Origin: Candidatus Omnitrophota bacterium
Lineage (GTDB): Bacteria > Omnitrophota > Gorgyraeia > Duberdicusellales > 4484-171
Direction of reading: 5' to 3'
DNA: 64,000 bases
NCBI GenBank assembly: GCA_037146775.1
Contig: JBAWWL010000001.1
Span: 197,464-261,463 of the forward strand
Positions 1 to 64,000 of the stretch are shown here, one piece after another. The notes below the pieces were generated by a model that searched no databases, was not told where the DNA came from, and worked only from the letters and a program-made list of their open reading frames with translations. Numbering within the stretch: the first letter of the stretch is position 1; the number at the start of each line of letters is the position of its first letter. Made by a program: the position numbers and the translations under genes.

Positions 1-2
1 TT

Positions 3-752
3 ATGTTTGGTGATGAAGACGCTCTGCTCCAGCTGGATATGAGCGAGTATATGGAAAAATTCAATGTATCCCGGTTGATCGGTGCTCCTCCGGGTTACGT
101 GGGTTATGAAGAGGGTGGACAATTAACGGAGCGAGTGAGAAGAAGGCCGTATTCGGTAATATTGCTTGATGAAATTGAAAAAGCCCACCCCGACGTGTTT
201 AACCTGCTCTTACAAATTCTTGAGGAGGGCAGACTCACCGATAGTTTCAGCAGGCGGATCGATTTTAGAAATACTATTCTTATTATGACCTCCAACGTCG
301 GCGCGGAGATCATTAGAAAGCGCGGTTCGCTCGGTTTTAAAACTATTGGCGAAGATATTAGCTATGAAGAAATGAAAACATTATTGATGGAGGAAGTAAA
401 AAAGGCTTTTAAGCCAGAATTTTTAAACAGGCTCGACGAAACAATCGTATTTCGGCCGCTCGGAAAAGAAGATTTGGAGCAGATTGTTGGTATCGAGATC
501 GCCAGCGTTAACAGCCGGTTAAAAGAACAAGGTGTTGAGGTAGTATTGACGCCGGAGGCGAAAGATTTTTTTGTTGAAAAAGGATTTGACCCCGCGTTTG
601 GCGCTCGGCCGCTTAAAAGAGTTATCCAGCGTTTTCTGGAAGATCCTTTGGCTGAGGATATTATTAGGGGGGAATTCTCGGAGAGACTTAAAAACGCCAA
701 AACAGTTACTATTAAAGCGGTCAAAAAAGGGGAAGAGTTGAGATTTGAATGA
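3..752 (+). CDS. Clp/Hsp100 AAA+ ATPase (ClpC/ClpB family), C-terminal fragment; 5' end lies outside the window
   Basis: Translation carries the sensor/D2 C-terminal region typical of ClpC/ClpB (LIGAPPGYVGYEEGGQLTE, ILLDEIEKAHPDVFNLLLQILEEGRLTD, GARPLKRVIQ). There is no start codon inside the window. Confidence 0.85.
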   Translation: MFGDEDALLQLDMSEYMEKFNVSRLIGAPPGYVGYEEGGQLTERVRRRPYSVILLDEIEKAHPDVFNLLLQILEEGRLTDSFSRRIDFRNTILIMTSNVGAEIIRKRGSLGFKTIGEDISYEEMKTLLMEEVKKAFKPEFLNRLDETIVFRPLGKEDLEQIVGIEIASVNSRLKEQGVEVVLTPEAKDFFVEKGFDPAFGARPLKRVIQRFLEDPLAEDIIRGEFSERLKNAKTVTIKAVKKGEELRFE

Positions 753-1657
753 GATTTTTGTGGGCTTTTATTTTTCTTCTTTTTATACCACAATCTTTAT
801 TTGGGTTTCCTTCTCATTTTGTCGAGATTGATTTGACGAAACAACGGATAGTGTTCGACGAGTTTCGTTTCGGAAATTATAATATTAATGGAGCGTTGCT
901 TTTCGATACCAAGAGAGAAGACAATTCTTTGATATTCCATCTGGAGGGTAAAAATTTACTGTTTGATTGCGTTTCGCCGTCGGAAGGGGGATGGCTTAAA
1001 AAAAGAGATTTTTCGTGGCTGAAGCTGCGCTTGGTTAAACGAGATAATATTCTGTTTATTCACTATGTGAATTCGCCCGAATTCCTAATTAAGGGGAAGA
1101 TAAATCTTGACAGCGAAGAGGTTTCTCTTGATGTCGACGGTAACTGGCAGGAGGATTCGCTTCTTATGGAGGGCCGCGTGAAAGCCCAGGCACGTGTATG
1201 GGGTACGATGAGTGATATACTGGTAAATGGTTCATTTGAGGTTATCAACGGTAGATATCAGAATCTGACCTTTTCCAGGTTTTCTGCGAACTTCTTGGGA
1301 AAACCGCCTATACTTAATTTGACCGATTCGCAGATTTATCTTCCTGATGGCAGCATTTTTAGGATTGAAGGCGTGATGGACTTAAATGATTTTACCAACC
1401 TGTTTCCTAAGGCGGAATATATTTCCAGAAAAGTTATGCTGGGCGGCTGGCAGCCGCAAGGAGAAAGCGATAAGAATGCCGGGGTCAAGAAGAATGTAGA
1501 TAATAATATCGACGTGGTGTTTGATACATACCAGAGAGATGCGTTCATGAATTCCGGAACGGAAGTGCGCTATAAGATGAAACAGAATCAATTTTTACGA
1601 TTACGCATGCAGGACGATAAAACGATTGTAGGTTTCGAAAGGAGGAAAGAGTTCTGA
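749..1657 (+). CDS. hypothetical secreted/envelope protein (N-terminal signal peptide)
   Basis: ATG overlaps the clp stop (ATGA). The hydrophobic N-terminus MRFLWAFIFLLFIPQSLFG looks like a signal peptide. No recognisable catalytic motif; it sits immediately upstream of mlaE. Confidence 0.55.
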   Translation: MRFLWAFIFLLFIPQSLFGFPSHFVEIDLTKQRIVFDEFRFGNYNINGALLFDTKREDNSLIFHLEGKNLLFDCVSPSEGGWLKKRDFSWLKLRLVKRDNILFIHYVNSPEFLIKGKINLDSEEVSLDVDGNWQEDSLLMEGRVKAQARVWGTMSDILVNGSFEVINGRYQNLTFSRFSANFLGKPPILNLTDSQIYLPDGSIFRIEGVMDLNDFTNLFPKAEYISRKVMLGGWQPQGESDKNAGVKKNVDNNIDVVFDTYQRDAFMNSGTEVRYKMKQNQFLRLRMQDDKTIVGFERRKEF

Positions 1658-2421
1658 ATACCATTCTTCAAAAAATAAAGATTTTATTCCAGTATGTAGG
1701 CAGCGTAGGCCTTTTTGTCGGCGATGTCTTTTTCTGGCTTTTTGCGAAAAAAAGAAACATTAAGGCGATAGTCAGGGAGATTGTTTTAATTGGTATCAAC
1801 AGCCTGCCGCTGGTTTCACTTATTTCTTTTTTTGTCGGTATCATCATCGCCTTTCAGACAGCATATCAGCTGAAACAATTTTCTTCGGAAATCTATACCG
1901 CATCTTTAGTTGCGCTTTCTTTAGTGCGAGAGCTTGGCCCGGTGCTTGGCTCTCTTATCGTAGCCGCGCGTAGTGGCGCCTCTATTACCGCCGGCATCGG
2001 TTCGATGAAAATAAGCGAGCAGGTAGATGCGCTTGAGGCGTTTGCGGTAGCTCCGGTTGACTATCTGGTTGTGCCAAAGTTTATCGCGCTCTTGATCACG
2101 ATGCCGATTCTTATTATCTACGCTGATTTTTTAGGAATACTTGGAGGTTATGTCGTCGGTAGCGCTAAATTCGGTATTCCTTTCAAATTTTATTTTAAGT
2201 TAACTTTTGATGCGCTCAAGATGAAGGATCTATTGAGCGGTATGATTAAAAGTGTATGCTTTGGTTCCATTATCGCTCTTGTGGCTTCCTATGAGGGGTT
2301 TCGGCCGTTTTCATCGACGGATGTTTCTGAATCGGTAACACACGCGGTGGTGCGTTCTTTTATCCTTATTATCGTCTGTGACTGTATTTTAACCGCGCTA
2401 TTTTATTTTATTTTTGTATAA
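1654..2421 (+). CDS. mlaE: MlaE-like ABC transporter permease; start uncertain
   Basis: The frame is open from about 1620 with no in-frame ATG. Translation (SLPLVSLISFFVGIIIAFQTAYQLKQF...VRELGPVLGSLIVAARSGASITAGIGSMKISEQVDALE) matches the MlaE/YrbE permease family. GGAGG at 1642 precedes a possible CTG start at 1654. The GTG at 1924 used by the ORF track is internal. Confidence 0.65.
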   Translation: MNTILQKIKILFQYVGSVGLFVGDVFFWLFAKKRNIKAIVREIVLIGINSLPLVSLISFFVGIIIAFQTAYQLKQFSSEIYTASLVALSLVRELGPVLGSLIVAARSGASITAGIGSMKISEQVDALEAFAVAPVDYLVVPKFIALLITMPILIIYADFLGILGGYVVGSAKFGIPFKFYFKLTFDALKMKDLLSGMIKSVCFGSIIALVASYEGFRPFSSTDVSESVTHAVVRSFILIIVCDCILTALFYFIFV

Positions 2422-2449
2422 GGCAGTCTGTGCCCGGCGGGATGTTATT

Positions 2450-3208
2450 ATGGAAATGATAAAATTAGAGAATGTTTCTAAAGGTTTTGGGGTAAAAAAG
2501 GTTTTACACGACGTTAATCTTTCTATTAATAAAGGCGAGACGTTTCTTATTATCGGCAGAAGCGGCGCTGGCAAGACAGTGCTGCTTAAAAACATTATCG
2601 GGCTTTTACGTCCCGACGCGGGGCGTATTTTTGTCGATGGGGCAGACACGACCGCATTCGATAAAAAAGAACTGGAAAAAGTCAGGCTTCAATTCGGCCT
2701 CGTGTTCCAAAGCAGCGCTCTTTTTGACTTTTTGACTATCGAAGAAAATGTTGGTTTTTTTCTCTATCAGCACACTACCCTAAAGCGTAGCGAGATACGA
2801 AAGCGAGTAAAAGATACGCTTGCCCTGGTAGGTTTGGAAGGCATAGAAGACAGCTACCCGTATCAGTTGTCCGGCGGTATGAAAAAACGGGTAGCGATAG
2901 CCAGGGCGGTTATTTATAACCCAAAAATTATCATTTACGATGAACCGACGACCGGCATTGACCCTATCGCGGTTGATAAGGTGGTATCGCTTATTGAAGA
3001 TCTACACAAGCGTTTGGCTATTACTTCCCTGGTCGTCACGCACGATCTGGAGGTTGGTTTAAAAATATCTGAACGTATCGCGTTTCTTTTGGGCGGAAGA
3101 ATAATCTTTCAGGGTAAAAAGAGTGATTTACATGCTACCGCCGATCCGCGGGTGCTGCAGTTTCTTAACGGCAGTTCTTCCGGTCCGATCAAGGAAATGG
3201 AAGTATAA
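2450..3208 (+). CDS. mlaF: MlaF-like ABC transporter ATP-binding protein
   Basis: Walker A GRSGAGKT, ABC signature LSGGMKKR and Walker B IIIYDEPT are present. It directly follows mlaE. ATG 2450 gives the N-terminus MEMIKLENV; TTG 2414 is an alternative start. Confidence 0.8.
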   Translation: MEMIKLENVSKGFGVKKVLHDVNLSINKGETFLIIGRSGAGKTVLLKNIIGLLRPDAGRIFVDGADTTAFDKKELEKVRLQFGLVFQSSALFDFLTIEENVGFFLYQHTTLKRSEIRKRVKDTLALVGLEGIEDSYPYQLSGGMKKRVAIARAVIYNPKIIIYDEPTTGIDPIAVDKVVSLIEDLHKRLAITSLVVTHDLEVGLKISERIAFLLGGRIIFQGKKSDLHATADPRVLQFLNGSSSGPIKEMEV

Positions 3209-3374
3209 TGGCAATATTCAATATTAAAAATCAAATATCAAATATAGTTTTAATGTTCAACGCCGCCGCCTTTAGTGATAGCGCCGTGGCCGAAATATTG
3301 AAAATTGAATATCAAAGATCAAGCATGTCTTTACTGTTTGGTATTTATTTATATTAAGATTAAGGAGGTAAAGG

Positions 3375-4085
3375 ATGAAAAATAACTTTTCGGACATAAA
3401 AAAGTATTTCCTGGAAATGAAATTAGGCGGTTTTTTCTTGGGCGCACTTATCTTAGTTTTTATTACCCTCATTTCAATGCGGGAAATTACCTTTTTTAAG
3501 ACAAAACGTATGCTGACGGTGAAGTTTAATTTTTCTGAAGGGTTGCGTACATCCTCACCGGTACGTTTCTGCGGCGTCGATATCGGCGAGGTGAAAGAGG
3601 TCGAGATACGGCAAGATGCTAATAAACAGCCGCTTGTATATGTTCATATCAAGGTAGACGAGCAGGCGCGTATCCCGAGAAATTCATATTTTTTTATCAA
3701 CAGTTTAAGCCTTTTTGGAGAAAAATATCTGGAAATTGTCCCACCGGAAGATCCGCAAGGTTATGTAAGTCCGGGTGAGACGGTCGAAGGTATTTCCCCC
3801 ACGCCTCTTTTTAACGTGCTTACCAACTTCAATAAAACAATGAGTGAAGTTAATGAGTTTGTGAAAGACGGAAAAGTCCGCACTTCCTTTGAAAATATTA
3901 TTACTAATACGGAACAGATAACTTCTGACATTAAAGAAGTGACGGCAAACGTGAAAAATAAAAAAGGTACCATTGGCAGGCTGTTTTATGACGATTCGTT
4001 ATATACCAAGACGGAAGAGTTTGTTGATGAACTCAAAGAGAATCCTTGGAAACTATTACATAAGCCGCGGGAAAGTAGACATTGA
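3375..4085 (+). CDS. mlaD: MlaD-like MCE-domain substrate-binding protein
   Basis: Strong RBS TAAGGAGGTAAAGG before the ATG. An N-terminal TM helix is followed by an MCE-domain-like region (RTSSPVRFCGVDIGEV). It forms an operon with mlaEF. Confidence 0.7.
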   Translation: MKNNFSDIKKYFLEMKLGGFFLGALILVFITLISMREITFFKTKRMLTVKFNFSEGLRTSSPVRFCGVDIGEVKEVEIRQDANKQPLVYVHIKVDEQARIPRNSYFFINSLSLFGEKYLEIVPPEDPQGYVSPGETVEGISPTPLFNVLTNFNKTMSEVNEFVKDGKVRTSFENIITNTEQITSDIKEVTANVKNKKGTIGRLFYDDSLYTKTEEFVDELKENPWKLLHKPRESRH

Positions 4086-4188
4086 TCTTTGCGGTTGTTA
4101 TGTCGCAAGTTTTTTGCTGCACACGCGCCTACGTATTTGAGTGGTATCGTAAAGCCTCCAAAGTGCAACCTGTAATGAGAGTCGTAAC

Positions 4189-5517
4189 ATGTTTTACTGT
4201 TCCGGTTGTGGTTATAAATCGCTAAAATGGCTCGGCAAATGTCCTCTTTGTGAAGGTTGGGAGACTTTTGTCGAAGAGAAAGAAGAGTCGTCACAAGACC
4301 TTGCAAGAGAAAAAATCCCTCCGCAGCTTCTGAAGAATATCCAAAAAAAGGATTATCAGAGAATTCCAACCGGAATAGAAGAATTTGACCGTATCCTCGG
4401 TTCGGGATTGGTGAAGGGCGAGATTGTTCTGGTGGGAGGAGAGCCGGGTGTAGGCAAGTCAACATTGCTTTTAGAGGTAAGTGCTCGTTTGGCCTCGCGC
4501 GCCAAAACGCTTTATGTGAGTGCCGAAGAATCGCCTCAGCAGATAGCTTTGCGAAGCCAGCGCCTAGGAACCGACGCCGGGAATCTGTATATTGTCGGAG
4601 AAGATAATCTTGAAGCCGTGTATAGCTATATCAAAGAGCAAGATTTTCAGTTCGTGGTGGTCGATTCCATACAGGTGGTCTATTCAAGCCGCTGTGAAGG
4701 TTCCAAGGGCAGCGTTACTCAACTTAAGGGTTGCGCTGATTATCTTACGCAGATCGCAAAATCATTAGGAATAATTGTTTTTGTGGTGGGCCATGTTACC
4801 AAGGAAGGTGTTATCGCCGGGCCAAAGCTGCTCGAACATATTGTCGATTGTGTGCTTTATTTTGAGGGCGAATTGCTTTCGAATTACCGAATACTACGTT
4901 CTGTAAAAAACCGGTTTGGCCCTACCGGGGATATCGCGGTTTTCGAAATGCAGTCGGATGGCCTTAAGGAGGTGAAAAAAATAACCGATCTTTTTCTGCC
5001 GCATAAAGATGCGGGGGTTGCGGGTAGTTCTGTGGTGTGTGTTATCGAAGGCTTGCGGCCGTTATTGGTGGAATTACAATCGTTGGTGAGCCGAGCCAGC
5101 TTTGGCGTGGTACGGCGCAGAAGTCTTGGTTTTGATTTCAACCGGTTTTCTCTCCTGATCGCTATTATTGAAAAGCGGCTCAAAGTATCATTGTCGAGTG
5201 AAGACGTATTTTTAAACGTTGCCGGCGGATTGAAGATAAACGATCCCGCAGCGGATTTAGGCGCAGTCATGGCGATGTTGTCAAGCAATAAAGAGAAAGA
5301 GCTGCCTCGGGGCAGTGTTTTCATCGCTGAAGTGGGGCTTGCGGGAGAGCTTAGGAAGGTGAATAATATCAATATACGCTTAAAGGAAGTGGAGCGGACC
5401 GGCTTTACGCAATGTTTTATTCCTGAAAGTAATATGAAGGATGTGGATAAAAAGGTCGATTGTACCTTGTGTGGGTTTTCCTCGTTACAAGAAGTTGTCG
5501 AAAAAGTGTGGAGGTAG
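4189..5517 (+). CDS. radA: DNA repair protein RadA/Sms
   Basis: N-terminal C4 zinc ribbon (CSGCGYKSLKWLGKCPLCEGW), RecA-like Walker A GEPGVGKSTLLL and a Lon-like C-terminal domain. Confidence 0.9.
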   Translation: MFYCSGCGYKSLKWLGKCPLCEGWETFVEEKEESSQDLAREKIPPQLLKNIQKKDYQRIPTGIEEFDRILGSGLVKGEIVLVGGEPGVGKSTLLLEVSARLASRAKTLYVSAEESPQQIALRSQRLGTDAGNLYIVGEDNLEAVYSYIKEQDFQFVVVDSIQVVYSSRCEGSKGSVTQLKGCADYLTQIAKSLGIIVFVVGHVTKEGVIAGPKLLEHIVDCVLYFEGELLSNYRILRSVKNRFGPTGDIAVFEMQSDGLKEVKKITDLFLPHKDAGVAGSSVVCVIEGLRPLLVELQSLVSRASFGVVRRRSLGFDFNRFSLLIAIIEKRLKVSLSSEDVFLNVAGGLKINDPAADLGAVMAMLSSNKEKELPRGSVFIAEVGLAGELRKVNNINIRLKEVERTGFTQCFIPESNMKDVDKKVDCTLCGFSSLQEVVEKVWR

Positions 5518-5519
5518 CA

Positions 5520-6497
5520 ATGAAAGGTTTATTTATTTTACGGGCATTTTTTGTCTTTGCATGTACGGCGGCAGGTTTCCAATTGGGAGAAGGTAACCCG
5601 GCTGTTTCCGTTATGGTCGGATTTACGGTCGGATTGGCGGTAGTATTTTTCGAAGCGTTCGCTCGCCAGGTATCGCTCAAAGGGCTTTCGTCGGTTGTGT
5701 TTGGAATTCTTTTCGGTTTATTGTTGGCGTGGATATTTTCAAAAACTATTGAACTTTTTATGCTTCCGCGAAACGTTACCACCAGCGTACGGGTGTTCGT
5801 TACGTTTGTGTTTATTTATCTTGGCGTAACCCTGGGGCTTAAAGGCAGACACGAGTTTAACCTGATTATTCCTTATGTACGGTTTAAGCGTCAGGACCTG
5901 AAAGAAGAAACAGTAGTGATAGACACCAGTATTATCATTGACGGCAGGATTACCGATATTGTAAAGACCGGCTTTGTGGAGGCTCGTTTTATCGTGCCGC
6001 GTTTTGTGTTGAATGAGTTGCAGGCCCTGGCGGATTCCACAGATCATATGAAACGGCAAAAAGGAAAACGAGGCATTGAAGTTTTACATACCTTAAAAAA
6101 AGAGCAGAATATTGAGGTTGAAGTATATAACGAAGATGTTGAAGGAGTTAAGAGTGTTGACGAAAAAATTGTTATGTTGGCGCAGAACCTCGACGCCAAA
6201 ATTCTTACTACCGATTATAATCTGAATCGCATCGCTCAGTTGCAAGGAGTGGGGGTATTGAATATTAATGATCTTGCCAATGCGCTTAAGCCTAGTTTTG
6301 TCGCCGGCGAGCGTATTAGCATTAAGCTTATTAAGGAAGGAAAAGAACATAATCAGGCTGTGGGGTATTTAGAGGATGGGACTATGGTGGTGGTTGAGAA
6401 CGCGAAGTGGCTTATCGGTAAGACAGTGGAAATAGAAGTTACCTCGGTGTTACAGAGCCCCAGCGGAAGGATTGTTTTTACAAAACTGGCACAATAA
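5520..6497 (+). CDS. PIN/TRAM-domain protein (YacL-like)
   Basis: N-terminal TM helices, then a PIN-like core (VVIDTSIIIDGRI...LTTDYNL) and a C-terminal TRAM-like beta barrel. Sitting between radA and ispD is the position of yacL in Firmicutes. RBS GGAGG lies 7 nt before ATG 5520. Confidence 0.7.
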   Translation: MKGLFILRAFFVFACTAAGFQLGEGNPAVSVMVGFTVGLAVVFFEAFARQVSLKGLSSVVFGILFGLLLAWIFSKTIELFMLPRNVTTSVRVFVTFVFIYLGVTLGLKGRHEFNLIIPYVRFKRQDLKEETVVIDTSIIIDGRITDIVKTGFVEARFIVPRFVLNELQALADSTDHMKRQKGKRGIEVLHTLKKEQNIEVEVYNEDVEGVKSVDEKIVMLAQNLDAKILTTDYNLNRIAQLQGVGVLNINDLANALKPSFVAGERISIKLIKEGKEHNQAVGYLEDGTMVVVENAKWLIGKTVEIEVTSVLQSPSGRIVFTKLAQ

Positions 6498-6509
6498 AAG
6501 GCGAATCTT

Positions 6510-7196
6510 TTGAGCGATAGCGCAAAGCGTTTTAACGTTGGCGTAGTAATTGTTGGCGCGGGAAAAGGAAAACGACTAGGTTTAAAAATAGATAAAGCCC
6601 TTTTACCGCTTGCGGGCAAGCCTCTATTCCTTCGTACGGTTGCGATTTTTGAGAACCTGCAAGAAATTAAACAAATAGTACTGGTATTGGGAAAACGGTA
6701 TTGTGCACCGGCAAAAAAAATGATGCATGATAAAAATATTGCCGTTGTTGAAGGCGGTAGCCAACGCCAAGATTCGGTACGCAAAGGCTTGTTTGCGTTA
6801 AGAGGAGATATTAACTATGTGCTTATTCATGATGTAGCCAGGCCGTTTGTTTCAAACGAAACACTTAACCGTATCTTGAAGGCGCTTAAAAGATATCCGG
6901 CGGTGATTTGTGCTGTTGCGGCTAAAGATGCGGTAAAAACAGTAAAAAATGGTTGTGTGCGTAAGACTTTATCGAGAGAATCCCTTGTTTTGGTGCAAAC
7001 GCCCCAAGGTTTTAAAAAAGAGCTTATTTTGCGCGCATATAGCCGCCTAAAGAATACAAAACTATACGATGATGCGCAGGCAGTGGAATTAATGGGTAAA
7101 AAAGTACGGGTTGTGGAGGGTGATTATTCCAATATGAAAATTACCTATCCCGGCGACATCGAGTTAGCACATTATATCTGTCATGAAAAATTATAG
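6510..7196 (+). CDS. ispD: 2-C-methyl-D-erythritol 4-phosphate cytidylyltransferase
   Basis: VGVVIVGAGKGKRLG nucleotide-binding loop and IHDVARPFV motif. TTG start. Confidence 0.85.
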   Translation: MSDSAKRFNVGVVIVGAGKGKRLGLKIDKALLPLAGKPLFLRTVAIFENLQEIKQIVLVLGKRYCAPAKKMMHDKNIAVVEGGSQRQDSVRKGLFALRGDINYVLIHDVARPFVSNETLNRILKALKRYPAVICAVAAKDAVKTVKNGCVRKTLSRESLVLVQTPQGFKKELILRAYSRLKNTKLYDDAQAVELMGKKVRVVEGDYSNMKITYPGDIELAHYICHEKL

Positions 7197-7656
7197 AGTT
7201 GGTTTCGGTTTTGATGTCCACCGTTTTTCTAAAAAAAATAAGCCGTTAATTTTAGGCGCGGTAAAGATCCCCTGCGATTTTAGCCTCGAAGCCGTATCTG
7301 ACGGAGATGTGTTACTGCACGCAGTAGCCGATGCGTTATGCGGGGCTTGTTCTTTGGGTGACATCGGAGATTATTTCCCTCCTTCCAAGAAATATGAGGG
7401 GATAGATTCCAAAGAAATTGTTAAATTTATTCTTAGAAAATCTAGGAAAAAAGTAAAAATTATAAACTTGGATATCACTATAGTTGCGGAGAAACCAAAA
7501 CTTTCTTCTCATAAAAAAAATATTGTAAAATCTCTCAAGAGTATCTTTCCTGTTCATAGTATCAATGTAAAGATAAAATCCAAAGAAGGATTAAATATTT
7601 TAGGCGGTAAGGATGCGATAAGTTGTTTTGCCGTAGTTTTGGTGAAAACATGCTAA
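7183..7656 (+). CDS. ispF: 2-C-methyl-D-erythritol 2,4-cyclodiphosphate synthase
   Basis: GFGFDVHRF and DGDVLLHAVADALCGA zinc-site motifs. Overlaps the ispD end, so the two are translationally coupled. Confidence 0.9.
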   Translation: MKNYRVGFGFDVHRFSKKNKPLILGAVKIPCDFSLEAVSDGDVLLHAVADALCGACSLGDIGDYFPPSKKYEGIDSKEIVKFILRKSRKKVKIINLDITIVAEKPKLSSHKKNIVKSLKSIFPVHSINVKIKSKEGLNILGGKDAISCFAVVLVKTC

Positions 7657-9035
7657 GAATTACCAATACTTTAACCAAAAGGAAAGAAGATTTTATTCCG
7701 CAAAATCCTTTACAGGTAAGTATGTATACCTGCGGCGTGACGGTTTATGACGATTGTCATATAGGGCACGCGAGAAGCCTTTATACCTTTGATGTGATAA
7801 GGAGATATCTGAAGTATCGCGGTTTTGATGTTACGTTCGTGCGTAATATCACCGATATAGATGATAAAATTATTAATCGCGCTAACGAATTGGAAATTAA
7901 TTGGCATGAGTTGGTGGGAAAATATATAGAGAGGTATTACGAGGATCTGAAAATACTTGGTATTGAAAAGGCTGACTATGAACCTCGGGCGACCGAAAAC
8001 ATTGAGGATATGATTAGGTATATAGCGGTCCTCGTTGAAAAAGGCTACGCGTATGAATCCGGCGGTGATGTATACTTTAATGTAAGGAAATTTCCTGGCT
8101 ATGGAAAGCTTTCTGGACAAAATATAGAGGAGATGGAAACGGGCACAAGGATTTCTCCCACGGAATTTAAAAAAGATCCGCTGGATTTTGCACTATGGAA
8201 AGCTTCCAAGGAAGGCGAGCCATTTTGGGGCAGTCCCTGGGGTAACGGCAGACCCGGTTGGCATATAGAATGTTCAGTGATGAGCCGAAAATTCTTAAAA
8301 ACCGATACATTGGATATTCATGCCGGCGGTAGAGATCTGGTTTTCCCGCATCACGAAAATGAACTCGCGCAAGCAGAAAGCTTTAGCGGAAAGACATTTG
8401 CAAAATATTGGATACACCACGGGCTTCTGACTATTAACGGACAAAAAATGGCGAAGTCCTTGGGCAATTTTGTAACGATAAGAAATTTTATCGATACATA
8501 TAAAAATGCCGATTTATTGAAACTATTCTTTTTGTCGGCGCATTATTCACACCCCATAGATTACAGCGAAGAGAAGATAGGAGAGGCAAAAAAGCAAAAA
8601 AATAGTTTTGATAGTTTTTTCCAGATGCGGTATATAGTGCCGAAAGATAGCCCTACGATGGAAATTGTGGTTGAAGATAAGCGAAAAATTGACGCCATCT
8701 TGGAAAAAGTTATACAAGCGATGGATAACGATTTTAATACGCCTCAGGTTTTGAGCTGTCTATTTGAATTGAGAGATTTTGCGGTGGTTCTGGGCAACAG
8801 CGCGTCATTTGCTTACGCCCGGGATTGTATGGAAAAACTGTTTACTATTTTTAATTTAGAGGTAAAAACGCAAATTACATTGACAGAGGAACTGCTCGCG
8901 AAGCATTACGAAAGAGATTCGGCTCGTATCCGTAAAGATTTCGGCAAAGCCGATCGCCTGCGGAAAGAGATTGAAAACCTAGGATATATTTTAGAAGACC
9001 ACAAAGGGATTACTGCATGCAAAAGGAAAACATGA
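7650..9035 (+). CDS. cysS: cysteine--tRNA ligase
   Basis: HIGH motif (CHIGHARS), KMSKS-type motif (KMAKSLGN) and zinc-binding cysteines. ATG 7650 gives MLRITNTLTKRKEDF, which resembles canonical CysS N-termini. Confidence 0.9.
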   Translation: MLRITNTLTKRKEDFIPQNPLQVSMYTCGVTVYDDCHIGHARSLYTFDVIRRYLKYRGFDVTFVRNITDIDDKIINRANELEINWHELVGKYIERYYEDLKILGIEKADYEPRATENIEDMIRYIAVLVEKGYAYESGGDVYFNVRKFPGYGKLSGQNIEEMETGTRISPTEFKKDPLDFALWKASKEGEPFWGSPWGNGRPGWHIECSVMSRKFLKTDTLDIHAGGRDLVFPHHENELAQAESFSGKTFAKYWIHHGLLTINGQKMAKSLGNFVTIRNFIDTYKNADLLKLFFLSAHYSHPIDYSEEKIGEAKKQKNSFDSFFQMRYIVPKDSPTMEIVVEDKRKIDAILEKVIQAMDNDFNTPQVLSCLFELRDFAVVLGNSASFAYARDCMEKLFTIFNLEVKTQITLTEELLAKHYERDSARIRKDFGKADRLRKEIENLGYILEDHKGITACKRKT

Positions 9036-9664
9036 AACGGAAAGCGTTTTTCATTACCATTGAAGGTTTGGAAGGAAGCGGGAAAAGCAGCGTAATAAAC
9101 TTTTTACAAAAGTTTCTTAAAGAAAGAAAATATTCTGTTTTGGTTCTGCGCGAGCCCGGCTCGACTGCGATAGGTGAAAAAATACGCCAGCTTCTTTTGG
9201 ATAAAAAGAATAAAAACTTATCGCGTCACACCGAATTGCTTTTATATTTGGCCGCAAGGACGCAGCTTATCGAGGAAAAATTACAGAAGGCGTTAGGTAT
9301 TTGTGATTTTGTTGTCTGTGACCGCTTCTTCGATTCCACGCTTGTGTATCAAGGTTACGGCCTTGGCTTGGGTGCGATCGTTGAGAAATCGGTGCACTTG
9401 TTTTCTTTAGGTATTATTCCGGACATGACTATCGTTCTTGACGTAGCCGCGCGAGAGGGTTTGGGCCGGATTAAACATAAAGACCGGATCGAATCGAGAC
9501 CTTTACATTTCCATAATACTTTACGCAAAGGCTATAGAGCGCTCGCCAAGAAGTATCCTCGCCGGATAAAAGTGATTGATGCAAGCGGAAGTCTTGAAGA
9601 TATTTACCGGTTGGTAGAGCGTGCTTTGAGAAAGAAATTGAAAGCGTTACGTTTTGCGCATTAG
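9017..9664 (+). CDS. tmk: thymidylate kinase
   Basis: P-loop ITIEGLEGSGKS and a DRF motif. The start may instead be ATG 9032. Confidence 0.85.
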   Translation: MQKENMKRKAFFITIEGLEGSGKSSVINFLQKFLKERKYSVLVLREPGSTAIGEKIRQLLLDKKNKNLSRHTELLLYLAARTQLIEEKLQKALGICDFVVCDRFFDSTLVYQGYGLGLGAIVEKSVHLFSLGIIPDMTIVLDVAAREGLGRIKHKDRIESRPLHFHNTLRKGYRALAKKYPRRIKVIDASGSLEDIYRLVERALRKKLKALRFAH

Positions 9665-9679
9665 TTTCGCGGTGAGTAT

Positions 9680-10480
9680 ATGAAACCAGATAAAATTTTA
9701 AATTACTTTTCGCTACTCAAACAAAAAGGCAGTATTGGGCAGTCATATCTTTTTATCGGCGACAATTTTGCCGTAGTAGAATCCATCGCCAAGTTGATTA
9801 ATTGCGAAGGGCCACGATGTTTTTGCGGTACGTGTTATAATTGCACGCATATCGCGGCCGGCACGCATCCGGATTTATGTGTTGTTGAACCGAAGCGTTT
9901 GACGATCACCATTGAAGATATCCGGAATTGCCAGCAATTCTTAAGATTGACCAGCTTTCGTGCACCATACAAAGTAGTGATTGTCAGGGGAGCCCAACAC
10001 TTCGGGGAAGAGGCGGCGAATGCGTTTCTTAAAACACTGGAAGAACCGCCGAAGCATTCCTTCATCGCGATATGTACTTCTAAGCTGGACGGTATGCTTC
10101 CAACTATCATATCACGCTGTCGCAAAATATTTCTTCCTTGTGATTCGGCGGCTACACAGCTTCAAGTTTCTGCGCTCATCCCGCAGTTTTTAAAAGGAGA
10201 GAAGCCGGCATTCAAGGATCGTAACGATTTTGCCGCTTTCATATGGACATTCGTTGTTTTTTTCCGCGATTATCTCGTCAATGACGCCATAGGAGGCGTT
10301 AACAACCGTTTGCTTAAAATTCAAGATTATGAGATAATTCTAACCCTTTTGAAAGGCAGAAAGAAATATAGCGCAGTAGAAGCGCAGGCTTTTATTGCCG
10401 AAATGCTCAAGATATACGGGGCGCACAGCAGTGTCAACGAGAATTTGGCATTACAGTTAATAAAGATGAGGTTGCAATGA
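9680..10480 (+). CDS. holB: DNA polymerase III delta-prime subunit-like AAA+ protein
   Basis: Degenerate P-loop region, zinc-module cysteines (CFCGTCYNC) and the sensor motif TIISRC. Follows tmk as in Firmicutes. Confidence 0.7.
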   Translation: MKPDKILNYFSLLKQKGSIGQSYLFIGDNFAVVESIAKLINCEGPRCFCGTCYNCTHIAAGTHPDLCVVEPKRLTITIEDIRNCQQFLRLTSFRAPYKVVIVRGAQHFGEEAANAFLKTLEEPPKHSFIAICTSKLDGMLPTIISRCRKIFLPCDSAATQLQVSALIPQFLKGEKPAFKDRNDFAAFIWTFVVFFRDYLVNDAIGGVNNRLLKIQDYEIILTLLKGRKKYSAVEAQAFIAEMLKIYGAHSSVNENLALQLIKMRLQ

Positions 10481-11298
10481 AAGTAGCATTAGTAAGGTTG
10501 AGGGGTGCAGGACAGCTTGTTACGTATAAAATTGACGAGGGGGTTGTGATCGGTGATTACGTTATTGTCGAAGCCGACCGCGGTACTGATTACGGCGAGG
10601 TTGTCGAGATTAGCGATGTTGAATGTTCCTGTCCGGCAAAAAACGGCACTGCCGGCGAAGCAGCCGCTAAAAATATCATGCGTAAAGCTTCCGAGAGCGA
10701 TGTGAAACAGATTAAGGAGAACGATGCACAGGCCAAAGAGGCAATGCGCCAGTGCAGCCGTAAAATAGAGGAATATAAACTTTCAATGAAGCTTGTGGAT
10801 GCCGAATATTCGTTTGACCGTAAAAAAATTGTTTTCTATTTTACTTCTGATACGCGGGTAGATTTCAGAGAGTTGGTAAAAGATCTGGCAAAAGTTTTCA
10901 AGATACGGATAGAGATGCGCCAAATCGGGGTAAGGGATGAGGCGCGGCTTTTTGGAGGAGTAGGCCCCTGCGGCCAGACGCTTTGTTGCGTGCGGTTTCT
11001 AAAGAATTTTGAGCCGGTTAGTATGAAGATGGCAAAAACACAAAAACTTCCTTTGAGCTCCGGCAAAATTTCCGGTATTTGCGGCAGGCTCATGTGTTGT
11101 CTTTTCTACGAATATAAAACATACAAAGAGCTTTCAAAGGGATTACCAAAAGAGGGAGACATGGTGGAAACATCCGAAGGTAAGGGTAAGGTTATCTCTG
11201 TCAATGTGCTCAGGCGCATCGCTTACGCGCAGCTCGAAGATGGCAGGATAGAAAAGATGGTGTTTCCGCCTCTTTCAGAAGACAAAAAGAATGAGTAA
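10477..11298 (+). CDS. ricT: PSP1 C-terminal domain protein (YaaT/RicT-like)
   Basis: PSP1 domain core YFTSDTRVDFRELVKDLAKVFKIRIEMRQIGVRDEARLFGGVGPCGQTLCC. ATGA overlap with holB. Confidence 0.75.
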   Translation: MKVALVRLRGAGQLVTYKIDEGVVIGDYVIVEADRGTDYGEVVEISDVECSCPAKNGTAGEAAAKNIMRKASESDVKQIKENDAQAKEAMRQCSRKIEEYKLSMKLVDAEYSFDRKKIVFYFTSDTRVDFRELVKDLAKVFKIRIEMRQIGVRDEARLFGGVGPCGQTLCCVRFLKNFEPVSMKMAKTQKLPLSSGKISGICGRLMCCLFYEYKTYKELSKGLPKEGDMVETSEGKGKVISVNVLRRIAYAQLEDGRIEKMVFPPLSEDKKNE

Positions 11299-12826
11299 AT
11301 TTTATCTCACTACTCCCATCTATTATGTGAATGCTTCCGCTCACGTTGGCCACGCCTATACGACTATTATTAGCGACTGCATGGCGCGATTCAAGCGTAT
11401 CAAGGGTGACGAGGTATTCTTTCTCACCGGCACCGATGAACACGGAGAAAAAATAAGAAAAGCCGCCGAAGCAAAAGGCCAGGATCCTCAGGGTTTTGTG
11501 GATGAGATCGTGGGTAATTTCATCCAGCTGTGGAAAACTTTGCATATTTCCTATGATTGCTTTGTCCGGACCACGCAGGATTCTCATATTCGCGTTGTTC
11601 AGGAAGCCATCCGTATCCTGTACGAGAAAGGAGATATCTATAAAGCAAGTTATCGGGCTTTTTATTGTATGCCGTGCGAATGTTTCTGGACGGAATCTCA
11701 AGTGAAGGAAGCGGGGGGATGTCCCGACTGTAAAAGGTCCGTTGAGAAAATCGAGGAAGAAAACTATTTTTTTGCTTTATCCAAATACGAACAATGGCTG
11801 CGGCAGTATTTGAACGAGCATCCGCAATGTATCAAACCAAAAATACGCTACAACGAGGTAATGGGATTCTTGGAGAATAATAAATTGAATGATTTATGTA
11901 TTTCCCGTCCCAAAAAGAGAGTTTCTTGGGGGATTAATTTTCCTTTCGATGAGCAGTATGTTGTCTACGTATGGTTTGACGCCCTACTTAACTATATCAG
12001 CGCGGCGGGATTCCATCTCGATCAGAAGAAATTTACTGCCTATTGGCCGGCTGATATTCATTTTATGGCCAAAGATATTCTAAAACAACATGCGGTATTT
12101 TGGCCGATCATGCTTAAGGCGCTCGATCTCCAACCGCCCCGGGTGGTTTTTGCCCACGGGTGGTGGAAAATGGGAGATGAAAAAATGTCCAAATCGCGGG
12201 GGAACATTGTCAACCCGCTTGAAGTTATCACGCAACTTGGCGGCGGCGATTCCGGGGTAGATGCGTTACGTTATTTTCTTTTGCGGGAAGTACCTATTGG
12301 TATGGATGGAAACTTTTCTTGGAAAGCGCTTATCGGCCGTACCAATAGTGACCTGGCCAACGATCTCGGTAATCTTGTCTATCGCACGCTTAACATGGTG
12401 GAGAAGTATTACAACGGCCACCTAGAAGCTTCTCGCGCAATGCCTGATGAATTCAAAGAGCCCTTGGCGGCACTTACTGTCCGTTATATAGCGTTGATGG
12501 ATGAAAGCGATTTTCCCGGCACTTTAGAATGTATTTTTAAGTTTATCAGCGTTATGAATAAATATATCGAAGATACGAAGCCGTGGGTATTATGGAAAGA
12601 AAAAAAAGAAAATGAAATCAAGGAGTTCTTGTACGCACTTTTAGAGGGAATACGAATAATCGCCGTCTATCTTTATCCTTTTATGCCCGCTACCGCTATT
12701 TCTATAAGACGCCAGTTAGGCATTGCCGATCCTTCTTCTTTTTTCATCTCGCAGGCACAATGGAGTATGGCGGATAATTTTATTACTAAAAAAGAACAGC
12801 CTCTTTTCCCCCGCCTCGAGGATTAG
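11291..12826 (+). CDS. metG: methionine--tRNA ligase
   Basis: HIGH-region ASAHVGHAYT, KMSKSRGN, and a zinc knuckle CMPCECF...CPDC. Confidence 0.9.
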   Translation: MSKFYLTTPIYYVNASAHVGHAYTTIISDCMARFKRIKGDEVFFLTGTDEHGEKIRKAAEAKGQDPQGFVDEIVGNFIQLWKTLHISYDCFVRTTQDSHIRVVQEAIRILYEKGDIYKASYRAFYCMPCECFWTESQVKEAGGCPDCKRSVEKIEEENYFFALSKYEQWLRQYLNEHPQCIKPKIRYNEVMGFLENNKLNDLCISRPKKRVSWGINFPFDEQYVVYVWFDALLNYISAAGFHLDQKKFTAYWPADIHFMAKDILKQHAVFWPIMLKALDLQPPRVVFAHGWWKMGDEKMSKSRGNIVNPLEVITQLGGGDSGVDALRYFLLREVPIGMDGNFSWKALIGRTNSDLANDLGNLVYRTLNMVEKYYNGHLEASRAMPDEFKEPLAALTVRYIALMDESDFPGTLECIFKFISVMNKYIEDTKPWVLWKEKKENEIKEFLYALLEGIRIIAVYLYPFMPATAISIRRQLGIADPSSFFISQAQWSMADNFITKKEQPLFPRLED

Positions 12827-12910
12827 CTTTAGCGAGCATGCGCATTGACTTGTGACAACGTGTTGGATGAAAGGGTATGAATTTACACAACAACGCATGA
12901 GGTGATTAAG

Positions 12911-13654
12911 GTGTTTGTAGACGCTCACTGCCATATTAACGCACTTCCTCCCGTTACACGCCAGGCTTTGACCCCTACCTTAACTTCTCTGGGTATCTGT
13001 ATTGATTCCAGTATAAATTGCGTTACTACGATTGAATCTTTAAGCCTTTCTTCGCAGCTGGAGCGGGTGTATTCCTCTATCGGCTTCCATCCCTTTTGTG
13101 CGCAGGAATTCAGCATTGATATACTTACCACGTACAAAAATTTTATCAGCCAGAACAGTAAAATTGTTGCTATCGGAGAAATCGGTTTAGACGAGAAAGC
13201 GCAAGCTCCTTTATCGCAGCAAGAAGCGGTATTACGGGAATTCTTGAGGCTTGCCAAAGAAACCGGTTTGCCCGTTATTATCCATAACCGGTTATCGGGC
13301 GACGGCATATTAGGTATCTTAAACGATTTTTTCCCTTCCTACGAGAAAGTTATTTTCCACTGTTTTTCTTACGATTCAGAGTTACTGCATGCGGTCGTCG
13401 CTAAAGGAGCGTATGTTTCCTTTTCTTTAAATGTCCTGCGTAAACAAACGAGAGTGTTACAATCATTAGTCGCCTGCCCTCTAGAGCGGATGCTTCTTGA
13501 AACAGATTCTCCTTATATGAAAATAAACCAGCAGCCTTCCACCCCTTTTGATATAAAAACGCTCTATGAGTTTGTAGCGTCATTACGAAAAATAGACCGG
13601 GAAGAGTTTGCGCGCAATATTTTGTTAAACGCTAAAAAGTTTTTTTCTTTATGA
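12911..13654 (+). CDS. tatD: TatD-family metal-dependent hydrolase/DNase
   Basis: VFVDAHCHIN N-terminal metal-binding motif and a TIM-barrel hydrolase pattern. GTG 12911 is preceded by GAGGTGA; the longer ORF begins at GTG 12902. Confidence 0.8.
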   Translation: MFVDAHCHINALPPVTRQALTPTLTSLGICIDSSINCVTTIESLSLSSQLERVYSSIGFHPFCAQEFSIDILTTYKNFISQNSKIVAIGEIGLDEKAQAPLSQQEAVLREFLRLAKETGLPVIIHNRLSGDGILGILNDFFPSYEKVIFHCFSYDSELLHAVVAKGAYVSFSLNVLRKQTRVLQSLVACPLERMLLETDSPYMKINQQPSTPFDIKTLYEFVASLRKIDREEFARNILLNAKKFFSL

Positions 13655-14769
13655 AGAGAGTGGTTATCCTTAAGATAGGAACATATGATTTCAAAGTGCT
13701 GAAAGACCGTATTGGCGCAAGTATCGATAAGTACTTTTTACCGGCGAAGCTTTTTTCTCCTGCAGACAAGGTTTTGTTGAAGCCAAATCTTCTTATGCCG
13801 GCATCTCCAGAGGAAGCAATAGTAACCCATCCGGTTTTTGTCGAGGCGGTTGGTTGTATTTTGAAAGAGATGGGCTGTACGGTAGCTATCGGCGATAGCC
13901 CCGGGGGGCTGGTAGACAACCCAGATATGGATGTTATTTATGAAACCACCCAATTGAAGCGCGTTGCCGAGGAAAGAGGCTTTGAGCTTCTTTATCCCAA
14001 AGAAAGTGTCGTGAGACAAGGTTTGCCTTTGTGCCGATGGGTCGATGATTTTAAGATGGTAAATCTCCCAAAGCTTAAAACCCATGATATAATGATGTTG
14101 ACTTTGGCGGTAAAAAATCTTTACGGTTGTATCAGCGGATTGCATAAGAGTTATTTGCATCGGATGTATCCCAAAGCCGACTATTTTACCGAAATACTGA
14201 TACAGCTTTACAAGATGATTAGGCCAACATTGCATGTTGTTGACGGTATACTTGCGCTCCAGGGCCACGGCCCGGCTAAGGGAGGAAAACCCCGGGCATT
14301 GGGGTTGGTGGCAATAGGAGACGATGCTTTGGCTACGGATTATGCGATTGCAAAACTGCTGGGGTTGCAGGAAGACAATAACCCCTTAATGAAGAAGGCA
14401 AAGCAGTATGGCCTTATATCTGGCGATAACATAGAGATAATTTCTGAGATAGGCGATCATGAAATAAAAAACTTTAAGTTTCCCGCGCCGTTCATTCTTA
14501 ATGCGATCCCTGACCCCTTGTTGGTGCCTCTTAAGGCATTTTTTTCGTTTAGGCCTGCTGTTTCCGAAAAAAAGTGTACCGGATGCGGGTTTTGTAAAAC
14601 GGTTTGTCCTCAAGGGGCTATAGACTTACAAAAAGGAAAAGCCTGTATTGATTATACTAAATGTATCATGTGTATGTGTTGTTCGGAGATGTGCCGCTTT
14701 GGCGCGGTAAATGTGGCAGAGGGGATGTTGTTAAAAGTTGTTAAAACTATACGCCAATGTTTTCGATAA
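13651..14769 (+). CDS. DUF362-domain protein with C-terminal 2x[4Fe-4S] ferredoxin-like domain
   Basis: DUF362-like N-terminal two-thirds. The C-terminus carries CTGCGFCKTVCP and CIMCMCCSEMC cysteine clusters typical of dicluster ferredoxins. Confidence 0.6.
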   Translation: MKRVVILKIGTYDFKVLKDRIGASIDKYFLPAKLFSPADKVLLKPNLLMPASPEEAIVTHPVFVEAVGCILKEMGCTVAIGDSPGGLVDNPDMDVIYETTQLKRVAEERGFELLYPKESVVRQGLPLCRWVDDFKMVNLPKLKTHDIMMLTLAVKNLYGCISGLHKSYLHRMYPKADYFTEILIQLYKMIRPTLHVVDGILALQGHGPAKGGKPRALGLVAIGDDALATDYAIAKLLGLQEDNNPLMKKAKQYGLISGDNIEIISEIGDHEIKNFKFPAPFILNAIPDPLLVPLKAFFSFRPAVSEKKCTGCGFCKTVCPQGAIDLQKGKACIDYTKCIMCMCCSEMCRFGAVNVAEGMLLKVVKTIRQCFR

Positions 14770-15791
14770 AGTTTAAAAATAACCGCCTGTTTTATCTTGA
14801 TCAGACCAAACTCCCTTTAAAAGAAGTCTGGAAAGAATGTAGAACTGCCCGCGAAGGCTATTTTGCCATTACACAGCTGCAGGTGCGCGGAGCTCCTCTC
14901 ATAGGGGTATTTGCGGGGTATGCTATGTTTATCGCCGCCAAATCTTTTTCGGGCCAAAAGAATTTATTTCTGAAGCAATTCTCCGCGACGCTTGCGTATC
15001 TTCGTTCGTCCCGGCCGACTGCAGTTAATTTATTCTGGGCATTAGAACGGATAGAAAAGGTTGTGTGGCGATGCGGTCATGAAAATGTTATTTATCTACG
15101 GCAGGCGATTTTGAAAGAAGCCATAGCGATTCATCGTGAAGATGTACGGCTTTGTGAGCGTATGGCCGGCTATGGCGTCTCGCTTATTCATAAAAGAGAC
15201 ACCATTCTTACGCACTGTAATTCCGGTTTCTTAGCCACTTCCGGTGAGGGCACGGCTTTAGCGGTTATCTATGAGGCGCATAAACGGCATAAGGGTATAC
15301 ATGTCTATGCGGATGAAACGCGGCCGCTTTTACAGGGTGCGCGGTTAACCGCCTGGGAACTAACTAAGCGAAAAGTCCCCTGTACGCTCATCTGCGACAA
15401 CATGGCCGCTTCTTTAATGCAGCGTGGTTTGATCAGCAAGGTATTTGTTGGAGCGGATAGGATTGCGGCTAATGGCGACGCCGCAAACAAAATCGGAACG
15501 TATAATGTTGCGGTTATTGCCCATTATCACCATATTCCTTTTTATGTGGTGGCACCTTTCAGCACGTTTGATTTGACGTTATCCGCAGGCAGCCGTATCC
15601 CCATTGAACAGCGAGCGGCTGATGAGTTGCGGCGGTTATTCTTTAAAACACCTGTTGCTGCCAGGAATGTGAGAGTGTACAATCCGGCCTTTGATGTTAC
15701 TCCGGCTTGCCTGATCAGTGCAATCGTAAGCGATAAAGGTATTATATATCCACCGTATACGCAGAATATATCAAAAACGCTACGTACATGA
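14757..15791 (+). CDS. mtnA: methylthioribose-1-phosphate isomerase (eIF-2B alpha/beta/delta family)
   Basis: Family hallmarks LQVRGAPLIGV and GADRIAANGDAANKIGTY. Confidence 0.75.
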   Translation: MFSIKFKNNRLFYLDQTKLPLKEVWKECRTAREGYFAITQLQVRGAPLIGVFAGYAMFIAAKSFSGQKNLFLKQFSATLAYLRSSRPTAVNLFWALERIEKVVWRCGHENVIYLRQAILKEAIAIHREDVRLCERMAGYGVSLIHKRDTILTHCNSGFLATSGEGTALAVIYEAHKRHKGIHVYADETRPLLQGARLTAWELTKRKVPCTLICDNMAASLMQRGLISKVFVGADRIAANGDAANKIGTYNVAVIAHYHHIPFYVVAPFSTFDLTLSAGSRIPIEQRAADELRRLFFKTPVAARNVRVYNPAFDVTPACLISAIVSDKGIIYPPYTQNISKTLRT

Positions 15792-16636
15792 AGGAACTTG
15801 AGTGGGTCGATTTTTTAAAACGTACCGTCAAAAACAGAAAAGATGTTCTTGTCGGTATTGGCGATGATTGCGCTTTAGTAAAAATTGGCCAGGAAAAAGC
15901 GCTGTTAAAAAGCGATTTGTTTATCGAAGGTGTTCATTTCCGGTTGCCCGATATGTCCTTTCGGACAATTGGTATGCGCGCAATAGCCAGGGTACTTTCC
16001 GATATTGCCGCTTGCGGTGGTACTCCGAAATTTATCGGTATATCTTTGGGGCTGCCTGGTTATATCGCAGAAAAAAGCTTGCGAGAAATAGTTGCGGGTG
16101 TTAATCAGAGCGCCAAAAGGTATATGTTTTCTTTTGTGGGCGGAGATACGTCAAGGGCTCCCCGGTTGTTTTTGGATGTCTGGGCGCTCGCCACCGTACA
16201 CAAATGTATATTACGCAGCCAAGCCAAAGTCGGCGATTATATTTTTATAACCGGAACACTTGGTGCGAGAAATTTCTCTGATACGTTCGAGCCGCGCCTG
16301 AAAGATTCGCGTTATCTCGCTGGTAATTTTAAAGTGCACGCGATGATCGATATTTCCGACGGTTTCTTGGTCGATCTTTATAGGATCTTAAAAGAGAGCG
16401 GCAAGGGTGCACTGCTTTACAAGGAACACATACCGGTTACTCACGGCGACGCGGACTATTATAGGGGCGAAGATTACGAGTTGCTTTTTACGGTCGACGA
16501 GAAAGAACCCCGGCTTCGTATGTTAAAAAAAAGATTTTACTGCGTTGGCCGCATTATGGAAAAACGTTATGGATATAAGATGCGAGTCGGCTCAAAGGTA
16601 CGCGTTGTAGAGCCGAAAGGCTATATGCATTTCTAA
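15788..16636 (+). CDS. thiL: thiamine-monophosphate kinase (AIR-synthase-related family)
   Basis: GDDCALV motif and a PurM-like fold signature. Somewhat short for ThiL. Confidence 0.6.
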   Translation: MKELEWVDFLKRTVKNRKDVLVGIGDDCALVKIGQEKALLKSDLFIEGVHFRLPDMSFRTIGMRAIARVLSDIAACGGTPKFIGISLGLPGYIAEKSLREIVAGVNQSAKRYMFSFVGGDTSRAPRLFLDVWALATVHKCILRSQAKVGDYIFITGTLGARNFSDTFEPRLKDSRYLAGNFKVHAMIDISDGFLVDLYRILKESGKGALLYKEHIPVTHGDADYYRGEDYELLFTVDEKEPRLRMLKKRFYCVGRIMEKRYGYKMRVGSKVRVVEPKGYMHF

Positions 16637-16709
16637 GATTTCGAGAGCGTTTTCGGCCGTATCCGGCGCTCTGTTGTGTGGATAGTTTGTTTAGAGAGGG
16701 GATAGCAGC

Positions 16710-17156
16710 GTGATGAAGCGAATGACCACATATTCCGCAAAAGACACAGCGGTGTTGGGTGCGAAATTCGCCCGTATGCTCAAAGAACGCGACGTGGTGA
16801 TTTTGGAGGGCGTGTTGGGAGGAGGAAAGACCACTTTTATCCGGGGTATTCTGGCCGGCCTTGGCTGTAGATCGCGAGTCCTTAGCCCTTCGTTTACTCT
16901 CCTGCGCCACTATAAAAAAAATAAAATACATATCTGTCATGCCGATCTGTACCGTATCAAGGCAAAGGATATCATTGGGCTTGGCCTTGAAGATTATTTA
17001 TATAGCCCTTCGACCATTACCTTTATAGAGTGGGGAGAAAAAATTGAGCGGTATTTACCGCGCTGCATTAAGATAAGATTTTCTTTTTTAAGCGAGGCCC
17101 GCCGCGCAATAGTATTTTCAATCAAAGGCTATCCCCGCCGCCGGCTTACGATATAA
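16710..17156 (+). CDS. tsaE: tRNA t6A biosynthesis ATPase TsaE (YjeE)
   Basis: P-loop LEGVLGGGKTTFIRG; small size typical of TsaE. Confidence 0.8.
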   Translation: MMKRMTTYSAKDTAVLGAKFARMLKERDVVILEGVLGGGKTTFIRGILAGLGCRSRVLSPSFTLLRHYKKNKIHICHADLYRIKAKDIIGLGLEDYLYSPSTITFIEWGEKIERYLPRCIKIRFSFLSEARRAIVFSIKGYPRRRLTI

Positions 17157-17162
17157 AAAATT

Positions 17163-17834
17163 ATGAATGTACTGGCAATAGAGACGTCTTCGGCCAATCT
17201 TTCCTTTAGCGCGATGTGTCAGGATCGTATCGTAGTTAATTATAATCGTCGCCTTCGCTTTGGCGCGTCAAAAATTATCCTTTATCTCGAAAAAAGCCTT
17301 AAGCAGGCTTCTCTTGATTTCGGTGATTTTGACGCCTTTATTATCGGCAGTGGTCCTGGGTCATTTACGGGTTTGAGGATATCGTTTGCTTTGGTAAAGG
17401 CGTTTGCTTTGGCGTTGCAAAAGCCGGTGATAGCGATACCAAGTTTTTATGCTGTTGCGTATCCTTTTGCCGCGCAGCATCGGCGTATTACGGTTATCGC
17501 CGATGCCCGTCGAGACTTGGTGTATACCGGATCATTTACGGTAGAAAGAGGAGTGTTGCGTAGCGAGGGGCACACACAACTTATGAAGCTTGAAGAATGT
17601 ATTGGGCGCAGAAAAGATTATTTTTTTCTAACCTACGACCATTCAATACGGCAAAAAGCACTGGCGCAGTATCCTCGCATGCATTTTCATCGGACCGATT
17701 GCTATCCTTGCGCGAAACATCTTTGCTTTATCGGGAAAGATTATTATAATAAAAAAAGGTTTACCCCTGTATCAAGATTGGAGCCGTTATATCTTCATCC
17801 GAAAACGTGCCAAATTGTAAATCGCGTACCGTAA
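17163..17834 (+). CDS. tsaB: tRNA t6A biosynthesis protein TsaB (YeaZ)
   Basis: N-terminus MNVLAIETSS and an ASKHA fold pattern (GSGPGSFTGLRI). Adjacent to tsaE. Confidence 0.75.
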   Translation: MNVLAIETSSANLSFSAMCQDRIVVNYNRRLRFGASKIILYLEKSLKQASLDFGDFDAFIIGSGPGSFTGLRISFALVKAFALALQKPVIAIPSFYAVAYPFAAQHRRITVIADARRDLVYTGSFTVERGVLRSEGHTQLMKLEECIGRRKDYFFLTYDHSIRQKALAQYPRMHFHRTDCYPCAKHLCFIGKDYYNKKRFTPVSRLEPLYLHPKTCQIVNRVP

Positions 17835-17899
17835 CTGTCGGTTGTTAACCATCATGATACAATAAACGGCATCCGACGAACGGTGGAGGAAAAAAAGAA

Positions 17900-19024
17900 A
17901 TGTTTAGGCCGCTATGGATAGAAATTGACCTGCGTGCGCTGCGCAAGAATTTTAAAATTATTAAAGATATTGTTGGGGAAAGGACCAAGATCATTGCTAC
18001 CGTAAAACAATTCGCCTATGGGCATGGTTTAGTTCCGGTTGCCAGAGAGTTGTCGGCGATGGGGGTTGCGTATTTTGGCCTTGGTAGCATCGAAGAGGGT
18101 ATTATTTTGCGCTCAGCCGGATTCAAAGAGCGAATGCTGGTTTTGACCGCCGTTTTACCGCAATTTGCCGAGTATTTTCTGCGTTATAACATAACGCCTG
18201 CAATCGTGGATATCGACTTTGCCAGAAAAATTAATGCTGTTGCGAAAAAAAAAGGTATAGTTTTCCCCGTGCATGTCAAAATTGATACTGGTATGGGCCG
18301 ACTTGGGCCTTACTATAAAGATGCTTACCGGTTTGTCAGGGAACTGTCAGCCTTTAAGCATATTGCGCTGGAAGGCGTATTCACGCATTTTCCCAATGCC
18401 GACGCGGATACGGAGTTTACTATTTATCAAATCAGTGTTTTTAATGATTTTATCGCTACGCTAAAAAAAGAAGGAATATCTTTCCAACACCAACATTGTG
18501 CGAACAGTATCGGTATCATGTGTTACCCCTATTCGCATTTTACCATGGTCAGGCCCGGTCTGATGCTTTACGGAATACGGCCGTCGCCGGACATTGATTT
18601 TACCCTGCAGCCTGTACTTTCCTTGAAGTCGAAAATAGTTTTTATTAAGAAAATAACCAAAGGAATGACGGTAAGTTACGGCCGGACCTATGTAGCCAAA
18701 AAATCATCGCTTGTGGCAACGGTAGCGATTGGTTACGCCGATGGTTATCCCTGGAGCCTGTCCAACCGTGCGAAAGTGATTATCAAGGATAGCTTTTTCA
18801 ATGTAGTAGGAAGGGTGTGCATGGATCACGTGATGGTCAATCTCGGTAACCGGGAGGATATTAAAGTCGGCGAAGAGGTGATTTTGATCGGTAAAAAAAA
18901 TACCTTGCAAATCAGTGCGGAAGAAATTTCCTTGTGGGCAAAAACCATACCGTATGAAATAGTCAGCCGTCTCTCGTTGAGAATCCCGCGTACGTATAAA
19001 TATGCACGTTCGGGTAGGGGCTAG
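17900..19024 (+). CDS. alr: alanine racemase
   Basis: PLP-lysine motif ATVKQFAYGHG, and a C-terminal beta domain with the YGRT motif (VSYGRTY). Confidence 0.85.
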   Translation: MFRPLWIEIDLRALRKNFKIIKDIVGERTKIIATVKQFAYGHGLVPVARELSAMGVAYFGLGSIEEGIILRSAGFKERMLVLTAVLPQFAEYFLRYNITPAIVDIDFARKINAVAKKKGIVFPVHVKIDTGMGRLGPYYKDAYRFVRELSAFKHIALEGVFTHFPNADADTEFTIYQISVFNDFIATLKKEGISFQHQHCANSIGIMCYPYSHFTMVRPGLMLYGIRPSPDIDFTLQPVLSLKSKIVFIKKITKGMTVSYGRTYVAKKSSLVATVAIGYADGYPWSLSNRAKVIIKDSFFNVVGRVCMDHVMVNLGNREDIKVGEEVILIGKKNTLQISAEEISLWAKTIPYEIVSRLSLRIPRTYKYARSGRG

Positions 19025-19214
19025 GAGTTAAAGATGGGTGTTTAGCTTGCCCGTAACCAAAATTTTTTAGTTTGAACGCTACCGTTTAGATAAATCCAGC
19101 CCCTTAATTTTTGTGTTTTTCCTGCCCATAATTAAGTAACTATAAGAATACAAGATGGGTTTTGAATGCGGATGGTTCTTCGGTCAACCCGACACGAATG
19201 CGCGATGGCAAGTT

Positions 19215-20303
19215 TTACTTTATGAAGATGAGCCCGCTTACGCCGACCGCTAAAAAGAATAGCGGAGCAAGCCATGGGGCAAAGATTGGAAGTATTGCTC
19301 CGCCTTTTCCCAGAGCAATGCTGAAATACATAAAGGTGTAGTAAATAAAGCCGAACATAATCCCTACCCCCAAGGAAGAAAACGCCGCCCGGCGTTTCTT
19401 GATTTCTAAAGCAAAAGGGAGTGTCCCCATGATAATAAAAAAAGGCGAGAGCGGTTCCACGAGCCTGCGGTGGTAGTCAATTATCAGGTGTGCCAATTTG
19501 TCGTACGCTCTTATTCTTTTTAACTGCAGGATATCTTTTTTCAGCTTTTTAAGCGAAGAGAATTGGAAGAAAAGGCTTTTTTTGAGCGTCAAGGTTTCCG
19601 GTTTTTCTTCCAGCGGGATCATTTTTTCTTTCCAGTAAGCCGGGGCTGCCGTGATATTCCCTTTCTCGTCGAGTTGGTATTCGATGAGTTCGTAGGCTTT
19701 CCAGCGGCTCTGTTCGTAGATGAGATATTTACAAATAGTTTTCTTCGAAACATTTTTTTCTTCATTTTCTTCAAAAATCATAACATCTTGAAACATCTTT
19801 TTGTGGGGTATATATTTCCCGGAAAAAAAAATGGCATTTCCCGAGGAGAACGCGATATTTGTTTCTTCGGTTGAGGGGGCAAAATTCTTTTTTATAAAAC
19901 GCATCCGGATATCTTCTACTTTTTTCTGTGAAGTTATAAGAATCCTTTCCTGTATGACAAGCGATGCCCCAGAAATGACAATAGCAAAGAATATTACCGG
20001 AAACGACATATTAAATACGCTTATGCCGGAAGCGCGCATACTCAAGACTTCATTATTCCGGTTAAGCTCTCCAAAAGTATAAAAGACGCTTATCGCTATG
20101 GAAAAAGGGCTTACGGTAAGATATATGAGAGGAAGCATATTAAGATAGAATTGTACCAGCGTCATGGCGGGCGGTTTTGCTTTGAGGATATCGGAAAGAT
20201 TCGTTGATATATCGATAATAAAATAGAGGCAGATAAATACGAGGAGGATAAACACGTACGTCGAGATTATGTTTTTTAGAATATATTTATCTAAAATGCG
20301 CAT
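19215..20303 (-). CDS. lptG: LPS export permease LptF/LptG family (YjgP/YjgQ)
   Basis: Six-TM permease with a periplasmic beta-jellyroll insert. Paired with a paralogue immediately upstream on the same strand. Confidence 0.7.
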   Translation of the reverse strand: MRILDKYILKNIISTYVFILLVFICLYFIIDISTNLSDILKAKPPAMTLVQFYLNMLPLIYLTVSPFSIAISVFYTFGELNRNNEVLSMRASGISVFNMSFPVIFFAIVISGASLVIQERILITSQKKVEDIRMRFIKKNFAPSTEETNIAFSSGNAIFFSGKYIPHKKMFQDVMIFEENEEKNVSKKTICKYLIYEQSRWKAYELIEYQLDEKGNITAAPAYWKEKMIPLEEKPETLTLKKSLFFQFSSLKKLKKDILQLKRIRAYDKLAHLIIDYHRRLVEPLSPFFIIMGTLPFALEIKKRRAAFSSLGVGIMFGFIYYTFMYFSIALGKGGAILPIFAPWLAPLFFLAVGVSGLIFIK

Positions 20304-21378
20304 TTTTGGACAGAATATATATTCCTATCGATCCGATGATTATATTAGGAAGCCACATGCCCAAGAGGGGAGTGATTTTGCGGTATTCGATAAGCGCTTC
20401 CGCGGGGATAAACAGGAGAAAATAACTCATAGCGGTAACCGCAGCAATACCAAAATTAATAGATTTTTCCCGGTGCCGTACAAGGAGAGAAACCCCGAAG
20501 CCTAACAGGGTGAAAACTATCATCGAAAAGGAAAGGCTTACGCGTTTGTGCAGTTCCGTGAACAATTCTAACGGGCTGATCCCTTTTTTTTGCAAATAAT
20601 CTATTTTTTCTATAAGCTCTTTAACGCGCATATCCGCCGGCTTTTTTTCGATTTTGACGTTCTTTTTGTCGGAAATAGGAAGATCGACAAAAAATACCTG
20701 GAAATTCAAACGGTATAGTTCCTTCTTTTTATCCGAAGAATTTTCGTCACGAAAGCCGTTTTCCAGTTTCATTTTCAGGATGTTTTTTTCTACGACAAAC
20801 TCGCCTTTTTTTGCATAGGTAACCCTGCTGATGCCTTCTTTGTCGTTTACCTCGTACACAAACACATTCTTTAATTTGTTGCCGTCCTTATCCGAAACGT
20901 AGAGAATATAGTTAGGAAATGATTCCAGGAAGGTACCGGGCTCTATGAGCGCATTGATATTTTTCGAATACATTGTTTTCATCTGGGTGCGATACATATA
21001 GTGAAAATAGGGGTCTACTTTATCGTTGAGGATGTACAAACAAAGAGACAGTATGAATCCTAAAATCAGAAACATCTGCAAAAGCTTAAGTGACGAAATT
21101 CCCGCTACATTGATGGCGACGATTTCGTTGTCGGAAATCACCCTTCCCATAGAAAGTAAAATGCCGAATAAAAAAGAGAACGGCAAGGTATAGCGCAGCA
21201 GATTTACAAGAAAGGGGGAACACATTTTTAGGGCGTCGAGCATGTTGACCCCTTTCTGCAGCACCAGTTGCGAGGCCATCATAAGATTGATGAGCAGCAT
21301 CAACAAGCTTGCGAATAAAAGAGAGAAAATAAAGGTGATAAAGAAATCTTTTAAAATATAAGTACGTATGATTTTCAT
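20287..21378 (-). CDS. lptF: LPS export permease LptF/LptG family (YjgP/YjgQ)
   Basis: Paralogue of the previous gene; overlaps it by 17 bp. Confidence 0.7.
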   Translation of the reverse strand: MKIIRTYILKDFFITFIFSLLFASLLMLLINLMMASQLVLQKGVNMLDALKMCSPFLVNLLRYTLPFSFLFGILLSMGRVISDNEIVAINVAGISSLKLLQMFLILGFILSLCLYILNDKVDPYFHYMYRTQMKTMYSKNINALIEPGTFLESFPNYILYVSDKDGNKLKNVFVYEVNDKEGISRVTYAKKGEFVVEKNILKMKLENGFRDENSSDKKKELYRLNFQVFFVDLPISDKKNVKIEKKPADMRVKELIEKIDYLQKKGISPLELFTELHKRVSLSFSMIVFTLLGFGVSLLVRHREKSINFGIAAVTAMSYFLLFIPAEALIEYRKITPLLGMWLPNIIIGSIGIYILSKNAHFR

Positions 21379-22079
21379 ATGGTTTTTGCCAATGTTATGA
21401 CCGTAATTTCTTTGGCGCCGTTTTCTTTGAGTGTGCGGCTTGCTTCCTGCACGGTTGCTCCGGTTGTAAAAATATCATCGATGATTATGATACGTTGATT
21501 CTCCACTTGTTTTTGTATACCGAATATGCCCTTGACGTTATCTTGGCGTTGTTCTTTTTCGAGTTTGGTTTGAGAGATCTTTATTTCTTTAACATAGATT
21601 ATATCATCTTTACAGGAAATGTTAAAATAATTTGCTAATGCATGAGCCAACAAGGAGGATTGGTTATAACCTCTTTCGCGCAAATTGGAGGCGTGCATGG
21701 GGATGGGAACCAAGTCGCAGCCGGCCAAGGTGACACCGATTTTTGCTAGGTGCGTTATCATCAGAGTAGCGAAAAACCCGGCCAGATAATCGCAATTTTT
21801 ATACTTAAAGAGATGAATCAGGTTAACTAATGGTTCCTTGTATAAAGCGACGCTTATTATTCTGTCATAAGGAATATTTCCGGCTATACAATTTGCGCAT
21901 AGTCCTGTTTTATTGTTTTCTATGGATTGTGCGCAAGCGCGGCAGCTGGGCGGATAGACGTATTCGATAGCTTCCTGGCAGGCAGGGCATAGATAGCCTT
22001 CGTTGATCTTTTGTTCGCATTGGAAACATAATGATGGCAATAGAATGTCTTTTGCCGCGGCTACATACTGTCCAAACAT
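21375..22079 (-). CDS. comF: ComF-family protein (zinc-ribbon + phosphoribosyltransferase domain)
   Basis: N-terminal double CxxC zinc ribbon (CFQCEQ...CPACQE...CRACAQ...CANC) and a C-terminal PRTase motif IIIIDDIFTTGAT. Its first 144 codons lie inside repeat copy 1. Confidence 0.75.
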   Translation of the reverse strand: MFGQYVAAAKDILLPSLCFQCEQKINEGYLCPACQEAIEYVYPPSCRACAQSIENNKTGLCANCIAGNIPYDRIISVALYKEPLVNLIHLFKYKNCDYLAGFFATLMITHLAKIGVTLAGCDLVPIPMHASNLRERGYNQSSLLAHALANYFNISCKDDIIYVKEIKISQTKLEKEQRQDNVKGIFGIQKQVENQRIIIIDDIFTTGATVQEASRTLKENGAKEITVITLAKTI

Positions 22080-22126
22080 AGCCCTTATTGTACGGTATTT
22101 CTTTTTGATTGTAAAACCATTTTTAT
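21643..22126. repeat. perfect 484-bp direct repeat, copy 1 (comF 5' portion plus 47 bp upstream)
   Basis: Base-for-base identical to 23044-23527 by direct comparison of the two stretches; the flanking bases differ on both sides. Confidence 0.9.
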
Positions 22127-22350
22127 ATCAGGTAGCTTACGTTGGCGGTGTAAACAAAATAATTAGCATCCACTATACTGAAACCTTGGGAATTAAGATT
22201 ATGGTAAGGTTATCTTTCTTAATTATTTTTTTATTTCTTGCTGTTATCCCCGGCATGTCTTTTCTTGCAATAATAAAGTTTTACATGTAGACTATTTCTT
22301 TAAGTTTGTATAGAATTATCGTATGAAATAGTTAAAAAGGAGAGGTTTCT

Positions 22351-23046
22351 ATGATTTCATTAAAACGATATAAAGTCGCTCAAGACGCAGAGAGAAATTC
22401 CCACCATTTAAAAAAAGATATCAACATTCTTGAAAGAAGAACTACTTCTGCAAAAAAAGCAATTTTGCCATATTATGAATTGATGGAGAAGATGATCAAC
22501 ATAAATGAGCAAAGCAGGATAGTCGATGTTGGTAGCGGACCTACTTGCTTAGCTCGGTTCTTTAAAACAGGTAGAAAAGTTTACATAGATCCCTTGATGA
22601 ATTTTTATAAAGAATTTTATAAAGATAAAGTTCCTGATGATGGATTCCTCGTTAACGAGATGGCTGAGAAGACATCATTCCCCGATGAAACTTTTGATGT
22701 AGTTATATGCTACAATATGCTTGACCATGTTTTTGAGCCATGGAAGGTTATTGAAGAGATGAAAAGAATACTTAAACCCAATGGGTTAGTTTTGGCAGGC
22801 GTTTATATGCATAATCCTATAATGAAATTTTTAAGAATATTGGGCGAAAAATCGTGGATTTTCAAAGAAAGACCGCATCCTTATTCATTCTCAATAAAAG
22901 ATCTGCACACTCATTTTAAAGAAAACTTTATAATCAAAGTAGAAGATATAATTAAAGGCAAGGAATCCATATTAAATTTTAAAAGAAGATTTTATATTTT
23001 TATTTTGTCAAAACCGCCCAAAAATGTCAAACCTTCAAGCTCTTGA
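22351..23046 (+). CDS. class I SAM-dependent methyltransferase
   Basis: Motif I VDVGSGPTCLA and a Methyltransf_11-like core. RBS AAAGGAGAGG. The TGA stop is the first 3 nt of repeat copy 2. Confidence 0.7.
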   Translation: MISLKRYKVAQDAERNSHHLKKDINILERRTTSAKKAILPYYELMEKMININEQSRIVDVGSGPTCLARFFKTGRKVYIDPLMNFYKEFYKDKVPDDGFLVNEMAEKTSFPDETFDVVICYNMLDHVFEPWKVIEEMKRILKPNGLVLAGVYMHNPIMKFLRILGEKSWIFKERPHPYSFSIKDLHTHFKENFIIKVEDIIKGKESILNFKRRFYIFILSKPPKNVKPSSS

Positions 23047-23480
23047 GCCAACAAGGAGGATTGGTTATAACCTCTTTCGCGCAAATTGGAGGCGTGCATG
23101 GGGATGGGAACCAAGTCGCAGCCGGCCAAGGTGACACCGATTTTTGCTAGGTGCGTTATCATCAGAGTAGCGAAAAACCCGGCCAGATAATCGCAATTTT
23201 TATACTTAAAGAGATGAATCAGGTTAACTAATGGTTCCTTGTATAAAGCGACGCTTATTATTCTGTCATAAGGAATATTTCCGGCTATACAATTTGCGCA
23301 TAGTCCTGTTTTATTGTTTTCTATGGATTGTGCGCAAGCGCGGCAGCTGGGCGGATAGACGTATTCGATAGCTTCCTGGCAGGCAGGGCATAGATAGCCT
23401 TCGTTGATCTTTTGTTCGCATTGGAAACATAATGATGGCAATAGAATGTCTTTTGCCGCGGCTACATACTGTCCAAACAT
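22992..23480 (-). pseudogene. truncated comF copy (N-terminal zinc-ribbon domain only, 144 aa, plus a 19-aa unrelated tail)
   Basis: Identical to comF residues 1-144, then diverges into QELEGLTFLGGFDKIKI. It lacks the PRTase domain but keeps the comF start codon and upstream 47 bp. Confidence 0.6.
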
Positions 23481-23527
23481 AGCCCTTATTGTACGGTATT
23501 TCTTTTTGATTGTAAAACCATTTTTAT
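23044..23527. repeat. perfect 484-bp direct repeat, copy 2
   Basis: Identical to 21643-22126; offset 1401 bp. Confidence 0.9.
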
Positions 23528-23552
23528 CCGAACTGCCTATGCGCAAAATGCA

Positions 23553-23580
23553 TTGACACGGATGCGATTAATCTTATAAT
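23553..23580 (+). promoter_or_regulatory. candidate sigma70 promoter TTGACA-N16-TATAAT upstream of nifS
   Basis: Consensus -35 (23553-23558) and -10 (23575-23580) hexamers, 119 bp upstream of the nifS start. Confidence 0.4.
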
Positions 23581-23698
23581 AACCTACCATAAAGGTGCAT
23601 TATTTTTTTTGGTGTATGCGGGTATTTTGAAGCATGTGTGATGGTTCAGGTAACTTGAAAAGGCTTATCAAGGCAATAGGAAAGCAATGTAGAGGTAT

Positions 23699-24928
23699 TT
23701 GTTGCTAAAACTTAAAAAAAGCTCGAAAAAACGTCTTGAAACGCAAAGGCGGCGGTCACGAGGGAGGGCGGAAGTATATTTTGATTACAACGCGACAACT
23801 CCTCTGGATAAGAGGGTTCTGGAAAAAATGTTGCCCTATCTGGAAACTTTCTATGGAAACCCTTCCTCGATATATCGTTTTGCGCAAAGTGCACGCAAGG
23901 CCGTGGAAGATGCCCGGGAAAACATCGCCAAATTAATTTGCGCATCGCCCGAGGAAATTATTTTTACCTCCGGCGGTACCGAGGCAAACAATAGTGCCTT
24001 AAAAGGAATAGCTTTTTCTCAATGTTCCCGGGGTAAACATATTATTACCTCCGCAATAGAACACCAGGCTGTTTTGAATCCCTGCGGTTTTCTGAAAACG
24101 ATGGGTTTTGAGGTGAGCTATGTTGGTGTCGATGAGTACGGGATGGTGCGCTTAGATGAGTTAAAGAAGAATATAAGAGACGATACCATTCTAGTTTCGA
24201 TTATGCACGCTAACAACGAGGTGGGAACGATTCAGCCCATAGAAGAGGTAGGAAGTATTTGCAGGGAGCGGGAAATATATTTTCATACCGATGCAGTTCA
24301 AACTGCGGGTAGAATCCCTTTGAACGTGAAGGATCTGGGGGTTGATTTGCTTTCTTTTTCAGCTCACAAGCTGTATGGCCCAAAAGGGGTGGGAGCATTA
24401 TATGTAAGAAAAAAAACTCCTCTGCACCCGCTTATCCACGGCGGTAAACAGGAACGCGGTATGCGCGCAGGAACAGAGAACGTCGGCGGTATCGTGGGTT
24501 TTTCGGAAGCGGCAACAATTGCCGGGCAATATATGCAGCAAGATCAGGCGAGGGTGGGGGTGTTACGTAAGAAGCTGGAAGAGGGTATTTTGAAGTATAT
24601 TCCTGAAGTAAAAGTCAATGGACATCCAAAAAAAAGGTTATATAATACTTTAAATGTTTCGATAAAACATACGGAAGGCGAAAGCGTTCTGATTAACTTG
24701 GACTTTGAAGGTATTTGTGCTTCCGGCGGTTCTGCCTGCGCTTCCGGATCTCTGGAGGCCTCACACGTTCTTCTGGCCATGGGTTTATCTCCTGCACTTG
24801 CGCGGGGAGCGATACGTTTCAGCTGCGGAAGATATAACACCAAAGAGGAAGTAGACAGAGTTTTGAAGGTTTTGCCCTCTATCGTGGATAAGTTAAGGAG
24901 TATGTCGTCGTCCTGGCAGGGTAGGTAG
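23699..24928 (+). CDS. iscS: cysteine desulfurase (NifS/IscS class V aminotransferase)
   Basis: YFDYNATTP N-terminus, the PLP-lysine region SFSAHKLYGPKGVGALY and the active-site SGGSACAS. TTG start; the unusual basic N-terminal extension leaves the start uncertain. Confidence 0.85.
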   Translation: MLLKLKKSSKKRLETQRRRSRGRAEVYFDYNATTPLDKRVLEKMLPYLETFYGNPSSIYRFAQSARKAVEDARENIAKLICASPEEIIFTSGGTEANNSALKGIAFSQCSRGKHIITSAIEHQAVLNPCGFLKTMGFEVSYVGVDEYGMVRLDELKKNIRDDTILVSIMHANNEVGTIQPIEEVGSICREREIYFHTDAVQTAGRIPLNVKDLGVDLLSFSAHKLYGPKGVGALYVRKKTPLHPLIHGGKQERGMRAGTENVGGIVGFSEAATIAGQYMQQDQARVGVLRKKLEEGILKYIPEVKVNGHPKKRLYNTLNVSIKHTEGESVLINLDFEGICASGGSACASGSLEASHVLLAMGLSPALARGAIRFSCGRYNTKEEVDRVLKVLPSIVDKLRSMSSSWQGR

Positions 24929-24931
24929 TGT

Positions 24932-25846
24932 ATGGATAGCAAAGAAGCTTTAGTAAAGAAAATTTTAAAACTAAAAGAAAAAAGAAAAGCTGTTTTGCTG
25001 GCTCATAATTACCAGATTCCCGAAATCCAGGATTTAGCGGATTTTGTGGGGGATTCGCTGGAATTATCGAAGACTTCCAAGAACCTGGATTCTTCCCTTA
25101 TCGTTTTTTGTGGCGTTAGGTTTATGGCGGAGACGGCAAAAATTCTTTCTCCCCGCAAAAAAGTTCTTTTACCTGCCCTGGCGGCGGGCTGTCCTCTGGC
25201 GGATACGATTAACCTGGATGAGCTTTTACGTTTGAAAGCCACGCATCCCGATGCCTGGGTAGTAAGTTACGTAAATACTTCTGCTCAGATAAAAGCAGCC
25301 AGCGATGTCTGTTGTACTTCCGGTAATGCCGTTACGGTGGTCAAGAATGCACCTTCCCGAAAGATAATTTTTGTTCCTGACAAAAATTTAGGCTGGTGGG
25401 TACAAAAGAATGTTCCTGAAAAAAATATAATTCTCTGGCAGGGTTCCTGCTATGTCCACGAGCAGTTTACTTTAGAGGAACTGGAAGGAGCCAGAAAGAT
25501 ATTTCCTGACGCCCCAATTTTAGCTCATCCCGAATGCAGAAAAGAAATTTTGCAAAAAGCCGATTCCGTGGTTTCTACCGCCGGTATGCTCAAGTACGTA
25601 AAGCAATCTTCTTCCAAACGGTTTATCGTCGGGACAGAAGAGGGGCTGATCCATAAATTGAAGAAAGAGAATCCGGGTAAGGAGTTTTATTCTTTAGGTG
25701 CGGCGAAAATATGTGTGAACATGAAAAAAACCACTCTTCTGGAGCTTTATACATCTTTGGAGAAAGAAGTCCATGAGATCCATCTCGATAAAGAAATAAT
25801 AGAAAAAGCAACCATAGCTTTAGAGAGAATGGTGAGCTACACTTAA
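24932..25846 (+). CDS. nadA: quinolinate synthase A
   Basis: LLAHNYQ motif, Fe-S cluster cysteines and NadA-length domains. Confidence 0.85.
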   Translation: MDSKEALVKKILKLKEKRKAVLLAHNYQIPEIQDLADFVGDSLELSKTSKNLDSSLIVFCGVRFMAETAKILSPRKKVLLPALAAGCPLADTINLDELLRLKATHPDAWVVSYVNTSAQIKAASDVCCTSGNAVTVVKNAPSRKIIFVPDKNLGWWVQKNVPEKNIILWQGSCYVHEQFTLEELEGARKIFPDAPILAHPECRKEILQKADSVVSTAGMLKYVKQSSSKRFIVGTEEGLIHKLKKENPGKEFYSLGAAKICVNMKKTTLLELYTSLEKEVHEIHLDKEIIEKATIALERMVSYT

Positions 25847-25985
25847 CTAAAAATAGAGACCTGCAAATTTTTATAAATCAGAAATCCAATAGCTCGATTA
25901 TACTCACCATTAGTCCTAAAGCGAAGTCAAAAGATCAAATTTCAAACAAATCCAAAGTTAAAAACCAAAAATCCTTGCCGGCAGG

Positions 25986-26037
25986 CCCTCGGCTTCCCGA
26001 CTCGCCGAGGCGGACGCCGCGAGGCGAGCAGGCACGC
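25986..26037 (+). other. GC-rich structured island in an AT-rich intergenic region (hairpin CCTCGGC/GCCGAGG)
   Basis: About 80% GC over some 60 bp. 7-bp stem at 25987-25993 and 26004-26010 with a 10-nt loop, followed by GAGGCG repeats and A6/T5 runs. Possible nadA terminator or small structured RNA. Confidence 0.25.
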
Positions 26038-26130
26038 AAAAAAGTTTTTGGTTTGGAAAATTTAGGTTCTGGGTTTATTTATGGTTGAGGGTTTTTTGAT
26101 TTAGGTTTTATTTTTATTTACTTTTAAAAT

Positions 26131-27183
26131 ATGAAAAAGAAGATAGCGGTTGGCCTAAGCGGTGGGATTGACTCGAGTTTTGCCGCTTATCTCCTTGTCA
26201 GACAAGGCTGGGATGTGGTGGGTTTTACCTTGAAATTTTATCCCCAGGAGAATCGTTGTTGTGATTTGGATAGTCTCTATGAGGCTCAGAGGTTGTGCCA
26301 TAAGCTTGGTATCCCTCATTACGTGATAGATGCCGGAGAGTTATTCAAAAAAGAAATAATCGCTTATTTTATTGAAAGTTATCTAAAAGGAATGACCCCT
26401 AACCCTTGTGCATTTTGCAACCGTTTCATTAAATTCGGATACTTTCTTGAAAAGGCCAAATCCCTGGGTATTGATTATGTGGCTACCGGGCACTATGCCC
26501 GGATAGCGAAGAAAAAGGATGTATTTCTTTTAAAGCGGGCTAAAGATAATAAAAAATCACAGGAATATTTTCTTTCTTTGATAAAACCAGCCGTACTGGG
26601 AAAACTGGTTTTTCCCTTAGGTAACTATCTTAAAGAAGAGGTGAAGAAGATAGTCCAAAAAGAAAAAGTTATATTTAAACCAAGAAAAGAAAGCCAGGAT
26701 ATCTGTTTCGTGGAGGAGCAGTCATACGCGCATTTCATAGAGAAGAACACCTGTGATTTCAAACGTTATGAAGGAGATATCCGGCACGTAAACGGAACCG
26801 CGCTGGGAAAACACAAAGGTATTTATCGCTTTACGTATGGCCAGCGGGGAGGCTTAGGTATTGGCTGGAGTGAACCGCTTTACGTCGCAGCTATCGATGC
26901 GCGGACGAATACCGTTGTTGTAGGAGAAAAAAAATATCTTTATAAAGATATTTTTTTAGTGCAATCGTTGAATTGGTTTAGCCCGCCGGAAAAATATCGA
27001 ACCATTAAGGTGAAGATACGCTATAATAGTCCATGGTATGATTGTCGGCTAAAAATCGACGGCCAGGTTGTTACCGTTTCTCTTAAGGAAAAGGTTGCAG
27101 CGATTACTCCCGGGCAGATTGCGGTTTTTTATCATAACGATATGGTGGTGGGTGCGGGAATCATCTCTAAAAATACGGCATGA
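26131..27183 (+). CDS. mnmA: tRNA-specific 2-thiouridylase
   Basis: PP-loop IAVGLSGGIDSS, catalytic cysteines, and C-terminal barrel domains. Confidence 0.9.
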   Translation: MKKKIAVGLSGGIDSSFAAYLLVRQGWDVVGFTLKFYPQENRCCDLDSLYEAQRLCHKLGIPHYVIDAGELFKKEIIAYFIESYLKGMTPNPCAFCNRFIKFGYFLEKAKSLGIDYVATGHYARIAKKKDVFLLKRAKDNKKSQEYFLSLIKPAVLGKLVFPLGNYLKEEVKKIVQKEKVIFKPRKESQDICFVEEQSYAHFIEKNTCDFKRYEGDIRHVNGTALGKHKGIYRFTYGQRGGLGIGWSEPLYVAAIDARTNTVVVGEKKYLYKDIFLVQSLNWFSPPEKYRTIKVKIRYNSPWYDCRLKIDGQVVTVSLKEKVAAITPGQIAVFYHNDMVVGAGIISKNTA

Positions 27184-28055
27184 GCATGGGTGTGCAATGC
27201 CGGAATGTATCTATAAAAAAACATAATGATCGGCGTCACTGTCTTATGAATTCCTTAACGAAAAAATACACAAAACTTAAAAAAACTTTAAAGGGATTGG
27301 GTTCCGGTATTATCGCTTTTTCCGGCGGCCTCGACAGCGGCTTGCTGGCAAAAGTGGCACGTGACTGTTTAGGGGCAGAGGTTATCGCGGTAACGGCATG
27401 TTCTCCTACGTATCCCGCAGGCGATTTGCGCAAGGCCAAGATTATTGCGCGCGAAATAGGCATACGGCACCTCGTGGTCAAAACAGACGAATTCAAGGAT
27501 AAGAATTTTACGGCAAATTCCAGAAATCGTTGTTATTGGTGCAAGAAAAAACTTTTTTCGAAATTAAGGACACTGACGAGTCGTTACGGCTCCACCTATA
27601 TTATGGACGGTACCAATTTTGACGACAGAAGAGACCATCGCCCCGGGCTTATAGCCAACAAGGAATATAGCGTTAAAAGTCCTCTCTATGAATGCGGATT
27701 TACCAAAAAAGATGTTCGTAATTTGGCCAAGCTATTAAAGCTTTCTTTCTGGAATCAACCTTCGCAGTCATGTTTGTCATCAAGGATTCCTTTTGGGCAG
27801 GCGATTACTCTTTCGCGCATCGAACGGATTGGTCAGGCCGAGCGTATCTTGAGGAATTTTTTCGGCAATGATATCCTTTTGCGCGCCAGGGACCATAATG
27901 AGTTGGTACGTATTGAGCTGGAAAAGAAAGGGTGGACGCAGCTGGTAAAATCTGATATAAATAGATTGCTAAAAGGCCTAAAAAAGACAGGTTATACGTA
28001 CATAACTTTTGATCTGGAAGGATATATTCCGGCGGGCTTACGCAGGCAAAATTAA
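27180..28055 (+). CDS. LarE-like / TIGR00268-type PP-loop ATP pyrophosphatase
   Basis: PP-loop IIAFSGGLDSGLLA and the conserved CxxC...C region. ATGA overlap with mnmA. Confidence 0.6.
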   Translation: MSMGVQCRNVSIKKHNDRRHCLMNSLTKKYTKLKKTLKGLGSGIIAFSGGLDSGLLAKVARDCLGAEVIAVTACSPTYPAGDLRKAKIIAREIGIRHLVVKTDEFKDKNFTANSRNRCYWCKKKLFSKLRTLTSRYGSTYIMDGTNFDDRRDHRPGLIANKEYSVKSPLYECGFTKKDVRNLAKLLKLSFWNQPSQSCLSSRIPFGQAITLSRIERIGQAERILRNFFGNDILLRARDHNELVRIELEKKGWTQLVKSDINRLLKGLKKTGYTYITFDLEGYIPAGLRRQN

Positions 28056-28095
28056 CCGATTAAATGATTAACGGATCAGTTATTAAGGAGGGGCG

Positions 28096-28710
28096 ATGAA
28101 AGGCTTGGGTATTTTAGCTTTAGGATTTTTTTTACTCGTAGCGGCTGGTTGTTCATCCGCTCCGGTAGAGAGCCTTCTGATAGATAGCTTTGAAGGCGAG
28201 ATCAATAAACAGACTATAGACTACGGTACCTCCGAAGGAACGGTATTGATGGTGAGCGCGGATATACAACAGAAAGTATGCGGGGAGCAGTCGCTTAAGA
28301 TTGAGTATGATTTAAAACCTTCGGGTTATATGTGGATAGCGCGAGGATACAATTTAGACGTAAAAAGCGCGGCGCAGTGGCTTATTACACCGCAGCAGAT
28401 CGTATGGAAGAAATACAATGCTATTAGTCTGCAGATGTATGGGAGTAATTCCGGCAGTGTCGTCGCTTTTGATATAAAAGATGCCGGAGGAGAGGTCTGG
28501 CGGTTTTTGATTGATGACGATTTTAGCGGCTGGAAAGAAATTGTATGCCTATTTTCAGGATTTTTTGTGCGCAAAGATTGGCAACCAGAAACAGCACAAA
28601 AAAATGATACCATTGATTTTCCGATCATGAGTTTTCAGTTTGAACCGCGTTTACCCGGCAAGGGAATGTATTATTTTGATTGTGTAAAATTGGTACGTGT
28701 TAAAGAGTGA
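28096..28710 (+). CDS. hypothetical lipoprotein
   Basis: Strong RBS AGGAGG. Signal peptide with lipobox LLVAAGCSS. Confidence 0.55.
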   Translation: MKGLGILALGFFLLVAAGCSSAPVESLLIDSFEGEINKQTIDYGTSEGTVLMVSADIQQKVCGEQSLKIEYDLKPSGYMWIARGYNLDVKSAAQWLITPQQIVWKKYNAISLQMYGSNSGSVVAFDIKDAGGEVWRFLIDDDFSGWKEIVCLFSGFFVRKDWQPETAQKNDTIDFPIMSFQFEPRLPGKGMYYFDCVKLVRVKE

Positions 28711-28742
28711 TAAGGTTTGATTCGTAAAAAAGGAAAACAAGC

Positions 28743-29000
28743 ATGTCTGCTGAGTTTTTGGTCGCTAGCTGTCATTATATTGATGAAGTCGGCACTTTGA
28801 TTGGAGGAGAAGTCTTGAAAGGGCGGATTGAGGAGGGCGAATGGGGGGCAACCGCCTCTGGCAAAAAGTTTCTGGTGTCGAAAATGGAGTTTCAAGGCGA
28901 CCGCAGGGTCAGCGCGAGCGAGCATGAGAAGGTTAATCTCTATGCTATACATATTTCGCAAACGTATGTGCGGGCGGGAGACACTCTTTATTTTTATTAA
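28743..29000 (+). CDS. hypothetical small protein (85 aa); doubtful
   Basis: Only an ORF in the gap before the PqqD gene; weak RBS and no recognisable motif. Confidence 0.2.
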   Translation: MSAEFLVASCHYIDEVGTLIGGEVLKGRIEEGEWGATASGKKFLVSKMEFQGDRRVSASEHEKVNLYAIHISQTYVRAGDTLYFY

Positions 29001-29038
29001 GTACGCTGCGCATAGCTTATATCGCAAGGAGACACATA

Positions 29039-29329
29039 ATGGAAACTAAAAAGCAAAATCCGCTGGCGAACCCTTCTATCGTATTGCGCGAAGAATTCGA
29101 CGATTGGGCCCTTCTTTTTGACCCGGATACGAACGATATCTTCGCCATAGATCCGGTAGCGGTATTTATCTGGAAGCTTCTTAACGGGAAACGCAGCTGC
29201 AAGGCTATCCTGGAAGAATTAAAAGAGTGCTGCGACGATATACCCGAAGACGCCGGAACGTATGTGAATGATTTTATCCGGCAGTTGGAAGAGCGGGGTT
29301 TAGTTGGATATGAATCAACTCAAAACTGA
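29039..29329 (+). CDS. PqqD-family peptide chaperone (RiPP recognition element)
   Basis: 96 aa. Pattern VLREEFDDWALLFDPDTNDIFAIDPVAVFIWKLLNGKRSCKAILEEL...FIRQLEERGLV is typical of PqqD/RRE proteins. RBS AAGGAGA. Confidence 0.8.
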   Translation: METKKQNPLANPSIVLREEFDDWALLFDPDTNDIFAIDPVAVFIWKLLNGKRSCKAILEELKECCDDIPEDAGTYVNDFIRQLEERGLVGYESTQN

Positions 29330-30464
29330 TGAGGGTATAAAACTTGTACGTAGCCCGCGTTCCGTAGAGATCGCAATAACCAATACCTGCAATTTACGTT
29401 GCGCATACTGCAGCCATTTCACTAGCGCCGCTGATGTTCCTGGGGATGTTTCCCTCGAAGATTGGCTCTGTTTCTTCGAAGAATTAAACCGCTGTTCGGT
29501 ATTGAAAGTATGTTTGGATGGCGGGGAGCCGTTCCACAGAAAAGATATAATTCAGATTATCCAAGGTATCGTTGCCAACCGCATGCGTTTCTCTGTTTTA
29601 AGTAACGGTACTTTGCTGACTGACGAAATTGCTGCATTCTTGGCTTCAACGCGAAGATGTGATTTTATCCAAATTTCCCTGGACGGTTCTATTGCGACTA
29701 CGCATGATGCCCTGCGGGGTGAAGGCAGTTTTCGGAAAGCTCTCGCAGGCATCCAGGCGCTTCAGAAACACAACATACCGGTTGCGGTCCGCGTTACTAT
29801 CCATAAGCATAATTTGAATCAGCTTGAAGAACTTACGCATTTTTTATTAGAGGAAATAGGGCTGCGCAGTTTTAGTACCAATGCCGCCTCGTATATGGGT
29901 TTATGCCGCAAGAATTCCAGCCAAGTACAACTGACTGTCGGAGAGCGTTCCTTGGCAATGGAAAAACTTCTTACGCTTAGCAATAAGTATCCCAATCGTA
30001 TCAGTGCTATGGCAGGGCCTTTAGCCGAAGCGAAAGGTTGGCTTGAAATGGAAGAAGCCCGGCACACAAGAAAGGCTCAACCAGCCGGGCGAGGATATTT
30101 AACGGGCTGTGCAGGCCCGATGAGTAAAATTGCTCTTCGTCCCGACGGTGTCTTTGTTCCTTGTATTCTGTTGAGCCATATAGAACTAGGAAAGATGAAC
30201 AAAGATGATTTTCGAGCTATTTGGCAGTCTCATCCGGCGCTAAAAAGTTTACGCAGCCGGCATTTGATTCCGTTAAACGAATTCGCCTTTTGTAAAGATT
30301 GTCTTTATGTAGATTATTGTGCCGGCGGCTGTCCGGCCTTAAGCTATACTGTTGTGGGTAACATGAATCATCCCAATCCCGACACCTGTTTGCGCAAGTT
30401 TCTTGCGGAGGGCGGATATCTGCCGCGAAAAGGATTTTTGGAGGCTACGACAGTTGTATGTTAA
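29304..30464 (+). CDS. radical SAM/SPASM-domain peptide-modifying enzyme
   Basis: CxxxCxxC (CNLRCAYC) radical SAM motif. The C-terminus carries the SPASM cysteine array (GCAG...C, CKDCLYVDYCAGGCPA). Overlaps the PqqD end. Confidence 0.85.
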   Translation: MDMNQLKTDEGIKLVRSPRSVEIAITNTCNLRCAYCSHFTSAADVPGDVSLEDWLCFFEELNRCSVLKVCLDGGEPFHRKDIIQIIQGIVANRMRFSVLSNGTLLTDEIAAFLASTRRCDFIQISLDGSIATTHDALRGEGSFRKALAGIQALQKHNIPVAVRVTIHKHNLNQLEELTHFLLEEIGLRSFSTNAASYMGLCRKNSSQVQLTVGERSLAMEKLLTLSNKYPNRISAMAGPLAEAKGWLEMEEARHTRKAQPAGRGYLTGCAGPMSKIALRPDGVFVPCILLSHIELGKMNKDDFRAIWQSHPALKSLRSRHLIPLNEFAFCKDCLYVDYCAGGCPALSYTVVGNMNHPNPDTCLRKFLAEGGYLPRKGFLEATTVVC

Positions 30465-31612
30465 CTGATGAGCGTATCGGTACGTCTGTTGATTCAGAGA
30501 AAAAACAAACCCCTCTCTTACGCTACTTGTATTTTTATCTTATTGATGGTTGTAACCTTAATTGCCGGCACTGCTGGATTAATCCCCGTTCCCAAGTTAG
30601 CCCTGGTGCTATACCCGGCGTGTTTCTTGATTTCGATCTTTTTAAGTCAATCGTGCAGCAAGCAAAACCTTTTGGCCTTAGGGGGATAAAACTGACCGGC
30701 GGAGAACCATTACTGCACCCCCGTATCGTGGACATACTGGCATTTTTGCAGAAAGAGGAATTTTCGGTGGTTCTGGAGACAAACGCGGTTCTCTGCAGCA
30801 CTGAGTTTGCCAAAAAGCTCAGCGCCCTAAAAAATATTTTTGTCAGCGTAAGCGTGGATGGTTCTTGCAGCCAGACTCACGACTGGATACGCCAGAGCGA
30901 GGGAAGTTTTGCGGCCGCCATAAAAGGGATCCAAACTTTTGTTTCCTCCGGCATACGGCCGCAAATTATCATGACGATTATGCGCCGCAATAAAGGCGAG
31001 ATCGAGCAGCTTATAAAAATGGCTGAAGGCCTAGGTATCGAATCGGTTAAATTCAATATTACCCAGCCTACTGCCCGGGCTACCACATTGCAGGAAAATG
31101 GCGAAACGCTTACTATCGCAGAGTTGGTGTCGTTGGGCACCTGGATTGAGCGCGAGCTTTCGAAAAAGACCTCTTTACGTATTGTATATAGCCATCCTCC
31201 TGCGTTCCAGCCGCTTGGCAAATTGTATGCAACTACAAAAGATTTCTGTGGTGCCTGCGGGGTCTTGAATATCCTGGGAGTGCTTGCCAACGGTTCCTAC
31301 GCTCTATGCGGTATTGGACAGACGGTCCCTGAATTGGTGTTTGGCCATGCAGCCTCTGACAGGCTTATTGATGTGTGGCAGCATAACGCCGCGCTTACGG
31401 CATTGCGGCAAGGGTTACCGCATAAACTTGAAGGTATTTGTCAGGCTTGTTTAATGAAAAGCCGTTGCCGCGGCCATTGTATTGCCGAAAACTTCTCCAT
31501 GCACAAAAATTTGTGGGCAGGGTACTGGTATTGTGAAGCAGCATACCAACAAGGCCTTTTCCCTTTAAGCCGATTATCCCCAAAACATAAAAACGTTAGT
31601 GTGAGTAATTAA
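30458..31612 (+). CDS. radical SAM/SPASM-domain peptide-modifying enzyme (second paralogue)
   Basis: CNLNCRHC radical SAM motif and C-terminal SPASM cysteines (CGAC...C, CQACLMKSRCRGHC). ATGA-type overlap with the upstream rSAM gene. Confidence 0.85.
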   Translation: MLTDERIGTSVDSEKKQTPLLRYLYFYLIDGCNLNCRHCWINPRSQVSPGAIPGVFLDFDLFKSIVQQAKPFGLRGIKLTGGEPLLHPRIVDILAFLQKEEFSVVLETNAVLCSTEFAKKLSALKNIFVSVSVDGSCSQTHDWIRQSEGSFAAAIKGIQTFVSSGIRPQIIMTIMRRNKGEIEQLIKMAEGLGIESVKFNITQPTARATTLQENGETLTIAELVSLGTWIERELSKKTSLRIVYSHPPAFQPLGKLYATTKDFCGACGVLNILGVLANGSYALCGIGQTVPELVFGHAASDRLIDVWQHNAALTALRQGLPHKLEGICQACLMKSRCRGHCIAENFSMHKNLWAGYWYCEAAYQQGLFPLSRLSPKHKNVSVSN

Positions 31613-31621
31613 GGAGGAGAT

Positions 31622-31846
31622 ATGCCCAAAAAAATCAAATGGACCAAACCACTCTTGAGGCCGGTAGATGGGTTAAAGAATGTTAGAGAAGGGGTGTCCT
31701 TGTCGTGTAATGATGGTAGTTCTGATGCGACCTCATGTAGCATGGGCAATAGCTTTTCTGGTGGTGACTGTACATCTTATGGCTCGAGCTATACTCCTCC
31801 GGTTTGCCCTGGCTATGGCTCTAGCTATTATTGCCCTATGGGTTGA
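31622..31846 (+). CDS. candidate RiPP precursor peptide (74 aa; Lys-rich leader, Cys/Ser/Gly/Tyr-rich core)
   Basis: Strong RBS AAGGAGGAGAT before the ATG. The translation was checked codon by codon. Five Cys at positions 29, 39, 50, 62 and 71; the YGSSY motif occurs twice. Encoded immediately after the two rSAM/SPASM genes. Confidence 0.6.
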   Translation: MPKKIKWTKPLLRPVDGLKNVREGVSLSCNDGSSDATSCSMGNSFSGGDCTSYGSSYTPPVCPGYGSSYYCPMG

Positions 31847-31893
31847 TGGTTTGTCAAATTCAGTAGTAGAATATTTTAGTAGATACCATAAGT

Positions 31894-32805
31894 ATGGTTA
31901 CGCCCGTCTATACATTGTTCTTGGAAGAGGAACTAAAGTGGTATATAACCGCTACCGAAGACGCATCTTCCTGGATGCATAAATTTGCCGCTATCATGCA
32001 GCTAGAACCTTCTTCTACGAACAGGTTTTCGAAGCTTATTTTTACTACTCTGCAGGTAGACCAGAAATTATCTTCCGCATTAGCCCGCACCCTGCATGAT
32101 TGTTCCGGCGATATCTTCCCTCCACAAGACTGGTGGTTTGAGGATTTAGGCTTGGTTAAGTTTTGGCGTAACCAACATAGCGAGCACATTATTTGTCAGC
32201 TTTCCGGCCAGTCTATATATGAGGTTGATATCAACAAAATGTCCTTATCTCTTCATGTTATCTATCAAAAAGCCATAGAAAAAGAAGGCTTGCCCTTACA
32301 TGCCGGTCTAGTAGAAAAAGAAGAGATGGGTGTAGTACTGGCAGCGCCTGGTTCTACCGGTAAATCAACCTGTTGTCGCCGCATTCCTTTTCCTTGGCAC
32401 GCTTTATGCGATGATGAAACGTTGCTGGTGCGTGATGTCCAAGGAAGTTTCTACGCACACCCTTTTCCGACTTGGAGCGAGTATCTTTGTAAGCGTTCCG
32501 AGCGGACATGGAATGTAGAAAGAAGGATTCCTTTGTCGGCAATATTTTTTTTAGCCCAATCAGAGACCGAGGAGTTAGCGGCTATAACTCAGGCGGAATC
32601 GGCAGCATTTCTCCACCAGCTGTCTTTACAAATTTACGGACGCGGCTTAAAACGGCTCAAAGCCAGCGAAGGAAAGAAACAATCCCGCTGTTTGTTTGAT
32701 AATGCCTGTCAGCTGGCCAAATCTTTACCGGCATATATGTTGCGTGTCAGCCGGGAGGGTAGATTCTGGGAGAAAATGGAGGAAGCTCTTGAAAGAGTCT
32801 GTTGA
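31894..32805 (+). CDS. HPr-kinase-like P-loop protein (HprK-related / ScmC-like)
   Basis: P-loop APGSTGKST in the position of the HprK C-terminal kinase-domain Walker A. About 300 aa. Sits inside the rSAM/PqqD cassette. Confidence 0.5.
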   Translation: MVTPVYTLFLEEELKWYITATEDASSWMHKFAAIMQLEPSSTNRFSKLIFTTLQVDQKLSSALARTLHDCSGDIFPPQDWWFEDLGLVKFWRNQHSEHIICQLSGQSIYEVDINKMSLSLHVIYQKAIEKEGLPLHAGLVEKEEMGVVLAAPGSTGKSTCCRRIPFPWHALCDDETLLVRDVQGSFYAHPFPTWSEYLCKRSERTWNVERRIPLSAIFFLAQSETEELAAITQAESAAFLHQLSLQIYGRGLKRLKASEGKKQSRCLFDNACQLAKSLPAYMLRVSREGRFWEKMEEALERVC

Positions 32806-33394
32806 CGTTAATTTTGCTTATTTTGGTGCAGGCCCCAGCATGAAGCCTACGATATGTGCGCATGACCTTCTTTCTGTTTTTGCGTACAACGAGAGAAAAA
32901 TTATCCGCGGCGATGTGGTGGTTTTTATATCTCCCTTGAATGGCCGAAAAATTGCTCACCGGGTTATTTGCGCCGGAAAGCAGCATATCAGGACTAAGGG
33001 TGACCACAATCGCTATGTGGATCCCTGGTTGCTTACCCCGCAGGATATTATTGGTCAGGTAGCCTATGTACAAAGAGGAAAAAAGAGAATTCGTATTTAT
33101 GGTGCAGTGCTGGGAGAGCTTTATGTAACCAAGATAAAAATAATGTGTTTTGTGCGCAAAAGCGCATCTTTTATTTTTGGTATGTGTTACCGTTATATAG
33201 CCCAAAAAAGTCTGTTCTACCGTTTGAGTAAATTTTTTCTTAAACCGCGGCTGGTGGTATTTAACCGGCCTGGAGGAGAAGACCTGCAGTTGGTGCTCGG
33301 CCATAGCTTTGTCGTTGGCCGCCGTATGCCCGGAAAAAACACATGGCATATCCGCCGGCCGTTTCGTCTTCTGGTAGATAAAGCATTCCAGTAA
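32696..33394 (+). CDS. S24/S26-family Ser-Lys peptidase (signal peptidase I-like); start likely near 32789
   Basis: GAGPSMKPT (the SMxPT serine box) and KGDHNRY (the Lys/GDxNR box) of signal peptidase I/LexA-type peptidases. No N-terminal TM anchor. The longest ORF overlaps the upstream gene, so the true start is probably TTG 32789 or nearby. Confidence 0.55.
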   Translation: MIMPVSWPNLYRHICCVSAGRVDSGRKWRKLLKESVDVNFAYFGAGPSMKPTICAHDLLSVFAYNERKIIRGDVVVFISPLNGRKIAHRVICAGKQHIRTKGDHNRYVDPWLLTPQDIIGQVAYVQRGKKRIRIYGAVLGELYVTKIKIMCFVRKSASFIFGMCYRYIAQKSLFYRLSKFFLKPRLVVFNRPGGEDLQLVLGHSFVVGRRMPGKNTWHIRRPFRLLVDKAFQ

Positions 33395-33456
33395 TTTTGT
33401 AACAAGGCTTTCCTTCTCGCCCGGCATTTCTTTATGTCATCTTTTTTCCAAAACAC

Positions 33457-34653
33457 ATGAGCGTAATGCATAAAAGAATTACCTGGTTAGTCTGTGGTAA
33501 TTTTAACGGTTATCTCGATGACGGCGGCACCAACAGTACGTTGACGTTGTTGCGGGAATTACAGAAAAGAGGCGCTTCCTGCAGTGTGCAAGTTTTTCTT
33601 GGCTTGGGAAGTGTTGCGTCTCTGACGGCGTATGTTGCAAGAGTGAGAGATTTTGCCCACAGTGGCAGGATCATAATAAAAAAAGGCTACGTATCGTTTT
33701 ACGTAAAAAATATTCTTATTGAAGCACGCATCGTCAAGGAGAATATTTTTAAGCTGTATCATACGCGTGACGAAAAAGCGTTACGTGCCCTCACGCTCCA
33801 CATAAAAGCAATACTACGAATGACGCGGCCGGATATTATTATTACCAGCCAGGAAGATATTTTTTCTTTACGGGCGGCCGATGAATCAGGGATTCCTTGT
33901 TGCCATATTTTTTCGTCCGCGTGTTTTAAATTCCTCGATACGTTCAATATATACAAAAATGAATTCCGCGCATGCTTGGCAAAAACACTGGTAGTTACGT
34001 GTTCTTGTTTTCTAAAAAGAGATATAAGGAATATCTGGAATAAAAGAGCAATTTTATTACCGGCGCTGATTGACCGTATTTCATGCGTGGCCAAGAAGAG
34101 AAACCCGCGTTACATAACTTTCGTCAACTGTCATCCTCATAAGGGGGCAGTGATATTCTGGAATATAGCCAGAAAATTGCCGCATAAAAGATTTTTGGTA
34201 ATCGATAACCACGGATTTTTTCCGCTTAAGTCACCTCTGAAAAATGTCACTGTATTGCGTCGGCAATCAGACATGAAAAAAGTCTACCGGCTTACAAAAA
34301 TATTGCTTTTTCCCTCTCTTGTGGAGGAAAGCTATGGCATGGTTCTCGTTGAGGCGATGGCGAACGGTATTCCGGTTATCGCTAATCGCATAGAAGGCAT
34401 AAAAAATACTTTGCAAAAGGCAGGATTCCTTGTAGATATCAATCAAAGAGATAAAGATAAGAAAGATTATTTTTATAATTCCCTCTACCACATGAAAACA
34501 TATCAACAGTATGTGGCGTTAATTACCATGTTAGATTCCGATAGTGCGGTGTATAATAAAGCTTCGAAAAAAGCTCTGCAGGAAGCAGAAAGGATTATGA
34601 GCAGGCAGCGTCAAGCATTGGAGGGTTTCGCGGATCTTATCGCAAAGCGATAA
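33457..34653 (+). CDS. glycosyltransferase family 4 (GT1-type fold)
   Basis: C-terminal donor-binding motif EESYGMVLVEAMANGIPVIANRIEGI. Confidence 0.7.
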   Translation: MSVMHKRITWLVCGNFNGYLDDGGTNSTLTLLRELQKRGASCSVQVFLGLGSVASLTAYVARVRDFAHSGRIIIKKGYVSFYVKNILIEARIVKENIFKLYHTRDEKALRALTLHIKAILRMTRPDIIITSQEDIFSLRAADESGIPCCHIFSSACFKFLDTFNIYKNEFRACLAKTLVVTCSCFLKRDIRNIWNKRAILLPALIDRISCVAKKRNPRYITFVNCHPHKGAVIFWNIARKLPHKRFLVIDNHGFFPLKSPLKNVTVLRRQSDMKKVYRLTKILLFPSLVEESYGMVLVEAMANGIPVIANRIEGIKNTLQKAGFLVDINQRDKDKKDYFYNSLYHMKTYQQYVALITMLDSDSAVYNKASKKALQEAERIMSRQRQALEGFADLIAKR

Positions 34654-34717
34654 GGTTCTCTAACGTTGGCGTAGGCGTGAGTATGTGTACAGGGTGTAAA
34701 ATGTTTTTCGTTAACTG

Positions 34718-36451
34718 ATGAAAATAAGAAATATAGTCTGGCGTCGTTTTCTCCCGTATTTATACAGGTATCGGAAGCTACAGGTTGCTGTTATGGTTTT
34801 AAGCCTCCTGGCTATTCCGCTTGCCCTTTTGAGCCCTTACCTTGCGAAGCTGGTTATCGACAAGGCGTATATGGGCAAAGACCTGGCGTTATTTTTTATT
34901 CTTGCGGTAATAGGCGGTTTGGTCTTTGTGGTTACTGCTCTTATAAGCTCTTTGAATGATTATCTTTTAATGCGTATGAACCGCCGGGTTTGTTTTGATA
35001 TGGGAAGGGATATCTTCAGGCATCTCCAGAATCTGTCTTTAAGCTTTTTTGACACCAAGTCAGCCAGTGAACACATATATAAAATACATAATGATGTAAA
35101 TATCGTAAGTGCTTTTCTTTGTAACGCGTTGCCTCAAGGTGTCACCCTTGTCGTGCGATTTTTATGTATCTTCATCGTGGTGTTGCATCTTAACTGGAAA
35201 CTCGCTCTTTTTGCATTTTTTATGATTCCTGTAAGCTTCATCCACCCCTGTTTTTTCCGCAAACTGTTAAAAGAATCGACTACCGGAATGATAGAGAAAT
35301 CTCAAAGAATGTTCAGGTATCTTTGTGAAGTTTTTAGCCACACGCATCTGGTAAAAGCTTTTGGCAAAGAGGAATGCGAGACGCATCGGTTTGAGGTTGT
35401 TTCTCTGGAAAGATTCAACGTGGAGGCTACGCGCGATAAGTTGTTGAGTATAAGCGCTTTTTCCGGTTCTGTCCTAAACAAAATTATCAATGGCTTTATT
35501 GCCCTATATGGAGGGTATCAGGTTATTACCGGCGCTATGACGCTTGGTAGTTTCAGCGCGATAATGATTTATTCAGCCCAGCTTACAGGGCTTTCCAAAT
35601 TATTAGCCAAATTTTACGAAAATATCGCCATTAATTCGGTTTCTGTAGAGCGGTTGATTGAAATTTTAGATACCAAGCCAAAGATCGCAAACAAGAAAGA
35701 CGCTTTAGATTATCAAATCTTAAAGGGGAGTATCGACTTTAAAGACGTCTCTTTTGGGTATAAGGAAAACAGTTTTGTTTTGAAAAGTATGAATTTTGAA
35801 ATTACTCCTGGCTCGAAAATTGCCATTACCGGCCCTTCGGGGTGCGGGAAAACCACTTTGCTCTCGCTTATGTTAAGGATATATGACGTTAAAGACGGGG
35901 CTGTTTTGATCGATGGAATGGACATCAGGGATATGAGAATAGAGGCGCTTACGTCGCAAGTCGCCATAGTACTCCAGGAGCCTTTTTTATGGAACGATAC
36001 CATAGCGTGTAATATTCTGTATGGTATGGAGGGTGCCACTCAAAAGCAGATGGTTGAAGCGGCAAAAATTGCCGAGATACACGAGTTTATCGTGAGCCTT
36101 GAATGCGGTTACGATAGCGAAATCGGTGAAATGGCTTGTTTGCTTTCCGAAGGCCAAAAACAGCGTCTGGCCATTGCGCGTGCTGTTATAAAACGGCCGG
36201 CTGTCCTGCTTTTTGACGAAGCCTTTTCTTCTATAGATTCCGAAACCGAAAACAAAATCATAGATAATATTAATGGGCATCTTGCGGGTACCACTGTTAT
36301 AGTTGTTTCCCATAGAATTTCTACTATAAAAAGAATGGATGCGGTTTATTTCTTTGAGGGCCATTCCCATCTTGTGCGAAGTGCTCATTCCGAGCTTGTA
36401 AAAAGCAACGCGGCGTACAAGGAATTATTTACCGGTCAGCACGCCTCGTAA
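34718..36451 (+). CDS. ABC exporter, fused transmembrane and ATP-binding domains
   Basis: Six N-terminal TM helices, then Walker A GPSGCGKTT, signature LSEGQKQRLAIARA and Walker B LLFDEA. Confidence 0.85.
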   Translation: MKIRNIVWRRFLPYLYRYRKLQVAVMVLSLLAIPLALLSPYLAKLVIDKAYMGKDLALFFILAVIGGLVFVVTALISSLNDYLLMRMNRRVCFDMGRDIFRHLQNLSLSFFDTKSASEHIYKIHNDVNIVSAFLCNALPQGVTLVVRFLCIFIVVLHLNWKLALFAFFMIPVSFIHPCFFRKLLKESTTGMIEKSQRMFRYLCEVFSHTHLVKAFGKEECETHRFEVVSLERFNVEATRDKLLSISAFSGSVLNKIINGFIALYGGYQVITGAMTLGSFSAIMIYSAQLTGLSKLLAKFYENIAINSVSVERLIEILDTKPKIANKKDALDYQILKGSIDFKDVSFGYKENSFVLKSMNFEITPGSKIAITGPSGCGKTTLLSLMLRIYDVKDGAVLIDGMDIRDMRIEALTSQVAIVLQEPFLWNDTIACNILYGMEGATQKQMVEAAKIAEIHEFIVSLECGYDSEIGEMACLLSEGQKQRLAIARAVIKRPAVLLFDEAFSSIDSETENKIIDNINGHLAGTTVIVVSHRISTIKRMDAVYFFEGHSHLVRSAHSELVKSNAAYKELFTGQHAS

Positions 36452-36512
36452 CGGAAGGTTGTCGCTGGTTGTCTGTGCTACCGTTCTGTTGTTCCGGAGG
36501 ATGAATTAGCTT

Positions 36513-37685
36513 ATGACGTACATGAAAAGATCGCAAACCATACCGGCTCAATATAGCGCACACATGGTCAATGCCGAAAAGTTTGTGGTGCTGTGCGTGC
36601 AGTATAATGGCGATGAATCTTTGCGGGAACAGGCAATGGCGTTCATCGCCGAGGGGATTGACTGGGAATATTTTGTTGATATTAGCGTAGCGCAAAAGAT
36701 TGCCGTCATGGTATATAACGTAATATACAAGATCGTACCACCCGAATGTATTCCTTGCTTTGTTTTTGACGCGCTGCGCAACGCATACCTTTATATAGTA
36801 TCGAAAACGCTTCTAAAACATACAGAGACCCTAAAGCTTTTAAGATTGTGTGCTCAGGCGCAAGTAAAGGTCGTGCCGCTTAAAGGGACTATTTTGGCGA
36901 AACGTCTGTACGGCCAAGTGCACCTGCGTGACTTAAGTTCGGATATTGATTTATTTATCGAAGAAAAAGATAAATTATGCGCGAGAGATATACTTGCCAG
37001 AGAAGGGTATGTTTTGCGTTTACGGGGTAACGACGATTATTCCGGGTATAATGAGTTTATGAAAGCAGGTTTTGGCAGTATTGACTTACAATGGAAGATA
37101 GTCGAGACTATTGATTGCAGCCGTTCCAGGCTAGAAGGTTTTTGGAGAGCCGTACAAAAAACGGAGGAGGAAGACATAACTTTTAGTGTGTTTCAAACGG
37201 AAGAATTATTGTTGTATCTTTGCGCCCACAGCATGAGCAAACATTGTTTCGGCCAGTTACGGCATATCTGCGATATACATCAGCTTTTGGTAGTGGAGCA
37301 TGCAGCGATCGACTGGAACCGCATCGTTGCGAAGGCAAAAGAATGGAATCTTTTAACTTCCTTGTATTGCGCGCTGTCGATGCGGCAATACTTTTTTAAA
37401 ATTTCTGTTGCGCCCGAAATAAAGAAAGTTTTAAAAATATCAAGGTTCAAGATTATGTTGCTAAAAGTATTTACGGATGAATTGGTCTTCTTCCGGCGGC
37501 AAAGCTTCCGGCGGCGCTTGGTAGACAGGTTTCTGGGTTTCGTTTTTTTTAGATTCGTTGAGGCGCGCAGCTTGAGAGATTACTTCTTTTTTGTTTTTCC
37601 TCCCAGGGAAGCGCTGCAAAGTAAAAGTTATCTTACCATGTTTTGGCGAGGATTGGGAAAGCTTACTTCGGTATTTGCACGATAA
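36513..37685 (+). CDS. nucleotidyltransferase-like protein (uncharacterised NTase family often seen in RiPP clusters)
   Basis: Central VVPLKGTILAKRLYG...DLSSDIDLFI region resembles pol-beta-type NTase GS...D.D motifs. The family assignment is from memory and unverified. Confidence 0.45.
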   Translation: MTYMKRSQTIPAQYSAHMVNAEKFVVLCVQYNGDESLREQAMAFIAEGIDWEYFVDISVAQKIAVMVYNVIYKIVPPECIPCFVFDALRNAYLYIVSKTLLKHTETLKLLRLCAQAQVKVVPLKGTILAKRLYGQVHLRDLSSDIDLFIEEKDKLCARDILAREGYVLRLRGNDDYSGYNEFMKAGFGSIDLQWKIVETIDCSRSRLEGFWRAVQKTEEEDITFSVFQTEELLLYLCAHSMSKHCFGQLRHICDIHQLLVVEHAAIDWNRIVAKAKEWNLLTSLYCALSMRQYFFKISVAPEIKKVLKISRFKIMLLKVFTDELVFFRRQSFRRRLVDRFLGFVFFRFVEARSLRDYFFFVFPPREALQSKSYLTMFWRGLGKLTSVFAR

Positions 37686-37866
37686 TAACTTTTAAATATG
37701 GTGTATATATTATACAGGTAGTATTGAGTCGTGAGTATTGAGTATATAGTAGATAGTGAAGACAAAGGGAAATGGCAGCTATAATCAATTACTATATTTT
37801 AGTATATTCTAATATACCTTATAATAGTTTAGTATATCTTAATGTGTCAATTAAATCTAAAACATA

Positions 37867-37922
37867 TTGACAGAATTAATTTTAGTGAGTATACTTTAAT
37901 ATGTGTTGATATACTTTAATAT
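37867..37922 (+). promoter_or_regulatory. candidate sigma70 promoter (TTGACA-N17-TATACT) overlapped by two ATACTTTAATAT direct repeats (putative operator)
   Basis: -35 at 37867-37872 and -10 at 37890-37895. The 12-bp repeats sit at 37891-37902 and 37911-37922. More direct repeats (AGTATTGAGT x2, TTTAGTATAT x2) lie upstream in the 289-bp AT-rich gap. Confidence 0.4.
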
Positions 37923-37974
37923 AGTTTAGTAATGTCTCGGGGCAGTGAGTAATTTTTGTTAAAAGATTTTACAA

Positions 37975-38178
37975 ATGTTTTCGACTGATCACGATAAAAT
38001 TTATCGGACTAAAGAGGTGCTAAAAATCGTAGGAATATCCCGGGCTACGCTTTATAACTGGTTTCGGGATGGGAAGATAAGGGAAGTGGCGCGGGATAGA
38101 AATGATTTTCGTATTTTTACCGAAAGTGATGTACAGGTAATCTTGTCGTATAAAAATATGGTGAAAGCGCCGGTATGA
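37975..38178 (+). CDS. small HTH DNA-binding protein (MerR/excisionase-like HTH_17)
   Basis: 67 aa. LKIVGISRATLYNWFRDGKI is a typical MerR-type HTH. Overlaps the PilZ gene start. Confidence 0.55.
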   Translation: MFSTDHDKIYRTKEVLKIVGISRATLYNWFRDGKIREVARDRNDFRIFTESDVQVILSYKNMVKAPV

Positions 38179-38540
38179 TATTTGGAAAAAAATATAGCGA
38201 GAGGCGGCAATACAAGAGAATTGATTGTTACTGTTTGATTCGCTATAGAGCGTTGAACAGCCAGGGTGCATACACGGAGAATCTTGCTTCAATACGTAAT
38301 ATCAGCGGCGGCGGTCTCCTGTTTAAATCACGGGAGTATTTACCGGTAGGAACGCAATTAGAAGTAAAAATAAATTTTGTAGCCCTGGAAAAACCAATTT
38401 TTGTTTTAGCAAGGGTAGTGCGTTTTGAGGCGAATAAAAAGAATGCGGGCAGCTATCGCATAGGGATTTTTTTTACTACTATTAAGGACCAGGATCGTAA
38501 AATCATAACTCAATTTACCGAGTCTGTGGAAGAGAGCTGA
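38175..38540 (+). CDS. PilZ-domain c-di-GMP-binding protein
   Basis: RxxxR (RRQYKR) and D/NxSxxG (NISGGGLLF) motifs. Confidence 0.65.
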   Translation: MIFGKKYSERRQYKRIDCYCLIRYRALNSQGAYTENLASIRNISGGGLLFKSREYLPVGTQLEVKINFVALEKPIFVLARVVRFEANKKNAGSYRIGIFFTTIKDQDRKIITQFTESVEES

Positions 38541-38541
38541 A

Positions 38542-40641
38542 ATGGCAGTTGCGGGCGACATAAAAAATAAGCTTGAACAGGAAATCAGAGTCACGTTGCG
38601 TGATTATTGGGAGATTTTTTATAAGCACCGTCTCGTTTTTTTGATAACTTTTGCGATAACATTGGCAATCGGTACTGTTGAGGTATTTTTTGTTATACCG
38701 CTGCGATATAAGGCGACAGCCGCCGTCATTGTTGCACCTCCCTCTGTCCAGTTAATATCACAGCGGCAAATGTTATTAAGGGAGAATTATGTTACCGCAG
38801 ATGAAGTTGAGCTGATGCGTAGCGGTGAGTTGATGCAAAAACTTGCGCTTTTTTTAAAAAATGACAAGGAATACGATTTGAATGTAAGCGCTAACGATCT
38901 TAAAAATATAATAGATATTTATCCGCGGCCGAGAACCGGCATTGTAGATATTGAGGCAAAGAGCGCATCTTCGCCTATCGAATGTTTTTATATAGTAAAA
39001 GGCTTACTTCAGGTATATCAAAAAGACGGGGAAGAACGTAGAGAGAATATAATCAAGCGTACCTATGATGACTTGAGCACTCAGCTGGGGCAGAAAAGAA
39101 AAGAATTGGAAGAGGCGGAACGCAAGCTCACCAAATTTGTTATTGACCATGAGATTATCGCCCGCGGTATCGAGGCTGGAGAGGAGGCCGTTAATCAAAA
39201 GGAAAGCGGCAAGACTACGCAGGAAAATGAATCAACAATAAATGCGAAATATTTAACTTTGAAATCTCAACGTATTGATGCGGAAAACTTTTTGAGCGAT
39301 GTAAAGAGGTATAGAAAAGATAGCGGCGATGTTGCGGCCTTGGTTTTTATCGCCAAAAAGGAACCCAGCCTGGTAGATTTGAAATTGCGCGATAAACTTT
39401 ACGAAGCAGAGCGAGAACTTTCTAAGCTTCTTCTTACTCAGAGCGAGCTGCATCCTGATGTTATCAAGGCAAAAGGCCAGTTAGATGAGGAGAATAAAAA
39501 AATAAGCATGGAGCTGGATAGGGCGGTGCAAAGCTTGGAAATAAGTATTGTTTCGGTGCGAGCGGAAGAGAATAAATTGCGCAATCTGATTAAGGATGGT
39601 TTAAGCGAGACGATGGTTGAGTATTCTGCGTTCAGGCGGGAAGTGGAAGTGAAAAAAAATATTTATGATAATTTTATTCAGGAGCTTCAACAGCTTGAAT
39701 TAATTTCGAAACTTTCCCGGGTGCCATTTTTAAAGATTCTACGCGCACCAACGCTTCCCGATGGCCCCACGAATCCCCGTTCTGTCTCGATGATTTTTTC
39801 TTTTTTCATGTCGCTTCTTTTTTCTGGGGGGCTAGTATTGCTGCTTGAGCATGTCAATGTCAGCTTAGAAAACGTAGAAGAAGTGGAAGACCTTTTGGGT
39901 TTGAGCGTTTTAGCTACTGTGCCCTTCTGGAAAGGGCACAGCCGCGAGGATGATGTGGTGCAGCCAGGGGGAAGGCATGTGCTTGGCCTTATCACGCTAC
40001 GCCATCCAAAGTCTATTATGAGCGAAGCGTTCCGAATGTTGCGCACAAATATTAAATTTGTCAGTGTTGATAAACAGATAAAGACGATTCTGATAACCAG
40101 CGTGCTTCCTAAAGAGGGAAAATCCATGGTTTCGGCGAATCTGGCAGCGATTATGGCCAGGGCCGGAGAAAGAGTGATAATTGTGGACGCAGATTTACGA
40201 AAACCAATGGTTCACCAGTATTTTGATATAGATAATGCAAAAGGATTAAGTACTCTCTTGGCAAGTAACGATTCTTTGGACGATATCGCTCTATGCGATA
40301 CGGAGATAGAAAACCTTAAAGTGTTACCTTCGGGTCCGATTCCTCCTAACCCGAATGAACTGTTGGCAACGTATCGGTTGGAAGCAATTTTGTCAAAGTT
40401 AAGCGAGCAGGCTGATTTGGTAATCGTCGACTCAACCCCAGTGTTGGCGGTGAGCGACAGTTTAATCGTAGCCGCTAAAACCGATGCAACGCTCTTGGTG
40501 CTTTTTGCCAGCAAAACTCCTAAGCGCGCCGCGCAGAGGACAGAACTTTTGCTCAAAAATTCAGGAGCAAAGATATTGGGCAGCGTCTTTAATGGTGTTC
40601 AAACCATAAAAGGCGGCTATTATTATAACTATAACTATTAG
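38542..40641 (+). CDS. polysaccharide co-polymerase / tyrosine autokinase (Wzc-like BY-kinase, fused)
   Basis: Two TM helices flank a coiled-coil periplasmic domain. Walker A PKEGKSMVSANLA, A' VDADLRKP and B LVIVDSTP. C-terminal Tyr cluster GGYYYNYNY. Confidence 0.8.
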   Translation: MAVAGDIKNKLEQEIRVTLRDYWEIFYKHRLVFLITFAITLAIGTVEVFFVIPLRYKATAAVIVAPPSVQLISQRQMLLRENYVTADEVELMRSGELMQKLALFLKNDKEYDLNVSANDLKNIIDIYPRPRTGIVDIEAKSASSPIECFYIVKGLLQVYQKDGEERRENIIKRTYDDLSTQLGQKRKELEEAERKLTKFVIDHEIIARGIEAGEEAVNQKESGKTTQENESTINAKYLTLKSQRIDAENFLSDVKRYRKDSGDVAALVFIAKKEPSLVDLKLRDKLYEAERELSKLLLTQSELHPDVIKAKGQLDEENKKISMELDRAVQSLEISIVSVRAEENKLRNLIKDGLSETMVEYSAFRREVEVKKNIYDNFIQELQQLELISKLSRVPFLKILRAPTLPDGPTNPRSVSMIFSFFMSLLFSGGLVLLLEHVNVSLENVEEVEDLLGLSVLATVPFWKGHSREDDVVQPGGRHVLGLITLRHPKSIMSEAFRMLRTNIKFVSVDKQIKTILITSVLPKEGKSMVSANLAAIMARAGERVIIVDADLRKPMVHQYFDIDNAKGLSTLLASNDSLDDIALCDTEIENLKVLPSGPIPPNPNELLATYRLEAILSKLSEQADLVIVDSTPVLAVSDSLIVAAKTDATLLVLFASKTPKRAAQRTELLLKNSGAKILGSVFNGVQTIKGGYYYNYNY

Positions 40642-40651
40642 TACTACGGTA

Positions 40652-41506
40652 ATGAAAAAAAACAGGGTGGATAATACTTGTAAGATACTAGCGCTGGCGG
40701 CTATGGTTTGTATGCTTGCTTGTGTTCATTTGCCTCAGCACAAAGTTTCTTCGATTGATACCGGCAAGGCCGCAAGTGCTAAAAAGGAAACAAAGGATGT
40801 TAAGGCAAAAGAGGTTGTCGAAGTGGAATTTGTGGCGGCTAAAGATCTCGATGAAGATTCGTGGGCGGCAGAGAACTATTTAGTTGAAATAGGCGATGTT
40901 TTGGAGATTTCGGTATGGCAGATCCAGGAGTTACAACGGGAAGTCGTGGTGCGGCCCGACGGAAAGATTTCGTTTCCGCTCATTGGAGATGTCGTGGCGG
41001 TAGGAAGGACTATTGACGAATTACGGCAGGATATTGTTGATAAAATTAAAATTTATATCAAGGTACCGCAGGTTTCTATCAATATCATAGAGTTTGGTGG
41101 TAAAAAGGTGGCGGTATTGGGAGAGGTGGGCAGTCCTGGCCTGGTAAGATTTAACGGTCCAACTACTTTGGCTGAAGCTCTCAGCTTGGCGGGAGATCTT
41201 ACCTACCAAGCCAATAAAGACAGGGTGTTTATTTTACGTACCATGCCCGGCGGTAAGCCGGTAGTAATTTATGCCAATGCCAACAAAATGCTGAAAGAAG
41301 GAGATTTGCAGGAGAACGTTTTTGTCCGTTCCGGCGACATCGTATATGTGCCCAGGTCTTTTATCCATGATTTTACCTATTTTATGGATAACGTATTTGC
41401 TAAAATCGTAGGTTACGGTGAGACGTACTATGGCGATACCTGGAAGCGATTCTATGGAGGCACTACCAAAACCTGGAAATACAAGAGCCAGATGACCCTT
41501 AGGTAA
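40652..41506 (+). CDS. polysaccharide export outer-membrane lipoprotein (Wza-like, Poly_export + SLBB)
   Basis: Lipobox MLAC. Poly_export motif region (GDVLEISVWQ...PDGKISFPLIGDVVAVGRTIDEL) followed by an SLBB domain. Confidence 0.8.
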   Translation: MKKNRVDNTCKILALAAMVCMLACVHLPQHKVSSIDTGKAASAKKETKDVKAKEVVEVEFVAAKDLDEDSWAAENYLVEIGDVLEISVWQIQELQREVVVRPDGKISFPLIGDVVAVGRTIDELRQDIVDKIKIYIKVPQVSINIIEFGGKKVAVLGEVGSPGLVRFNGPTTLAEALSLAGDLTYQANKDRVFILRTMPGGKPVVIYANANKMLKEGDLQENVFVRSGDIVYVPRSFIHDFTYFMDNVFAKIVGYGETYYGDTWKRFYGGTTKTWKYKSQMTLR

Positions 41507-41510
41507 TAGT

Positions 41511-43268
41511 ATGCTGCAGAAAATGAAAAGATTTATCGAAGGATTTAAACGCAAAAAGTTATTTTTTACTATCCCTTTTTTCTTCATTCTATTTATTGCT
41601 TTGATCGCTACCGTCATGAACAAACCGTATTATCGCGTAGTGACTACCATAAAGGTGGAAAATTCATTTGGCGTAGAGCTGTTGCAGCCAGAAATTATTT
41701 CTAAGGTATTGAGCAACACCGGTTTCTTGGACAGGAAAGACCCGGCGCGTTCAATCGCGTGGTTTAAAAGAATGGTGGCAGTAAACAAAGATACTTCTTC
41801 GGGGTTAATGGAGGTTTCTCTTACGGGTCACGATCAAACTATCCTCACACGCTTGACACGGGTATTGGCGCACGCGTATGTAGACGAGATTAATACAAGA
41901 AAAGAGCAGATGAGGCGCAGCGCGATACAGAAAAAAGAACAGGAATTGGAAGAATACAAAAATAATCTTAAGCATGAGCTGGCCGGTATTAAGAAAAAAT
42001 TGGAAGAGTACGAAGATCAGATGGAGAAGATCCGTGAGGAAGAAAAAGGAACTGCTTCAAAGAAGGAACCTCTGCGCGCGCAGTTGGCCGGAATGGAAAG
42101 CGAACGTGCTGATCTTTTACGTATTTACACCACTGCTCACCCAGATGTGATCCGACTTGACTCGGAAATCGCGCTCATAAAAGAAAAGATAAATACAATT
42201 CCCGAGGAACCATCGGGGAAGCTTAAGCTTGAACGAGAGCTGAAAGAATACCGGAGTTTATACGAAATTCTTCAGTCAAGATGGGATGAGGTCAGCCTCA
42301 AAAAAATAGACGATTTAAAGGATATCAAGGGTGGAGCGAGTATTATTTCTCCCGCTCAAGCGCCTTCGGCGCCGGCGGACATGATGATGAAGGAATTTAC
42401 GTTTTTGTTCGGCCTGATTATTGCGATAGTCGTGGGGCTATTTTCTGCTCTTACCGCGATATTTCTGGATACTTCGTTATTGACGGTGGAAGAATTTATT
42501 TTTTATACGCATCTTCCGGTTCTTGGTGCCATACCACTGGTCCGGGCATTTCAAAATAAACATATGCAAGGCAGCAGCAGTCTGCTCTTGGATTACGAGG
42601 GTAATAATGCGATAATAGAGCCGTATCGGATTCTGCTCTCGCACGTCCAGTCAACACTTTTTAACGAGCAGCTCAACGGTGTGTCCGTTTTGGTAACGAG
42701 TTCTGTAAGGGGGGAAGGTACTTCGACGACTGCCGCCAATCTTGCGTTGGTCATGGCACGCTCGGGCAAGCAGGTGTTATTGGTAGACGCGAACTTCTCT
42801 CACTCTTGCCTGCATCGGTTGTTTGGCATTGTGACGGTTATCCCCGGGTTTACCGATATCTTGCACCAGGGGGTCGCCTTGGATAGCGTTACTAAGGACG
42901 TAACCGATATAGTATTGGGGAAGGTTAGTTTAAATGCGGTGATCCAGTTTAAGGGGTTAGACCGCCTCAAGATTATTACCCGTGGTTCACCTCTTGCGGA
43001 TGCGAGCGGTTTATTACGCTCTGAGCGGATGGATGCGTTTTTAACCGAATTAAAATCAAAATTTGATTGTATCGTTTTTGATGGTCCGGCGATTATGGCC
43101 AGTGCTGACAGTGGGATTCTTGCTTCCAAGTGCGACGCTACCTTGCTTGTGTACGGCGCGGGCAAAACTCCCAAGGCGATGCTTAAAAATGCCGTGACTC
43201 GGTTGGAAGCTATCCAGAAAAAGAGGCAACTTCCGCTGAAAGGGGCGGTTCTCAACCAATGTATTTAG
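41511..43268 (+). CDS. Wzc-like chain-length determinant with a degenerate (probably inactive) kinase domain
   Basis: Same topology as Wzc. Walker A reads RGEGTSTTAANLA, so the Lys is replaced by Thr. The A' motif is degenerate (VDANFSHS) and there is no Tyr-rich tail. Confidence 0.6.
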   Translation: MLQKMKRFIEGFKRKKLFFTIPFFFILFIALIATVMNKPYYRVVTTIKVENSFGVELLQPEIISKVLSNTGFLDRKDPARSIAWFKRMVAVNKDTSSGLMEVSLTGHDQTILTRLTRVLAHAYVDEINTRKEQMRRSAIQKKEQELEEYKNNLKHELAGIKKKLEEYEDQMEKIREEEKGTASKKEPLRAQLAGMESERADLLRIYTTAHPDVIRLDSEIALIKEKINTIPEEPSGKLKLERELKEYRSLYEILQSRWDEVSLKKIDDLKDIKGGASIISPAQAPSAPADMMMKEFTFLFGLIIAIVVGLFSALTAIFLDTSLLTVEEFIFYTHLPVLGAIPLVRAFQNKHMQGSSSLLLDYEGNNAIIEPYRILLSHVQSTLFNEQLNGVSVLVTSSVRGEGTSTTAANLALVMARSGKQVLLVDANFSHSCLHRLFGIVTVIPGFTDILHQGVALDSVTKDVTDIVLGKVSLNAVIQFKGLDRLKIITRGSPLADASGLLRSERMDAFLTELKSKFDCIVFDGPAIMASADSGILASKCDATLLVYGAGKTPKAMLKNAVTRLEAIQKKRQLPLKGAVLNQCI

Positions 43269-44065
43269 CGTATTGGAAATTCAAAGAAAAACCGTTCGAG
43301 AATACGCCCGATCCTCGGTTTTTGTATAAATCAGCGAATCACGAGGAAGCATTAACAAGAATGAGTTATTGTATAGAAGAGCGCAAGGGGGCTGCGATGC
43401 TTACCGGAGAGTATGGATGCGGTAAAACCGTTTTGATCAGAACGCTTTTGAAAGAGCTTCTACGGGATGAATCGAAATACAAAGTAGCGCTCATTGTAAA
43501 TCCGTCTTTTTCGCCCAGTGATTTATTGAAAGAAATAATTTTTCAATTCGAAAATACTTTTTTAGCCGGCAGTAAATTGATGTTGATGCACCGGCTTAAT
43601 GATATTTTATTTCAGTGTATGAACGAAAGTAAAAAAACAGTTGTGATTGTTGATGAGGCCCAAGCCATACCCGATCATGCAATGTTTGAGGAGCTTCGGT
43701 TGCTTTTAAACTTTCAAAAGAACGACCAGTTTCTGCTTACGTTGCTCTTGGTCGGCCAGCCGGAATTATCCCAGCGGGTTGAGAGGCTGCCACAGCTGAA
43801 ACAGCGCCTTTCGATGGCTTATCATTTGAACAAACTGAATGAAAATGATATTTCTAAATATATCGATTACCGTTGTGCGGTTGCCGGCCGCAACGATATG
43901 ATTTTTAATGAACCGGCGATTAAATTTATCTCGGAAAAAACCAGCGGTATTCCCCGTAAAATTAACACGGTATGCGAATTATCACTTTTGCAGGGAATGT
44001 TTGAGAAGAAAACAATTATCGACGAAACTATAGTAGCAAAAGTAATAGAGGAGGGTTGGCTATGA
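43259..44065 (+). CDS. ExeA-like AAA ATPase (as in PEP-CTERM/EPS-locus secretion ATPases)
   Basis: Walker A TGEYGCGKT and Walker B VVIVDEAQ. Confidence 0.65.
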   Translation: MYLAYWKFKEKPFENTPDPRFLYKSANHEEALTRMSYCIEERKGAAMLTGEYGCGKTVLIRTLLKELLRDESKYKVALIVNPSFSPSDLLKEIIFQFENTFLAGSKLMLMHRLNDILFQCMNESKKTVVIVDEAQAIPDHAMFEELRLLLNFQKNDQFLLTLLLVGQPELSQRVERLPQLKQRLSMAYHLNKLNENDISKYIDYRCAVAGRNDMIFNEPAIKFISEKTSGIPRKINTVCELSLLQGMFEKKTIIDETIVAKVIEEGWL

Positions 44066-45069
44066 TACGCATGAGCGACATTATTAAAATGAATGCGGTA
44101 AACGAATCCGGCAGCGAGAAGAAAGTTCTATTGAAGGAAACACAAAAACAAGATATCCCTATTGTCGAGAAAGAATCGGAAATACAGAAACTGGAAGGTA
44201 TGAAATTGTACAATAGAGGCATTAACTTAATTGAAGATGTGCTCAATAAAGCCAGAGTTGAGGATGATTGCAGGCCTGGGCTTGTTGTTGATTTCGCGAA
44301 AATATTAGTAGAAAACGTACTTACCGAAGAAGATGAACAATCTTTGCGTTTCTATGAAATAGGTTCTCCCCAGGATTATCTTCCCAGCCATTCGTTTAAC
44401 GTAAGTTTTATGTCAACAAAAATCGGCATGTGGTACGGTTTGAATAAATCGCAGCTTACGGAGTTGTTCATGGCAAGTTTTCTGCACGACGTAGGTATGA
44501 TTAAAGTGGAAAGCATCGTGAGAAAAGAGCACAGTTTAAGTACTCAGGAACGCATGAGGGTCCAAAGACATCCTGAATACAGCGAACAAATGATACGCAA
44601 AATGGATTGTCTGGGCGAGGATGGTTTGAATGCGGTAAAAACGCATCATTGCAGGGGCCAGCGTGATATATTCTCTCAGATTATCAGTCTCGCGGATATT
44701 TATGAAGCGATAACACATCCGCGTGTGTATAAGCCGGCAAGATCCGCACATCAGGCAATAGGCGAAGTGATTGAGAAAGAAACGGAAAATTTTGAGCAAA
44801 ATATATTAAAAGCGTTTGTAAACAATATAGGAATTTATCCTGTCGGAAGCTGGGTGGCATTAAATACCGGTGAGACAGGAATGGTAATTGGGGCTAACAA
44901 AGGTTACCCTTTGAGGCCAAAAGTAAATATTATTTTTGATCGTGAGGGAGAACAGCTTAAAGAAAAAAAGATTTTAGACTTTTTGACGGAACCTTATTTT
45001 TATATAGAAGGGCCCTTTGATATCGCTGGTCAAGAGTGCTTGAAGACTGCGCAACAAGCGGGAAACTAA
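44062..45069 (+). CDS. HD-GYP-family domain protein with degenerate GYP motif
   Basis: HD (FLHDVGM) and the second metal-ligand region HHCRGQRD stand in place of HHExxDGxGYP. The C-terminal ADIYEAITHPRVYKPA matches the HD-GYP tail. The GYP triplet itself is absent at the canonical position. Confidence 0.55.
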   Translation: MIRMSDIIKMNAVNESGSEKKVLLKETQKQDIPIVEKESEIQKLEGMKLYNRGINLIEDVLNKARVEDDCRPGLVVDFAKILVENVLTEEDEQSLRFYEIGSPQDYLPSHSFNVSFMSTKIGMWYGLNKSQLTELFMASFLHDVGMIKVESIVRKEHSLSTQERMRVQRHPEYSEQMIRKMDCLGEDGLNAVKTHHCRGQRDIFSQIISLADIYEAITHPRVYKPARSAHQAIGEVIEKETENFEQNILKAFVNNIGIYPVGSWVALNTGETGMVIGANKGYPLRPKVNIIFDREGEQLKEKKILDFLTEPYFYIEGPFDIAGQECLKTAQQAGN

Positions 45070-45127
45070 GATTGTGTGTTCCGAAAACCGCCATTTTCAA
45101 TAATTGTTTTTCAGAAAAGGAGGAGTG

Positions 45128-45580
45128 ATGCGTAAGGAGGATACGGTAAGAAAAAGTTTATGCAACGGCCTGTTCGCAGCAGTGTGTGCGTTTCTGTTCT
45201 TTTTCCAGTCTGTAGTCGCCCAGGAAGCGTATCAGAGAGCGGGTAGCGCAAAAGAGAACGCGCAAGGCGGGTATGATTTTTACAGTAGTGTTGGCGGACA
45301 GAAGACAGGCTATTCGAAGAAAAACAGGTTCGATGGCTATGATTATTATGACGGCCGCGGCAATAGAATTGGGGTGCTCAAGAAAGATAAGAAAACACGA
45401 AATACCTATAGTTTTTACAACAACGAAGGCTTAAAGGCAGGTATTGTGGTTAAGCAGGTTACGGGTGTTTATTATTATAAGGATGCGAGAAGCGGAGGGG
45501 TAACCAGTATTGTTCCTCTCGTTAGGAATGATCCGGGAAGTTTGCCGCCTGAAATATTCCAGAGTTACCGCGGTCAATAG
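45128..45580 (+). CDS. hypothetical secreted protein
   Basis: RBS AAAAGGAGGA then ATG 45128. Signal peptide LFAAVCAFLFFFQSVVAQEA. Tyr/Gly-rich. Confidence 0.5.
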   Translation: MRKEDTVRKSLCNGLFAAVCAFLFFFQSVVAQEAYQRAGSAKENAQGGYDFYSSVGGQKTGYSKKNRFDGYDYYDGRGNRIGVLKKDKKTRNTYSFYNNEGLKAGIVVKQVTGVYYYKDARSGGVTSIVPLVRNDPGSLPPEIFQSYRGQ

Positions 45581-45627
45581 GAGGACGGGAATTCTGAACC
45601 AGAAGCGAGAAATATAAAATAATTATT

Positions 45628-46872
45628 ATGCGACTAAATGAGCAGGAACTAAAATACATAAGCGAACTTTTGACGATTACCACAAAGATGTTGAGCGCTT
45701 TTAATCTCAATAAGCTGCTCAATCAAATATTAGAGGCATCGCTTGAGCTTTTAGAGGCGGATGCCGGGTCTCTTATGTTAATAGAAGAAAGCGCTCAAAT
45801 GCTGAAGATAAGAGCGAGCCGCGGTATTGATGCTGCCATTGCCGAAAAAGTACATGTTAAAGTCGGCGAATATATTTCTGGCTGGGTAGCGAAAGAAGGA
45901 AAGCCGCTTTTATTGGTGGGCGGATTAAAACAAGATTCTCGTTTTCAGCACTTAGATGAAAATAAAAATATAAGATCATCCCTTTCGGTGCCATTAAAAG
46001 TAGAAAACAGGGTGATAGGCGTGTTGAATGTCAACAAAGTAAATTCTACAAAGGTATTTACTGAAGCCGATCTTACTTTGGCGTCATTGTTGGCAAACCA
46101 AGCCGCGATATCGATTTGGAACGTAAAATTATACGAAGAAGCCAAAAAGGCGCATGAGGAGTTTACGGCGGCTCAAAATCAGCTAATCGCGCGCGAAAAA
46201 ATGGCCGCTCTGGGCCAGTTTTCTGCAGGCATCGCTCACGAGATTAATAATCCGCTAACCGCGATTATAGGCAATGCGCAGTATCTTATGGATATTGTAC
46301 CCGTAGACAGTTTTGGCCGCGAAGAGATCATGGAGATCAAGGAAGCGGCTGAGCTCGCTTCAAGAATTATTGCCAGGCTTTTTAATTATTGTTCTCCTCA
46401 GGAATACAAACAAGAACTGGTAGGCGTGAATGAGATTATTACTAAGATAACCGATTTGGTGAAGATACAATTTGAAAAGCAAGGCATAACGGTTGTGCTG
46501 CGCCTAAGTGAGCAGCTTTCTCTGGTTACGATGAACCCCGACGAATTAAAAGAAGTTCTTTTAAATATCATTTTGAACGCTAAACAGGCAATGCCTTCCG
46601 GCGGTAATTTCACCATAGAAACTAAAAATATTGAATCAACGCAACAGGTTGAAATTGTTTTAGTCGACACAGGGTGCGGAATACCTGAGAGTATTATAGG
46701 CAAAATTTTTGACCCATTTTTCACGACGCGCCGGCCTAATGGAGCTGGTTTAGGGCTTGCAATCTGCCAGCGTATTATTATCAATAATAAAGGCGCTATT
46801 AATGTGGCATCACAGCCAGGCAAGGGGACTGTTTTTACCGTGCGGCTGCCTTATGGTGTATCGCGCACATGA
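45628..46872 (+). CDS. sensor histidine kinase with N-terminal GAF domain
   Basis: GAF-like N-terminus. H-box FSAGIAHEINNPL and a HATPase_c domain with N/G boxes (LNIILNAKQAM, DTGCGIPE, GAGLGLAICQ). Confidence 0.8.
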   Translation: MRLNEQELKYISELLTITTKMLSAFNLNKLLNQILEASLELLEADAGSLMLIEESAQMLKIRASRGIDAAIAEKVHVKVGEYISGWVAKEGKPLLLVGGLKQDSRFQHLDENKNIRSSLSVPLKVENRVIGVLNVNKVNSTKVFTEADLTLASLLANQAAISIWNVKLYEEAKKAHEEFTAAQNQLIAREKMAALGQFSAGIAHEINNPLTAIIGNAQYLMDIVPVDSFGREEIMEIKEAAELASRIIARLFNYCSPQEYKQELVGVNEIITKITDLVKIQFEKQGITVVLRLSEQLSLVTMNPDELKEVLLNIILNAKQAMPSGGNFTIETKNIESTQQVEIVLVDTGCGIPESIIGKIFDPFFTTRRPNGAGLGLAICQRIIINNKGAINVASQPGKGTVFTVRLPYGVSRT

Positions 46873-46896
46873 TGCGATGTTGCAGGAAATAATAAG

Positions 46897-47751
46897 ATGG
46901 CAAAACCGGTTATTTTAATTATTGATGACGAAGCCGCGATCCGCAGGCTCTTGCTAAAGGTTTTAGCCAGGGAAGGATATGAAGTCTTGACCGCCGCAAG
47001 CGGAGAAGAGGCTTTGAAAATGGTTGCCGAACGGCCGGTCGATTTAGCTATCGTTGATATGAAAATGCCCGGTTTAAACGGAATAGAAACGATACGGCAA
47101 ATAAAAAATATTCACACGGGAATCAACTTTGTCATTATTACCGCTTTCGGCGATATGGCATCCGTCAGAGAGGCGGCACAGCTCGATGTATTCGACTATG
47201 TTTCCAAGCCGTTTGATTTGGATTACATAAGGCACCTAGTGCGTTATGTAATAGGCGGAATTAGGCCGCGTACTCTTCCCTATGCCGAATATATGGGCCA
47301 GGTTTTAAGCGGAGAGATGAGCTTGGATGAGGTGAATAAGAAAAAAATTGATTCGTTGAAGGAAGATATCAATCGGCGCTCGCGCGTGCTTCGCCATACC
47401 CAGGAATATGCCGGATATACCAGCCAATACTATCGAGAGAGTTCGCATAAAAATAGATTTCTGCATAAAGCGAAAAAAGTCGTTACAAACTTTTATTTTA
47501 TTATTATCGCGTGCGGTATTATCGTGGGCGTTATATTCAATTATATCTATGCCCAAATTTCTAGCAAAAATATTTATCAGTCGGCTACGCGCGAAAAACG
47601 TGTTACGATCTATGATTTTTTGCAGGCATTAAACGAATTAAAATACTGGATGCAAAAGCATACCGAGCAGGGTATGCGTTCGGAACGAGACGCGATACGC
47701 GTGCCGGAATATCCGCAACAAGGTACGCCAGAAGAAACAAATGCGGAATGA
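46897..47751 (+). CDS. response regulator receiver protein with uncharacterised C-terminal region containing a TM helix
   Basis: REC domain with phospho-acceptor Asp in DLAIVDMKMPGLNG. No recognisable DNA-binding output domain. C-terminal hydrophobic helix FYFIIIACGIIVGVIF. Confidence 0.7.
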   Translation: MAKPVILIIDDEAAIRRLLLKVLAREGYEVLTAASGEEALKMVAERPVDLAIVDMKMPGLNGIETIRQIKNIHTGINFVIITAFGDMASVREAAQLDVFDYVSKPFDLDYIRHLVRYVIGGIRPRTLPYAEYMGQVLSGEMSLDEVNKKKIDSLKEDINRRSRVLRHTQEYAGYTSQYYRESSHKNRFLHKAKKVVTNFYFIIIACGIIVGVIFNYIYAQISSKNIYQSATREKRVTIYDFLQALNELKYWMQKHTEQGMRSERDAIRVPEYPQQGTPEETNAE

Positions 47752-47772
47752 AACCGAATTAGGGAGAGTGTA

Positions 47773-48162
47773 ATGAGGAATCGTGAGCGTAGAAGTACCT
47801 ATCTTATTTATCTTGCGGTAATTATTCTTGGATTATTTGGTGGCATGGCTTTTGGGTATGTGCAGAAGATGTTGCCGGTAATGCGTATGCGCTACGAAGG
47901 AACGCGAGGCGCAAGGAGAGGAGCAGGACAAGATGCTATTGACGATACGGCATCAACGGCCAGAGGCAGACAGGCGGCGAGTGCTGGCAGGCGGGGCGGC
48001 GGCAGCAGGGGTGCCGGCGGTGATGCCAGTATGGGGTTTGTCGATAATGTAATATACAAGCTCTACGAAGACGTAAAAGACATTAAAGATTCTTGGGGGA
48101 AATACACCGAAAATAGCCTGGAGTTGGAACGTGACAGAATGATGAGAGAGAAGCTTCGCTAA
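47773..48162 (+). CDS. small membrane protein with Arg/Gly/Ala-rich low-complexity segment
   Basis: Good RBS AGGGAGAGTGTA before the ATG. N-terminal TM helix, then RGARRGAGQ...GRRGGGSRGAGG encoded by a locally GC-rich stretch. Confidence 0.4.
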   Translation: MRNRERRSTYLIYLAVIILGLFGGMAFGYVQKMLPVMRMRYEGTRGARRGAGQDAIDDTASTARGRQAASAGRRGGGSRGAGGDASMGFVDNVIYKLYEDVKDIKDSWGKYTENSLELERDRMMREKLR

Positions 48163-48201
48163 CCGTAAACGGGTGCAGAGAGTGCATAAAAAAGATATTC
48201 T

Positions 48202-50265
48202 ATGAAAGAACAGGAAATACTTGAATTGATTCATACGGGGGCCGGACAAGGGATCGAATTGGTAAATACCGAGCCGGTGAGTGAAAGCGATAAAAAACAT
48301 ATGGCGCATGTCATGGTTTCTTTTGCCAACACCAACGATGGCACTATCTTGGTGGGTGTTGACAAAATGACCAAGAATATTATAGGCCTTGGCGACCACG
48401 AGCATTTTGTGCACTTAATTACGGAAATTAATAAAACGTATTGTAACCCTTTGGTGCTTTTTGAGGCTGAAGTGGGATATCTGGCTGAAAGTGTTGTGGG
48501 CATTGTCAGGGTAAGCCATGGCAGCGAACGTCCTTACTATGCACAAGGTGATTGTTACGTACGTAGAGGCCGAGAGGCACACATAGCGAGTCATAGCGAA
48601 GTACAATCTTTGTATCAGAAGCATACTATTTTTAAAAAAGAAAAAGGTGATGGTTGGCCGGTTGAAGCTGCTACCTACCAGGATTTAGATACAAACAAAA
48701 TTGAGAATTATGTTGCAAAGCGAAACGAAAAATTCGGCCATAATTTTGAAGGAACGAGAGAGAAGCTATTGAAAGACATAGGAATTTTGGTAGATGTCCA
48801 GGGTAGTTTGGTGCCTTCTGCCGGCGGTATATTGATGTTTGGCAGATCTCCTCAGCATTTTCTTGTCTCGAGCGGTGTGCGCATGGCAAAATTTCAAGGA
48901 AAAACAACAGGTAATCTTATTATTGATCAAAAGGAAGCCAGAGGAACTATCCCGGAGATGATCGAAGATGCTGCCCGATTCGTTATCAAGCATATTAGCG
49001 CGGGCGCAAAAATTGAGGGTTTGCAGCACGATGATATTATGGAATATCCCTTGGTGGCCGTACGAGAAGCTATCACTAATGCGATTGTGCACCGAGATTA
49101 TGCTATCGATGGTTCGCAGGTACGGATTTTTCTGTTTGACGATCGTATTGAAATATATACACCGGGCGGGCTCGCAACGGGCGTAACGGTAGAGAATATT
49201 GAATATACACAGCATTCCAGAAACCGTATTATTGCGGAAGCCTTGCTTTGTACGGGGGGTTACATTGAAAAGCTAGGGACCGGCATACGCAGAATTAAAC
49301 TTGTTTTAAAGCAGGCAGGTTTACGTGATGCGAGGCTTTTTGACACCGGTGCCGATTTTGTGCTTATTTTATTTGGTCCTCTCGATAAAACGTGGCAAGT
49401 TAAGCAGCAAGAACGAGTTAATAGATTACAGGACCTATCTGGTCCGGCCAAAACGCCGCAGGAAATTGGTCCGCTTGCCAAAGAAAGAAGCTATAAGCTG
49501 TTTAGCCAGCATGGGCATCGAGCATCTTCTGCTCCAGTTGGGGAAAAAATGGTTCAACTGGCTAAACGTATGCTGAAGTTGAGAAAAATTTTCATGACAG
49601 CAGTGGCCGTTTTTATTGTATTTATTCTCTTCATCGGCGTACTTTATGTCCGTATCAAGAGAAGAAAAGACCCTGTTTTCCAGTATGAAAAGGCAGCGAC
49701 ATGGCATAATCGCAAGGAATATCGAAGGGCGATAGGGGCATATGCTAATTTTATCGATAAGTTTCCCGATAGTGATAAGGCTGCGGATGCGCAATATTAT
49801 ATTGCAGGGTGTCTTGAATTTATCGGAGAAGAAATAAACGCCCTTAACGCTTACGATGAATTGGTCCGGCGCTATCCGAATAGCCGGTGGGTTATCTATG
49901 CGTATTATTGGCGTGCAGCTATCTATGCGCGGTTAGGAGAATACGAAAAAGCCCAGGGCGAATACCAGAGAATACTGCAAGAGTACACGAATCATCCGCT
50001 TACTCCCTTTGTAATGCGGGAATTAGCTATGATGTATCAGAAGCAAAGTAAATGGAAAGAAGCTATTGGGTTGTATGACAAAATACTGGACATGAGGGGA
50101 TTCTCCAGTGACGGTTATGAGCATTATCAGATGGGACTTTGTTATATAGAGCTGGGACAGAAAGATAAAGCGCGTCAAATGTTTCAGCGCGTTGTTGTTA
50201 ATGAGAAGGCTAACCCGGATATCGTGAAAGAAGCGAAAGGCCAGATAGAAAAACTATCACGCTAG
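48202..50265 (+). CDS. AlbA_2 (Schlafen-like 'divergent AAA') + HATPase_c_4 domain protein fused to a TM helix and C-terminal TPR repeats
   Basis: N-terminal AlbA_2-like region and the HATPase_c_4 hallmark EAITNAIVHRDY. TM segment AVAVFIVFILFIGVLYV, then TPR-like repeats (YYWRAAIYARLGEYEKAQGEYQRIL). Confidence 0.55.
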   Translation: MKEQEILELIHTGAGQGIELVNTEPVSESDKKHMAHVMVSFANTNDGTILVGVDKMTKNIIGLGDHEHFVHLITEINKTYCNPLVLFEAEVGYLAESVVGIVRVSHGSERPYYAQGDCYVRRGREAHIASHSEVQSLYQKHTIFKKEKGDGWPVEAATYQDLDTNKIENYVAKRNEKFGHNFEGTREKLLKDIGILVDVQGSLVPSAGGILMFGRSPQHFLVSSGVRMAKFQGKTTGNLIIDQKEARGTIPEMIEDAARFVIKHISAGAKIEGLQHDDIMEYPLVAVREAITNAIVHRDYAIDGSQVRIFLFDDRIEIYTPGGLATGVTVENIEYTQHSRNRIIAEALLCTGGYIEKLGTGIRRIKLVLKQAGLRDARLFDTGADFVLILFGPLDKTWQVKQQERVNRLQDLSGPAKTPQEIGPLAKERSYKLFSQHGHRASSAPVGEKMVQLAKRMLKLRKIFMTAVAVFIVFILFIGVLYVRIKRRKDPVFQYEKAATWHNRKEYRRAIGAYANFIDKFPDSDKAADAQYYIAGCLEFIGEEINALNAYDELVRRYPNSRWVIYAYYWRAAIYARLGEYEKAQGEYQRILQEYTNHPLTPFVMRELAMMYQKQSKWKEAIGLYDKILDMRGFSSDGYEHYQMGLCYIELGQKDKARQMFQRVVVNEKANPDIVKEAKGQIEKLSR

Positions 50266-50274
50266 GAGAAAATA

Positions 50275-51678
50275 ATGCAGCAGACGACAGAGCGCGAGAT
50301 AACATTACAGGATTATATTGAAATTCTCAAGAAAAGAAAATTTGTTATCTTTTTATCTGTGGCGATTGTCACTATATCCAGTATCCTGTTTGTTCCTTCA
50401 ACGCCATCGTTTTATAAGGCCACAGCCCTTATCATTGTTGAGGGTTCTCCTTACAATATCGAACTGATGAAGTCGATAAAAAATTTTGTGAAAACTACTG
50501 TTTTGGCCGAAGAAGTGCTGCGTTATATGGAATTTGAGGAAGCCAAGGAGTTGAAGAAGGAAGGAGAATTTTCTAAGAAGTCATTACGCGGCATAACGCC
50601 GGCGGCATTACAGAATTTCTTGCTCGTGGAAAACGAAGAGGGCACGGATGTTATTAAAATTAATGCGTTGTCGAACGACGGTAAGACTTCCATGAATCTT
50701 GCCAACACCGTAGCGAATGTGGTGGTTGAACAGAGCGTCAAAGGCATGGCTGGTGGAACACAGGCTTCGCTAAAGTATGTGGAAAGACAAATTGAGCTTT
50801 TAAGCAAGAAAATGGATGAGATCAAGAGAACAATGACGGGCATTTCTTCAGGCACAAAAGAAGGGGAAAGTGTAGCTCCCGCAGAGGCGCGCGAATTCGA
50901 TAAATTGCAGCAAGATTATATCAATGCAAAGCTTGCGCGGCAAATGGCAGAGGCTCAGCTGAAGGTAATGGAAGACAGGCGCGGCGACAGAAGCAAGGGT
51001 GACAGCTTAGCCACGTTTTTCGCGCAGTCCCCGGAATTGCGCAAACTGCAGGAAGAATTGGTAACGTTTGAAGAAAAGCGCAAGGTGCTTTTAGTGCAGT
51101 TTACGGAAGAGCATCCCAAGGTGGTAGAATTACAATTAGAGATAGACCGGACCAGAGAAGCCATTGACAAGGAGATCCGTCAGCCCCTCAATGACCTAAA
51201 AGCACAAATTGCCGAATATAAAGAAAAAGAAGATACGTTGCGAAAGGTTATGGAAACGCGTTTCCCGCTTGTTACCGAGCAAAATAAGGACCAGCCTGTT
51301 GTCGACGAGGCGGCTGCGAGCGAGGATGTGCGCATAAGGCAGTTGTCGCGAGAGTTGAATTTGGACGAAAAAACATACAATGCATTATTGGATGAACGCG
51401 AAAAACTGCGGCTCGACGCTTTATTGAATGCCGCCAAGGTACGTGTGCTGCGGCCGGCTAGCGAGCCGGATAAACCCGAAAAGCCCGAGGGCCCGCCGCC
51501 GATTTTGATCGCTCTTTCGTTGGGGTTGGTCCTTGGCTTAAGTGCCGCATTTTTACAGGAAAATGTCGATACGTCGCTGAAAACTCTCGATGATGTCGAA
51601 TATTATTTGAATTTACCTATTATCGGAGTCGTTCCTTTTATCCGTGCGGATAAAAGGCGGCCAAGAAGAGGGGAGTAG
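50275..51678 (+). CDS. Wzz/GumC-type polysaccharide chain-length determinant (separate co-polymerase subunit)
   Basis: N-terminal TM, long coiled-coil periplasmic domain, C-terminal TM (ILIALSLGLVLGLSAAFL). Followed by a separate kinase subunit. Confidence 0.65.
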   Translation: MQQTTEREITLQDYIEILKKRKFVIFLSVAIVTISSILFVPSTPSFYKATALIIVEGSPYNIELMKSIKNFVKTTVLAEEVLRYMEFEEAKELKKEGEFSKKSLRGITPAALQNFLLVENEEGTDVIKINALSNDGKTSMNLANTVANVVVEQSVKGMAGGTQASLKYVERQIELLSKKMDEIKRTMTGISSGTKEGESVAPAEAREFDKLQQDYINAKLARQMAEAQLKVMEDRRGDRSKGDSLATFFAQSPELRKLQEELVTFEEKRKVLLVQFTEEHPKVVELQLEIDRTREAIDKEIRQPLNDLKAQIAEYKEKEDTLRKVMETRFPLVTEQNKDQPVVDEAAASEDVRIRQLSRELNLDEKTYNALLDEREKLRLDALLNAAKVRVLRPASEPDKPEKPEGPPPILIALSLGLVLGLSAAFLQENVDTSLKTLDDVEYYLNLPIIGVVPFIRADKRRPRRGE

Positions 51679-51689
51679 GCGCTGGTGTT

Positions 51690-52409
51690 ATGATGGACGA
51701 ACAGAGAGATATATTCGCGGCGTTTGACCAACGGGTTATTATCAAGCTTGACCCCCGTTCTCCCGAGGCGGAGTCGTATCGGTCTTTACGTACCAACATT
51801 TTAAGCACCAATATTGAACGTCCTCCTCAGATAGTTATGTTAACGAGCGCTCACCCGGAAGAAGGCAAAAGTATTACATGCGTTAACCTTTCCGTTGTTA
51901 TGGCGGAAATAGGAAAGAAAACATTGCTGGTTGACTGTGATTTGCGGCGGCCTTCCGTGCACACGGCATTAGGTATCGATAAAAGCCACGGATTAAGCGA
52001 GGTGTTGTATGGTGCTCAGGACTGGGACAAAGTTCTAAAAAATGTGGGAATTGATAATTTACATGTTATTACCAGCGGCGCGATACCTCATAATCCTTCG
52101 GAGATTATTGGTTCTGACAAAATGCGGTTATTTTTAGAAGAGGTTCGTAATGTTTTTGATGTCATCATACTGGATGTTCCTTGTATCTTGGCAGTGACCG
52201 ATTCGTTGATTTTGACAGCGCTGGTCGATGCTATATTCATGGTGGTTATGGCGGAAAAGACTCCTCGACAGGCGGTATTGAGGGCGTTGAGTATGCTTCG
52301 AGATGTCAAAGGGAACGTTCTCGGCGTTATTTTTAATAAAGTTAATTTAGTGCGAAGCCACTATTATTACTACTATTATTATGGGTCGCGTAGAAGAAAA
52401 ACGAAGTAA
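51690..52409 (+). CDS. tyrosine-protein kinase catalytic subunit (CapB/CpsD-like BY-kinase)
   Basis: Walker A HPEEGKSIT, A' VDCDLRRP and B VIILDVP. C-terminal tail HYYYYYYYGSRRRK. Confidence 0.8.
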   Translation: MMDEQRDIFAAFDQRVIIKLDPRSPEAESYRSLRTNILSTNIERPPQIVMLTSAHPEEGKSITCVNLSVVMAEIGKKTLLVDCDLRRPSVHTALGIDKSHGLSEVLYGAQDWDKVLKNVGIDNLHVITSGAIPHNPSEIIGSDKMRLFLEEVRNVFDVIILDVPCILAVTDSLILTALVDAIFMVVMAEKTPRQAVLRALSMLRDVKGNVLGVIFNKVNLVRSHYYYYYYYGSRRRKTK

Positions 52410-53202
52410 TAGTTTATTTGAGGCGCTTACCGAAGTAGTTCGCTACAGAGAATTACTGCTCAGTTTGGGTACGCGGGAGATAAAGGCCCGCTATAAACAG
52501 ACATTCTTCGGTATTATGTGGTCAATCTTCCCCGCGCTTGCCACTATGCTTATTTTCACTTTTATCAATAAGCTGAAAATAATCGATATTGAATCGGGAT
52601 CTATTCCTTACCCTGTTTTTGCATACTGTGGCCTCCTGCCGTGGACGTTCTTTGCCAACGCATTAACCGGCGCCACCACTAGCCTGGTGAGTTATTCCGA
52701 CATCATTAATAAAATATATTTTCCACGAGAAATCATTCCTTTTTCTATTATCGTATCAAAACTGATAGACTTGTTCATTGGCTTTGTTATTTTTGTTCTG
52801 CTCGCGCTTTATTATCAGGTAAAATTACCCGTGACGATTGTGGCTTTACCGTTTATCGTGCTGCTTCAGGTGATTTTTGTTGCGGGGTTCTCTCTGTTAT
52901 TTTCTATGGCAAACCTTTTTTATCATGATGTGAGTTATATTGTCACGGTCTCGATTCCTCTTATGATGTTTGTTACTCCGGTGGTATATCCGATAAAAGT
53001 GAATTCTTTGCAGTGGTATCAAGCTTTAACGATCTTTAATCCCATGGTCCCTATTACCGACGCATATCGGGATGTCTTATTGTTTGGGCGCTGGCCCAAC
53101 ATGCAGGCCCTTTCCATACCGATTTGTTTGTGTGTGGTGCTTTTCATTGCGGGATTAATCTTATTTCACAAGACAGAGCATTTGTTTGCGGAAAATATCT
53201 GA
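52381..53202 (+). CDS. ABC-2 type polysaccharide export permease (Wzm-like)
   Basis: Conserved N-terminus REIKARYKQTFFGIMW and six TM helices. Confidence 0.8.
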   Translation: MGRVEEKRSNSLFEALTEVVRYRELLLSLGTREIKARYKQTFFGIMWSIFPALATMLIFTFINKLKIIDIESGSIPYPVFAYCGLLPWTFFANALTGATTSLVSYSDIINKIYFPREIIPFSIIVSKLIDLFIGFVIFVLLALYYQVKLPVTIVALPFIVLLQVIFVAGFSLLFSMANLFYHDVSYIVTVSIPLMMFVTPVVYPIKVNSLQWYQALTIFNPMVPITDAYRDVLLFGRWPNMQALSIPICLCVVLFIAGLILFHKTEHLFAENI

Positions 53203-53269
53203 TTGTCTTCTGCCGCCAACATAATACGTGCGGGTGATTTATAATTGCCTATAAAATATAGGATGGTTT

Positions 53270-54529
53270 ATGAGTAGTTCCTCTACGCAATACGGCGTCG
53301 AAGCGCATAAAGTTTGGAAGCGGTTCCATCGCGGCGAGCGCCCCACTCTTCTTAGCGATGTCATCCCTTATTTTTTCCGTCGTTTGAGACATAAAGAAAG
53401 CCCTATTTCCAGCAAAACGTTTTGGGTGCTGAAGGATGTTTCATTCCAAGTTAAGAAAGGTGAATTTTTGGGAATTGTCGGTCACAATGGCGCCGGGAAA
53501 ACCACCCTTCTTAAGCTTCTTGCGGGAATTATGAAGCCCAGCAGAGGAAGCATGAAGGTGAATGGCAGGGTTTCGTCTTTGATCATCGCCGGAGCGGGAT
53601 TCCACCCGCTTTTTACCGGCCGGGAGAACATCTATTTGAATGCTTCAATCATGGGTATGCGCAAGCGCGAAGTTGACAAAAAGATTGATTCAATCATTGA
53701 ATTTGCGGCATATGGCCTGCCGGAATACAAGAAATTTCTTGATACCCCCCTTAAACAATATTCGTCGGGAATGCTGGTTCGTCTGGGCTTTGCGATCGCC
53801 GCGCATGTTGAGCCGGAGGTTTTGTTGGTGGATGAAATATTGGCGGTGGGCGACATTGGTTTCCAGCAAAAATGTCTTGAATATATGAATAACTTAAAAA
53901 AGAAAGAAACAACCGTGGTTATGGTTTCTCACAACATGATTCATATCGCGAATTACTCTGACCGGGTGATCTTACTGGATGAAGGCGGTGTGGTATTGGA
54001 GGGGGAACCGGCCAACGTGGTTGGTGTTTTTGAGCGTGAAATGGCTAAAAAAATGAATTGGGTGGGTGTGGGCAATGTACCGGCTAACTTACCTAAGGGT
54101 TGGGCGTCCTTGCAAAACGTGCAGTTTGTTGCAGCTCAGCGCATTGAAAATGCTTTATACTTTGATTATGGTTGTCCGATTGTAACACGGTTCGATTATA
54201 ACTGTCTTTTACATCCGCTTGACGATATTACTTTTTCATTGAGCGTATACAGAATAGCCGATGGTTATAAATGCTTTACCATTTTTTCACATATGTATGG
54301 TTGTTCTCCGCAGATAAAAGAGGGCCGCATCGAATTGACGGTCGCCTCTCATAATCTGTTACCTGGCGAATACGTATTTGACGTAGAAATACAGAGCCTG
54401 CGCAGCGGTATTGTGTTGGCTGTTCACCGCGAACGCAAAGTGATTGTGGGAAACACCCCTCATTACCTGAGTCAACAGGCACATGGCGTGTACCAACCGG
54501 CGAATATCGCTTGGAGCGCTATTCCTTAA
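53270..54529 (+). CDS. polysaccharide ABC transporter ATP-binding protein (Wzt/TagH-like) with C-terminal extension
   Basis: Walker A GHNGAGKTT, signature YSSGMLVRLGFA and Walker B LLVDE. About 170 extra C-terminal residues, as in Wzt carbohydrate-binding domains. Confidence 0.8.
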   Translation: MSSSSTQYGVEAHKVWKRFHRGERPTLLSDVIPYFFRRLRHKESPISSKTFWVLKDVSFQVKKGEFLGIVGHNGAGKTTLLKLLAGIMKPSRGSMKVNGRVSSLIIAGAGFHPLFTGRENIYLNASIMGMRKREVDKKIDSIIEFAAYGLPEYKKFLDTPLKQYSSGMLVRLGFAIAAHVEPEVLLVDEILAVGDIGFQQKCLEYMNNLKKKETTVVMVSHNMIHIANYSDRVILLDEGGVVLEGEPANVVGVFEREMAKKMNWVGVGNVPANLPKGWASLQNVQFVAAQRIENALYFDYGCPIVTRFDYNCLLHPLDDITFSLSVYRIADGYKCFTIFSHMYGCSPQIKEGRIELTVASHNLLPGEYVFDVEIQSLRSGIVLAVHRERKVIVGNTPHYLSQQAHGVYQPANIAWSAIP

Positions 54530-54535
54530 TGAAAC

Positions 54536-55471
54536 ATGCGACGCATGAACGATATTCGAAGTTGCCTGGATAATATGACTCCGCAGTCCGCGAGCAAAGA
54601 CGCTATAACTATAGTAAGCATTAGCAATAACGCGTACAGTGTTTTTACTGCAGTGATGCTTAAGTCTTTGCTGATGCATCATTTGGATAGCGAGCGTATT
54701 GAGTTATACCTGTTGAGCTTGGATGTTACGGCGTCAAACAAGAAAAAGTTAACCGAAGCAATTCGTTCAGATAAGTTGCGCATCCATTGGGTGGATATTG
54801 ATACTAAGCTATTGCAGGAATTGGGTATCCTTGAGGTTTATGCAAAGCGTTCGGTATGTTATTACAAAGTTCTTATTCCGTACGTGGTGTCTTCGGATGT
54901 TACCAAGGCTATTTATTTAGATTCGGATATTATCGTACGCGATGATATTAGTAAATTGTGGCATACCGATATGGCACATGCACCGCTTGCTGCCATCCGT
55001 GATTCGCGGATACGGAATGCCCGTGAAGGTATTCGAAACTGGGAAAAGCTTGGCATTTGTCCCGATGTCGGATACTTTAACGCCGGGGTGTTAGTGGTAA
55101 ATCTAGCGTATTGGCGCCAGCATGATATCCGGAAGATGGTCTTGGCATGCGTTGAAAAAAATATGCCTTATCTTTGGCAAGAAGAACAATATGTATTTAA
55201 TGTACTTTTCTCCGGTCAGTGGAAAGAGCTCGATGGCCGGTGGAATCAATTTCCGGAAATACAGGGACAACAGCCATTTTTGTTCCATTTTAGCGGACAT
55301 GATGCTAAAGCTTTAGGCGGAACCATTCCCGGTTTATTTTTCAGATATGCCGCTTTTACCAGGTGGGGGAGATGGGGTTCGGTAAAAGATGAAGTTATGC
55401 GTCGTGCCTTGATACGTCATATCAAAGTATGTATGGTAAAACTTTTGAAATTATTGAGATTGAGGAAGTAA
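54536..55471 (+). CDS. glycosyltransferase family 8
   Basis: GT8 DxD region (IYLDSDIIVRDDISKLW) and YFNAGVLVVNLAYWR. Confidence 0.75.
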   Translation: MRRMNDIRSCLDNMTPQSASKDAITIVSISNNAYSVFTAVMLKSLLMHHLDSERIELYLLSLDVTASNKKKLTEAIRSDKLRIHWVDIDTKLLQELGILEVYAKRSVCYYKVLIPYVVSSDVTKAIYLDSDIIVRDDISKLWHTDMAHAPLAAIRDSRIRNAREGIRNWEKLGICPDVGYFNAGVLVVNLAYWRQHDIRKMVLACVEKNMPYLWQEEQYVFNVLFSGQWKELDGRWNQFPEIQGQQPFLFHFSGHDAKALGGTIPGLFFRYAAFTRWGRWGSVKDEVMRRALIRHIKVCMVKLLKLLRLRK

Positions 55472-55529
55472 ATAAGATATTTTCTGGATATATCTTTTGA
55501 GATGATACGCTGAATAAGGAGGGGGCGTT

Positions 55530-56684
55530 GTGAAAAAAAGAAAAAAATTTTTGGTGTTCGGTCAGCCTAAAATTGAAAATGCCGAGATTAAAGAAGTGGT
55601 GAAAACCCTGAAGTCGGGATGGCTGGGCACCGGCCCTAAAGTGAACAAATTTGAGGAAATGTTTCTTCGTTACAAAGGCGCGCGTAACGCTGTTGCGCTT
55701 AACTCTTGTACGTCAGCATTGCGCCTGGCGATGTGCGTGTTGGGTATCGAGCCTGGCGATGAGGTAATTGTGCCGACCATGACATTTGCCGCTACTGCCA
55801 ATGCGGTTATTCATGCCGGGGGTAAACCTGTTTTTGTGGATTGTGAAAAAACCACCATGAATATTGATATTGAAGATATCGAGCGGAAAATTTCTCCTAA
55901 AACAAAAGTAATTATACCAGTGCATTTTGCCGGCAGGCCTTGTAATATGAAAGCGATTATGGATATTGCCAGAAAGTATAACTTGAGAGTCGTAGAAGAT
56001 TGCGCTCACGCCATTGAAAGTGAGTACCATGGTAAAAAAGTCGGAACCTTCGGCGACTTGGGATGTTTTAGTTTTTATGTAACAAAGAATATTGTTACCG
56101 GAGAAGGAGGAATGGTTATTACCGATAAAGATGAATTTGCCGATAAAATTAAAATTTTAGCGCTTCATGGGTTAAGCAAGGATGCATGGAAGCGATTTAG
56201 CGATACCGGCTATAAACATTATCAGGTTATTTATTTGGGGTTTAAATATAACATGATGGATATCCAGGCTGCAATTGGTATCCATCAACTCAAGCGTATC
56301 GATCGTTATTGGAAAATACGGCAGGCGATATGGAAGCGGTATAATGAAGCGTTTGCGGATTTGCCGGTATTTCTTCCTGCTCTAGTAGAGCCGGGCACGC
56401 GTCACGCGTACCATTTGTATACCCTTCTGCTGGATATAAACCGTTTATCTTTGACTAGGGATAAGTTTTTAGACGAGATAACAAAGCGTAATATCGGCGT
56501 TGGCGTTCATTATATTGCGCTACATCTGCACCCTTATTACAGAGAGCGTTACGGGTATAGAAATGGCGATTTTCCTAATGCGGAATGGGTTTCAGAAAGA
56601 ACCGTAAGTATTCCTATCTCGGCAAGATTAACCAACACCGACGTGAATGATGTGATTGATGCGGTGAGTGATATATTACAATAG
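55530..56684 (+). CDS. DegT/DnrJ/EryC1/StrS-family sugar aminotransferase (PLP-dependent)
   Basis: Family-typical N-terminus (FGQPKIENAEIKEV) and a PLP-lysine region around SFYVTKNI. Confidence 0.8.
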   Translation: MKKRKKFLVFGQPKIENAEIKEVVKTLKSGWLGTGPKVNKFEEMFLRYKGARNAVALNSCTSALRLAMCVLGIEPGDEVIVPTMTFAATANAVIHAGGKPVFVDCEKTTMNIDIEDIERKISPKTKVIIPVHFAGRPCNMKAIMDIARKYNLRVVEDCAHAIESEYHGKKVGTFGDLGCFSFYVTKNIVTGEGGMVITDKDEFADKIKILALHGLSKDAWKRFSDTGYKHYQVIYLGFKYNMMDIQAAIGIHQLKRIDRYWKIRQAIWKRYNEAFADLPVFLPALVEPGTRHAYHLYTLLLDINRLSLTRDKFLDEITKRNIGVGVHYIALHLHPYYRERYGYRNGDFPNAEWVSERTVSIPISARLTNTDVNDVIDAVSDILQ

Positions 56685-56687
56685 CAC

Positions 56688-57383
56688 ATGGGATGTATAA
56701 CCAAGGTTTTATCTGACATTGCAAAGTTTTTATTTAGAAACAACAACGCTACTGCTTTGGCTTATTGGCAAAAACGAGCAAAACATGGCGGATTTTGGGC
56801 AGCGTTAAATTCAGGCTATTCTTTGCAAGATTTCGCTGTTATTACTCAAACACAGAAAGATATACTGTTTCCGTTTTTAAAACAACATTTACGCGGCAGC
56901 GAAAAACTAGTACTTGATTTTGGTTGTGGGCCGGGTAGATTTAGTGCAGATCTTGCTCGTTTAACAATGGCGAAAGTTGTTGCCGTTGATCCTGTCAAAC
57001 ATTTTCTTCGTATAGCCCCCAAAGATAAGCACGTCGTGTACAAATGTATGCAAGCAGGACATATCCCGTTATCAGGAGCTTGCGTTGATATTGTGTGGGT
57101 ATGCCTTGTCTTGGGCGGTATAATGGATGAAATTGTCTTACACAATACTATTTCAGAAATGCATAGAGCGCTAAAAGGCGGAGGTCTTATATTTTTAGTC
57201 GAGAATACAACCGAAAAACAAGAGTGTGATCATTGGAAATATAGGCCAGTAAGGGTTTATCAGGAGCTTTTTAGCTTTGCGCAATTACGGTCCGTGGGTG
57301 AGTATAATGAGTTAGGGGAGCGTATCTCGATCATGGTAGGCAGAAAAACAGAAGACATGAGATCAGAAAATTTCAAAAAATGA
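56688..57383 (+). CDS. class I SAM-dependent methyltransferase
   Basis: Motif I VLDFGCGPGRF. Confidence 0.65.
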   Translation: MGCITKVLSDIAKFLFRNNNATALAYWQKRAKHGGFWAALNSGYSLQDFAVITQTQKDILFPFLKQHLRGSEKLVLDFGCGPGRFSADLARLTMAKVVAVDPVKHFLRIAPKDKHVVYKCMQAGHIPLSGACVDIVWVCLVLGGIMDEIVLHNTISEMHRALKGGGLIFLVENTTEKQECDHWKYRPVRVYQELFSFAQLRSVGEYNELGERISIMVGRKTEDMRSENFKK

Positions 57384-58552
57384 ATGTTATCTATTCTATT
57401 GGTTCTCGGTTTGGGGAAAGTGGCATAGGGTATATTGCATATCAGTTTGTGCGTCATTTTTACGGACAAGGGTATTTAAAGAAGCTTTTTGCACTTTCTG
57501 TCGTTCCCACAGAAATAGAAAAAATGCTCGTTTGTACTTGTCCAGGTCTTCGACAGCTTTCTCGGCTCTTGAAAGTGCCGAATCGTTTTATATCGTTGAA
57601 TGATTGGGCCTCTTTAAGGGACAGTTTTTTCGATCGCTGGGTTAGTCGTAGGCTAGAAAGCGCTGATATTTTTCATGGCTGGCTTGGCCAGTCGTTTTTT
57701 TCGATAAAGCACGCTAAGAGAAAGGGCATGGTTACGTTTCTTGAGCATCCAAGCGCGCATGCGCTCTATCAGCAGCGTTTATTGGAAAGAGAATACGAGC
57801 ATTGTAAAGTGAATTTTAGGCCCGATACCCCCGCCATTATTCGCAGAAATTTAGCAGAATACGAAGCAGTAGACTTTATTGTTGTTCCTTCCCGGTTTGT
57901 TTATGACTCATTTGTGCAGCAAGGCGTTTCGAGTAAAAAGATTATTTTGGTGCCCTACGGGGTAGATACTGATCGATTTAGCGTCCGTCAGCCAGAAGAA
58001 CACAACGGTATATTTCGTGTTGTGTTTGTCGGCCAGATAGGCCTGCGTAAGGGAGTGCATTATTTACTCCAAGCCTGGTCAGAGTTGCGTCTCGCCCAAG
58101 CAGAGCTTATTGTCGCAGGCTGGACTCATCCCGATATCGTGCACATTCTTAAGGATTACAGAAATGTCGAAAATATTCATATTAAAGATTTTATATCTGA
58201 GCCCGCCGCTCTCTACCAAACCGCCGATATTTGTGTATTCCCTTCAATAGAAGATGGTTTTGGTCTGGTAGTGCTCGAGGCCATGGCTTGTGGTAAACCG
58301 GTTATTATTACCGAGAATACAGGAGCCAAAGATGTGGTGGTAGACGGCCAGGATGGTTTTGTGATCCCGGCCGGTAGTTTAGAAAAGTTAAAAGAGAAGA
58401 TCCTGTATTTTTATAATAACAGGCAAGTTGCGCACAGCATGGGTGAAGTAGCCAGGAAAAGAGTTCAAAAGTATAGCTGGCAAAGTAGCGCCGAGGCGCT
58501 ATATGCGGCTTATAAAACTATTTTAGCCCAACACATATCGCAAGATGAGTAA
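57380..58552 (+). CDS. glycosyltransferase family 4
   Basis: EDGFGLVVLEAMACGKPVIITENTGAKDVV donor-binding motif. Confidence 0.8.
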   Translation: MNVIYSIGSRFGESGIGYIAYQFVRHFYGQGYLKKLFALSVVPTEIEKMLVCTCPGLRQLSRLLKVPNRFISLNDWASLRDSFFDRWVSRRLESADIFHGWLGQSFFSIKHAKRKGMVTFLEHPSAHALYQQRLLEREYEHCKVNFRPDTPAIIRRNLAEYEAVDFIVVPSRFVYDSFVQQGVSSKKIILVPYGVDTDRFSVRQPEEHNGIFRVVFVGQIGLRKGVHYLLQAWSELRLAQAELIVAGWTHPDIVHILKDYRNVENIHIKDFISEPAALYQTADICVFPSIEDGFGLVVLEAMACGKPVIITENTGAKDVVVDGQDGFVIPAGSLEKLKEKILYFYNNRQVAHSMGEVARKRVQKYSWQSSAEALYAAYKTILAQHISQDE

Positions 58553-59309
58553 GCAATTAAATGAGATTTCTCGAGCCTGGAGTGAGCGGCATAAATCGAA
58601 AGAACACTACGTTCGTTTTCAATTTTTGGCCGCAGAAGAAGAGATCTCTTCGTACGATAAATTTGTTACTTTCAAAGGCAAGAAGGTCTTGGATGTTGGC
58701 TGTGGCTTGGGCGGGAAAACTGTTCGATACGCTCAATGTGCCGGTTGTGTTGTTGCTGTTGATTGCAATCTTGACGATCTTCTTTTTGCCGGGAAATTTT
58801 CTCGTTCTTCCGGTGCGCCCGTACATTTCACGCGCGCTGATATCCACAGTCTGCCTTTCAAGGATAATTTTTTTGATATTGTAATTTTGAATGACATTAT
58901 AGAACATGTATGTGATCCCCTAAGGGCTCTGCGGGAATGTAAAAGAGTGCTGGTTCCCGGCGGTATTCTTTTCATGAATTTTCCTCCTTTTTACGGACCG
59001 CAAGGAGGCCATGTCGGTTATTATTTTTCGGTTCCCTGGGTTCATCTTCTTCCCAGAAGGGTCGTCAAGTGGCTCTTACTGCGTAAGGAGCCGAAAGAGG
59101 GCTGGTTTACTCCACAGTCAATATCGGATGATTTTAACAGCACCAATCGAATGGCTATCAGGCGTTGTAAGCGTTATATCGCTCGTACCGGCTGGAAAGT
59201 GAAGTATTGTGATATTCGGCCATGTAACCATCGGATAAAGAGTATCATTACCTGGCCATTGATAAATGAGTTATTGGCTGAGAATATTCACTTTGTATTA
59301 GAAAAATAA
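58545..59309 (+). CDS. class I SAM-dependent methyltransferase
   Basis: Motif I VLDVGCGLGGKT and post-I motif DIVILNDIIEH. Confidence 0.7.
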   Translation: MSKQLNEISRAWSERHKSKEHYVRFQFLAAEEEISSYDKFVTFKGKKVLDVGCGLGGKTVRYAQCAGCVVAVDCNLDDLLFAGKFSRSSGAPVHFTRADIHSLPFKDNFFDIVILNDIIEHVCDPLRALRECKRVLVPGGILFMNFPPFYGPQGGHVGYYFSVPWVHLLPRRVVKWLLLRKEPKEGWFTPQSISDDFNSTNRMAIRRCKRYIARTGWKVKYCDIRPCNHRIKSIITWPLINELLAENIHFVLEK

Positions 59310-59312
59310 ACC

Positions 59313-61643
59313 ATGAAAGTTGCTTATTTACTCGGACAGTTCCCGGTTTTATCTGAGATATTTATCGTTGATGAAGTGCTCCAGCTTCAAAAAATGGGCA
59401 TTGAAGTATCTATTTTTGCTTTTGATAAGCCCGGAAATAAACTTGTGCATAAAGAAGCCCAAGGATTGTCGGCTAAGGCGCGGTATGCCTGCAATCCTAA
59501 AGCAGGCTGGCACGCATTAGGTGCAGTTTTTTTCGCTAATCTATTTTTTTTTCTACGTGCACCGATAATCTATAGCAGCTATTTTAGAAAGTATTTTTTC
59601 AAGATAGGAAAAAAAGAATTCTTACAAATTTTTTATATATGCCGACACATTAAAAAAGAAAAAGTAACCCATCTCTATGCTCACTTTGCCTGTCTTAGTA
59701 CTACGGCAGCGATGATAGCTTCCCGCCTCCTGAATATACCTTTTAGTTTCGCGGTGCACGGTTATGATATCTTTGTGGTAAACGACTTCCTAAAAGAAAA
59801 ACTTGAGGCTGCGACTTATGTCGTGGTGGGGACACATTATATAAAGAGTTTTTTGTTAGAGAAATATCCGCACATAAACCCGGCCAAGATCGCAATCATT
59901 CGCTACGGCATAGACACAACTCGTTATCAGCCCAAGGTTTCGTCTCAAAAAAGTACACATCAGGGGGTGCGGTTATTGAGCGGAGCGAGATTTGTGGAGA
60001 AGAAAGGCTTCATGTATCTTATAAGAGCCTGTAAATATTTAAAAGAAAAAGGGTTGAATTTTCATTGCGATATTTTTGGCTATGGTCCTCTGGAAAAGCA
60101 GCTTTACGATGAAACAGCAAAATTAAAACTTCAAGATGTGATTGCCTTCCTGGGCGCAATCGATAGCGATGGACTTATCCGCCTTTTACAAGAAAACGAT
60201 ATTTTTGTGGTGCCATCTATTATTGCCGGTGACGGCGACCGGGAAGGCATGCCTATTACTTTACTTTCGGCTATGGCGGCTCAAAATGCGGTGGTGTCGA
60301 CAGAAACTTCCGGCATACCGGAAGTAGTCGTTTCTGGAGAGAACGGGATTTTGGTGAAAGAGAAAGATGTACAAGGTTTAGCAGGAGCGCTTGAGCGGTT
60401 GATAATGTCCGAAACGCTGCGGTTAACATTGGCGGGAAGAGCTCGTCGGACAATTACGGAAAGTTTTAGCCTGACAGAGCACGCTCGTTTGTTGGCTGCG
60501 CTATGGAGTGCGCCGCAACAAAAAATTTTTAAGATTTTATATGTGAATAAAACAGCTTCAATAGGCGGGGCTGAAGTAAGCCTGCTTAATCTCATAAAGC
60601 AGCTTGATAGAAAAATATTTTTTCCCGTTGTGGTTGTGCCCGGGCATGGCCCTTTCACCCATGCGTTAGCTGCTATGGGGGTTACGGTTAAGAATCTTGC
60701 GGTGAGCGAATTTTCCCGCCGTAGAGTGTTGTCTTTTTTTCTTGCAACGATGAAGTTGTCGCGTTTTATTAGGCAGGAAAAGATTGATTTGGTGCATGTG
60801 AATTCTATCTATGCTGCCGAGCAAAGTTTTTTTGCGTCTCAATGGGCTAAAGTTGCTTGTGTATGCCACATACGGGATTTGGTGCCGGTGTTGGGCGGCG
60901 GCGCTATGCGCATAAACGCATTTAAGAAGGCGGAAAAGTTAATTGCTATTTCCGAGGCCGTGAAAAAAGACCTTATTGCGCAATTAGAAATTCCCGAGGA
61001 GAAAATAATACGAATTTATAATGGCGTCGATACGAAAGAGTTTAATCCGGAGATACGCGCAGATATTTTCAAAAAAGAGTTTCATCTGGAGGGAAAAAGG
61101 CTTATCGGTATGGTAGCGCGGTTTGTTCCGGAAAAAGGCCAGGAATTATTTTTACGTGTCGCGCAGGCGGTGAGTAAGGTACATCCGGAAGCGCATTTTA
61201 TAATTGCGGGGGATGCGGCCTTGGGTAAAGAAGCGTATCGTAAAAAGATGATGGAACTAATAGTTACGTTAGGCCTGGAGAGTAAAGTAACTTGTACTGG
61301 TTTTAGAACTGACATGCCATATATGATTGCGGCGTTGGATATTGTGGCAGTTCCCTCGTGGGCTGAACCGTTTGGCCGGGTGATTATCGAGGCTTTTGCC
61401 TGCGGCAAACCAGTAGTGGCTTTTAAAGCTGGCGCCAGCGAAGAAATTATTTCTGCAAATTGCGGCATATTGGTTAGCCCTGGCGACATTGCTGTGTTTA
61501 GCGAGGCAATACGTTATCTTTTGGAAAATGAAAGTGTGCGCAAGCAGTTAGGTGAACAGGCAAGAGCTATGGTTGTGCAGCGATTTAATATAGAGAGCAA
61601 TATCAAGACAACTCAGGAACTTTATCAAAAAATTTTGCAGTAA
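59313..61643 (+). CDS. tandem double glycosyltransferase (two GT4 domains fused)
   Basis: Two separate GT4 C-terminal motifs: EGMPITLLSAMAAQNAVVSTETSGIPEVV, and EPFGRVIIEAFACGKPVVAFKAGASEEII further on. Confidence 0.8.
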   Translation: MKVAYLLGQFPVLSEIFIVDEVLQLQKMGIEVSIFAFDKPGNKLVHKEAQGLSAKARYACNPKAGWHALGAVFFANLFFFLRAPIIYSSYFRKYFFKIGKKEFLQIFYICRHIKKEKVTHLYAHFACLSTTAAMIASRLLNIPFSFAVHGYDIFVVNDFLKEKLEAATYVVVGTHYIKSFLLEKYPHINPAKIAIIRYGIDTTRYQPKVSSQKSTHQGVRLLSGARFVEKKGFMYLIRACKYLKEKGLNFHCDIFGYGPLEKQLYDETAKLKLQDVIAFLGAIDSDGLIRLLQENDIFVVPSIIAGDGDREGMPITLLSAMAAQNAVVSTETSGIPEVVVSGENGILVKEKDVQGLAGALERLIMSETLRLTLAGRARRTITESFSLTEHARLLAALWSAPQQKIFKILYVNKTASIGGAEVSLLNLIKQLDRKIFFPVVVVPGHGPFTHALAAMGVTVKNLAVSEFSRRRVLSFFLATMKLSRFIRQEKIDLVHVNSIYAAEQSFFASQWAKVACVCHIRDLVPVLGGGAMRINAFKKAEKLIAISEAVKKDLIAQLEIPEEKIIRIYNGVDTKEFNPEIRADIFKKEFHLEGKRLIGMVARFVPEKGQELFLRVAQAVSKVHPEAHFIIAGDAALGKEAYRKKMMELIVTLGLESKVTCTGFRTDMPYMIAALDIVAVPSWAEPFGRVIIEAFACGKPVVAFKAGASEEIISANCGILVSPGDIAVFSEAIRYLLENESVRKQLGEQARAMVVQRFNIESNIKTTQELYQKILQ

Positions 61644-61664
61644 TTACTAAAAAGGCGATAGGTA

Positions 61665-63626
61665 ATGAACAAAATCTCAATTGTCATAACGACGTTTAAC
61701 CGGAAAGAACCTCTTTTGCGAACACTTGCATCGCTTTTGGCGCAGGATGCGCAAGCTTGCGAAATAATTATCGTAGACCAGAATTCGCAGCCTGATGACG
61801 GGTTGCTTAGTTTTATACAAGAACATTGTGATACGGTGCATTATATAAAAAGTACGACTAAGGGTGCTGCTTTGGGCAGAAATGTGGGTTGGCCTCAGGC
61901 AAAGGGCGATATTATCTTGTTTTGTGACGATGATATTGTGGCTTTACCAACTTTGGTAAGTGGGCATCTTGGTTGTTATGCCGATAGCCATGTTGGCGGT
62001 GTCGCCGGCAGGGTGCTTACCGATAATGATAAGCCGGTTAAGCTTGGCGCTCGAGTAGGCAGAATAAGGCATTTTGATGGCAAGATGTGGAGTAATTTTA
62101 ACGCTGATTTTAGTACGGAAGTCGAGCATATTTGGGGTTGTAATATGTCCTTTCGTAAAGCACTCATCGAACGTGCCGGCGGATTTGACGAGCGTTTGGT
62201 CGGAACGTCTTCTTTTGATGACGCTGATCTAACGTTTGGGGTGAGTAAGCTTGGCTATAAAATACTTTTTTCACCACTTGCCGCCGCGACCCATGTTTTT
62301 GCCAAAGAGGGTGGCTGCCATGACCTTTCTTTTGCCGAAAAAATGTACTGGTATTACCACAATTTCATGATCTTTTATCTCAAACATTTGCCGAAGATTT
62401 ATTTCTTATTTTTTTTGTTGCGCCAATTTGGCGGTATTATCCGGAGAGCCCTGATTATCCGTGATGTCCAGGTAATACGAAAAGGCGTATGCGGATTAAT
62501 GGACGGGTGGTATGAATATAAAAGAGACCGTAAGGCTAAGCGTTTTCGAGCGCGTTTTAATAAAGAGAAGGTCAGGCGGATACTTTTGACGCGCACGCAA
62601 AGTATCGGAGATGTAATCAATTTCATCCCCACGCTCAAGGTTATGCGGGAAAATTTTCCGCAGGCACATATCAGTATTCTAACTGGCCGGCCGTGGGGAA
62701 AGGAACTCATGGAAAGTTGTCCCTTGGTTGATGAGGTGCTTTATTTTCCCTACAAGGGTTTGCCTCGATTTGCGTTTGAAAAAATTAGATTTATCCGGTT
62801 GCTGCGCAAGAAGCGTTTTGACTTGGTTGTCGCTTCGACCGTTGACATTGGTTTTGCCCTGAAAGCATTTTTGATTGCTGCGCCTTATCGTATAGGGTTT
62901 TGCGAATTTGTTTTTCCTCAAGGCACTAGCATTAAGGATAAGTTTGCTTTCCTTTATTCCGCAACGCTGGTGCGTAACAGCCATGAACACGAAATTGATA
63001 TGAATCTCAAATTAATTAGTTTGTTGGGCGTAGAAGATAAAGGTGCCTCTGGAGCAATCTGGGTTAGCCCTGAAGACAAAGCATTTGCCGAACAACTTTT
63101 CCGGAAATATGGCCTAAATAATACGCCCAGCGTTATAGTGAACGCGTTTGCTAACACCGATTCGTATAATTGGCCGCAGGAAAAATATGCCCAGCTTATC
63201 CGCTATCTATTGACTACCTATGAACTTTCGGTGGTGCTGGTTGGTTCCGACAGACATCAGCAATTAAATGATGGGCTGGCTAAGATGGTTGGATTGCCGG
63301 TTTGTAATCTGGCCGGTAAAACTACGGTTGGCCAGTTTATTGCACTCATAAATGAAAGCAATTTATTTATCGGTAATAATTCCGGGCCTAGCCACATTGC
63401 TGCAGCTCTGGATAAACCGTCGGTTGTGTTCTTTGGTCGTTTAAATGCCGGGCAATATGCGCCTCGCGGTACGCATTGTATTGTGATCCATAAGAGAAAA
63501 GAAGGCGTAGAGCGTATCGATAATGATTGTGTAGCGAGCGAATCGTTACGCAGTATTGAATTGGCTGAGGCTATAAAAGCGGTAGCATATCTTTTAGACA
63601 ATGTAATCTTTGCAAAAAAGAAATGA
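61665..63626 (+). CDS. bifunctional glycosyltransferase: N-terminal GT2 domain fused to C-terminal GT9 (heptosyltransferase-like) domain
   Basis: GT2 start ISIVITTFNRKEPLLRTL with the DxD motif FCDDDI. The GT9-like C-terminal half starts RILLTRTQSIGDVINFIPTLKVMRENFPQAHISILTG. Confidence 0.7.
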   Translation: MNKISIVITTFNRKEPLLRTLASLLAQDAQACEIIIVDQNSQPDDGLLSFIQEHCDTVHYIKSTTKGAALGRNVGWPQAKGDIILFCDDDIVALPTLVSGHLGCYADSHVGGVAGRVLTDNDKPVKLGARVGRIRHFDGKMWSNFNADFSTEVEHIWGCNMSFRKALIERAGGFDERLVGTSSFDDADLTFGVSKLGYKILFSPLAAATHVFAKEGGCHDLSFAEKMYWYYHNFMIFYLKHLPKIYFLFFLLRQFGGIIRRALIIRDVQVIRKGVCGLMDGWYEYKRDRKAKRFRARFNKEKVRRILLTRTQSIGDVINFIPTLKVMRENFPQAHISILTGRPWGKELMESCPLVDEVLYFPYKGLPRFAFEKIRFIRLLRKKRFDLVVASTVDIGFALKAFLIAAPYRIGFCEFVFPQGTSIKDKFAFLYSATLVRNSHEHEIDMNLKLISLLGVEDKGASGAIWVSPEDKAFAEQLFRKYGLNNTPSVIVNAFANTDSYNWPQEKYAQLIRYLLTTYELSVVLVGSDRHQQLNDGLAKMVGLPVCNLAGKTTVGQFIALINESNLFIGNNSGPSHIAAALDKPSVVFFGRLNAGQYAPRGTHCIVIHKRKEGVERIDNDCVASESLRSIELAEAIKAVAYLLDNVIFAKKK

Positions 63627-63689
63627 TCGTATATATTTTATGGTCTCCTGAGTTACGACAGAATATCTGAAAAGTAATATATAGTATAT

Positions 63690-64000
63690 GAAGAAAGAAA
63701 GAATATTATTAACTGATTGTCAGAAGATAAAACGTATCTTAGTTACCCGTATGCAAGGTTTGGGCGATGCGGTGTGTTTTATACCGACGCTGCGGATTTT
63801 GAGAGAAAGTTTTCCTCAGGCAGAAATCACTGTATTAAGCGGCAGATTGCCGGCCAAGGAACTATTTGAGGTATGCCCTTTTGTTAATAAGGTTATTTTT
63901 TACGATGTTGATAAAGAACGTAATTTTTTTGATAAATTAAACTTTATTAAGTATTTACGCCGACAGCGTTTCGATATCTCCGTGGCTTCGTCGTATGAAG
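63690..64000 (+). CDS. glycosyltransferase family 9 (heptosyltransferase-like), 3'-truncated by window end
   Basis: RILVTRMQGLGDAVCFIPTLRILRESFPQAEITVLSG parallels the GT9 half of the preceding gene. Confidence 0.6.

Follow-up and report, generated by a model that had tools for sequence, protein, structure and literature searches.

A foreign methyltransferase gene between perfect 484-bp repeats at comF in an uncultured Omnitrophota bacterium: a probable recent insertion with long target duplication

Among the ways in which bacteria gain genes, one rare but described class is insertion with long target duplication (Nobusato 2000, Gene 259:99; Furuta et al. 2010, NAR 38:2428, PMC2853133). In its published members, direct repeats of 46-423 bp flank inserts of <20 kb that contain no mobility genes; the insert is sometimes low in GC, and the hosts are mostly naturally competent (PMC2853133). 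All this was worked out for restriction-modification cargo, on which the definition of the class rests (PMC2853133). The mechanism is not known to have been demonstrated by experiment. A "virus-like life cycle" has been proposed for restriction-modification genes. Insertion with long target duplication represents a poorly understood way of gaining genes without mobile-element machinery. The locus that we describe here is probably a new member of this little-studied class and not a new type of system. It lies in a 64-kb stretch of DNA, which we call the window, where two copies of a repeat R (R1 and R2) bracket an insert, U. The best explanation of this layout, and one that we consider likely, is that a methyltransferase cassette of horizontal origin was inserted very recently, that the insertion is genuine and that it duplicated 484 bp of the target.

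Layout of the comF locus

We compared R1 (21643-22126) and R2 (23044-23527) directly and observed that 484 of 484 bases are the same, in agreement with the original prediction, which had described two stretches identical base for base. The copies start 1401 bp apart in a repeat-insert-repeat layout, and the match has sharp ends, as it cannot be extended by one base to the left or right. R1 and R2 are the sole direct or inverted repeat of at least 40 nt in the 64-kb window. Since the repeat is exact and is the only long one in this stretch, chance is excluded. Moreover, because there is no divergence between the copies over 484 bp, the duplication event is very recent.

The locus encodes three consecutive NCBI proteins (MEI8348599, MEI8348600 and MEI8348601) on a 398,100-bp contig of a Candidatus Omnitrophota metagenome-assembled genome. 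The first, MEI8348599.1, is the 234-aa product of full-length comF (21375..22079, minus strand) and combines a double zinc ribbon with a phosphoribosyltransferase domain; it matches Pfam DZR_2 and Pribosyltran and scores under the cut-offs of the NCBIfam GntX and ComF models. The gene overlaps the start of lptF by 4 nt, and lptF and lptG (19215..21378, minus strand; Pfam LptF_LptG) lie 3' of it in an operon-like block, the order of which is kept in relatives. R1 consists of the 5' end of comF plus 47 nt upstream, including the comF promoter. The upstream length is as predicted, whereas the comF part counts 437 nt instead of 435.

The insert U (22127-23043) is 917 bp long and contains one gene, which encodes the second protein, a class I SAM-dependent methyltransferase of 231 aa (22351..23046, plus strand; MEI8348600.1). 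The match to Pfam Methyltransf_11 (E = 1e-14) bears out the initial reading of this unique segment as the carrier of a SAM methyltransferase. Its stop codon, TGA at 23044-23046, is formed by the first 3 nt of R2 and is thus supplied by the second copy, as had also been claimed. The third protein, MEI8348601.1 (162 aa), is annotated as a double zinc ribbon protein and is the product of a truncated comF (22992..23480, minus strand). It is composed of 145 ComF residues and a tail derived from the antisense strand of the methyltransferase gene. The truncation had been recognised correctly, but the foreign tail is 17 aa long and not 19.

A promoter scan placed the comF promoter at 22087..22115 (minus strand), where TTTACA is followed by 17 nt, TACAAT and 7 nt to the ATG, an arrangement of the leaderless type. 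The second copy of this motif is present at 23488..23516 (minus strand), upstream of the truncated gene, so that the comF upstream region is indeed retained there. The motif (TTTACA, 16-17 nt, TACAAT or a near variant) recurs in eight relatives (43-57% aa identity), in all of which it sits, as in the window, ~7 nt before the ATG. These observations place a predicted, conserved, leaderless-type comF promoter within R. On its right, R extends 11 nt past the -35 element of comF and ends 25 nt before a perfect TTGACA-16-TATAAT promoter-like site of nifS (23553..23580, plus strand), which lies outside R and is intact. The right-hand joint falls within the 36-nt gap that separates these two divergent promoters. 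The left-hand joint falls mid-comF, where the duplication makes the break harmless.

Because R contains the comF promoter, the first copy and the DNA downstream of it form a complete comF-lptF-lptG unit with its predicted promoter, and nifS keeps its own predicted promoter. The boundaries show how an insertion can be harmless, since the promoter of comF, and with it that of the LPS-transport genes lptF and lptG in the same operon, lies within the duplicated stretch. The second copy is a comF stump with a predicted promoter; its reading frame continues into the antisense strand of the methyltransferase gene, and it may be expressed. Annotators should be aware that MEI8348601.1, labelled a "double zinc ribbon protein", is a stump of comF that arose as a by-product.

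The repeat in other assemblies

An assembly artefact, in which the joints exist in no cell and come from a chimeric library molecule or from a small unrelated molecule threaded into the chromosome as a graph loop, would fit a source that is a metagenome-assembled genome, repeat copies that are perfectly identical and an insert that is foreign in composition. To this can be added that the insert was not recovered in any second assembly. Three exact look-ups in the contig index, with full ComF, with the methyltransferase and with the truncated ComF, gave no match, and the NCBI entry of the window is the only record of the 231-aa methyltransferase.

Other assemblies of the same organism were found by exact look-up of LptF, NadA and a partial ComF. 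Via LptF we obtained CAZTHQ010000013.1 (GCA_964613555.1, 219 kb), which aligns to the window from 21783 down to 10287 at 100% identity and ends 141 nt inside R at the left. NadA led to CAZTHQ010000009.1 of the same assembly (46 kb), which starts at 23387, 141 nt before the right end of R, again with 100% identity, and to a Logan contig of SRR12676968 that starts at 23498, 30 nt inside R. The look-up with 98 aa of partial ComF returned SRR12676968_7902 (22 kb), which ends at 21672, 30 nt inside the left end of R. Within R2, contigs of the other assemblies stop 141 nt or 30 nt inside. We take the 141-nt overlaps to reflect a 141-mer graph and the Logan assembly to have been built with k = 31. 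The contig end at 21672 had been forecast beforehand from the 31-mer logic and was then found.

In a de Bruijn graph, a branching node shows itself by contigs that run k or k-1 bases into a sequence and then end. Since contigs end in this way inside R, at both ends and in two assemblies, R is a branching node in the reads, with two left contexts leading in and two right contexts leading out. The branch points in the other assemblies coincide to the base with the ends of R in the window. Such branching would not arise from a plain genome running from comF to nifS, and the contigs found in GCA_964613555.1 and Logan SRR12676968 stop inside R on both sides instead of continuing from comF to nifS through a single copy. 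The only arrangements that fit, provided that the insert is internally continuous as in the window, are a tandem array of at least one unit, possibly mixed with insert-free cells, and pop-out circles. The tandem arrangement itself is as given by the assembler of the window, and an equal graph would result from a mixture with insert-free cells or from a multi-copy unit.

These data speak against an artefact. Two de Bruijn assemblies with different k, which may share one sequencing library or reads with the window, break at both R boundaries to the exact base, so the reads must pass from R into something besides its flanks. If the assemblies do come from one library, a library-level artefact would be common to all of them. 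In addition, the joints share no sequence that could cause a k-mer misjoin. The boundaries also spare both predicted promoters, as expected after selection but not of an artefact, a post hoc observation of supporting weight only. We conclude that the repeat-insert-repeat arrangement is very probably real and not an assembly error. The metagenome artefact that had been listed among the options for this locus is now quite improbable, given that contigs of two assemblies break inside R.

Origin of the insert

No other 917-bp stretch of the window has a GC content as low as that of U, with 31-32% vs a mean of 43% (sd 2.7). The methyltransferase shares 90% aa and 91.5% nt identity with its homologue P0001 at locus L001, and its relatives at five loci (L001-L004 and L009) span 88-90% aa and 89-91.5% nt identity. 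At these loci the gene follows heptosyltransferase-family and ABC-ATPase genes and precedes a PMT_2 glycosyltransferase gene; this context is a cell-envelope glycan cluster of other Omnitrophota. For ComF, in comparison, a search of 5.8 billion proteins gave no relative closer than 57-58%, and at the loci fetched through ComF the other neighbouring genes have 52-78% aa identity at best. The methyltransferase is an identity outlier when compared to the host genes, and on this basis U is judged to be foreign DNA that was acquired horizontally. Since synonymous divergence from the nearest sampled relatives is 0.25-0.32 (dN/dS 0.16-0.19), the gene was not copied freshly from one of the sampled donors, and its immediate donor is unsampled. 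No orthologue of the donor-type glycan cluster, a possible source, was found in the 64-kb window.

Compared with its nearest homologue, the methyltransferase is shorter by 6 residues at the C-terminus, and it keeps all 56 family-invariant residues. Because these residues are retained and the lost ones lie in a C-terminal tail of variable length in the family, the enzyme looks functional from its sequence. We found no equivalog-level match and no match to a DNA-methylase family for the protein, and no nuclease gene in the insert. Its substrate is probably a glycan or another small molecule and not DNA.

Similarity to the relatives begins at 22245-22253, right after the stop codon of their ABC-ATPase gene, which indicates that U carried the methyltransferase's own upstream region. 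This region (22253..22350, plus strand) shares 86% identity with the intergenic DNA that precedes the L001 homologue and contains a promoter-like site and, read directly from the sequence, a Shine-Dalgarno-like AAAGGAGAGG as a putative ribosome-binding site. To its left, the end of the insert is formed by 126 nt with 33% GC, U1 (22127..22252). When U1 was compared, as nucleotides and in translation, with the rest of the window, the fetched loci and phage, plasmid and viral sequences, nothing matched, and it had no hit in Rfam or to a protein family. For U as a whole, nothing matched in phage records, plasmid records or viral contigs, and the search against Rfam returned one sub-threshold chance hit alone. 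At the other end, nucleotide similarity to the relatives stops at 23042, 22 nt before their stop codon, and is followed at the junction with R2 by a single T (23043..23043) that fits neither the donor-type sequence nor comF in the comparison with L001 8660-8730. U1 is either junction filler or donor DNA without a sampled relative, and the extra T, like the 126 orphan bases, looks like junction filler or unsampled donor sequence. The flanks of the two joints share no microhomology or common core, and the joints are blunt.

Next to the insert, the order of the host genes is conserved. In two relatives whose ComF is 53-57% identical (L006 and L008), mnmA, nadA, nifS and a small gene (Rrf2 or nitroreductase) are divergent from comF-lptF-lptG, which is followed on the opposite strand by alr, tsaD and tsaE, the same gene order as in the window. 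Five further loci (L010-L014) have the order comF-lptF-lptG-alr. Neither these five nor L006 and L008 have a methyltransferase there, and in L006, L008 and L010-L015 comF is single and the insert is missing, at a ComF identity of only 43-57%. Because relatives keep the gene order with a single comF and no insert, the insert and the duplication appear to be derived in the lineage of the window. Scans of genome and metagenome contigs gave no locus of the same species and no empty-site allele (best matches: methyltransferase 88%, ComF 50%). Remnants of the relatives' Rrf2 or nitroreductase gene were not found between comF and nifS in the window.

Mode of insertion and comparison with known systems

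We infer the joining mechanism from the joints, at which no microhomology is present. The inserted fragment would have comprised the 126 nt of U1, the methyltransferase upstream region and the gene minus its last few codons. If its two ends were joined to the target 484 bp apart, those 484 bp would be copied on both sides of the insert. One illegitimate event could suffice for this. Foreign DNA might have been ligated between breaks staggered by 484 nt, with subsequent fill-in; alternatively, two template switches might have occurred in replication or repair. The original prediction came closest with "duplication in progress", one of its three options, but it did not recognise that U was acquired horizontally, that the duplication carries the comF promoter or that the locus matches a described class.

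The product has exactly the topology of a single crossover, and the same layout could therefore reflect Campbell-type integration, in which a 1401-bp circle of repeat and insert entered the comF region by one RecA-dependent crossover in 484 bp of homology. Once present, the tandem form would also yield pop-out circles able to re-integrate or amplify. Such a circle, however, must already contain 484 bp of host comF bluntly joined to foreign DNA at both ends, so this route leaves the illegitimate joints unexplained. U has no gene for replication, transfer or recombination and is without plasmid, phage or viral relatives. We consider Campbell-type integration unlikely: the topology fits, as had been pointed out when this circle was first suggested, but the circle has no explained natural source.

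Tandem duplications are common in bacteria, and two steps could have produced the locus if a 484-bp tandem duplication was followed by entry of foreign DNA at its joint. The insert might also have been copied from within the genome, since a synonymous difference of 0.25-0.32 would allow the unsampled donor to be the organism itself. Two independent events at one nucleotide are less economical, though, and neither a second methyltransferase copy from the genome of the window in the 90% protein cluster nor any other methyltransferase match in the 64-kb window was found. Both variants are very unlikely. A single insertion of foreign DNA with duplication of the target is the reading that we retain.

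Repeats of 484 bp should be unstable through RecA-dependent recombination, with loss or amplification of the cassette, and the repeats at comF would permit both. It is conceivable, if rather unlikely, that the cassette is a reversible unit driven by host recombination and that the population has 0, 1 or several copies. If so, an ordinary metabolic gene would undergo pop-out as a 1.4-kb circle, amplification and possible re-entry by transformation, at zero divergence.

Several other types of element were considered for the locus and rejected. An IS or transposon is incompatible with the absence of a transposase from the scanned ORFs and of significant inverted repeats at the insert ends and with a duplication of 484 bp. 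A site-specific integrative element or integrase-mediated island was rejected because there is no integrase among these ORFs, no tRNA gene in the window and no common core at the joints. Likewise, the repeats are identical and a scan of the neighbouring genes gave no reverse transcriptase, which speaks against a diversity-generating retroelement, and the defining genes and sites of an integron cassette are absent. The scanned ORFs, which cover 7.6 to 37.7 kb, are housekeeping or biosynthetic, and none encodes a transposase or integrase, in line with the initial reading. There is no tRNA gene in the 64-kb window.

We compared the locus to known systems that share parts of its layout. As in target-site duplication by transposons and IS elements, the target is directly duplicated on both sides of the insert; those duplications measure <~10 bp, with a maximum of 19-26 bp (PMC2853133), so the earlier statement that 484 bp is too long for an IS element holds. 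Integration of a suicide or integrative plasmid by a Campbell-type crossover likewise leaves a repeat-insert-repeat structure with one intact and one truncated gene copy, but no vector backbone, origin or mobility gene is present here. Tandem duplication with filler DNA resembles the locus in its directly duplicated segment and in a homology-free novel joint that contains extra sequence. Typical join points of bacterial duplications have 0 to a few bases extra, whereas the filler here would be 917 bp and include a whole foreign gene with its upstream region.

The closest resemblance is to insertion with long target duplication. In that class the repeats are >30 bp and otherwise unique, and the insert is <20 kb without a mobility gene, prophage or tRNA target; here we found repeats of 484 bp, otherwise unique within 64 kb, and an insert of 917 bp with none of these. 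The locus shares with the published members a short insert between direct repeats, the lack of an integrase, transposase or inverted repeats, an insert GC below that of the host, and repeats that could allow amplification or loss. For the published members the target is single-copy in relatives; at comF the empty site is seen only in distant ones. In contrast to the restriction and modification genes of Furuta et al., the cargo consists of a single class I SAM methyltransferase, a Methyltransf_11-type gene of the glycan-cluster family, and restriction-induced breakage can therefore not be invoked. This cargo argues for a process that is independent of restriction enzymes. The repeat is also longer (484 bp vs 46-423 bp) and perfectly identical, and the host is an uncultured member of the Omnitrophota. 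As the copies are undiverged, the joints are pristine: blunt, with one extra T on one side and 126 nt of unmatched sequence on the other. In conclusion, the comF locus very probably provides a clean natural example of insertion with long target duplication, with intact joints and in an uncultured organism.

The comF promoter and its surroundings

We observed the motif TTTACA-N17-TACAAT on the minus strand at window positions 22087-22115 and 23488-23516, and it also lies just upstream of comF among the comF-side loci L006-L015. In the window and in eight Omnitrophota relatives among these loci (43-57% amino acid identity), it is located ~7 nt ahead of the comF ATG. Its conservation suggests that the comF-lptFG transcript is leaderless across the group.

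In the relatives L006 and L008, a small gene separates comF from nifS, encoding an Rrf2-family regulator in the former and a nitroreductase in the latter. The comF-nifS interval in the window is only 171 nt (23528-23698), and comparison with L006 (4326-4733) and L008 (4117-4758) detected no remnant of the small gene there. The plus strand carries almost every long ORF of the window (1-64000), and the inserted methyltransferase gene (22351-23046) shares this majority orientation; the comF-lptF-lptG block is the sole long minus-strand stretch.

The repeat and its insert in other assemblies

In the Logan assembly of run SRR12676968, which holds the same organism, the 484-bp repeat branches at both of its boundaries. 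Contig SRR12676968_412944 of this assembly shows one G/T mismatch to the window, at position 24805, and terminates at window position 26031. The difference suggests that the population is to some extent polymorphic at strain level. Despite the branching, no gene product recorded from this run was at least 90% identical to the methyltransferase; the form that carries the insert may be scarce or fragmented in it.

A genome carrying an 88%-identical methyltransferase (L004, CAZYZC010000022.1) is labelled "uncultured Planctomycetia", and all other organism-named relatives are labelled Omnitrophota or Omnitrophica. The Planctomycetia label may reflect a taxonomic or binning mislabel, or else a further transfer of the glycan cluster that surrounds the methyltransferase relatives.

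A putative peptide-maturation cluster

The plus-strand region at about 28743-37685 looks like a cluster for peptide natural-product maturation. Besides small ORFs, it encodes a PqqD-like protein (about 29039-29329), a pair of radical SAM enzymes (29304-31612), one of which bears a SPASM domain, and a ScmC-family protein (31894-32805), together with a glycosyltransferase, an ABC exporter and an NTP_transf_5 nucleotidyltransferase.

Follow-up and report, generated by a model that had tools for sequence, protein, structure and literature searches.

Positions 29039-37685 of the window, the 64,000-nucleotide stretch of Candidatus Omnitrophota DNA that was analyzed, very probably hold a SynChlorMet (Scm) biosynthetic cassette, the product of which is a ribosomally made, post-translationally modified peptide (RiPP). 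SynChlorMet is defined by the TIGRFAM/NCBIfam models TIGR04248-TIGR04252 (ScmD, ScmC, ScmE, ScmF and ScmA) together with Pfam PF27840 (ScmC). ScmD, ScmE, ScmF and ScmC all exceeded the NCBI curated equivalog cut-offs. Thus, the reading given in the initial annotation, a RiPP-type cassette resembling SynChlorMet, was borne out. ScmA, ScmD, ScmE, ScmF and ScmC are all present and adjacent, and the copy is complete. An identical ScmC is already named as such in the NCBI public annotation of a Candidatus Omnitrophota MAG. SynChlorMet is a widespread pathway, defined and named in databases with its product uncharacterised, and does not represent a novel type of system; the literature searched yielded no publication on the cassette or its product.

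The cassette comprises nine co-directional open reading frames, all on the + strand. Each domain assignment made initially holds, except for the type of the peptidase. The "many ATGA overlaps" described before were reduced to three, between ScmD and ScmE (26 nt), ScmE and ScmF (7 nt), and ScmC and the peptidase (17 nt); the remaining junctions are gaps of 9-71 nt. After the five named Scm components come the usual partners of the family, namely a cytoplasmic Ser/His S26 peptidase, an ABC exporter and an NTP_transf_5 protein, plus a lineage-specific GT4 glycosyltransferase. For comparison, 80 ScmC loci were sampled, 40 of which had full context, and the sister locus was L081. The peptidase and the nucleotidyltransferase had been taken as marks of a distinct variant. 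However, ScmC has its tightest linkage with the S26-like peptidase gene (33 of the 40 full-context loci), and NTP_transf_5 homologs occur in 19/40, as do homologs of the ABC exporter; only GT4-like genes are unusual (2/40). As in the rest of the family, the genes lie next to one another in one direction, and an ScmA-type precursor adjoins ScmC and the radical SAM (rSAM) genes, an arrangement seen in most other loci examined. In contrast, the GT4 insertion and an 85-aa ORF before ScmD are common only to L081.

The 85-aa ORF (28743..29000, + strand) has an ortholog (65/85 residues identical) in the equivalent place in L081, immediately before ScmD; none of the other 80 loci contains it. Searches of Pfam and NCBIfam gave no match, and those of the PDB none that was meaningful. 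The ORF may be a lineage-specific accessory, and its membership in the cassette is uncertain.

ScmD (29039..29329) is a PqqD-family leader-recognition (RRE) protein, which scored 111.4 bits against TIGR04248 (cut-off 100) and 52 bits against PF05402. Weaker matches were to the HPr-rel-A PqqD and lasso PqqD chaperone models. The two radical SAM/SPASM enzymes are ScmE (29304..30464), with 581.5 bits against TIGR04250 (cut-off 400) and 143.8 for the next family, and ScmF (30458..31612), with 506.9 bits against TIGR04251 (cut-off 400). CX3CX2C is found at residues 29-36 of ScmE and 32-39 of ScmF. The C-terminal cysteines are at residues 269, 287, 330, 333, 339, 343 and 362 in ScmE (SPASM), and at 264, 267, 284, 328, 331, 337, 341 and 359 in ScmF. 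Both enzymes possess the CX3CX2C motif and, as was claimed for a pair of paralogs, the full 7-Cys SPASM array, although their mutual identity is only 23%. Assignment of ScmE or ScmF as WgkB, heme, mycofactocin, sactipeptide or ranthipeptide enzymes was rejected, since the scores were far below the cut-offs of those models. With the next-best families so far below, the SynChlorMet reading stands.

The precursor ScmA is a Cys/Ser/Gly/Tyr-rich ORF of 74 aa (31622..31846, + strand); an AGGAGG ribosome-binding site closely precedes its ATG. A leave-one-out profile built from 81 precursors of other loci matched it with 38.7 bits (E 4.5e-10), and it was the sole match of the precursor profile among the 838 ORFs of the window. 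In L081, the ScmA ortholog lies at the same position, is identical at 60/74 residues and keeps all five Cys; P0122 is 47% identical to the window ScmA. Thus, synteny, the ribosome-binding site, the profile and the conserved ortholog identify the ORF, formerly a candidate precursor, as a divergent ScmA. The curated TIGR04252 (ScmA) model did not detect the 74-aa peptide. The existence of this model means that, at the family level, the precursor is not the open question it was initially taken to be. ScmA-related peptides numbered 87 and were found in 59/80 ScmC loci, with up to six copies in some loci; they were present in 23 of the 25 full-context ScmC loci with both rSAM enzymes. The small ORF is thus conserved in syntenic loci, which leaves the reading standing.

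The leader of the window ScmA carries KIKWTKPLL (WxxPxL). A [YWF]xxPx[LIVMF] motif was counted in 85/87 peptides, a count that is partly circular because the motif also served to pick the profile seeds. YxxPxL is the motif read by lasso RRE proteins (PMC10368454). The family core is a repeat of roughly 10 residues, C-x-x-G-[S/T]-[S/A]; the distance from Cys to Cys is most often 10 residues, and 76% of Cys have a Gly at +3. Core length and the number of Cys (1-19) are hypervariable, and the cores are often present in several copies. In the window ScmA, the five Cys are spaced by 10, 11, 12 and 9 residues, Gly follows each Cys within 3-4 residues (C-x2-3-G), and G-S/N-S occurs in four of the five repeats. 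It differs from the family in being Tyr-rich, in having C-x3-G instead of C-x2-G in two of five repeats, and in being missed by TIGR04252. A small-x-small pattern before the first Cys was seen family-wide and was not obvious in the window ScmA (...EGVSLS-C). For this reason, no cleavage site was predicted for it.

ScmC (31894..32805, + strand) is a predicted peptide kinase; it has two domains, a P-loop and the PEPCK/HPr-kinase fold, and its model score was 297.5 (cut-off 125). Its fold and profile matches were HPrK/P and PEPCK, and by fold the PEPCK match was at least as good. The "HPr-kinase-like" label is right as to the fold, whereas the similarity to HprK_rel_A is weak (25.2, far under the cut-off of 200). 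The motif H136...G153/G156-K157-S158...D173-D174 mirrors H148...G163/G166/G168-K169-S170...D186-D187 of BsfK. The BsfK motif was validated by mutation, and BsfK phosphorylates an internal Ser, accelerated by its RRE (PMC10368454). Thus, ScmC carries the catalytic motif of lasso-peptide kinases, from which a kinase role is predicted. Since some ScmC loci lack rSAM enzymes altogether, and have cores devoid of Cys (L040, L048 and L072), the role of ScmC is independent of crosslinking.

The S26-family peptidase (32789..33394, + strand) probably starts at TTG 32789 (201 aa) rather than at 32696, the start assigned earlier. It had been described as a Ser-Lys enzyme, but in the alignment a His occupies the position of the general-base Lys of bacterial signal peptidases. 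The Ser, a His-Arg and two Asp are invariant across the peptidase family. Transmembrane-like segments within the cassette were found only in the ABC protein; the peptidase is therefore predicted to be cytoplasmic, in agreement with the first description. With ER/archaeal-type signal peptidases (SEC11, archaeal SPase I and Bacillus SipW), it shares the LexA/signal-peptidase fold and the motifs Ser (SMxP), His-Arg and (T)xGD-x5-D, and its best curated model was archaeal signal peptidase I. In contrast to them, it lacks a membrane anchor, has an extra, family-specific conserved C-terminal domain of ~100 residues, is sometimes fused to NTP_transf_5 (L002, L046, P0126 and P0127), and has as its predicted substrate a cytoplasmic RiPP leader, not a secretory signal peptide.

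The last three genes, also on the + strand, were confirmed as initially assigned. The GT4 glycosyltransferase (33457..34653; PF00534, Glycos_transf_1, 50 bits; PF13692, 49.5 bits) is a rare lineage-specific accessory. It lies between conserved cassette genes and is kept after the peptidase in L081 (66/114 residues identical over the portion on that contig). The ABC exporter (34718..36451; the public gene call begins at 34793) is a TMD-NBD fusion with PF00664 (123.7 bits) and PF00005 (100.4 bits) in one protein. Its Pfam domains include no C39 peptidase domain, and the S26 enzyme is consequently the sole protease left. The NTP_transf_5 protein (36513..37685; PF14907, 162.1 bits, cut-off 31.2) has a nucleotidyltransferase fold with invariant K124-G125, D144 and D146, and its predicted role is in tailoring, by analogy with PsmN. 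The HprK-like PsmK produces a phospho-Ser, and the addition of hexose to this residue requires PsmN, an "uncharacterized NTP transferase" containing a DxD motif (PMC6993621).

The cassette resembles the clusters of phosphorylated and glycosylated lasso peptides (paeninodin pade, pseudomycoidin psm and Bradymonas bsf) in the leader motif (WTKPLL here; Y/WxxPxL family-wide), the PqqD-family RRE (B1 there), the kinase motif H...GxxGxGKS...DD, the nucleotidyltransferase-fold protein with DxD, and the ABC exporter without a protease domain. However, its nine genes include neither a lasso cyclase (Asn-synthetase-like C) nor a transglutaminase-like B2 protease; two rSAM/SPASM enzymes and the S26 peptidase replace them, and ScmC is under the HprK_rel_A cut-off. 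A PP-loop gene nearby is LarE. With ranthipeptide and sactipeptide systems (PapB/freyrasin, CteB/SCIFF and AlbA/subtilosin), the cassette shares rSAM/SPASM maturases in which the Cys arrays of the auxiliary clusters are complete, and a precursor with regularly repeated Cys motifs. The C-x3-D units repeated in PapA are formally similar to C-x2-G-S/T of ScmA. In contrast to those systems, the cassette has not one rSAM enzyme but a dissimilar pair, its RRE is a protein of its own, and PapB, StsB, AlbA and other maturase models were far below cut-off for ScmE and ScmF.

The most likely pathway, the chemistry of which we infer, would yield a leader-guided, rSAM-crosslinked peptide, possibly phosphorylated and glycosylated, which would then be cleaved and exported. 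ScmD is likely to bind the lasso-type W/YxxPxL leader of ScmA. ScmE and ScmF might then act on the five core repeats, with Cys-derived thioether crosslinks, one per Cys, as the leading candidate at slightly under even chances. For ScmC, phosphorylation of a Ser/Thr hydroxyl of the precursor has about an even chance. More tentatively, NTP_transf_5, aided here by GT4, could add a sugar or a nucleotide-derived group, as PsmK and PsmN suggest for pseudomycoidin. The S26 peptidase would rather probably cleave off the leader in the cytoplasm, and the ABC transporter is likely to export the product. Crosslink type, kinase substrate and the role of the nucleotidyltransferase are analogies.

Three other explanations were weighed. 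The region could comprise two unrelated units, with ScmD, ScmE, ScmF, ScmA, ScmC and the peptidase making the peptide, and GT4, the ABC exporter and NTP_transf_5 belonging to the exopolysaccharide (EPS) locus directly downstream (a PilZ protein, a Wzz/tyrosine autokinase with 189.5 bits to TIGR01007, and a Wza-like Poly_export protein). EPS loci commonly contain GT4 enzymes and MsbA-like ABC exporters, and GT4 is rare beside ScmC. This division is nevertheless very unlikely: NTP_transf_5 and the exporter are each found with ScmC in nearly half of the full-context loci, in many phyla, four proteins are fusions of NTP_transf_5 with the cassette peptidase, and GT4 sits between conserved partners and keeps its place in L081. 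Moreover, a 289-nt AT-rich gap and a near-consensus promoter-like site (37867-37895, 11/12 positions, from a scan that overall was no better than chance) separate the cassette from the HTH/PilZ/EPS genes.

The other two explanations concern the Cys residues. In a lanthionine-like route, ScmC would phosphorylate the conserved Ser/Thr of each repeat (+4/+5), the phosphate would be eliminated, and a neighbouring Cys would add to the dehydro residue, while the rSAM enzymes did other work, such as epimerisation or C-C/C-O links on Tyr. Every repeat has a Ser/Thr 4-5 residues from Cys, ScmC accompanies Cys/Ser-rich precursors in rSAM-free loci (L061, L062, L066, L076 and L077), and phosphorylation is how class II-IV lanthipeptide synthetases activate Ser/Thr. 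However, neighbour-gene clustering gave only ScmD, ScmE, ScmF, ScmC, S26, NTP_transf_5 and ABC, with no recurring lyase or cyclase candidate; the phosphate left by the characterised peptide kinases of the HPrK family is stable; and Gly or Asn is roughly as frequent as Ser/Thr at +4/+5. We regard this route as very unlikely. It is even harder to credit that the Cys stay free in a metal-binding or redox-active peptide (metallophore or cofactor-like) in which the rSAM enzymes modify other residues. The regular Cys array in a flexible Gly/Ser/Thr-rich core would suit such a peptide, and ScmE and ScmF do give some score against cofactor-type rSAM enzymes such as AhbD, NirJ, MftC and PqqE. These scores are, however, far below cut-off, whereas the Scm models were exceeded; hypervariable, often multi-copy cores are typical of secreted RiPPs, not cofactors, and a dedicated exporter and protease are present. 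As a named pathway without a characterised product, the SynChlorMet cassette is a good experimental target.

Nine open reading frames, all on the + strand, were identified within 29039-37685 by ORF calls in the window and profile searches. The first encodes the PqqD-family protein ScmD (29039-29329; TIGR04248, 111.4 bits against a cut-off of 100), followed by two radical SAM/SPASM enzymes, ScmE (29304-30464; TIGR04250, 581.5 bits against 400) and ScmF (30458-31612; TIGR04251, 506.9 bits against 400). Next are a 74-aa ORF (31622-31846), for which the family models gave no match, and ScmC (31894-32805; TIGR04249, 297.5 bits against 125). An S24/S26-like peptidase (32789-33394) scored slightly under the cut-offs. 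The remaining genes encode a GT4 glycosyltransferase (33457-34653; Glycos_transf_1, 50 bits), a fused ABC exporter without a peptidase domain (34718-36451) and an NTP_transf_5 protein (36513-37685; PF14907, 162.1 bits against 31.2). Among the cassette proteins, only the ABC protein possesses membrane segments. The initial annotation described many ATGA overlaps, but the genes overlap at only three junctions, by 26, 7 and 17 nt, and at the others 9-71 nt separate them.

The likeness to the SynChlorMet (Scm) cassette, pointed out in that annotation, was confirmed, since ScmD, ScmE, ScmF and ScmC each exceeded their equivalog cut-offs. By these four curated cut-offs and the synteny of the precursor, the cassette is classified as a member of SynChlorMet. 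An NCBI protein 100% identical to the window ScmC, from a Candidatus Omnitrophota MAG (contig CAZTHQ010000009.1, GCA_964613555.1), is named "SynChlorMet cassette protein ScmC" and carries PF27840. SynChlorMet cassettes are a kind defined by computation and uncharacterised by experiment, which annotation pipelines already recognise. A literature search for the SynChlorMet cassette gave no publication and no published product.

ScmE and ScmF each possess the CX3CX2C cluster motif and a complete 7-Cys SPASM array. The two proteins scored 77 and 84 bits with Radical_SAM and 31.7 and 21.7 bits with SPASM (cut-off, 21.5), and their mutual identity is merely 23%. A role as anaerobic sulfatase-maturating or cofactor enzymes, named in advance as the outcome that would speak against a peptide pathway, was rejected because the Scm models were ahead by more than 350 bits. 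The thioether-maturase models remained under their cut-offs (PapB, 82 against 340; StsB, 103 against 625; AlbA, 77 against 850). Judged by these scores, the cassette is outside every characterised thioether-maturase family.

The 74-aa ORF had been proposed as a candidate precursor, and this proposal gained support from a family profile, synteny and an ortholog. An AGGAGG site lies 5' of its ATG. The curated ScmA model TIGR04252 (cut-off, 35) did not match the window peptide even at E<=10; it matches the peptides of several other loci, for example that of the ScmC-encoding locus L009 (39.1 bits). A leave-one-out profile, for which 81 peptides were taken from other loci and the window peptide was omitted, scored the window peptide at 38.7 bits (E 4.5e-10), and the 74-aa ORF was the sole match of the ScmA profile among the 838 ORFs of the window. 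In the sister locus L081, from a JGI metagenome, the gene order is that of the window, and its ScmA is 60/74 (81%) identical with all five Cys kept. Only a single further relative, P0122 (47% identical), was found in a library-wide HMMER search.

In other loci, small ORFs with a shared plan adjoin ScmC, usually between ScmF and ScmC, and the position of the window ScmA is the same as in most loci. The plan consists of a K-Y-E-K-P-x-L-v-x-L leader, followed by a core rich in Gly, Ser, Thr and Ala, in which Cys recur at regular intervals. The leader profile detects 87 such peptides in 59 of the 80 loci compared, with a maximum of six per locus, and a precursor is present in 23 of the 25 full-context loci having both radical SAM genes. 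Taken from profile and position, the small ORF is assigned as the precursor ScmA. The leader motif [YWF]xxPx[LIVMF] occurs in 85 of the 87 family peptides, a partly circular count, as the profile seeds had been chosen with the aid of the motif; in the window peptide the motif reads WTKPLL.

In the cores of the family peptides, the Cys-Cys spacing has a sharp peak at 10 residues, and 242 of 368 intervals are 9-11 residues long. Gly is found at +3 after 76% of Cys, positions +4 and +5 are mainly Ser, Gly, Thr or Asn, with Ala frequent at +6. Thus, the core can be described as a decapeptide repeat, C-x-x-G-[S/T/G/N]-[S/G/T/A]-[A/P]-x3. The window core, CNDGSSDATS-CSMGNSFSGGD-CTSYGSSYTPPV-CPGYGSSYY-CPMG, has five units, two of them with C-x3-G, and an unusually high Tyr content. 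Across the family, small residues occupy -2 and -4 ahead of the first Cys. The corresponding residues of the window peptide, EGVSLS-C, match this pattern imperfectly, and no signal-peptidase-style cleavage site was predicted.

The AF2 model of ScmC is confident (pLDDT 87.8, pTM 0.87) and has an HPrK/PEPCK-type fold. When the ScmC profile was compared with PDB sequences, HPrK/P was the sole match, a weak one extending across the His, the P-loop and the DD segment. The residues H136, G153, G156-K157-S158 and D173-D174 form a His...GxxGxGKS...DD catalytic motif and align with the His, P-loop and DD of HPrK/P. Most of this motif is invariant in 28 ScmC sequences, including H136, G156-K157-S158 and D173. 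The description of the protein as HprK-like holds for motif and fold, but not for the HprK_rel_A family (TIGR04352), with which ScmC scored 25.2 bits against a cut-off of 200 and only in the P-loop region. On these comparisons, ScmC is placed as a separate family within the HPr-kinase-related superfamily. The motif spacing mirrors that of the lasso-peptide kinase BsfK, in which H148...G163/G166/G168-K169-S170...D186-D187 are required, as demonstrated by mutagenesis (PMC10368454). The target of phosphorylation by BsfK is an internal Ser in its precursor, and the RRE accelerates the reaction (PMC10368454).

The peptidase had been annotated as a Ser-Lys enzyme. In the alignment of cassette peptidases, the Ser of G-x-S-M-x-P, a His-Arg pair, T-x-G-D and one more Asp are invariant. 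In alignments, this His falls on the general-base Lys of a bacterial signal peptidase and on a His in human SEC11C; the window protein and every aligned family member have His, never Lys, at this position, so the Ser-Lys assignment is not retained. The fold of the enzyme is that of LexA and the signal peptidases, with Ser as the nucleophile and His as the general base, and among curated models archaeal signal peptidase I fits it best. Thus, the peptidase is a soluble Ser/His S26 enzyme of the ER/archaeal type. Its scores are 22.7 with PF10502 (cut-off, 22.9) and 43.5 with TIGR02228 (cut-off, 51.85); most homologs carry PF10502, and the NCBI name is S26 family signal peptidase. Since the public NCBI call, P0130 (184 aa), begins at the Met right after the nucleophile Ser of G-P-S-M-K-P-T, it is probably too short. 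A start at TTG 32789 gives a 201-aa peptidase, which includes this Ser and has a 17-nt overlap with ScmC.

In NTP_transf_5, K124-G125, D144 and D146 are invariant, and the G-x(n)-DxD nucleotidyltransferase motif is present; its profile gave only chance-level matches to PDB sequences. Four proteins of 550-680 aa are fusions of the peptidase and NTP_transf_5 (L002 11348-13384, L046 10849-12840, and the proteins P0126 and P0127), which ties the two functions together and suggests that the two activities act jointly on one substrate. In the pseudomycoidin pathway, the HprK-like PsmK phosphorylates the peptide, and PsmN, an "uncharacterized NTP transferase" with DxD, is needed for the hexose on the phosphate made by PsmK (PMC6993621).

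ScmC homologs formed 984 protein clusters at E<=1e-5 in the protein database. In species-representative genomes, 200 ScmC-encoding stretches were detected, of which 80 were kept as loci for comparison. The 200 stretches span Desulfobacterota, Omnitrophota, Aminicenantes, Nitrospirota, anammox bacteria, Chlorobi and methanogenic archaea. In the 40 full-context loci, defined by a minimum of 5 kb upstream and 6 kb downstream of ScmC, we detected the S26-like peptidase in 33, ScmD in 31, both radical SAM enzymes in 25, and NTP_transf_5 and the ABC exporter in 19 each. The peptidase, GT4 and nucleotidyltransferase had been taken as additions defining a distinct variant. These extra genes are mostly standard Scm partners: the peptidase (33/40) and NTP_transf_5 (19/40) are usual, and only the GT4-like gene is rare (2/40). 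GT4 lies directly after the peptidase in L081 also, and it is a lineage-specific yet real cassette gene. No further widely conserved partner was found by single-linkage clustering of all genes neighbouring ScmC, which merged some families via fusion proteins and overlapping ORFs and was used for this absence result only.

ScmC also occurs without radical SAM genes, beside Cys-free cores (L040, L048, L072) or Cys-rich cores (L061, L062, L066, L076, L077). The cassettes of L040, L048, L072 and L074 (about 9000-14800 in each) consist of ScmD, ScmC, the ABC exporter and NTP_transf_5, with no ABC match seen in L072. The precursors of L040, L048 and L072 keep a KxKFEKPxL-type leader ahead of a Pro/Asp/Gly-rich core without the Cys repeat; DKWKSRQW forms the C-terminal residues in L040 and L048, and no precursor was found in L074. 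These four loci appear to represent a sister system, with ScmC acting independently of radical SAM chemistry. L062 (1-12200, Syntrophales) lacks radical SAM genes and encodes three ScmC paralogs, several many-Cys precursors of 113-128 aa, an S26 peptidase, an ABC exporter, GT2, NTP_transf_5 and GT4. Thus, glycosyltransferases recur with the ScmC/NTP_transf_5 pair. In L066 and L077 (about 9350-10963), ScmC alone is next to a Cys-repeat precursor, with the same 420-aa PAS histidine kinase downstream; L077 also has an M50 peptidase-HlyD fusion protein upstream (6430-9081, - strand).

Upstream of the cassette are mnmA, LarE, a CBM11 lipoprotein gene and an 85-aa ORF. The latter (28743-29000, + strand) is immediately 5' of ScmD and corresponds to L081 66-323 with 65/85 residues identical. 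Its ortholog is absent in the other 80 ScmC loci, and it gave no Pfam, NCBIfam or meaningful PDB/structure match; it may be a lineage-specific cassette component. On the 3' side, an AT-rich gap is followed at 37975-45069 by genes for a small HTH protein (excisionase/MerR-like), a PilZ-domain protein, a Wzz/GNVR tyrosine autokinase, a Wza-like polysaccharide exporter, a second ParA-like ATPase, an AAA_22 ATPase and an HD-domain protein. This region looks like a c-di-GMP-linked exopolysaccharide locus. Promoter and terminator counts in a scan of 28000-38600 equalled the shuffled expectation, and the scan therefore sets no operon boundaries. An Rfam scan of the entire window gave no match. The G+C content is 0.32 at 22001-23000, far under the window mean of about 0.43; the GC skew is positive in all 1-kb bins of the window, and nearly all long ORFs are on the + strand.

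The analysis shows only which genes are present, to which families they belong, their folds and motifs, and their co-occurrence across loci; all of the chemical steps are inferred, as follows. ScmD would bind the W/YxxPxL leader, and ScmE and ScmF would modify each repeat, most plausibly with Cys thioether crosslinks. ScmC would then phosphorylate Ser/Thr, and NTP_transf_5 and GT4 would elaborate the phosphorylated site. The S26 enzyme would remove the leader in the cytoplasm, and the product would be exported via the ABC transporter.

The front end of this scheme resembles that of lasso-peptide clusters, whose leaders carry YxxPxL at -17 to -12, read by a PqqD-like RRE (PMC10368454); WTKPLL and ScmD are the matching elements in the window. 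However, neither the lasso macrolactam synthetase (Asn-synthetase-like C) nor the transglutaminase-like B2 protease is among the nine cassette proteins, and the PP-loop protein nearby was identified as LarE (277.6 bits, cut-off 150). Since the B2 and C enzymes are absent, a lasso cluster was ruled out. The Scm cassette would work like a cross of a radical SAM thioether RiPP pathway with the tailoring half found in phosphorylated lasso pathways. It is possible, and we propose it only tentatively, that Scm represents a hybrid RiPP class. A lasso-type chassis (YxxPxL leader, PqqD RRE, HPr-kinase-like peptide kinase, NTP_transf_5 and ABC exporter) would have lost the lasso protease and cyclase; two radical SAM/SPASM enzymes would have taken their place, together with a soluble signal-peptidase homolog of the ER Ser/His type that removes the leader. 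Such a pathway would yield a peptide of decapeptide repeats with one staple in each repeat and with phospho-linked sugars, which GT4 would extend in this lineage.

The Scm cassette is widespread in anaerobes. The version in the window is compact, with nine genes on a single strand and one precursor, and is suited to heterologous expression. The comparative analysis yields testable hypotheses on the leader reader and the repeated core residues, on a parallel between the ScmC kinase/nucleotidyltransferase pair and PsmK/PsmN, and on a cytoplasmic Ser/His S26 enzyme as the leader protease. If confirmed, these would define a novel scaffold among RiPPs and show the signal-peptidase fold in a new use.

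Follow-up and report, generated by a model that had tools for sequence, protein, structure and literature searches.

The described system closest to the locus reported here is the SynChlorMet (SCM) cassette of Haft, whose component families are part of TIGRFAMs/NCBIfam. A literature search on the SCM system, its names, and its accessions found nothing on its product or chemistry, and as far as we could determine the system has been defined bioinformatically only. Several of its parts are shared with other systems. Sactipeptide and ranthipeptide systems, such as freyrasin (PapA/PapB), SCIFF (CteB), and SkfA/SkfB, have in common with it periodic cysteines, a SPASM maturase, and PqqD-type leader recognition; the PapA repeats are CX3D units, short and led by cysteine like those of the SCM precursor, ScmA. 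The PQQ (PqqA/PqqD/PqqE), mycofactocin (MftA/B/C), and Qhp (QhpC/QhpD) systems each join a small peptide to a SPASM radical SAM enzyme, with a separate PqqD-type chaperone in PQQ and mycofactocin, and a peptidase and an ABC transporter in Qhp. Finally, the paeninodin-type bsf lasso-peptide cluster encodes BsfA, BsfB1, BsfK, and BsfN, a predicted nucleotidyltransferase; the precursor kinase BsfK acts on a precursor with a YxxPxL leader and is stimulated by the PqqD-like protein BsfB1 (PMC10368454). The same study assayed the effect of YxxPxL on phosphorylation and on leader removal, both of which are BsfB1-dependent (PMC10368454).

We analyzed a 64,000-nucleotide stretch of DNA (the window) in which a small peptide gene is surrounded by the four signature genes of the SCM cassette. 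All genes described here lie on the forward strand. scmD (29039-29329) encodes a stand-alone PqqD-type peptide chaperone, or RRE (TIGR04248, 111.4 bits against a cut-off of 100; Pfam PqqD, 9e-14). It is followed by two radical SAM/SPASM genes, scmE (29304-30464; TIGR04250, 581.5 bits, cut-off 400) and scmF (30458-31612; TIGR04251, 506.9 bits, cut-off 400). After the peptide gene comes scmC (31894-32805; TIGR04249, 297.5 bits, cut-off 125), which encodes a P-loop protein with a PEPCK/HprK-like fold, a predicted precursor-peptide kinase. With all four proteins above their NCBIfam cut-offs, the locus is a SynChlorMet cassette, and its order, ScmD-ScmE-ScmF-peptide-ScmC and then a peptidase, is the order of that cassette. 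The original prediction had placed the peptide beside a PqqD protein, two radical SAM/SPASM enzymes, an HprK-like kinase, and a GT4 glycosyltransferase, and the profile searches bear these neighbors out, with weak similarity in the case of the HprK-like protein.

The peptidase gene (32696-33394) encodes an S26/S24-like, signal-peptidase-I-type protein (sub-threshold matches to Pfam Peptidase_S26 and to NCBIfam sigpep_I_arch at 2.9e-11) and is a candidate leader peptidase. It has two candidate starts, TTG at 32696 or TTG at 32789, either of which overlaps the 3' end of scmC. Further downstream are an accessory, clade-specific GT4 glycosyltransferase (33457-34653; Pfam Glycos_transf_1, 3e-13), an ABC exporter with fused transmembrane and ATPase domains and without a C39 peptidase domain (34718-36451; Pfam ABC_membrane and ABC_tran), and a nucleotidyltransferase-family protein, NTP_transf_5 (36513-37685; PF14907, 2e-47). 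Upstream of scmD, an 85-aa protein (28743-29000) had zero family matches. The same order, from the 85-aa ORF through PqqD, two radical SAM genes, a peptide gene (P0002), ScmC, peptidase, and GT4, is found on a metagenome contig (locus L001). tRNA and Rfam scans of the whole window gave zero matches.

The peptide gene (31622-31846) encodes 74 amino acids plus a stop codon, and retranslation reproduced the proposed sequence exactly. It contains the five cysteines that had been pointed out, at positions 29, 39, 50, 62, and 71 (spacings of 10, 11, 12, and 9 residues), as well as the duplicated YGSSY motif, present as C-xx-YGSSY and encoded by TATGGCTCGAGCTAT and TATGGCTCTAGCTAT. The strong ribosome-binding site that had been claimed is a Shine-Dalgarno sequence, AAGGAGG (31611-31617), positioned 4 nt upstream of the ATG, right at the end of scmF (stop codon TAA, 31610-31612). 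This region, GTAAGGAGGAG, is kept in L001, whereas the flanks diverge. Between 28 and 38 kb, predicted promoters and terminators were no more numerous than in shuffled sequence, and no attenuator was found 3' of the peptide gene. An identical protein is annotated as hypothetical by NCBI in a Candidatus Omnitrophota metagenome-assembled genome (MAG).

The DNA here could also be read in another way, with the 74-aa ORF spurious and either an overlapping 100-aa ORF (31680-31982) or nothing translated; the window has 100 codons in that frame without a stop, and the corresponding part of L001 has no stop in it either. The comparison with L001 speaks strongly for the peptide frame instead. The peptide gene and P0002 are 72.9% identical as DNA and 81% identical as protein, and 40 of their 61 nucleotide differences fall at codon position 3. 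For the peptide frame this gives a pN/pS of 0.17, close to the 0.22 obtained for ScmF in the same comparison, versus 1.84 in the frame of the 100-aa ORF and 1.74 in the third frame. Moreover, the sequence 3' of the peptide stop codon (after 31846), which the 100-aa ORF would need, cannot be aligned to L001 on account of indels and is not conserved there, and the peptide frame has family members in 61 of 80 independent loci (see below). From the pN/pS by frame, the bias toward codon position 3, the preserved Shine-Dalgarno sequence, and the unalignable 3' region, we conclude that the 74-aa ORF is a real gene whose frame is under purifying selection and that the 100-aa ORF, which the original prediction had already dismissed, is spurious. 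We regard the opposite view as having next to no chance of being right.

We mapped the cassette genes in each of 80 ScmC loci from GTDB species genomes. Among uncultured anaerobes the SynChlorMet cassette has a wide distribution: approximately 980 ScmC homologues were found, with representatives in Desulfobacterota, Omnitrophota, Aminicenantes, Nitrospirota, Chlorobi, anammox bacteria, and methanogenic archaea. ScmC is followed by a homologue of the S26-like peptidase in 64 of the 80 loci, and homologues of the ABC exporter and of the NTP_transf_5 protein are each present in 31. The precursor peptides are of low complexity and sequence-only searches are nearly blind to them, so family members had to be located by synteny. 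Besides the window peptide itself, a word-indexed sequence search matched only P0002, at 81% identity, and an exhaustive phmmer search of 1.84 billion representatives matched only P0123, which is 47% identical to the window peptide and occupies the same position in another cassette (L084).

ScmF is directly followed by ScmC in 46 loci, and the gap usually holds a forward-strand ORF of 47-122 aa; in 35 of these 46 gaps that ORF belongs to the family and sits where the window peptide sits, in line with the claim that the peptide lies in the usual position for a precursor. Family ORFs have a leader resembling K-Y-E-K-P-x-L-x-x-L followed by 3-10 repeats of C-x-x-G-[STNG]-x(3-6), and at least one is present in 61 of the 80 ScmC loci. 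We then built a leave-out HMM from 40 cassette peptides of other genomes, excluding the window lineage, and searched 12,879 six-frame ORFs with it. The model matched 94 ORFs at E<1e-3, of which 89 lie on the cassette strand, and the window ORF, too, was recovered, with 31.7 bits and E=9.7e-8 in this ORF set. Family cores are hypervariable in sequence, and 13 of 83 loci (the 80 plus L001-L003) carry 2-8 paralogues, often in tandem.

What the cores keep is their periodicity. The modal distance between successive cysteines is 10 residues, with 285 of 428 spacings falling between 9 and 11, and glycine occupies the third position after cysteine (C+3) in 77% of repeats. In an alignment of 87 members, P10, G32, and C39 (window numbering) are invariant, and G24, C29, G42, C50, and G54 are at least 90% conserved; a [YW]xxPx[LIVF] leader motif is present in 86 of the 87. 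Periodic cysteines are the hallmark of the family. The original prediction had named conservation of the cysteine periodicity in homologous small ORFs as a check, and the 61 loci with their modal 10-residue spacing answer to that description. Its central proposal, a precursor peptide serving the PqqD protein and the two radical SAM/SPASM enzymes, agrees with synteny, family-wide conservation, and purifying selection alike.

The family was not new to the databases, and in this respect the proposal of a novel candidate did not hold up: NCBIfam already lists TIGR04252, "SCM_precur_ScmA", and several cassette peptides match it, although the model misses the copy in the window. The view that the SCM precursor is "not identified" is contradicted by the same entry. 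Against TIGR04252 (cut-off 35 bits) the window peptide gave zero match even at E<=10, and Pfam and NCBIfam look-ups of the peptide returned nothing relevant. We call the TIGR04252 model narrow because it matches (E<=0.01) only 18 of 87 cassette peptides. Homology to recognized ScmA is instead provided by three lines of evidence: (i) the leave-out HMM; (ii) a BLASTP alignment (36% identity over 44 aa, E=2e-7) with an Omnitrophota peptide from locus L012, which scores 39.1 bits on TIGR04252, above the cut-off; and (iii) P0123, which scores 17.7 bits on the model (E=0.003) and bridges the window peptide and ScmA. The ORF is also placed as a ScmA gene should be, as a small ORF inside a cassette with ScmC, ScmD, ScmE, and ScmF, between ScmF and ScmC. 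We therefore hold with high confidence that it encodes a divergent ScmA, which serves as the ribosomally synthesized precursor in a RiPP cassette of the SynChlorMet type.

The window peptide is laid out as the family is: a leader containing [YW]xxPxL, then C-x-x-G repeats approximately 10 residues apart. The predicted leader comprises residues 1-28 (31622-31705) and includes the motif W7-T-K-P10-L-L12 (31640-31657) and the conserved G24. The predicted core, residues 29-74 (31706-31843), consists of five repeats led by cysteine: CNDGSS, CSMGNS, CTSYGSS, CPGYGSS, and CPMG. Of the positions immediately preceding the first cysteine, -2 is the best conserved, with glycine in 52% of members; this suggests that the leader is cleaved near a conserved glycine, in the window peptide somewhere from G24 to C29, and any exact placement of the site would be speculative. 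The copy in the window departs from the described SynChlorMet system in the miss by TIGR04252, in tyrosine insertions in two repeats, in a tyrosine content about four times that of the family, and in the GT4 gene embedded in the cassette.

We next considered what the two radical SAM enzymes may do to this core. In their translations, ScmE and ScmF each carry CxxxCxxC near residue 29-30 and a complete CX2CX5CX3C SPASM motif, so that both sets of cysteine motifs are intact. Since the radical SAM motifs start near residue 29, neither enzyme has room for an N-terminal RRE, and lacking a recognition domain of their own at the N terminus they presumably depend on ScmD. Pfam Radical_SAM and SPASM in both enzymes, together with PqqD in ScmD, make up the radical SAM/SPASM-plus-RRE set typical of sactipeptide and ranthipeptide systems. 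The cysteine and the glycine at +3 are the sole features of the core with a fixed period, and hence a conserved chemistry must address each cysteine unit. That ScmE and ScmF act on the cysteine repeats we infer from established knowledge of RRE-dependent radical SAM RiPPs. We speculate that the bond formed is a thioether, which we take to be the most likely single reaction and to which we give roughly an even chance.

SPASM enzymes carry out many chemistries. A genuine ScmA-type precursor might receive no thioethers at all, but instead C-C or C-O crosslinks (for example at the clade-specific tyrosines, as in three-residue cyclophanes), epimerization, or cysteine conversion, and its cysteines might be free, in disulfides, or metal-bound. 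On thioether-maturase models ScmE scores 82 bits for PapB (cut-off 340), 103 for StsB (cut-off 625), and 77 for AlbA (cut-off 850), ScmF scores lower than ScmE, and both lie far short of the threshold for every curated thioether-maturase family. The best non-SCM match of ScmE is WgkB (rSAM_WgK_link), which from its name we take to be a Trp-Lys crosslinking enzyme, and the PqqE and MftC models match ScmE partially. In addition, the most conserved partner of each cysteine is the glycine at +3, a residue that lacks a side chain. Set against this, cysteine is the one residue with a fixed period throughout the family, aromatic residues are rare outside the window clade, thioether formation is the commonest fate of periodic cysteines in SPASM-dependent RiPPs, and the nearest solved relatives of ScmE and ScmF include the thioether-forming SkfB and CteB, with similarity limited to the radical SAM core. 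We consider a chemistry without thioethers a serious possibility, though not the one we would expect. The cassette differs from known sactipeptide and ranthipeptide systems in having two distinct maturases and a stand-alone RRE, in a conserved partner residue at Gly +3 rather than Asp +4, and in the addition of the kinase-like ScmC, the S26 peptidase, and the NTP_transf_5 protein.

ScmC has a kinase-like fold and kinase-like residues. An AlphaFold2 (AF2) model of the protein (pLDDT 88, pTM 0.88) has a PEPCK/HprK-like fold, and the best 50 Foldseek matches in the PDB are all PEPCKs, with E-values down to 3.7e-8 and TM of approximately 0.5. An alignment of 25 ScmC sequences shows no variation at H136, at the P-loop residues G156-K157-S158, or at D173, which supplies the histidine, P-loop GKS, and downstream acidic residue expected of such a kinase; the glycine pattern of the P-loop differs, as APGSTGKS departs from the GxxGxGKS of HprK. 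Against the HprK-related kinase A model (TIGR04352, HprK_rel_A), ScmC gives a weak match, with E=7.6e-6 and 25.2 bits over residues 131-188, far below the cut-off of 200. The arrangement H136...G156-K157-S158...D173 parallels that of BsfK, in which H148, K169-S170, and D186-D187 were identified as catalytic by mutagenesis (PMC10368454). Given its fold and the invariant residues that match BsfK, ScmC is plausibly a leader-dependent Ser/Thr kinase of the precursor peptide, by analogy with the lasso system; that the window peptide itself is phosphorylated is a speculative extension.

The resemblance to the phosphorylated lasso clusters is not confined to the kinase. The bsf cluster and the SCM cassette have in common a YxxPxL-type leader, a stand-alone PqqD-like RRE, an HprK-like P-loop kinase with H...GKS...DD, a nucleotidyltransferase, and an ABC exporter. 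In contrast, the SCM cassette contains no lasso cyclase or B2 protease and has two radical SAM/SPASM enzymes, an S26-like peptidase, and a core of cysteine repeats, and the kinase activity of ScmC is predicted.

Some features of the window peptide set its lineage apart. In repeats 3 and 4 a tyrosine is inserted before the glycine (C-T-S-Y-G-S-S and C-P-G-Y-G-S-S), so that C+3 is tyrosine, not glycine, in two of the five repeats, and tyrosine makes up 10.9% of the core compared to 2.8% in the rest of the family. YGSSY is common to the window and L001 peptides and absent from P0123, and in the sequences compared it is confined to the window/L001 clade, without family-wide status. The GT4 gene lies inside the cassette, after the peptidase gene, in the window and in L001, is absent from L084 (the P0123 locus), and has a homologue anywhere in the locus in 3 of the 80 other loci. 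The Tyr/Ser-rich repeats are possibly linked to glycosylation, and the basis for this link is a single evolutionary lineage. The case for the serines and tyrosines of the window peptide as substrates of ScmC or GT4 is circumstantial, and glycosylation of the window peptide is speculative.

A different role for the peptide also merits consideration. PQQ, mycofactocin, and Qhp are built from the same parts as the SCM cassette, a small peptide and a SPASM radical SAM enzyme, some of them with a PqqD-type chaperone, peptidase, or ABC transporter, and periodic cysteines accompanied by glycine and serine are compatible with metal binding. The peptide might accordingly be a small cysteine-rich protein that works with the cassette and is not an exported product, such as a crosslinked enzyme subunit or cofactor peptide (compare QhpC, modified by QhpD, and PqqA) or a metal-binding peptide. 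Across the 80 loci, however, we found no conserved partner dehydrogenase or client enzyme; what recurs is the peptidase, the ABC exporter, and the NTP_transf_5 protein. The peptides of PQQ, mycofactocin, and Qhp, each with one conserved core, end up as cofactors or as subunits of enzymes, whereas ScmA cores are repetitive and hypervariable, often with 2-8 tandem paralogues, which is typical of secreted RiPPs and not of cofactors. We judge such a role improbable and retain the exported RiPP precursor as our working model.

For that precursor, we propose the following pathway; its chemical steps are deduced from the parts of the cassette, since an SCM product is characterized nowhere in the searchable literature. 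The N-terminal ~24-28 residues would serve as the leader, and their W-x-x-P-x-L motif (residues ~7-12) would be bound by ScmD, as knowledge of RRE-dependent radical SAM RiPPs and the lasso analogy lead us to infer. ScmD would then present the C-terminal core, with its five C-x-x(-x)-G-S/N units approximately 10 residues apart, to ScmE and ScmF, which would install one modification per cysteine unit, most likely a Cys-derived thioether crosslink. The probable task of ScmC, a P-loop enzyme with the kinase fold of HprK and PEPCK, is the leader-dependent phosphorylation of a Ser/Thr hydroxyl, and the NTP_transf_5 protein, joined in the window clade by GT4, may decorate the peptide further. Finally, the S26-like peptidase would remove the leader and the ABC transporter would export the product.

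Taken alone, this locus is what a RiPP specialist would expect beside such genes, and the window peptide is a divergent member of the catalogued ScmA precursor family, not a new kind of element. More tentatively, and as a suggestion we think somewhat unlikely in its full form, SCM cassettes could represent a chemically new RiPP class in which each ~10-residue C-x-x-G unit is modified by two different radical SAM/SPASM enzymes (for example by a thioether from Cys to the Gly alpha-carbon or between i and i+4, together with another radical modification) before phosphorylation by ScmC and further decoration. The window clade, with YGSSY and GT4, would then be an O-glycosylated sub-class, and cassettes that lack radical SAM genes and have Cys-free peptides would reflect independent leader-guided tailoring by ScmC and ScmD. 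The precursor family as a whole extends far beyond the curated ScmA model, with 18 of 87 peptides detected, and can now be defined more clearly by its repeats, C-x-x-G decapeptides, and by a [YW]xxPxL leader resembling that of lasso peptides. The precursors are probably tailored by an HprK-type kinase, in parallel with phosphorylated lasso-peptide clusters, and ScmA peptides offer concrete substrates for learning what two co-operating radical SAM/SPASM enzymes do to periodic cysteines.

Tandem ScmA paralogues, two to eight per cassette and hypervariable in their cores, are present in many of the cassettes. Among the ScmC loci retrieved from GTDB species genomes, L008 carries a paralogue array at 6659-7909, and L038, L043, L021, L011, and L005 each contain several paralogue ORFs. 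In L021 and L066, some paralogues reach 120-150 aa and contain as many as 19 Cys, CC pairs among them. The curated NCBIfam model for ScmA, TIGR04252, matched only 18 of the 87 cassette-associated peptides in alignment A2 at E<=0.01. Hence, the majority of ScmA genes in public genomes are probably either without annotation or called hypothetical, as they are in the MAG from which our window derives.

An 85-aa ORF (28743-29000, + strand) adjoins scmD on its upstream side. Its counterpart in L001, a metagenome contig with a homologous cassette, is 76% identical at the amino acid level, and 40 of the 63 nucleotide differences between the two fall at codon position 3. This conservation and codon-position-3 bias show that the ORF is a real gene. 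It had no match in Pfam or NCBIfam and no homologue among the other 80 ScmC loci, and it may be a clade-specific component of the cassette.

Just upstream of the cassette, we identified a CBM11-like protein (28096-28710, + strand; Pfam CBM_11 at 7e-19) whose N-terminus resembles a lipoprotein signal (LLVAAGC). Further upstream is a run of sulfur and cofactor genes (23699-28055, + strand) that probably has no connection with the SCM cassette; it encodes a class-V, cysteine-desulfurase-like aminotransferase, NadA, an MnmA-type tRNA 2-thiouridylase, and a LarE-type sacrificial sulfur transferase. Downstream lies a long polysaccharide-type locus (37975-63626, + strand), which encodes a MerR/excisionase-like HTH protein, a PilZ protein, two Wzz/GNVR chain-length or tyrosine-kinase proteins, a Poly_export/SLBB protein, a GAF histidine kinase with a response regulator, a Schlafen/AlbA_2-TPR protein, and large GT4 and GT2-GT9 fusion proteins.

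Within the cassette, the longest reading frame for the S26-like peptidase shares 110 nt (32696-32805) with the 3' end of scmC. In the window sequence, the stretch from the scmC stop to the peptidase catalytic-Ser motif GPSMKPT offers no start codon, and an overlap is therefore unavoidable, with a minimum of 17 nt if TTG at 32789 serves as the start. Peptidase tblastn alignments also begin approximately 90 nt inside scmC in at least nine other loci, which could reflect either a real overlap or the shadow of ScmC conservation.

Some ScmC loci lack ScmE and ScmF and contain ScmD and ScmC, together with ABC, NTP_transf_5, or peptidase genes. Directly upstream of ScmD in four such loci is a small ORF (L044 7045-7332, L052 7056-7361, L075 7430-7660, and L078 6129-6344) whose K-[FY]-E-K-P-x-L leader is shared with the Cys-repeat precursors and whose acidic, Pro-rich core is Cys-free or Cys-poor; these ORFs match our cassette-peptide HMM weakly (E 0.1-1.5). 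The presence of ScmD, ScmC, and a same-leader ORF in these loci suggests that the ScmD/ScmC module can function without radical SAM enzymes.

Follow-up and report, generated by a model that had tools for sequence, protein, structure and literature searches.

The locus examined here raises the question of what an HprK-like P-loop protein and the anchorless peptidase encoded directly after it do for the maturation of a RiPP. We analyzed a window of 64,000 nucleotides (the whole stretch of DNA given above), in which both genes are real and part of the SynChlorMet (SCM) RiPP cassette of TIGRFAMs/NCBIfam. The earlier note had placed the two genes inside a RiPP cassette, and this was borne out by the ScmD, ScmE, ScmF, and ScmC models, all of which scored above their cutoffs. 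The cassette genes occur in the following order.

29039 to 29329, + strand: ScmD, a PqqD-family RRE (leader-binding chaperone); TIGR04248, 111 bits (cutoff, 100); Pfam PqqD, E = 9e-14
29304 to 30464, + strand: ScmE, a radical SAM/SPASM maturase; TIGR04250, 581 bits (cutoff, 400)
30458 to 31612, + strand: ScmF, a second radical SAM/SPASM maturase; TIGR04251, 507 bits (cutoff, 400)
31622 to 31846, + strand: precursor peptide, 74 aa; HMM, 48 bits, E = 3e-13
31894 to 32805, + strand: ScmC, the HprK-like P-loop protein, 303 aa; TIGR04249, 297.5 bits (cutoff, 125)
32789 to 33394, + strand: soluble peptidase of apparent ER-type S26 kind, 201 aa; start TTG 32789 inferred
33080 to 33391, + strand: basic C-terminal extension of the peptidase; AF2 model and 224 representative clusters
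33457 to 34653, + strand: accessory GT4 glycosyltransferase; Pfam Glycos_transf_1
34718 to 36451, + strand: ABC exporter, permease and ATPase fused; ABC_membrane and ABC_tran
36513 to 37685, + strand: NTP_transf_5, a nucleotidyltransferase-fold protein; PF14907, 162 bits

All four curated cutoffs were exceeded, and ScmD, ScmE, and ScmF lay directly upstream of ScmC in the usual order ScmD-ScmE-ScmF-(precursor)-ScmC. The cassette itself is already catalogued in TIGRFAMs/NCBIfam; what is new is the peptidase type. The family description is not known to go beyond two radical SAM/SPASM proteins, a homologue of PqqD, and a single conserved hypothetical protein or to name the precursor. Compared with that description, the S26-like peptidase, NTP_transf_5, the ABC exporter, and a precursor family are extra recurrent parts. 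The cassette is spread over methanogenic archaea as well as several lineages of bacteria, with Syntrophobacter, Chlorobium, and Methanocella among its carriers, and the ScmC family comprised ∼1,000 clusters, with 144 loci in species-level genomes. In the searchable literature, we found nothing on the function of the SCM cassette or its components. We defined as well flanked the 42 loci in which the sequence extends 6 kb or more to both sides of ScmC. A GT4 homologue near ScmC was rare elsewhere: 3 of the 80 genome loci had one, as did 2 of the 42 that are well flanked. The ABC exporter was recurrent in SCM loci, and because the one in the window has no C39 peptidase domain in a Pfam search, a separate leader peptidase is needed.

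ScmC matched TIGR04249 over the entire profile (positions 1 to 292 of 292; 297.5 bits against a cutoff of 125; E = 1e-88), which is not a chance match. In NCBI, the window protein is already annotated as "SynChlorMet cassette protein ScmC," and its homologues carry PF27840. The earlier note had described an HprK-like protein with the P-loop APGSTGKST, as we also found: in the ORF at 31894 to 32805, the P-loop spans A151 to T159 (nt 32344 to 32370) and stands between two further conserved motifs, H136 and D173-D174-E175. In a 23-sequence alignment, H136, G156, K157, T159, and D173 were invariant and S158, D174, and E175 were at least 90% conserved; S158 was invariant in a 26-sequence alignment. 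The His, Walker A, and Asp-Asp residues line up with the HprK/P motif MHG...GxGKS...DD, as part of an alignable string H-G/A...G-x-G-V-L-L...G-x-G-K-S...D-D. The structure predicted by AF2 (pLDDT, 88) had Foldseek matches to PEPCK (E, ∼1e-8), so that ScmC has, as modeled, a PEPCK-like fold. The catalytic domain of HprK/P is assigned to this same fold class.

Profile searches for the first protein, which the earlier note had proposed, gave a mixed answer. The ScmC model was matched; Pfam Hpr_kinase_C gave no match at E ≤ 0.1 in the Pfam copy searched, and HprK_rel_A gave only a local match of 25 bits against a cutoff of 200. When the ScmC profile was compared with PDB sequences, HprK/P proteins were the sole matches (E, 0.1 to 0.7), over ∼45 to 55 residues and in the P-loop region only, and neither this search nor Pfam returned a significant whole-protein match to HprK. 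ScmC also differs from HprK/P in its N-terminal domain and context, and HPr is implausible as its substrate. Our best reading is that ScmC either is a tailoring enzyme that depends on ATP or acts as a partner protein for the peptidase.

The ORF downstream overlaps scmC and ends at 33394. We rejected a start at TTG 32696, which falls 110 nt within scmC, in favor of TTG 32789, which follows a GGAGGA ribosome-binding site (32777 to 32782) by 6 to 7 nt and is the likely start of a 201-aa protein. The public annotation (P0001, 184 aa) begins at ATG 32840, the Met following the catalytic Ser, and therefore lacks the active-site residue; we rejected this start, which would drop an invariant Ser. Given the hundreds of homologues of the sense frame, we took an antisense ORF (32747 to 33427, 226 aa) to be spurious.

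The peptidase contains a Ser box, GPSMKPT (nt 32831 to 32851; S17 at 32837 to 32839), H57 within AHRV (nt 32957 to 32959), and a box E, TKGDHNRYVD (T69 to D78; nt 32993 to 33022). Residues S17, H57, R58, T69, G71, D72, and D78 were invariant in 69 of 69 homologues. The K70 position was variable (Lys in 10 homologues, Arg in 42, Gln in 8, and others in 9), and the invariant His57 aligns with the catalytic Lys of bacterial SPase (vAKRLI); we therefore read the active site as probably Ser-His(-Asp). The Ser box PSMKPT named in the earlier note stands, with its Ser present in 69 of 69 homologues. The supposed Lys box KGDHNRY is really box E (GDxN...D), and the Ser-Lys chemistry is not supported: we rejected a Ser-Lys dyad on the counts at K70, Lys in only 10 of 69, and on the alignments to SEC11 and bacterial SPases.

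The peptidase family profile matched SEC11C (E = 5.4e-13), SEC11A (E = 1.2e-11), and bacterial SPases (E = 1e-6), and the match to SEC11C is not due to chance. The alignment to SEC11 pairs SM with SM, vHRV with VHRV, and TrGDNN..D with TKGDNN..DD, and SEC11A and SEC11C were the best Foldseek matches of the peptidase model, with LexA and Streptococcus pyogenes SipA also among the matches. Taken alone, the window peptidase scored just under the Pfam S26 cutoff (22.7 against 22.9) and the TIGR02228 cutoff (43.5 against 51.85); its homologues passed both (32 bits and 54 to 64 bits, respectively). Autopeptidases of the LexA/UmuD type (S24) combine a Ser-Lys dyad with a cleavable Ala-Gly or Cys-Gly site and an N-terminal domain that binds DNA or a partner. 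Such an enzyme was rejected given the His at the base position, the lack of an N-terminal domain, and a Pfam S24 score of 18 bits, under the cutoff of 23.3. Judging from sequence, then, the peptidase is an anchorless S26 enzyme of the ER/Sec11/SipW type. ER-type signal peptidases (SEC11A/C, archaeal SPase I [TIGR02228], and Bacillus SipW), its best sequence and fold matches, have SMxP, HRV, and TxGDNN..D in common with it, and so, probably, a Ser-His(-Asp) rather than a Ser-Lys chemistry. The SCM peptidase differs from them in its lack of an anchor, its predicted cytoplasmic location, a basic extension of ∼100 aa, its RiPP context, and scores below the cutoffs.

The earlier note was also right that the peptidase is soluble. 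No hydrophobic segment was found upstream of the Ser box in any of 68 family members, in which the 19-residue Kyte-Doolittle value never reached 1.6 and a median of 31 codons separated the Ser box from the stop codon before it. The window protein has only 16 residues ahead of S17, with neither an N-terminal domain nor a DNA-binding domain. The peptidase is thus without a transmembrane anchor, unlike type I signal peptidases, which have one at the N terminus and their active site outside the cytoplasm, and its location is predicted to be cytoplasmic. Its choice as a RiPP leader peptidase would be unusual, as the earlier note had remarked: in the searchable literature, we found none of this anchorless S26 kind described. 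The C-terminal extension (∼100 aa) is conserved and basic, had no detectable relative outside the peptidase family, and showed the same architecture in nearly all of 224 representative clusters. In the AF2 model, the extension (residues 98 to 201) consists of two helices, one long and one short, and three strands, with the end WxIRRPFRLxVD. A membrane helix within the long helix (residues 106 to 139) was rejected, as the region is Arg rich and its Kyte-Doolittle values were below 1.6 in nearly all members. The extension was also found attached to a B12-rSAM protein (P0246).

The genomic neighborhood ties this peptidase to ScmC. It was present in 63 of the 80 ScmC-carrying genome loci and immediately adjacent (<400 bp) in 54 of those; by a strict count (same strand, ScmC then peptidase), the number was 52 of 63. 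Among the 42 well-flanked loci, 36 had the peptidase, compared with 30 for ScmD, 27 for ScmF, and 26 for ScmE. The peptidase is therefore the most constant neighbor of ScmC. Several loci (e.g., L031, L034, L056, and L058) contained ScmC and the peptidase without ScmD, ScmE, or ScmF within 10 kb. We also found fusions of the peptidase to ScmD (P0287, locus L086), to ScmC (P0299, locus L087), and to NTP_transf_5 (L007, L051, L009, and P0224). It is important to note that the ScmD and ScmC fusions come from one metagenomic contig each and may be assembly or frameshift artefacts. The ORF upstream of the ScmD fusion in L086 was considered as a possible ScmC and is not one.

A precursor family was recognized in at least 81 small ORFs adjoining ScmC. 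The 74-aa window precursor has the leader motif WTKPLL, of the YxxPxL type, and a core with five Cys residues in C-x2-3-G-[SN]-S repeats. All 81 precursor ORFs analyzed carry Y/W-x-x-P-x-L, and their first Cys lies 14 to 17 residues past that Pro. Relative to the first Cys, position −2 was Gly or Ala in 59 of 81 precursors and position −4 was a small residue in 57 of 81. It was at this register that the (−3, −1) pattern of small residues had its sharp peak (45 of 81, compared with at most 22 at any other offset). Small-x-Gly/Ala, one to three residues before the first Cys, would thus be the candidate cleavage motif. The window precursor (...VREGVSLSC...) lacks the family's Gly at −2, which leaves its site ambiguous between G24|V25 and S26|L27. 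The core repeats have 10 residues with one Cys each, and C-x-x-G occurs in 78%. Ser and Thr together make up ∼39% of residues at +4 and ∼35% at +5 after the repeat Cys, positions often held instead by Gly, Asn, or Ala. With Ser or Thr in every core repeat, core phosphorylation is possible.

We consider it probable that the two genes encode core maturation enzymes of the SCM RiPP cassette working along the following pathway, for which we infer the catalytic activities, the order of steps, and the cleavage site. The RRE ScmD would bind the 74-aa precursor via its YxxPxL-type leader, and ScmE and ScmF (radical SAM/SPASM) would cross-link the Cys-repeat core. ScmC, with the catalytic His, Lys, and Asp-Asp of HprK, would then use ATP on the leader-bearing precursor, most likely phosphorylating core Ser/Thr or, alternatively, licensing cleavage; NTP_transf_5, and here also GT4, may further decorate the product. 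The peptidase, most likely a cytoplasmic leader peptidase for the Cys-repeat peptide, would use Ser17 as nucleophile, His57 as base, and Asp72/Asp78 to cut off the leader at the small-x-Gly/Ala motif that lies 1 to 3 residues ahead of the first Cys. Export of the product would fall to the ABC transporter.

It is also conceivable, though we think it unlikely, that ScmC and the peptidase form a single ATP-gated machine for leader removal. ScmC would then be no tailoring kinase with a lasting mark; it would bind or phosphorylate the precursor (or the peptidase) solely so that cleavage is permitted, or set in time, once cross-linking is complete. The tightness of the pair (adjacent on the same strand in 52 of 63 loci, both present in 36 of 42 well-flanked loci), the loci without ScmD, ScmE, and ScmF, and the absence of a conserved C-terminal Ser as product mark all fit such a machine, as does the ScmC fusion P0299, although this comes from one contig only. 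We know of no precedent for a P-loop kinase gating an S26 peptidase. Further, characterized HprK-like relatives leave a stable phosphate on the peptide (PMC8498205). In a wider form that we regard as doubtful, ScmC and the Ser-His S26 peptidase with its basic docking domain would constitute a new portable ATP-gated module whose product is a new RiPP class. Such a module would occur with or without the radical SAM pair, fused to the RRE, NTP_transf_5, or B12-rSAM, and on YxxPxL leaders of the lasso type it would stand in for the B2 protease of lasso clusters; the product would carry decapeptide C-x-x-G repeats with radical thioethers and phospho(glyco)syl marks.

Phosphorylation followed by elimination is the logic of class II to IV lanthipeptide synthetases, and every 10-residue repeat offers one Cys and a Ser/Thr-rich position 4 to 5 residues on. 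ScmC might accordingly phosphorylate core Ser/Thr that are then eliminated to dehydro-amino acids, and addition of the repeat Cys to these would form lanthionine-like rings, with the radical SAM enzymes doing other chemistry. We consider this very improbable: no lyase or cyclase domain was found in the cassette with Pfam and curated family models, the thioethers of sactipeptides and ranthipeptides are usually made by SPASM radical SAM enzymes, of which the cassette has two, and Gly, Asn, or Ala is frequent at +4 and +5. Also very improbable is that the peptidase is instead a self-cleaving LexA/UmuD-like regulator, an inactive SipA-like chaperone, or a processor of other proteins, e.g., from a neighboring EPS/PEP-CTERM-type export locus, since, although S24 and S26 share one fold (with LexA and SipA among the Foldseek matches) and EPS export genes adjoin the cassette here and in L001, L017, L027, and L050, the peptidase has no DNA-binding domain, its catalytic residues are all invariant, unlike those of SipA, its linkage to ScmC holds in bacteria and archaea whatever the neighbors (EPS genes lay near ScmC at few loci in the locus survey), and its occurrence in fusion proteins with the RRE ScmD and with NTP_transf_5 connects it with the peptide pathway.

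The preferred pathway, with ScmC and the peptidase as core maturation enzymes, has its closest parallels in the kinase and nucleotidyltransferase sets of lasso peptides, namely, paeninodin PadeK, pseudomycoidin PsmK/PsmN, and Bradymonas BsfB1/B2/K/N (PMC8498205, PMC10368454). In these sets, the precursor still bears its leader when it is the substrate of the HprK-like kinase K, whose activity the RRE stimulates; the nucleotidyltransferase N acts after K, and in some cases N and the leader protease B2 form one fusion protein (PMC8498205, PMC10368454). The statement in the earlier note that HprK homologues of lasso clusters phosphorylate precursor Ser residues agrees with both papers. As an analogy for the Ser-rich core here, it is weakened: lasso kinases require a C-terminal Ser as phospho-acceptor (PMC8498205), and only 12 of 81 SCM precursors end in Ser, that of the window ending in Gly (...CPMG). 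Lasso sets and SCM cassettes have in common the YxxPxL leader, a PqqD-type RRE, an HprK-like P-loop protein, an NTP-transferase-fold protein, an ABC exporter, and leader protease-nucleotidyltransferase fusions. SCM cassettes differ in having no lasso cyclase, an S26 Ser-His peptidase in place of the Cys protease B2, two radical SAM/SPASM enzymes, and Cys-repeat precursors with no obligate C-terminal Ser; the likeness of ScmC to PadeK and BsfK is one of gene context and motifs. For the peptidase, a functional parallel is offered by SodX, the maturation protease of Ni-superoxide dismutase, an S26-family enzyme with a specific substrate, from whose N terminus it clips a short propeptide. SodX has a different substrate and context and no C-terminal extension, and scores against its model TIGR02754 were far below the cutoff of 63 bits (14 bits for the window protein and 28 to 38 bits for homologues).

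These results correct a public gene model that lacked the active-site Ser. They also point out the constant partner of the cassette, apparently a cytoplasmic homologue of ER-type signal peptidases, name a precursor family and a candidate cleavage motif, and tie the SCM system to lasso-type leader recognition; together, these findings open a definite and inexpensive way into experiments on the cassette. Should the role of the peptidase be confirmed, the S26 Ser-His fold would join the known RiPP leader peptidases, and the SCM enzyme would be a rare signal-peptidase homologue acting in the cytoplasm on a dedicated substrate.

The HprK-like gene and the peptidase gene belong to a compact operon on the + strand of the window (29039-37685). 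By their NCBIfam matches, four genes of this operon, those for ScmD, ScmE, ScmF, and ScmC, are the curated SynChlorMet (SCM) cassette.

Genes of the operon
29039-29329, + strand: PqqD-family protein, ScmD (NCBIfam, 111 bits, above cutoff)
29304-30464, + strand: radical SAM/SPASM protein ScmE (NCBIfam, 581 bits, above cutoff)
30458-31612, + strand: radical SAM/SPASM protein ScmF (NCBIfam, 507 bits, above cutoff)
31622-31846, + strand: small ORF, 74 aa, Ser/Gly/Cys-rich (precursor)
31894-32805, + strand: P-loop protein ScmC (NCBIfam, 297.5 bits, above cutoff)
end at 33394, + strand: peptidase ORF overlapping scmC
33457-34653, + strand: GT4 glycosyltransferase
34718-36451, + strand: ABC exporter without a C39 peptidase domain
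36513-37685, + strand: NTP_transf_5 protein

The GT4 gene is placed between the peptidase and exporter genes, and, of 80 genome loci, just 3 (L065, L067, and L078; L numbers denote genome or contig loci with SCM genes) have a homologue near ScmC. Directly 5' of ScmD (28096-28710) is a 204-aa protein with a CBM_11 carbohydrate-binding domain, whose hydrophobic N terminus with a Cys (LLVAAGCSS) resembles a lipoprotein signal; no homologue was detected in the other fetched loci.

The P-loop APGSTGKST described in the earlier note was confirmed at nucleotides 32344 to 32370, and the NCBIfam ScmC model matched the protein along its whole length. In two alignments of 23 to 26 sequences, H136, G156, K157, T159, and D173 were invariant in both, S158 and E175 reached full conservation in one and 90% or more in the other, and D174 was conserved at 90% or more. 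A search against a local copy of Pfam gave no match, and HprK_rel_A matched only locally (25 bits). The only PDB matches to the ScmC family profile were HPr kinase/phosphorylases, which were weak (E value, 0.1 to 0.7) and had the His, Walker A, and Asp-Asp motifs in register. The AF2 model (pLDDT, 88) retrieved PEP carboxykinases with Foldseek (E value, ∼1e-8); the HprK catalytic domain is assigned to the PEP carboxykinase fold class. Because the motifs are in register and the model is PEP carboxykinase-like, the term "HprK-like" is fair for fold and motifs, but it does not extend to the HprK family proper. ScmC is already named.

The mechanical start of the peptidase ORF (TTG, 32696) lies within scmC and was rejected. 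The likely start is a TTG at 32789, which is 6 to 7 nt downstream of GGAGGA and would yield a protein of 201 aa with 16 residues ahead of the nucleophilic Ser; from 32792 up to the ATG at 32840 there is no further start codon. The public gene start at 32840 (P0001, 184 aa, "S26 family signal peptidase") begins at M18 and leaves out the invariant catalytic Ser; it was probably miscalled owing to the TTG initiation codon.

Searched alone, the window peptidase was borderline against both Pfam S26 (22.7; cutoff, 22.9) and the archaeal-type signal peptidase I model (43.5; cutoff, 51.85). The family profile matched human SEC11C (5e-13), SEC11A (1e-11), and bacterial signal peptidases (1e-6), and SEC11A and SEC11C were the best structural matches to the AF2 model (pLDDT, 86). 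His57 (AHRV) aligned with the catalytic Lys of bacterial signal peptidases (vAKRLI) and with the catalytic His of SEC11 (VHRV). Among 69 homologous ORFs, S17, H57, R58, T69, G71, D72, and D78 were invariant, while position 70 was Arg in 42, Lys in 10, Gln in 8, and another residue in 9. The earlier note had called the enzyme Ser-Lys, with KGDHNRY as its "Lys box"; because K70 is variable, and H57 is invariant and aligned with the SEC11 His, the peptidase is, on sequence comparison, of the Ser-His(-Asp), ER/Sec11/SipW type instead. The observation in the note was real, although the note assigned the wrong catalytic type to the peptidase.

The absence of a membrane anchor was borne out across the family: in none of 68 members was there a hydrophobic stretch N-terminal to the Ser box, and nearly all lacked one altogether. 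Residues ∼98 to 201 make up a conserved, Arg-rich extension with one long and one short helix and three strands; it ends in WxIRRPFRLxVD. A search of 1.84 billion representatives with the extension by itself gave 224 clusters, nearly all of them ∼200-aa proteins of the same architecture. One public protein, P0246, is a B12-binding radical SAM protein with only the extension of the peptidase, and this points to the extension as a portable module for docking or recognition.

The SCM cassette was present on each of the four contigs examined from metagenomes that encode peptidase homologues. Three had the order PqqD-rSAM-rSAM-(small ORF)-ScmC-peptidase, the fourth had the peptidase ahead of the small ORFs and ScmC, and two had the ABC exporter and NTP_transf_5 downstream. 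The hosts include Desulfobacterota, Chlorobiaceae, Omnitrophota, Nitrospirae, Brocadiae, Aminicenantes, Methanothrix, and Methanocella. Among 80 species-level genome loci with ScmC, 63 encoded the peptidase (<400 bp from ScmC in 54), 8 lacked it despite ample flanks, and 9 were on contigs too short to judge. Where ScmC had flanks of 6 kb or more on both sides (42 loci), we found the peptidase in 36, ScmD in 30, the precursor in 30, ScmF in 27, ScmE in 26, and, as lower bounds from single-sequence searches, the ABC exporter in at least 21 and NTP_transf_5 in at least 17. The peptidase was fused to NTP_transf_5 in L007 (11327-13381), L051 (10840-12837), and P0224, its S26 core to NTP_transf_5 in L009 (3766-5340), and, on one contig each, the peptidase to ScmD (P0287/L086, 797-1846) and to ScmC (P0299/L087, 5038-6564). 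Every peptidase fusion kept S17, H57, D72, and D78. Seven loci (L031, L034, L056, L058, L073, L077, and L079) had ScmC and the peptidase, often with NTP_transf_5, and no ScmD, ScmE, or ScmF detected within 10 kb, which hints that the pair can act with other maturases or at some distance from its maturases.

An iterated HMM search seeded with seven small ORFs found 93 small ORFs in the loci, of which 81 were analyzed in detail. The leader motif was Y/W-x-x-P-x-L (Tyr in 68, Trp in 13), and the first Cys fell 14 to 17 residues beyond the leader Pro in 66/81. Relative to this Cys, position −2 was Gly or Ala in 59/81 and position −4 was Ala, Gly, Ser, Val, or Thr in 57/81; signal peptidase (−3, −1) scoring favored this register in 45/81, compared with 22 or fewer for any other offset. 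The core consists of decapeptide repeats (C-x-x-G in 78%), Ser/Thr/Gly/Asn-rich after C-x-x-G and with Ala or Pro at +6. Cys-Cys spacing was most often 10, with 2 to 19 Cys per precursor and a C-terminal Ser in only 12/81. Some loci, among them L038 (7 copies), L013 and L010 (5 each), L067, L023, L007, L037, and L043, had 3 to 7 precursor paralogues and up to 3 ScmC copies, and some much longer cores reached 19 Cys (e.g., L023, 10912-11331). The window precursor (...NVREGVSLSCNDGSS...) departs from the consensus, and its cleavage site could be G24|V25 (Pro spacing and conserved Gly) or S26|L27 (−3/−1 rule). Its core is unusually rich in Ser and Tyr for the family, so added O-glycosylation is conceivable.

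Directly 3' of the cassette (37975-44065) are genes for a small HTH protein and a PilZ protein, followed by PEP-CTERM/XrtA-style EPS export genes (Wzz/BY-kinase, Poly_export with pepcterm_export as top match, a second kinase-like protein, and a pepcterm_ATPase-like AAA_22 protein), all under curated cutoffs. The HTH-PilZ-Wzz-Poly_export order also occurs 3' of the cassette in L001 (13673-17279), and in L017, L027, and L050 the cassette is flanked by Wzz homologues; the peptide and EPS may be functionally linked. Farther on are a second chain-length/BY-kinase set and a Wzm/Wzt ABC transporter (50275-54529). This second set is separated from a GAF histidine kinase/response regulator pair by the gene for a 687-aa protein (48202-50265) with Schlafen AlbA_2 and HATPase_c_4 domains and a long TPR array.

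YxxPxL at −17 to −12 is the motif that PqqD-type RREs read in lasso-peptide leaders. The RRE of a Bradymonas lasso cluster stimulates the HprK-like kinase as well as the leader protease (PMC10368454), and some Firmicutes lasso clusters have their nucleotidyltransferase fused to the leader protease (PMC8498205). Lasso and SCM clusters have in common the way the leader is recognized, a P-loop protein that is HprK-like, a protein with the nucleotidyltransferase fold, and an exporter. In SCM, two rSAM/SPASM enzymes stand in the place of the lasso cyclase, and an S26 peptidase stands in that of the B2 cysteine protease. In the pathway that we infer, ScmD would hold the leader, ScmE and ScmF would introduce cross-links in the Cys repeats, and ScmC would use ATP on the leader-bearing peptide, either to phosphorylate core Ser/Thr or to license cleavage. 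NTP_transf_5 and GT4 may decorate the product, the soluble Ser-His peptidase would cleave past the small-x-Gly/Ala site, and the ABC transporter would export the product.

The SCM cassette is already catalogued, so that the window locus is a further member of a known, uncharacterized system and does not amount to a new category of element. In open-access papers and preprints, we found no description of an ER-type S26 peptidase that is cytoplasmic, has a private C-terminal domain, and is the constant partner of ScmC, nor of the SCM peptidase fusions and the precursor family. The locus offers a well-defined, testable lead into a widespread RiPP system.
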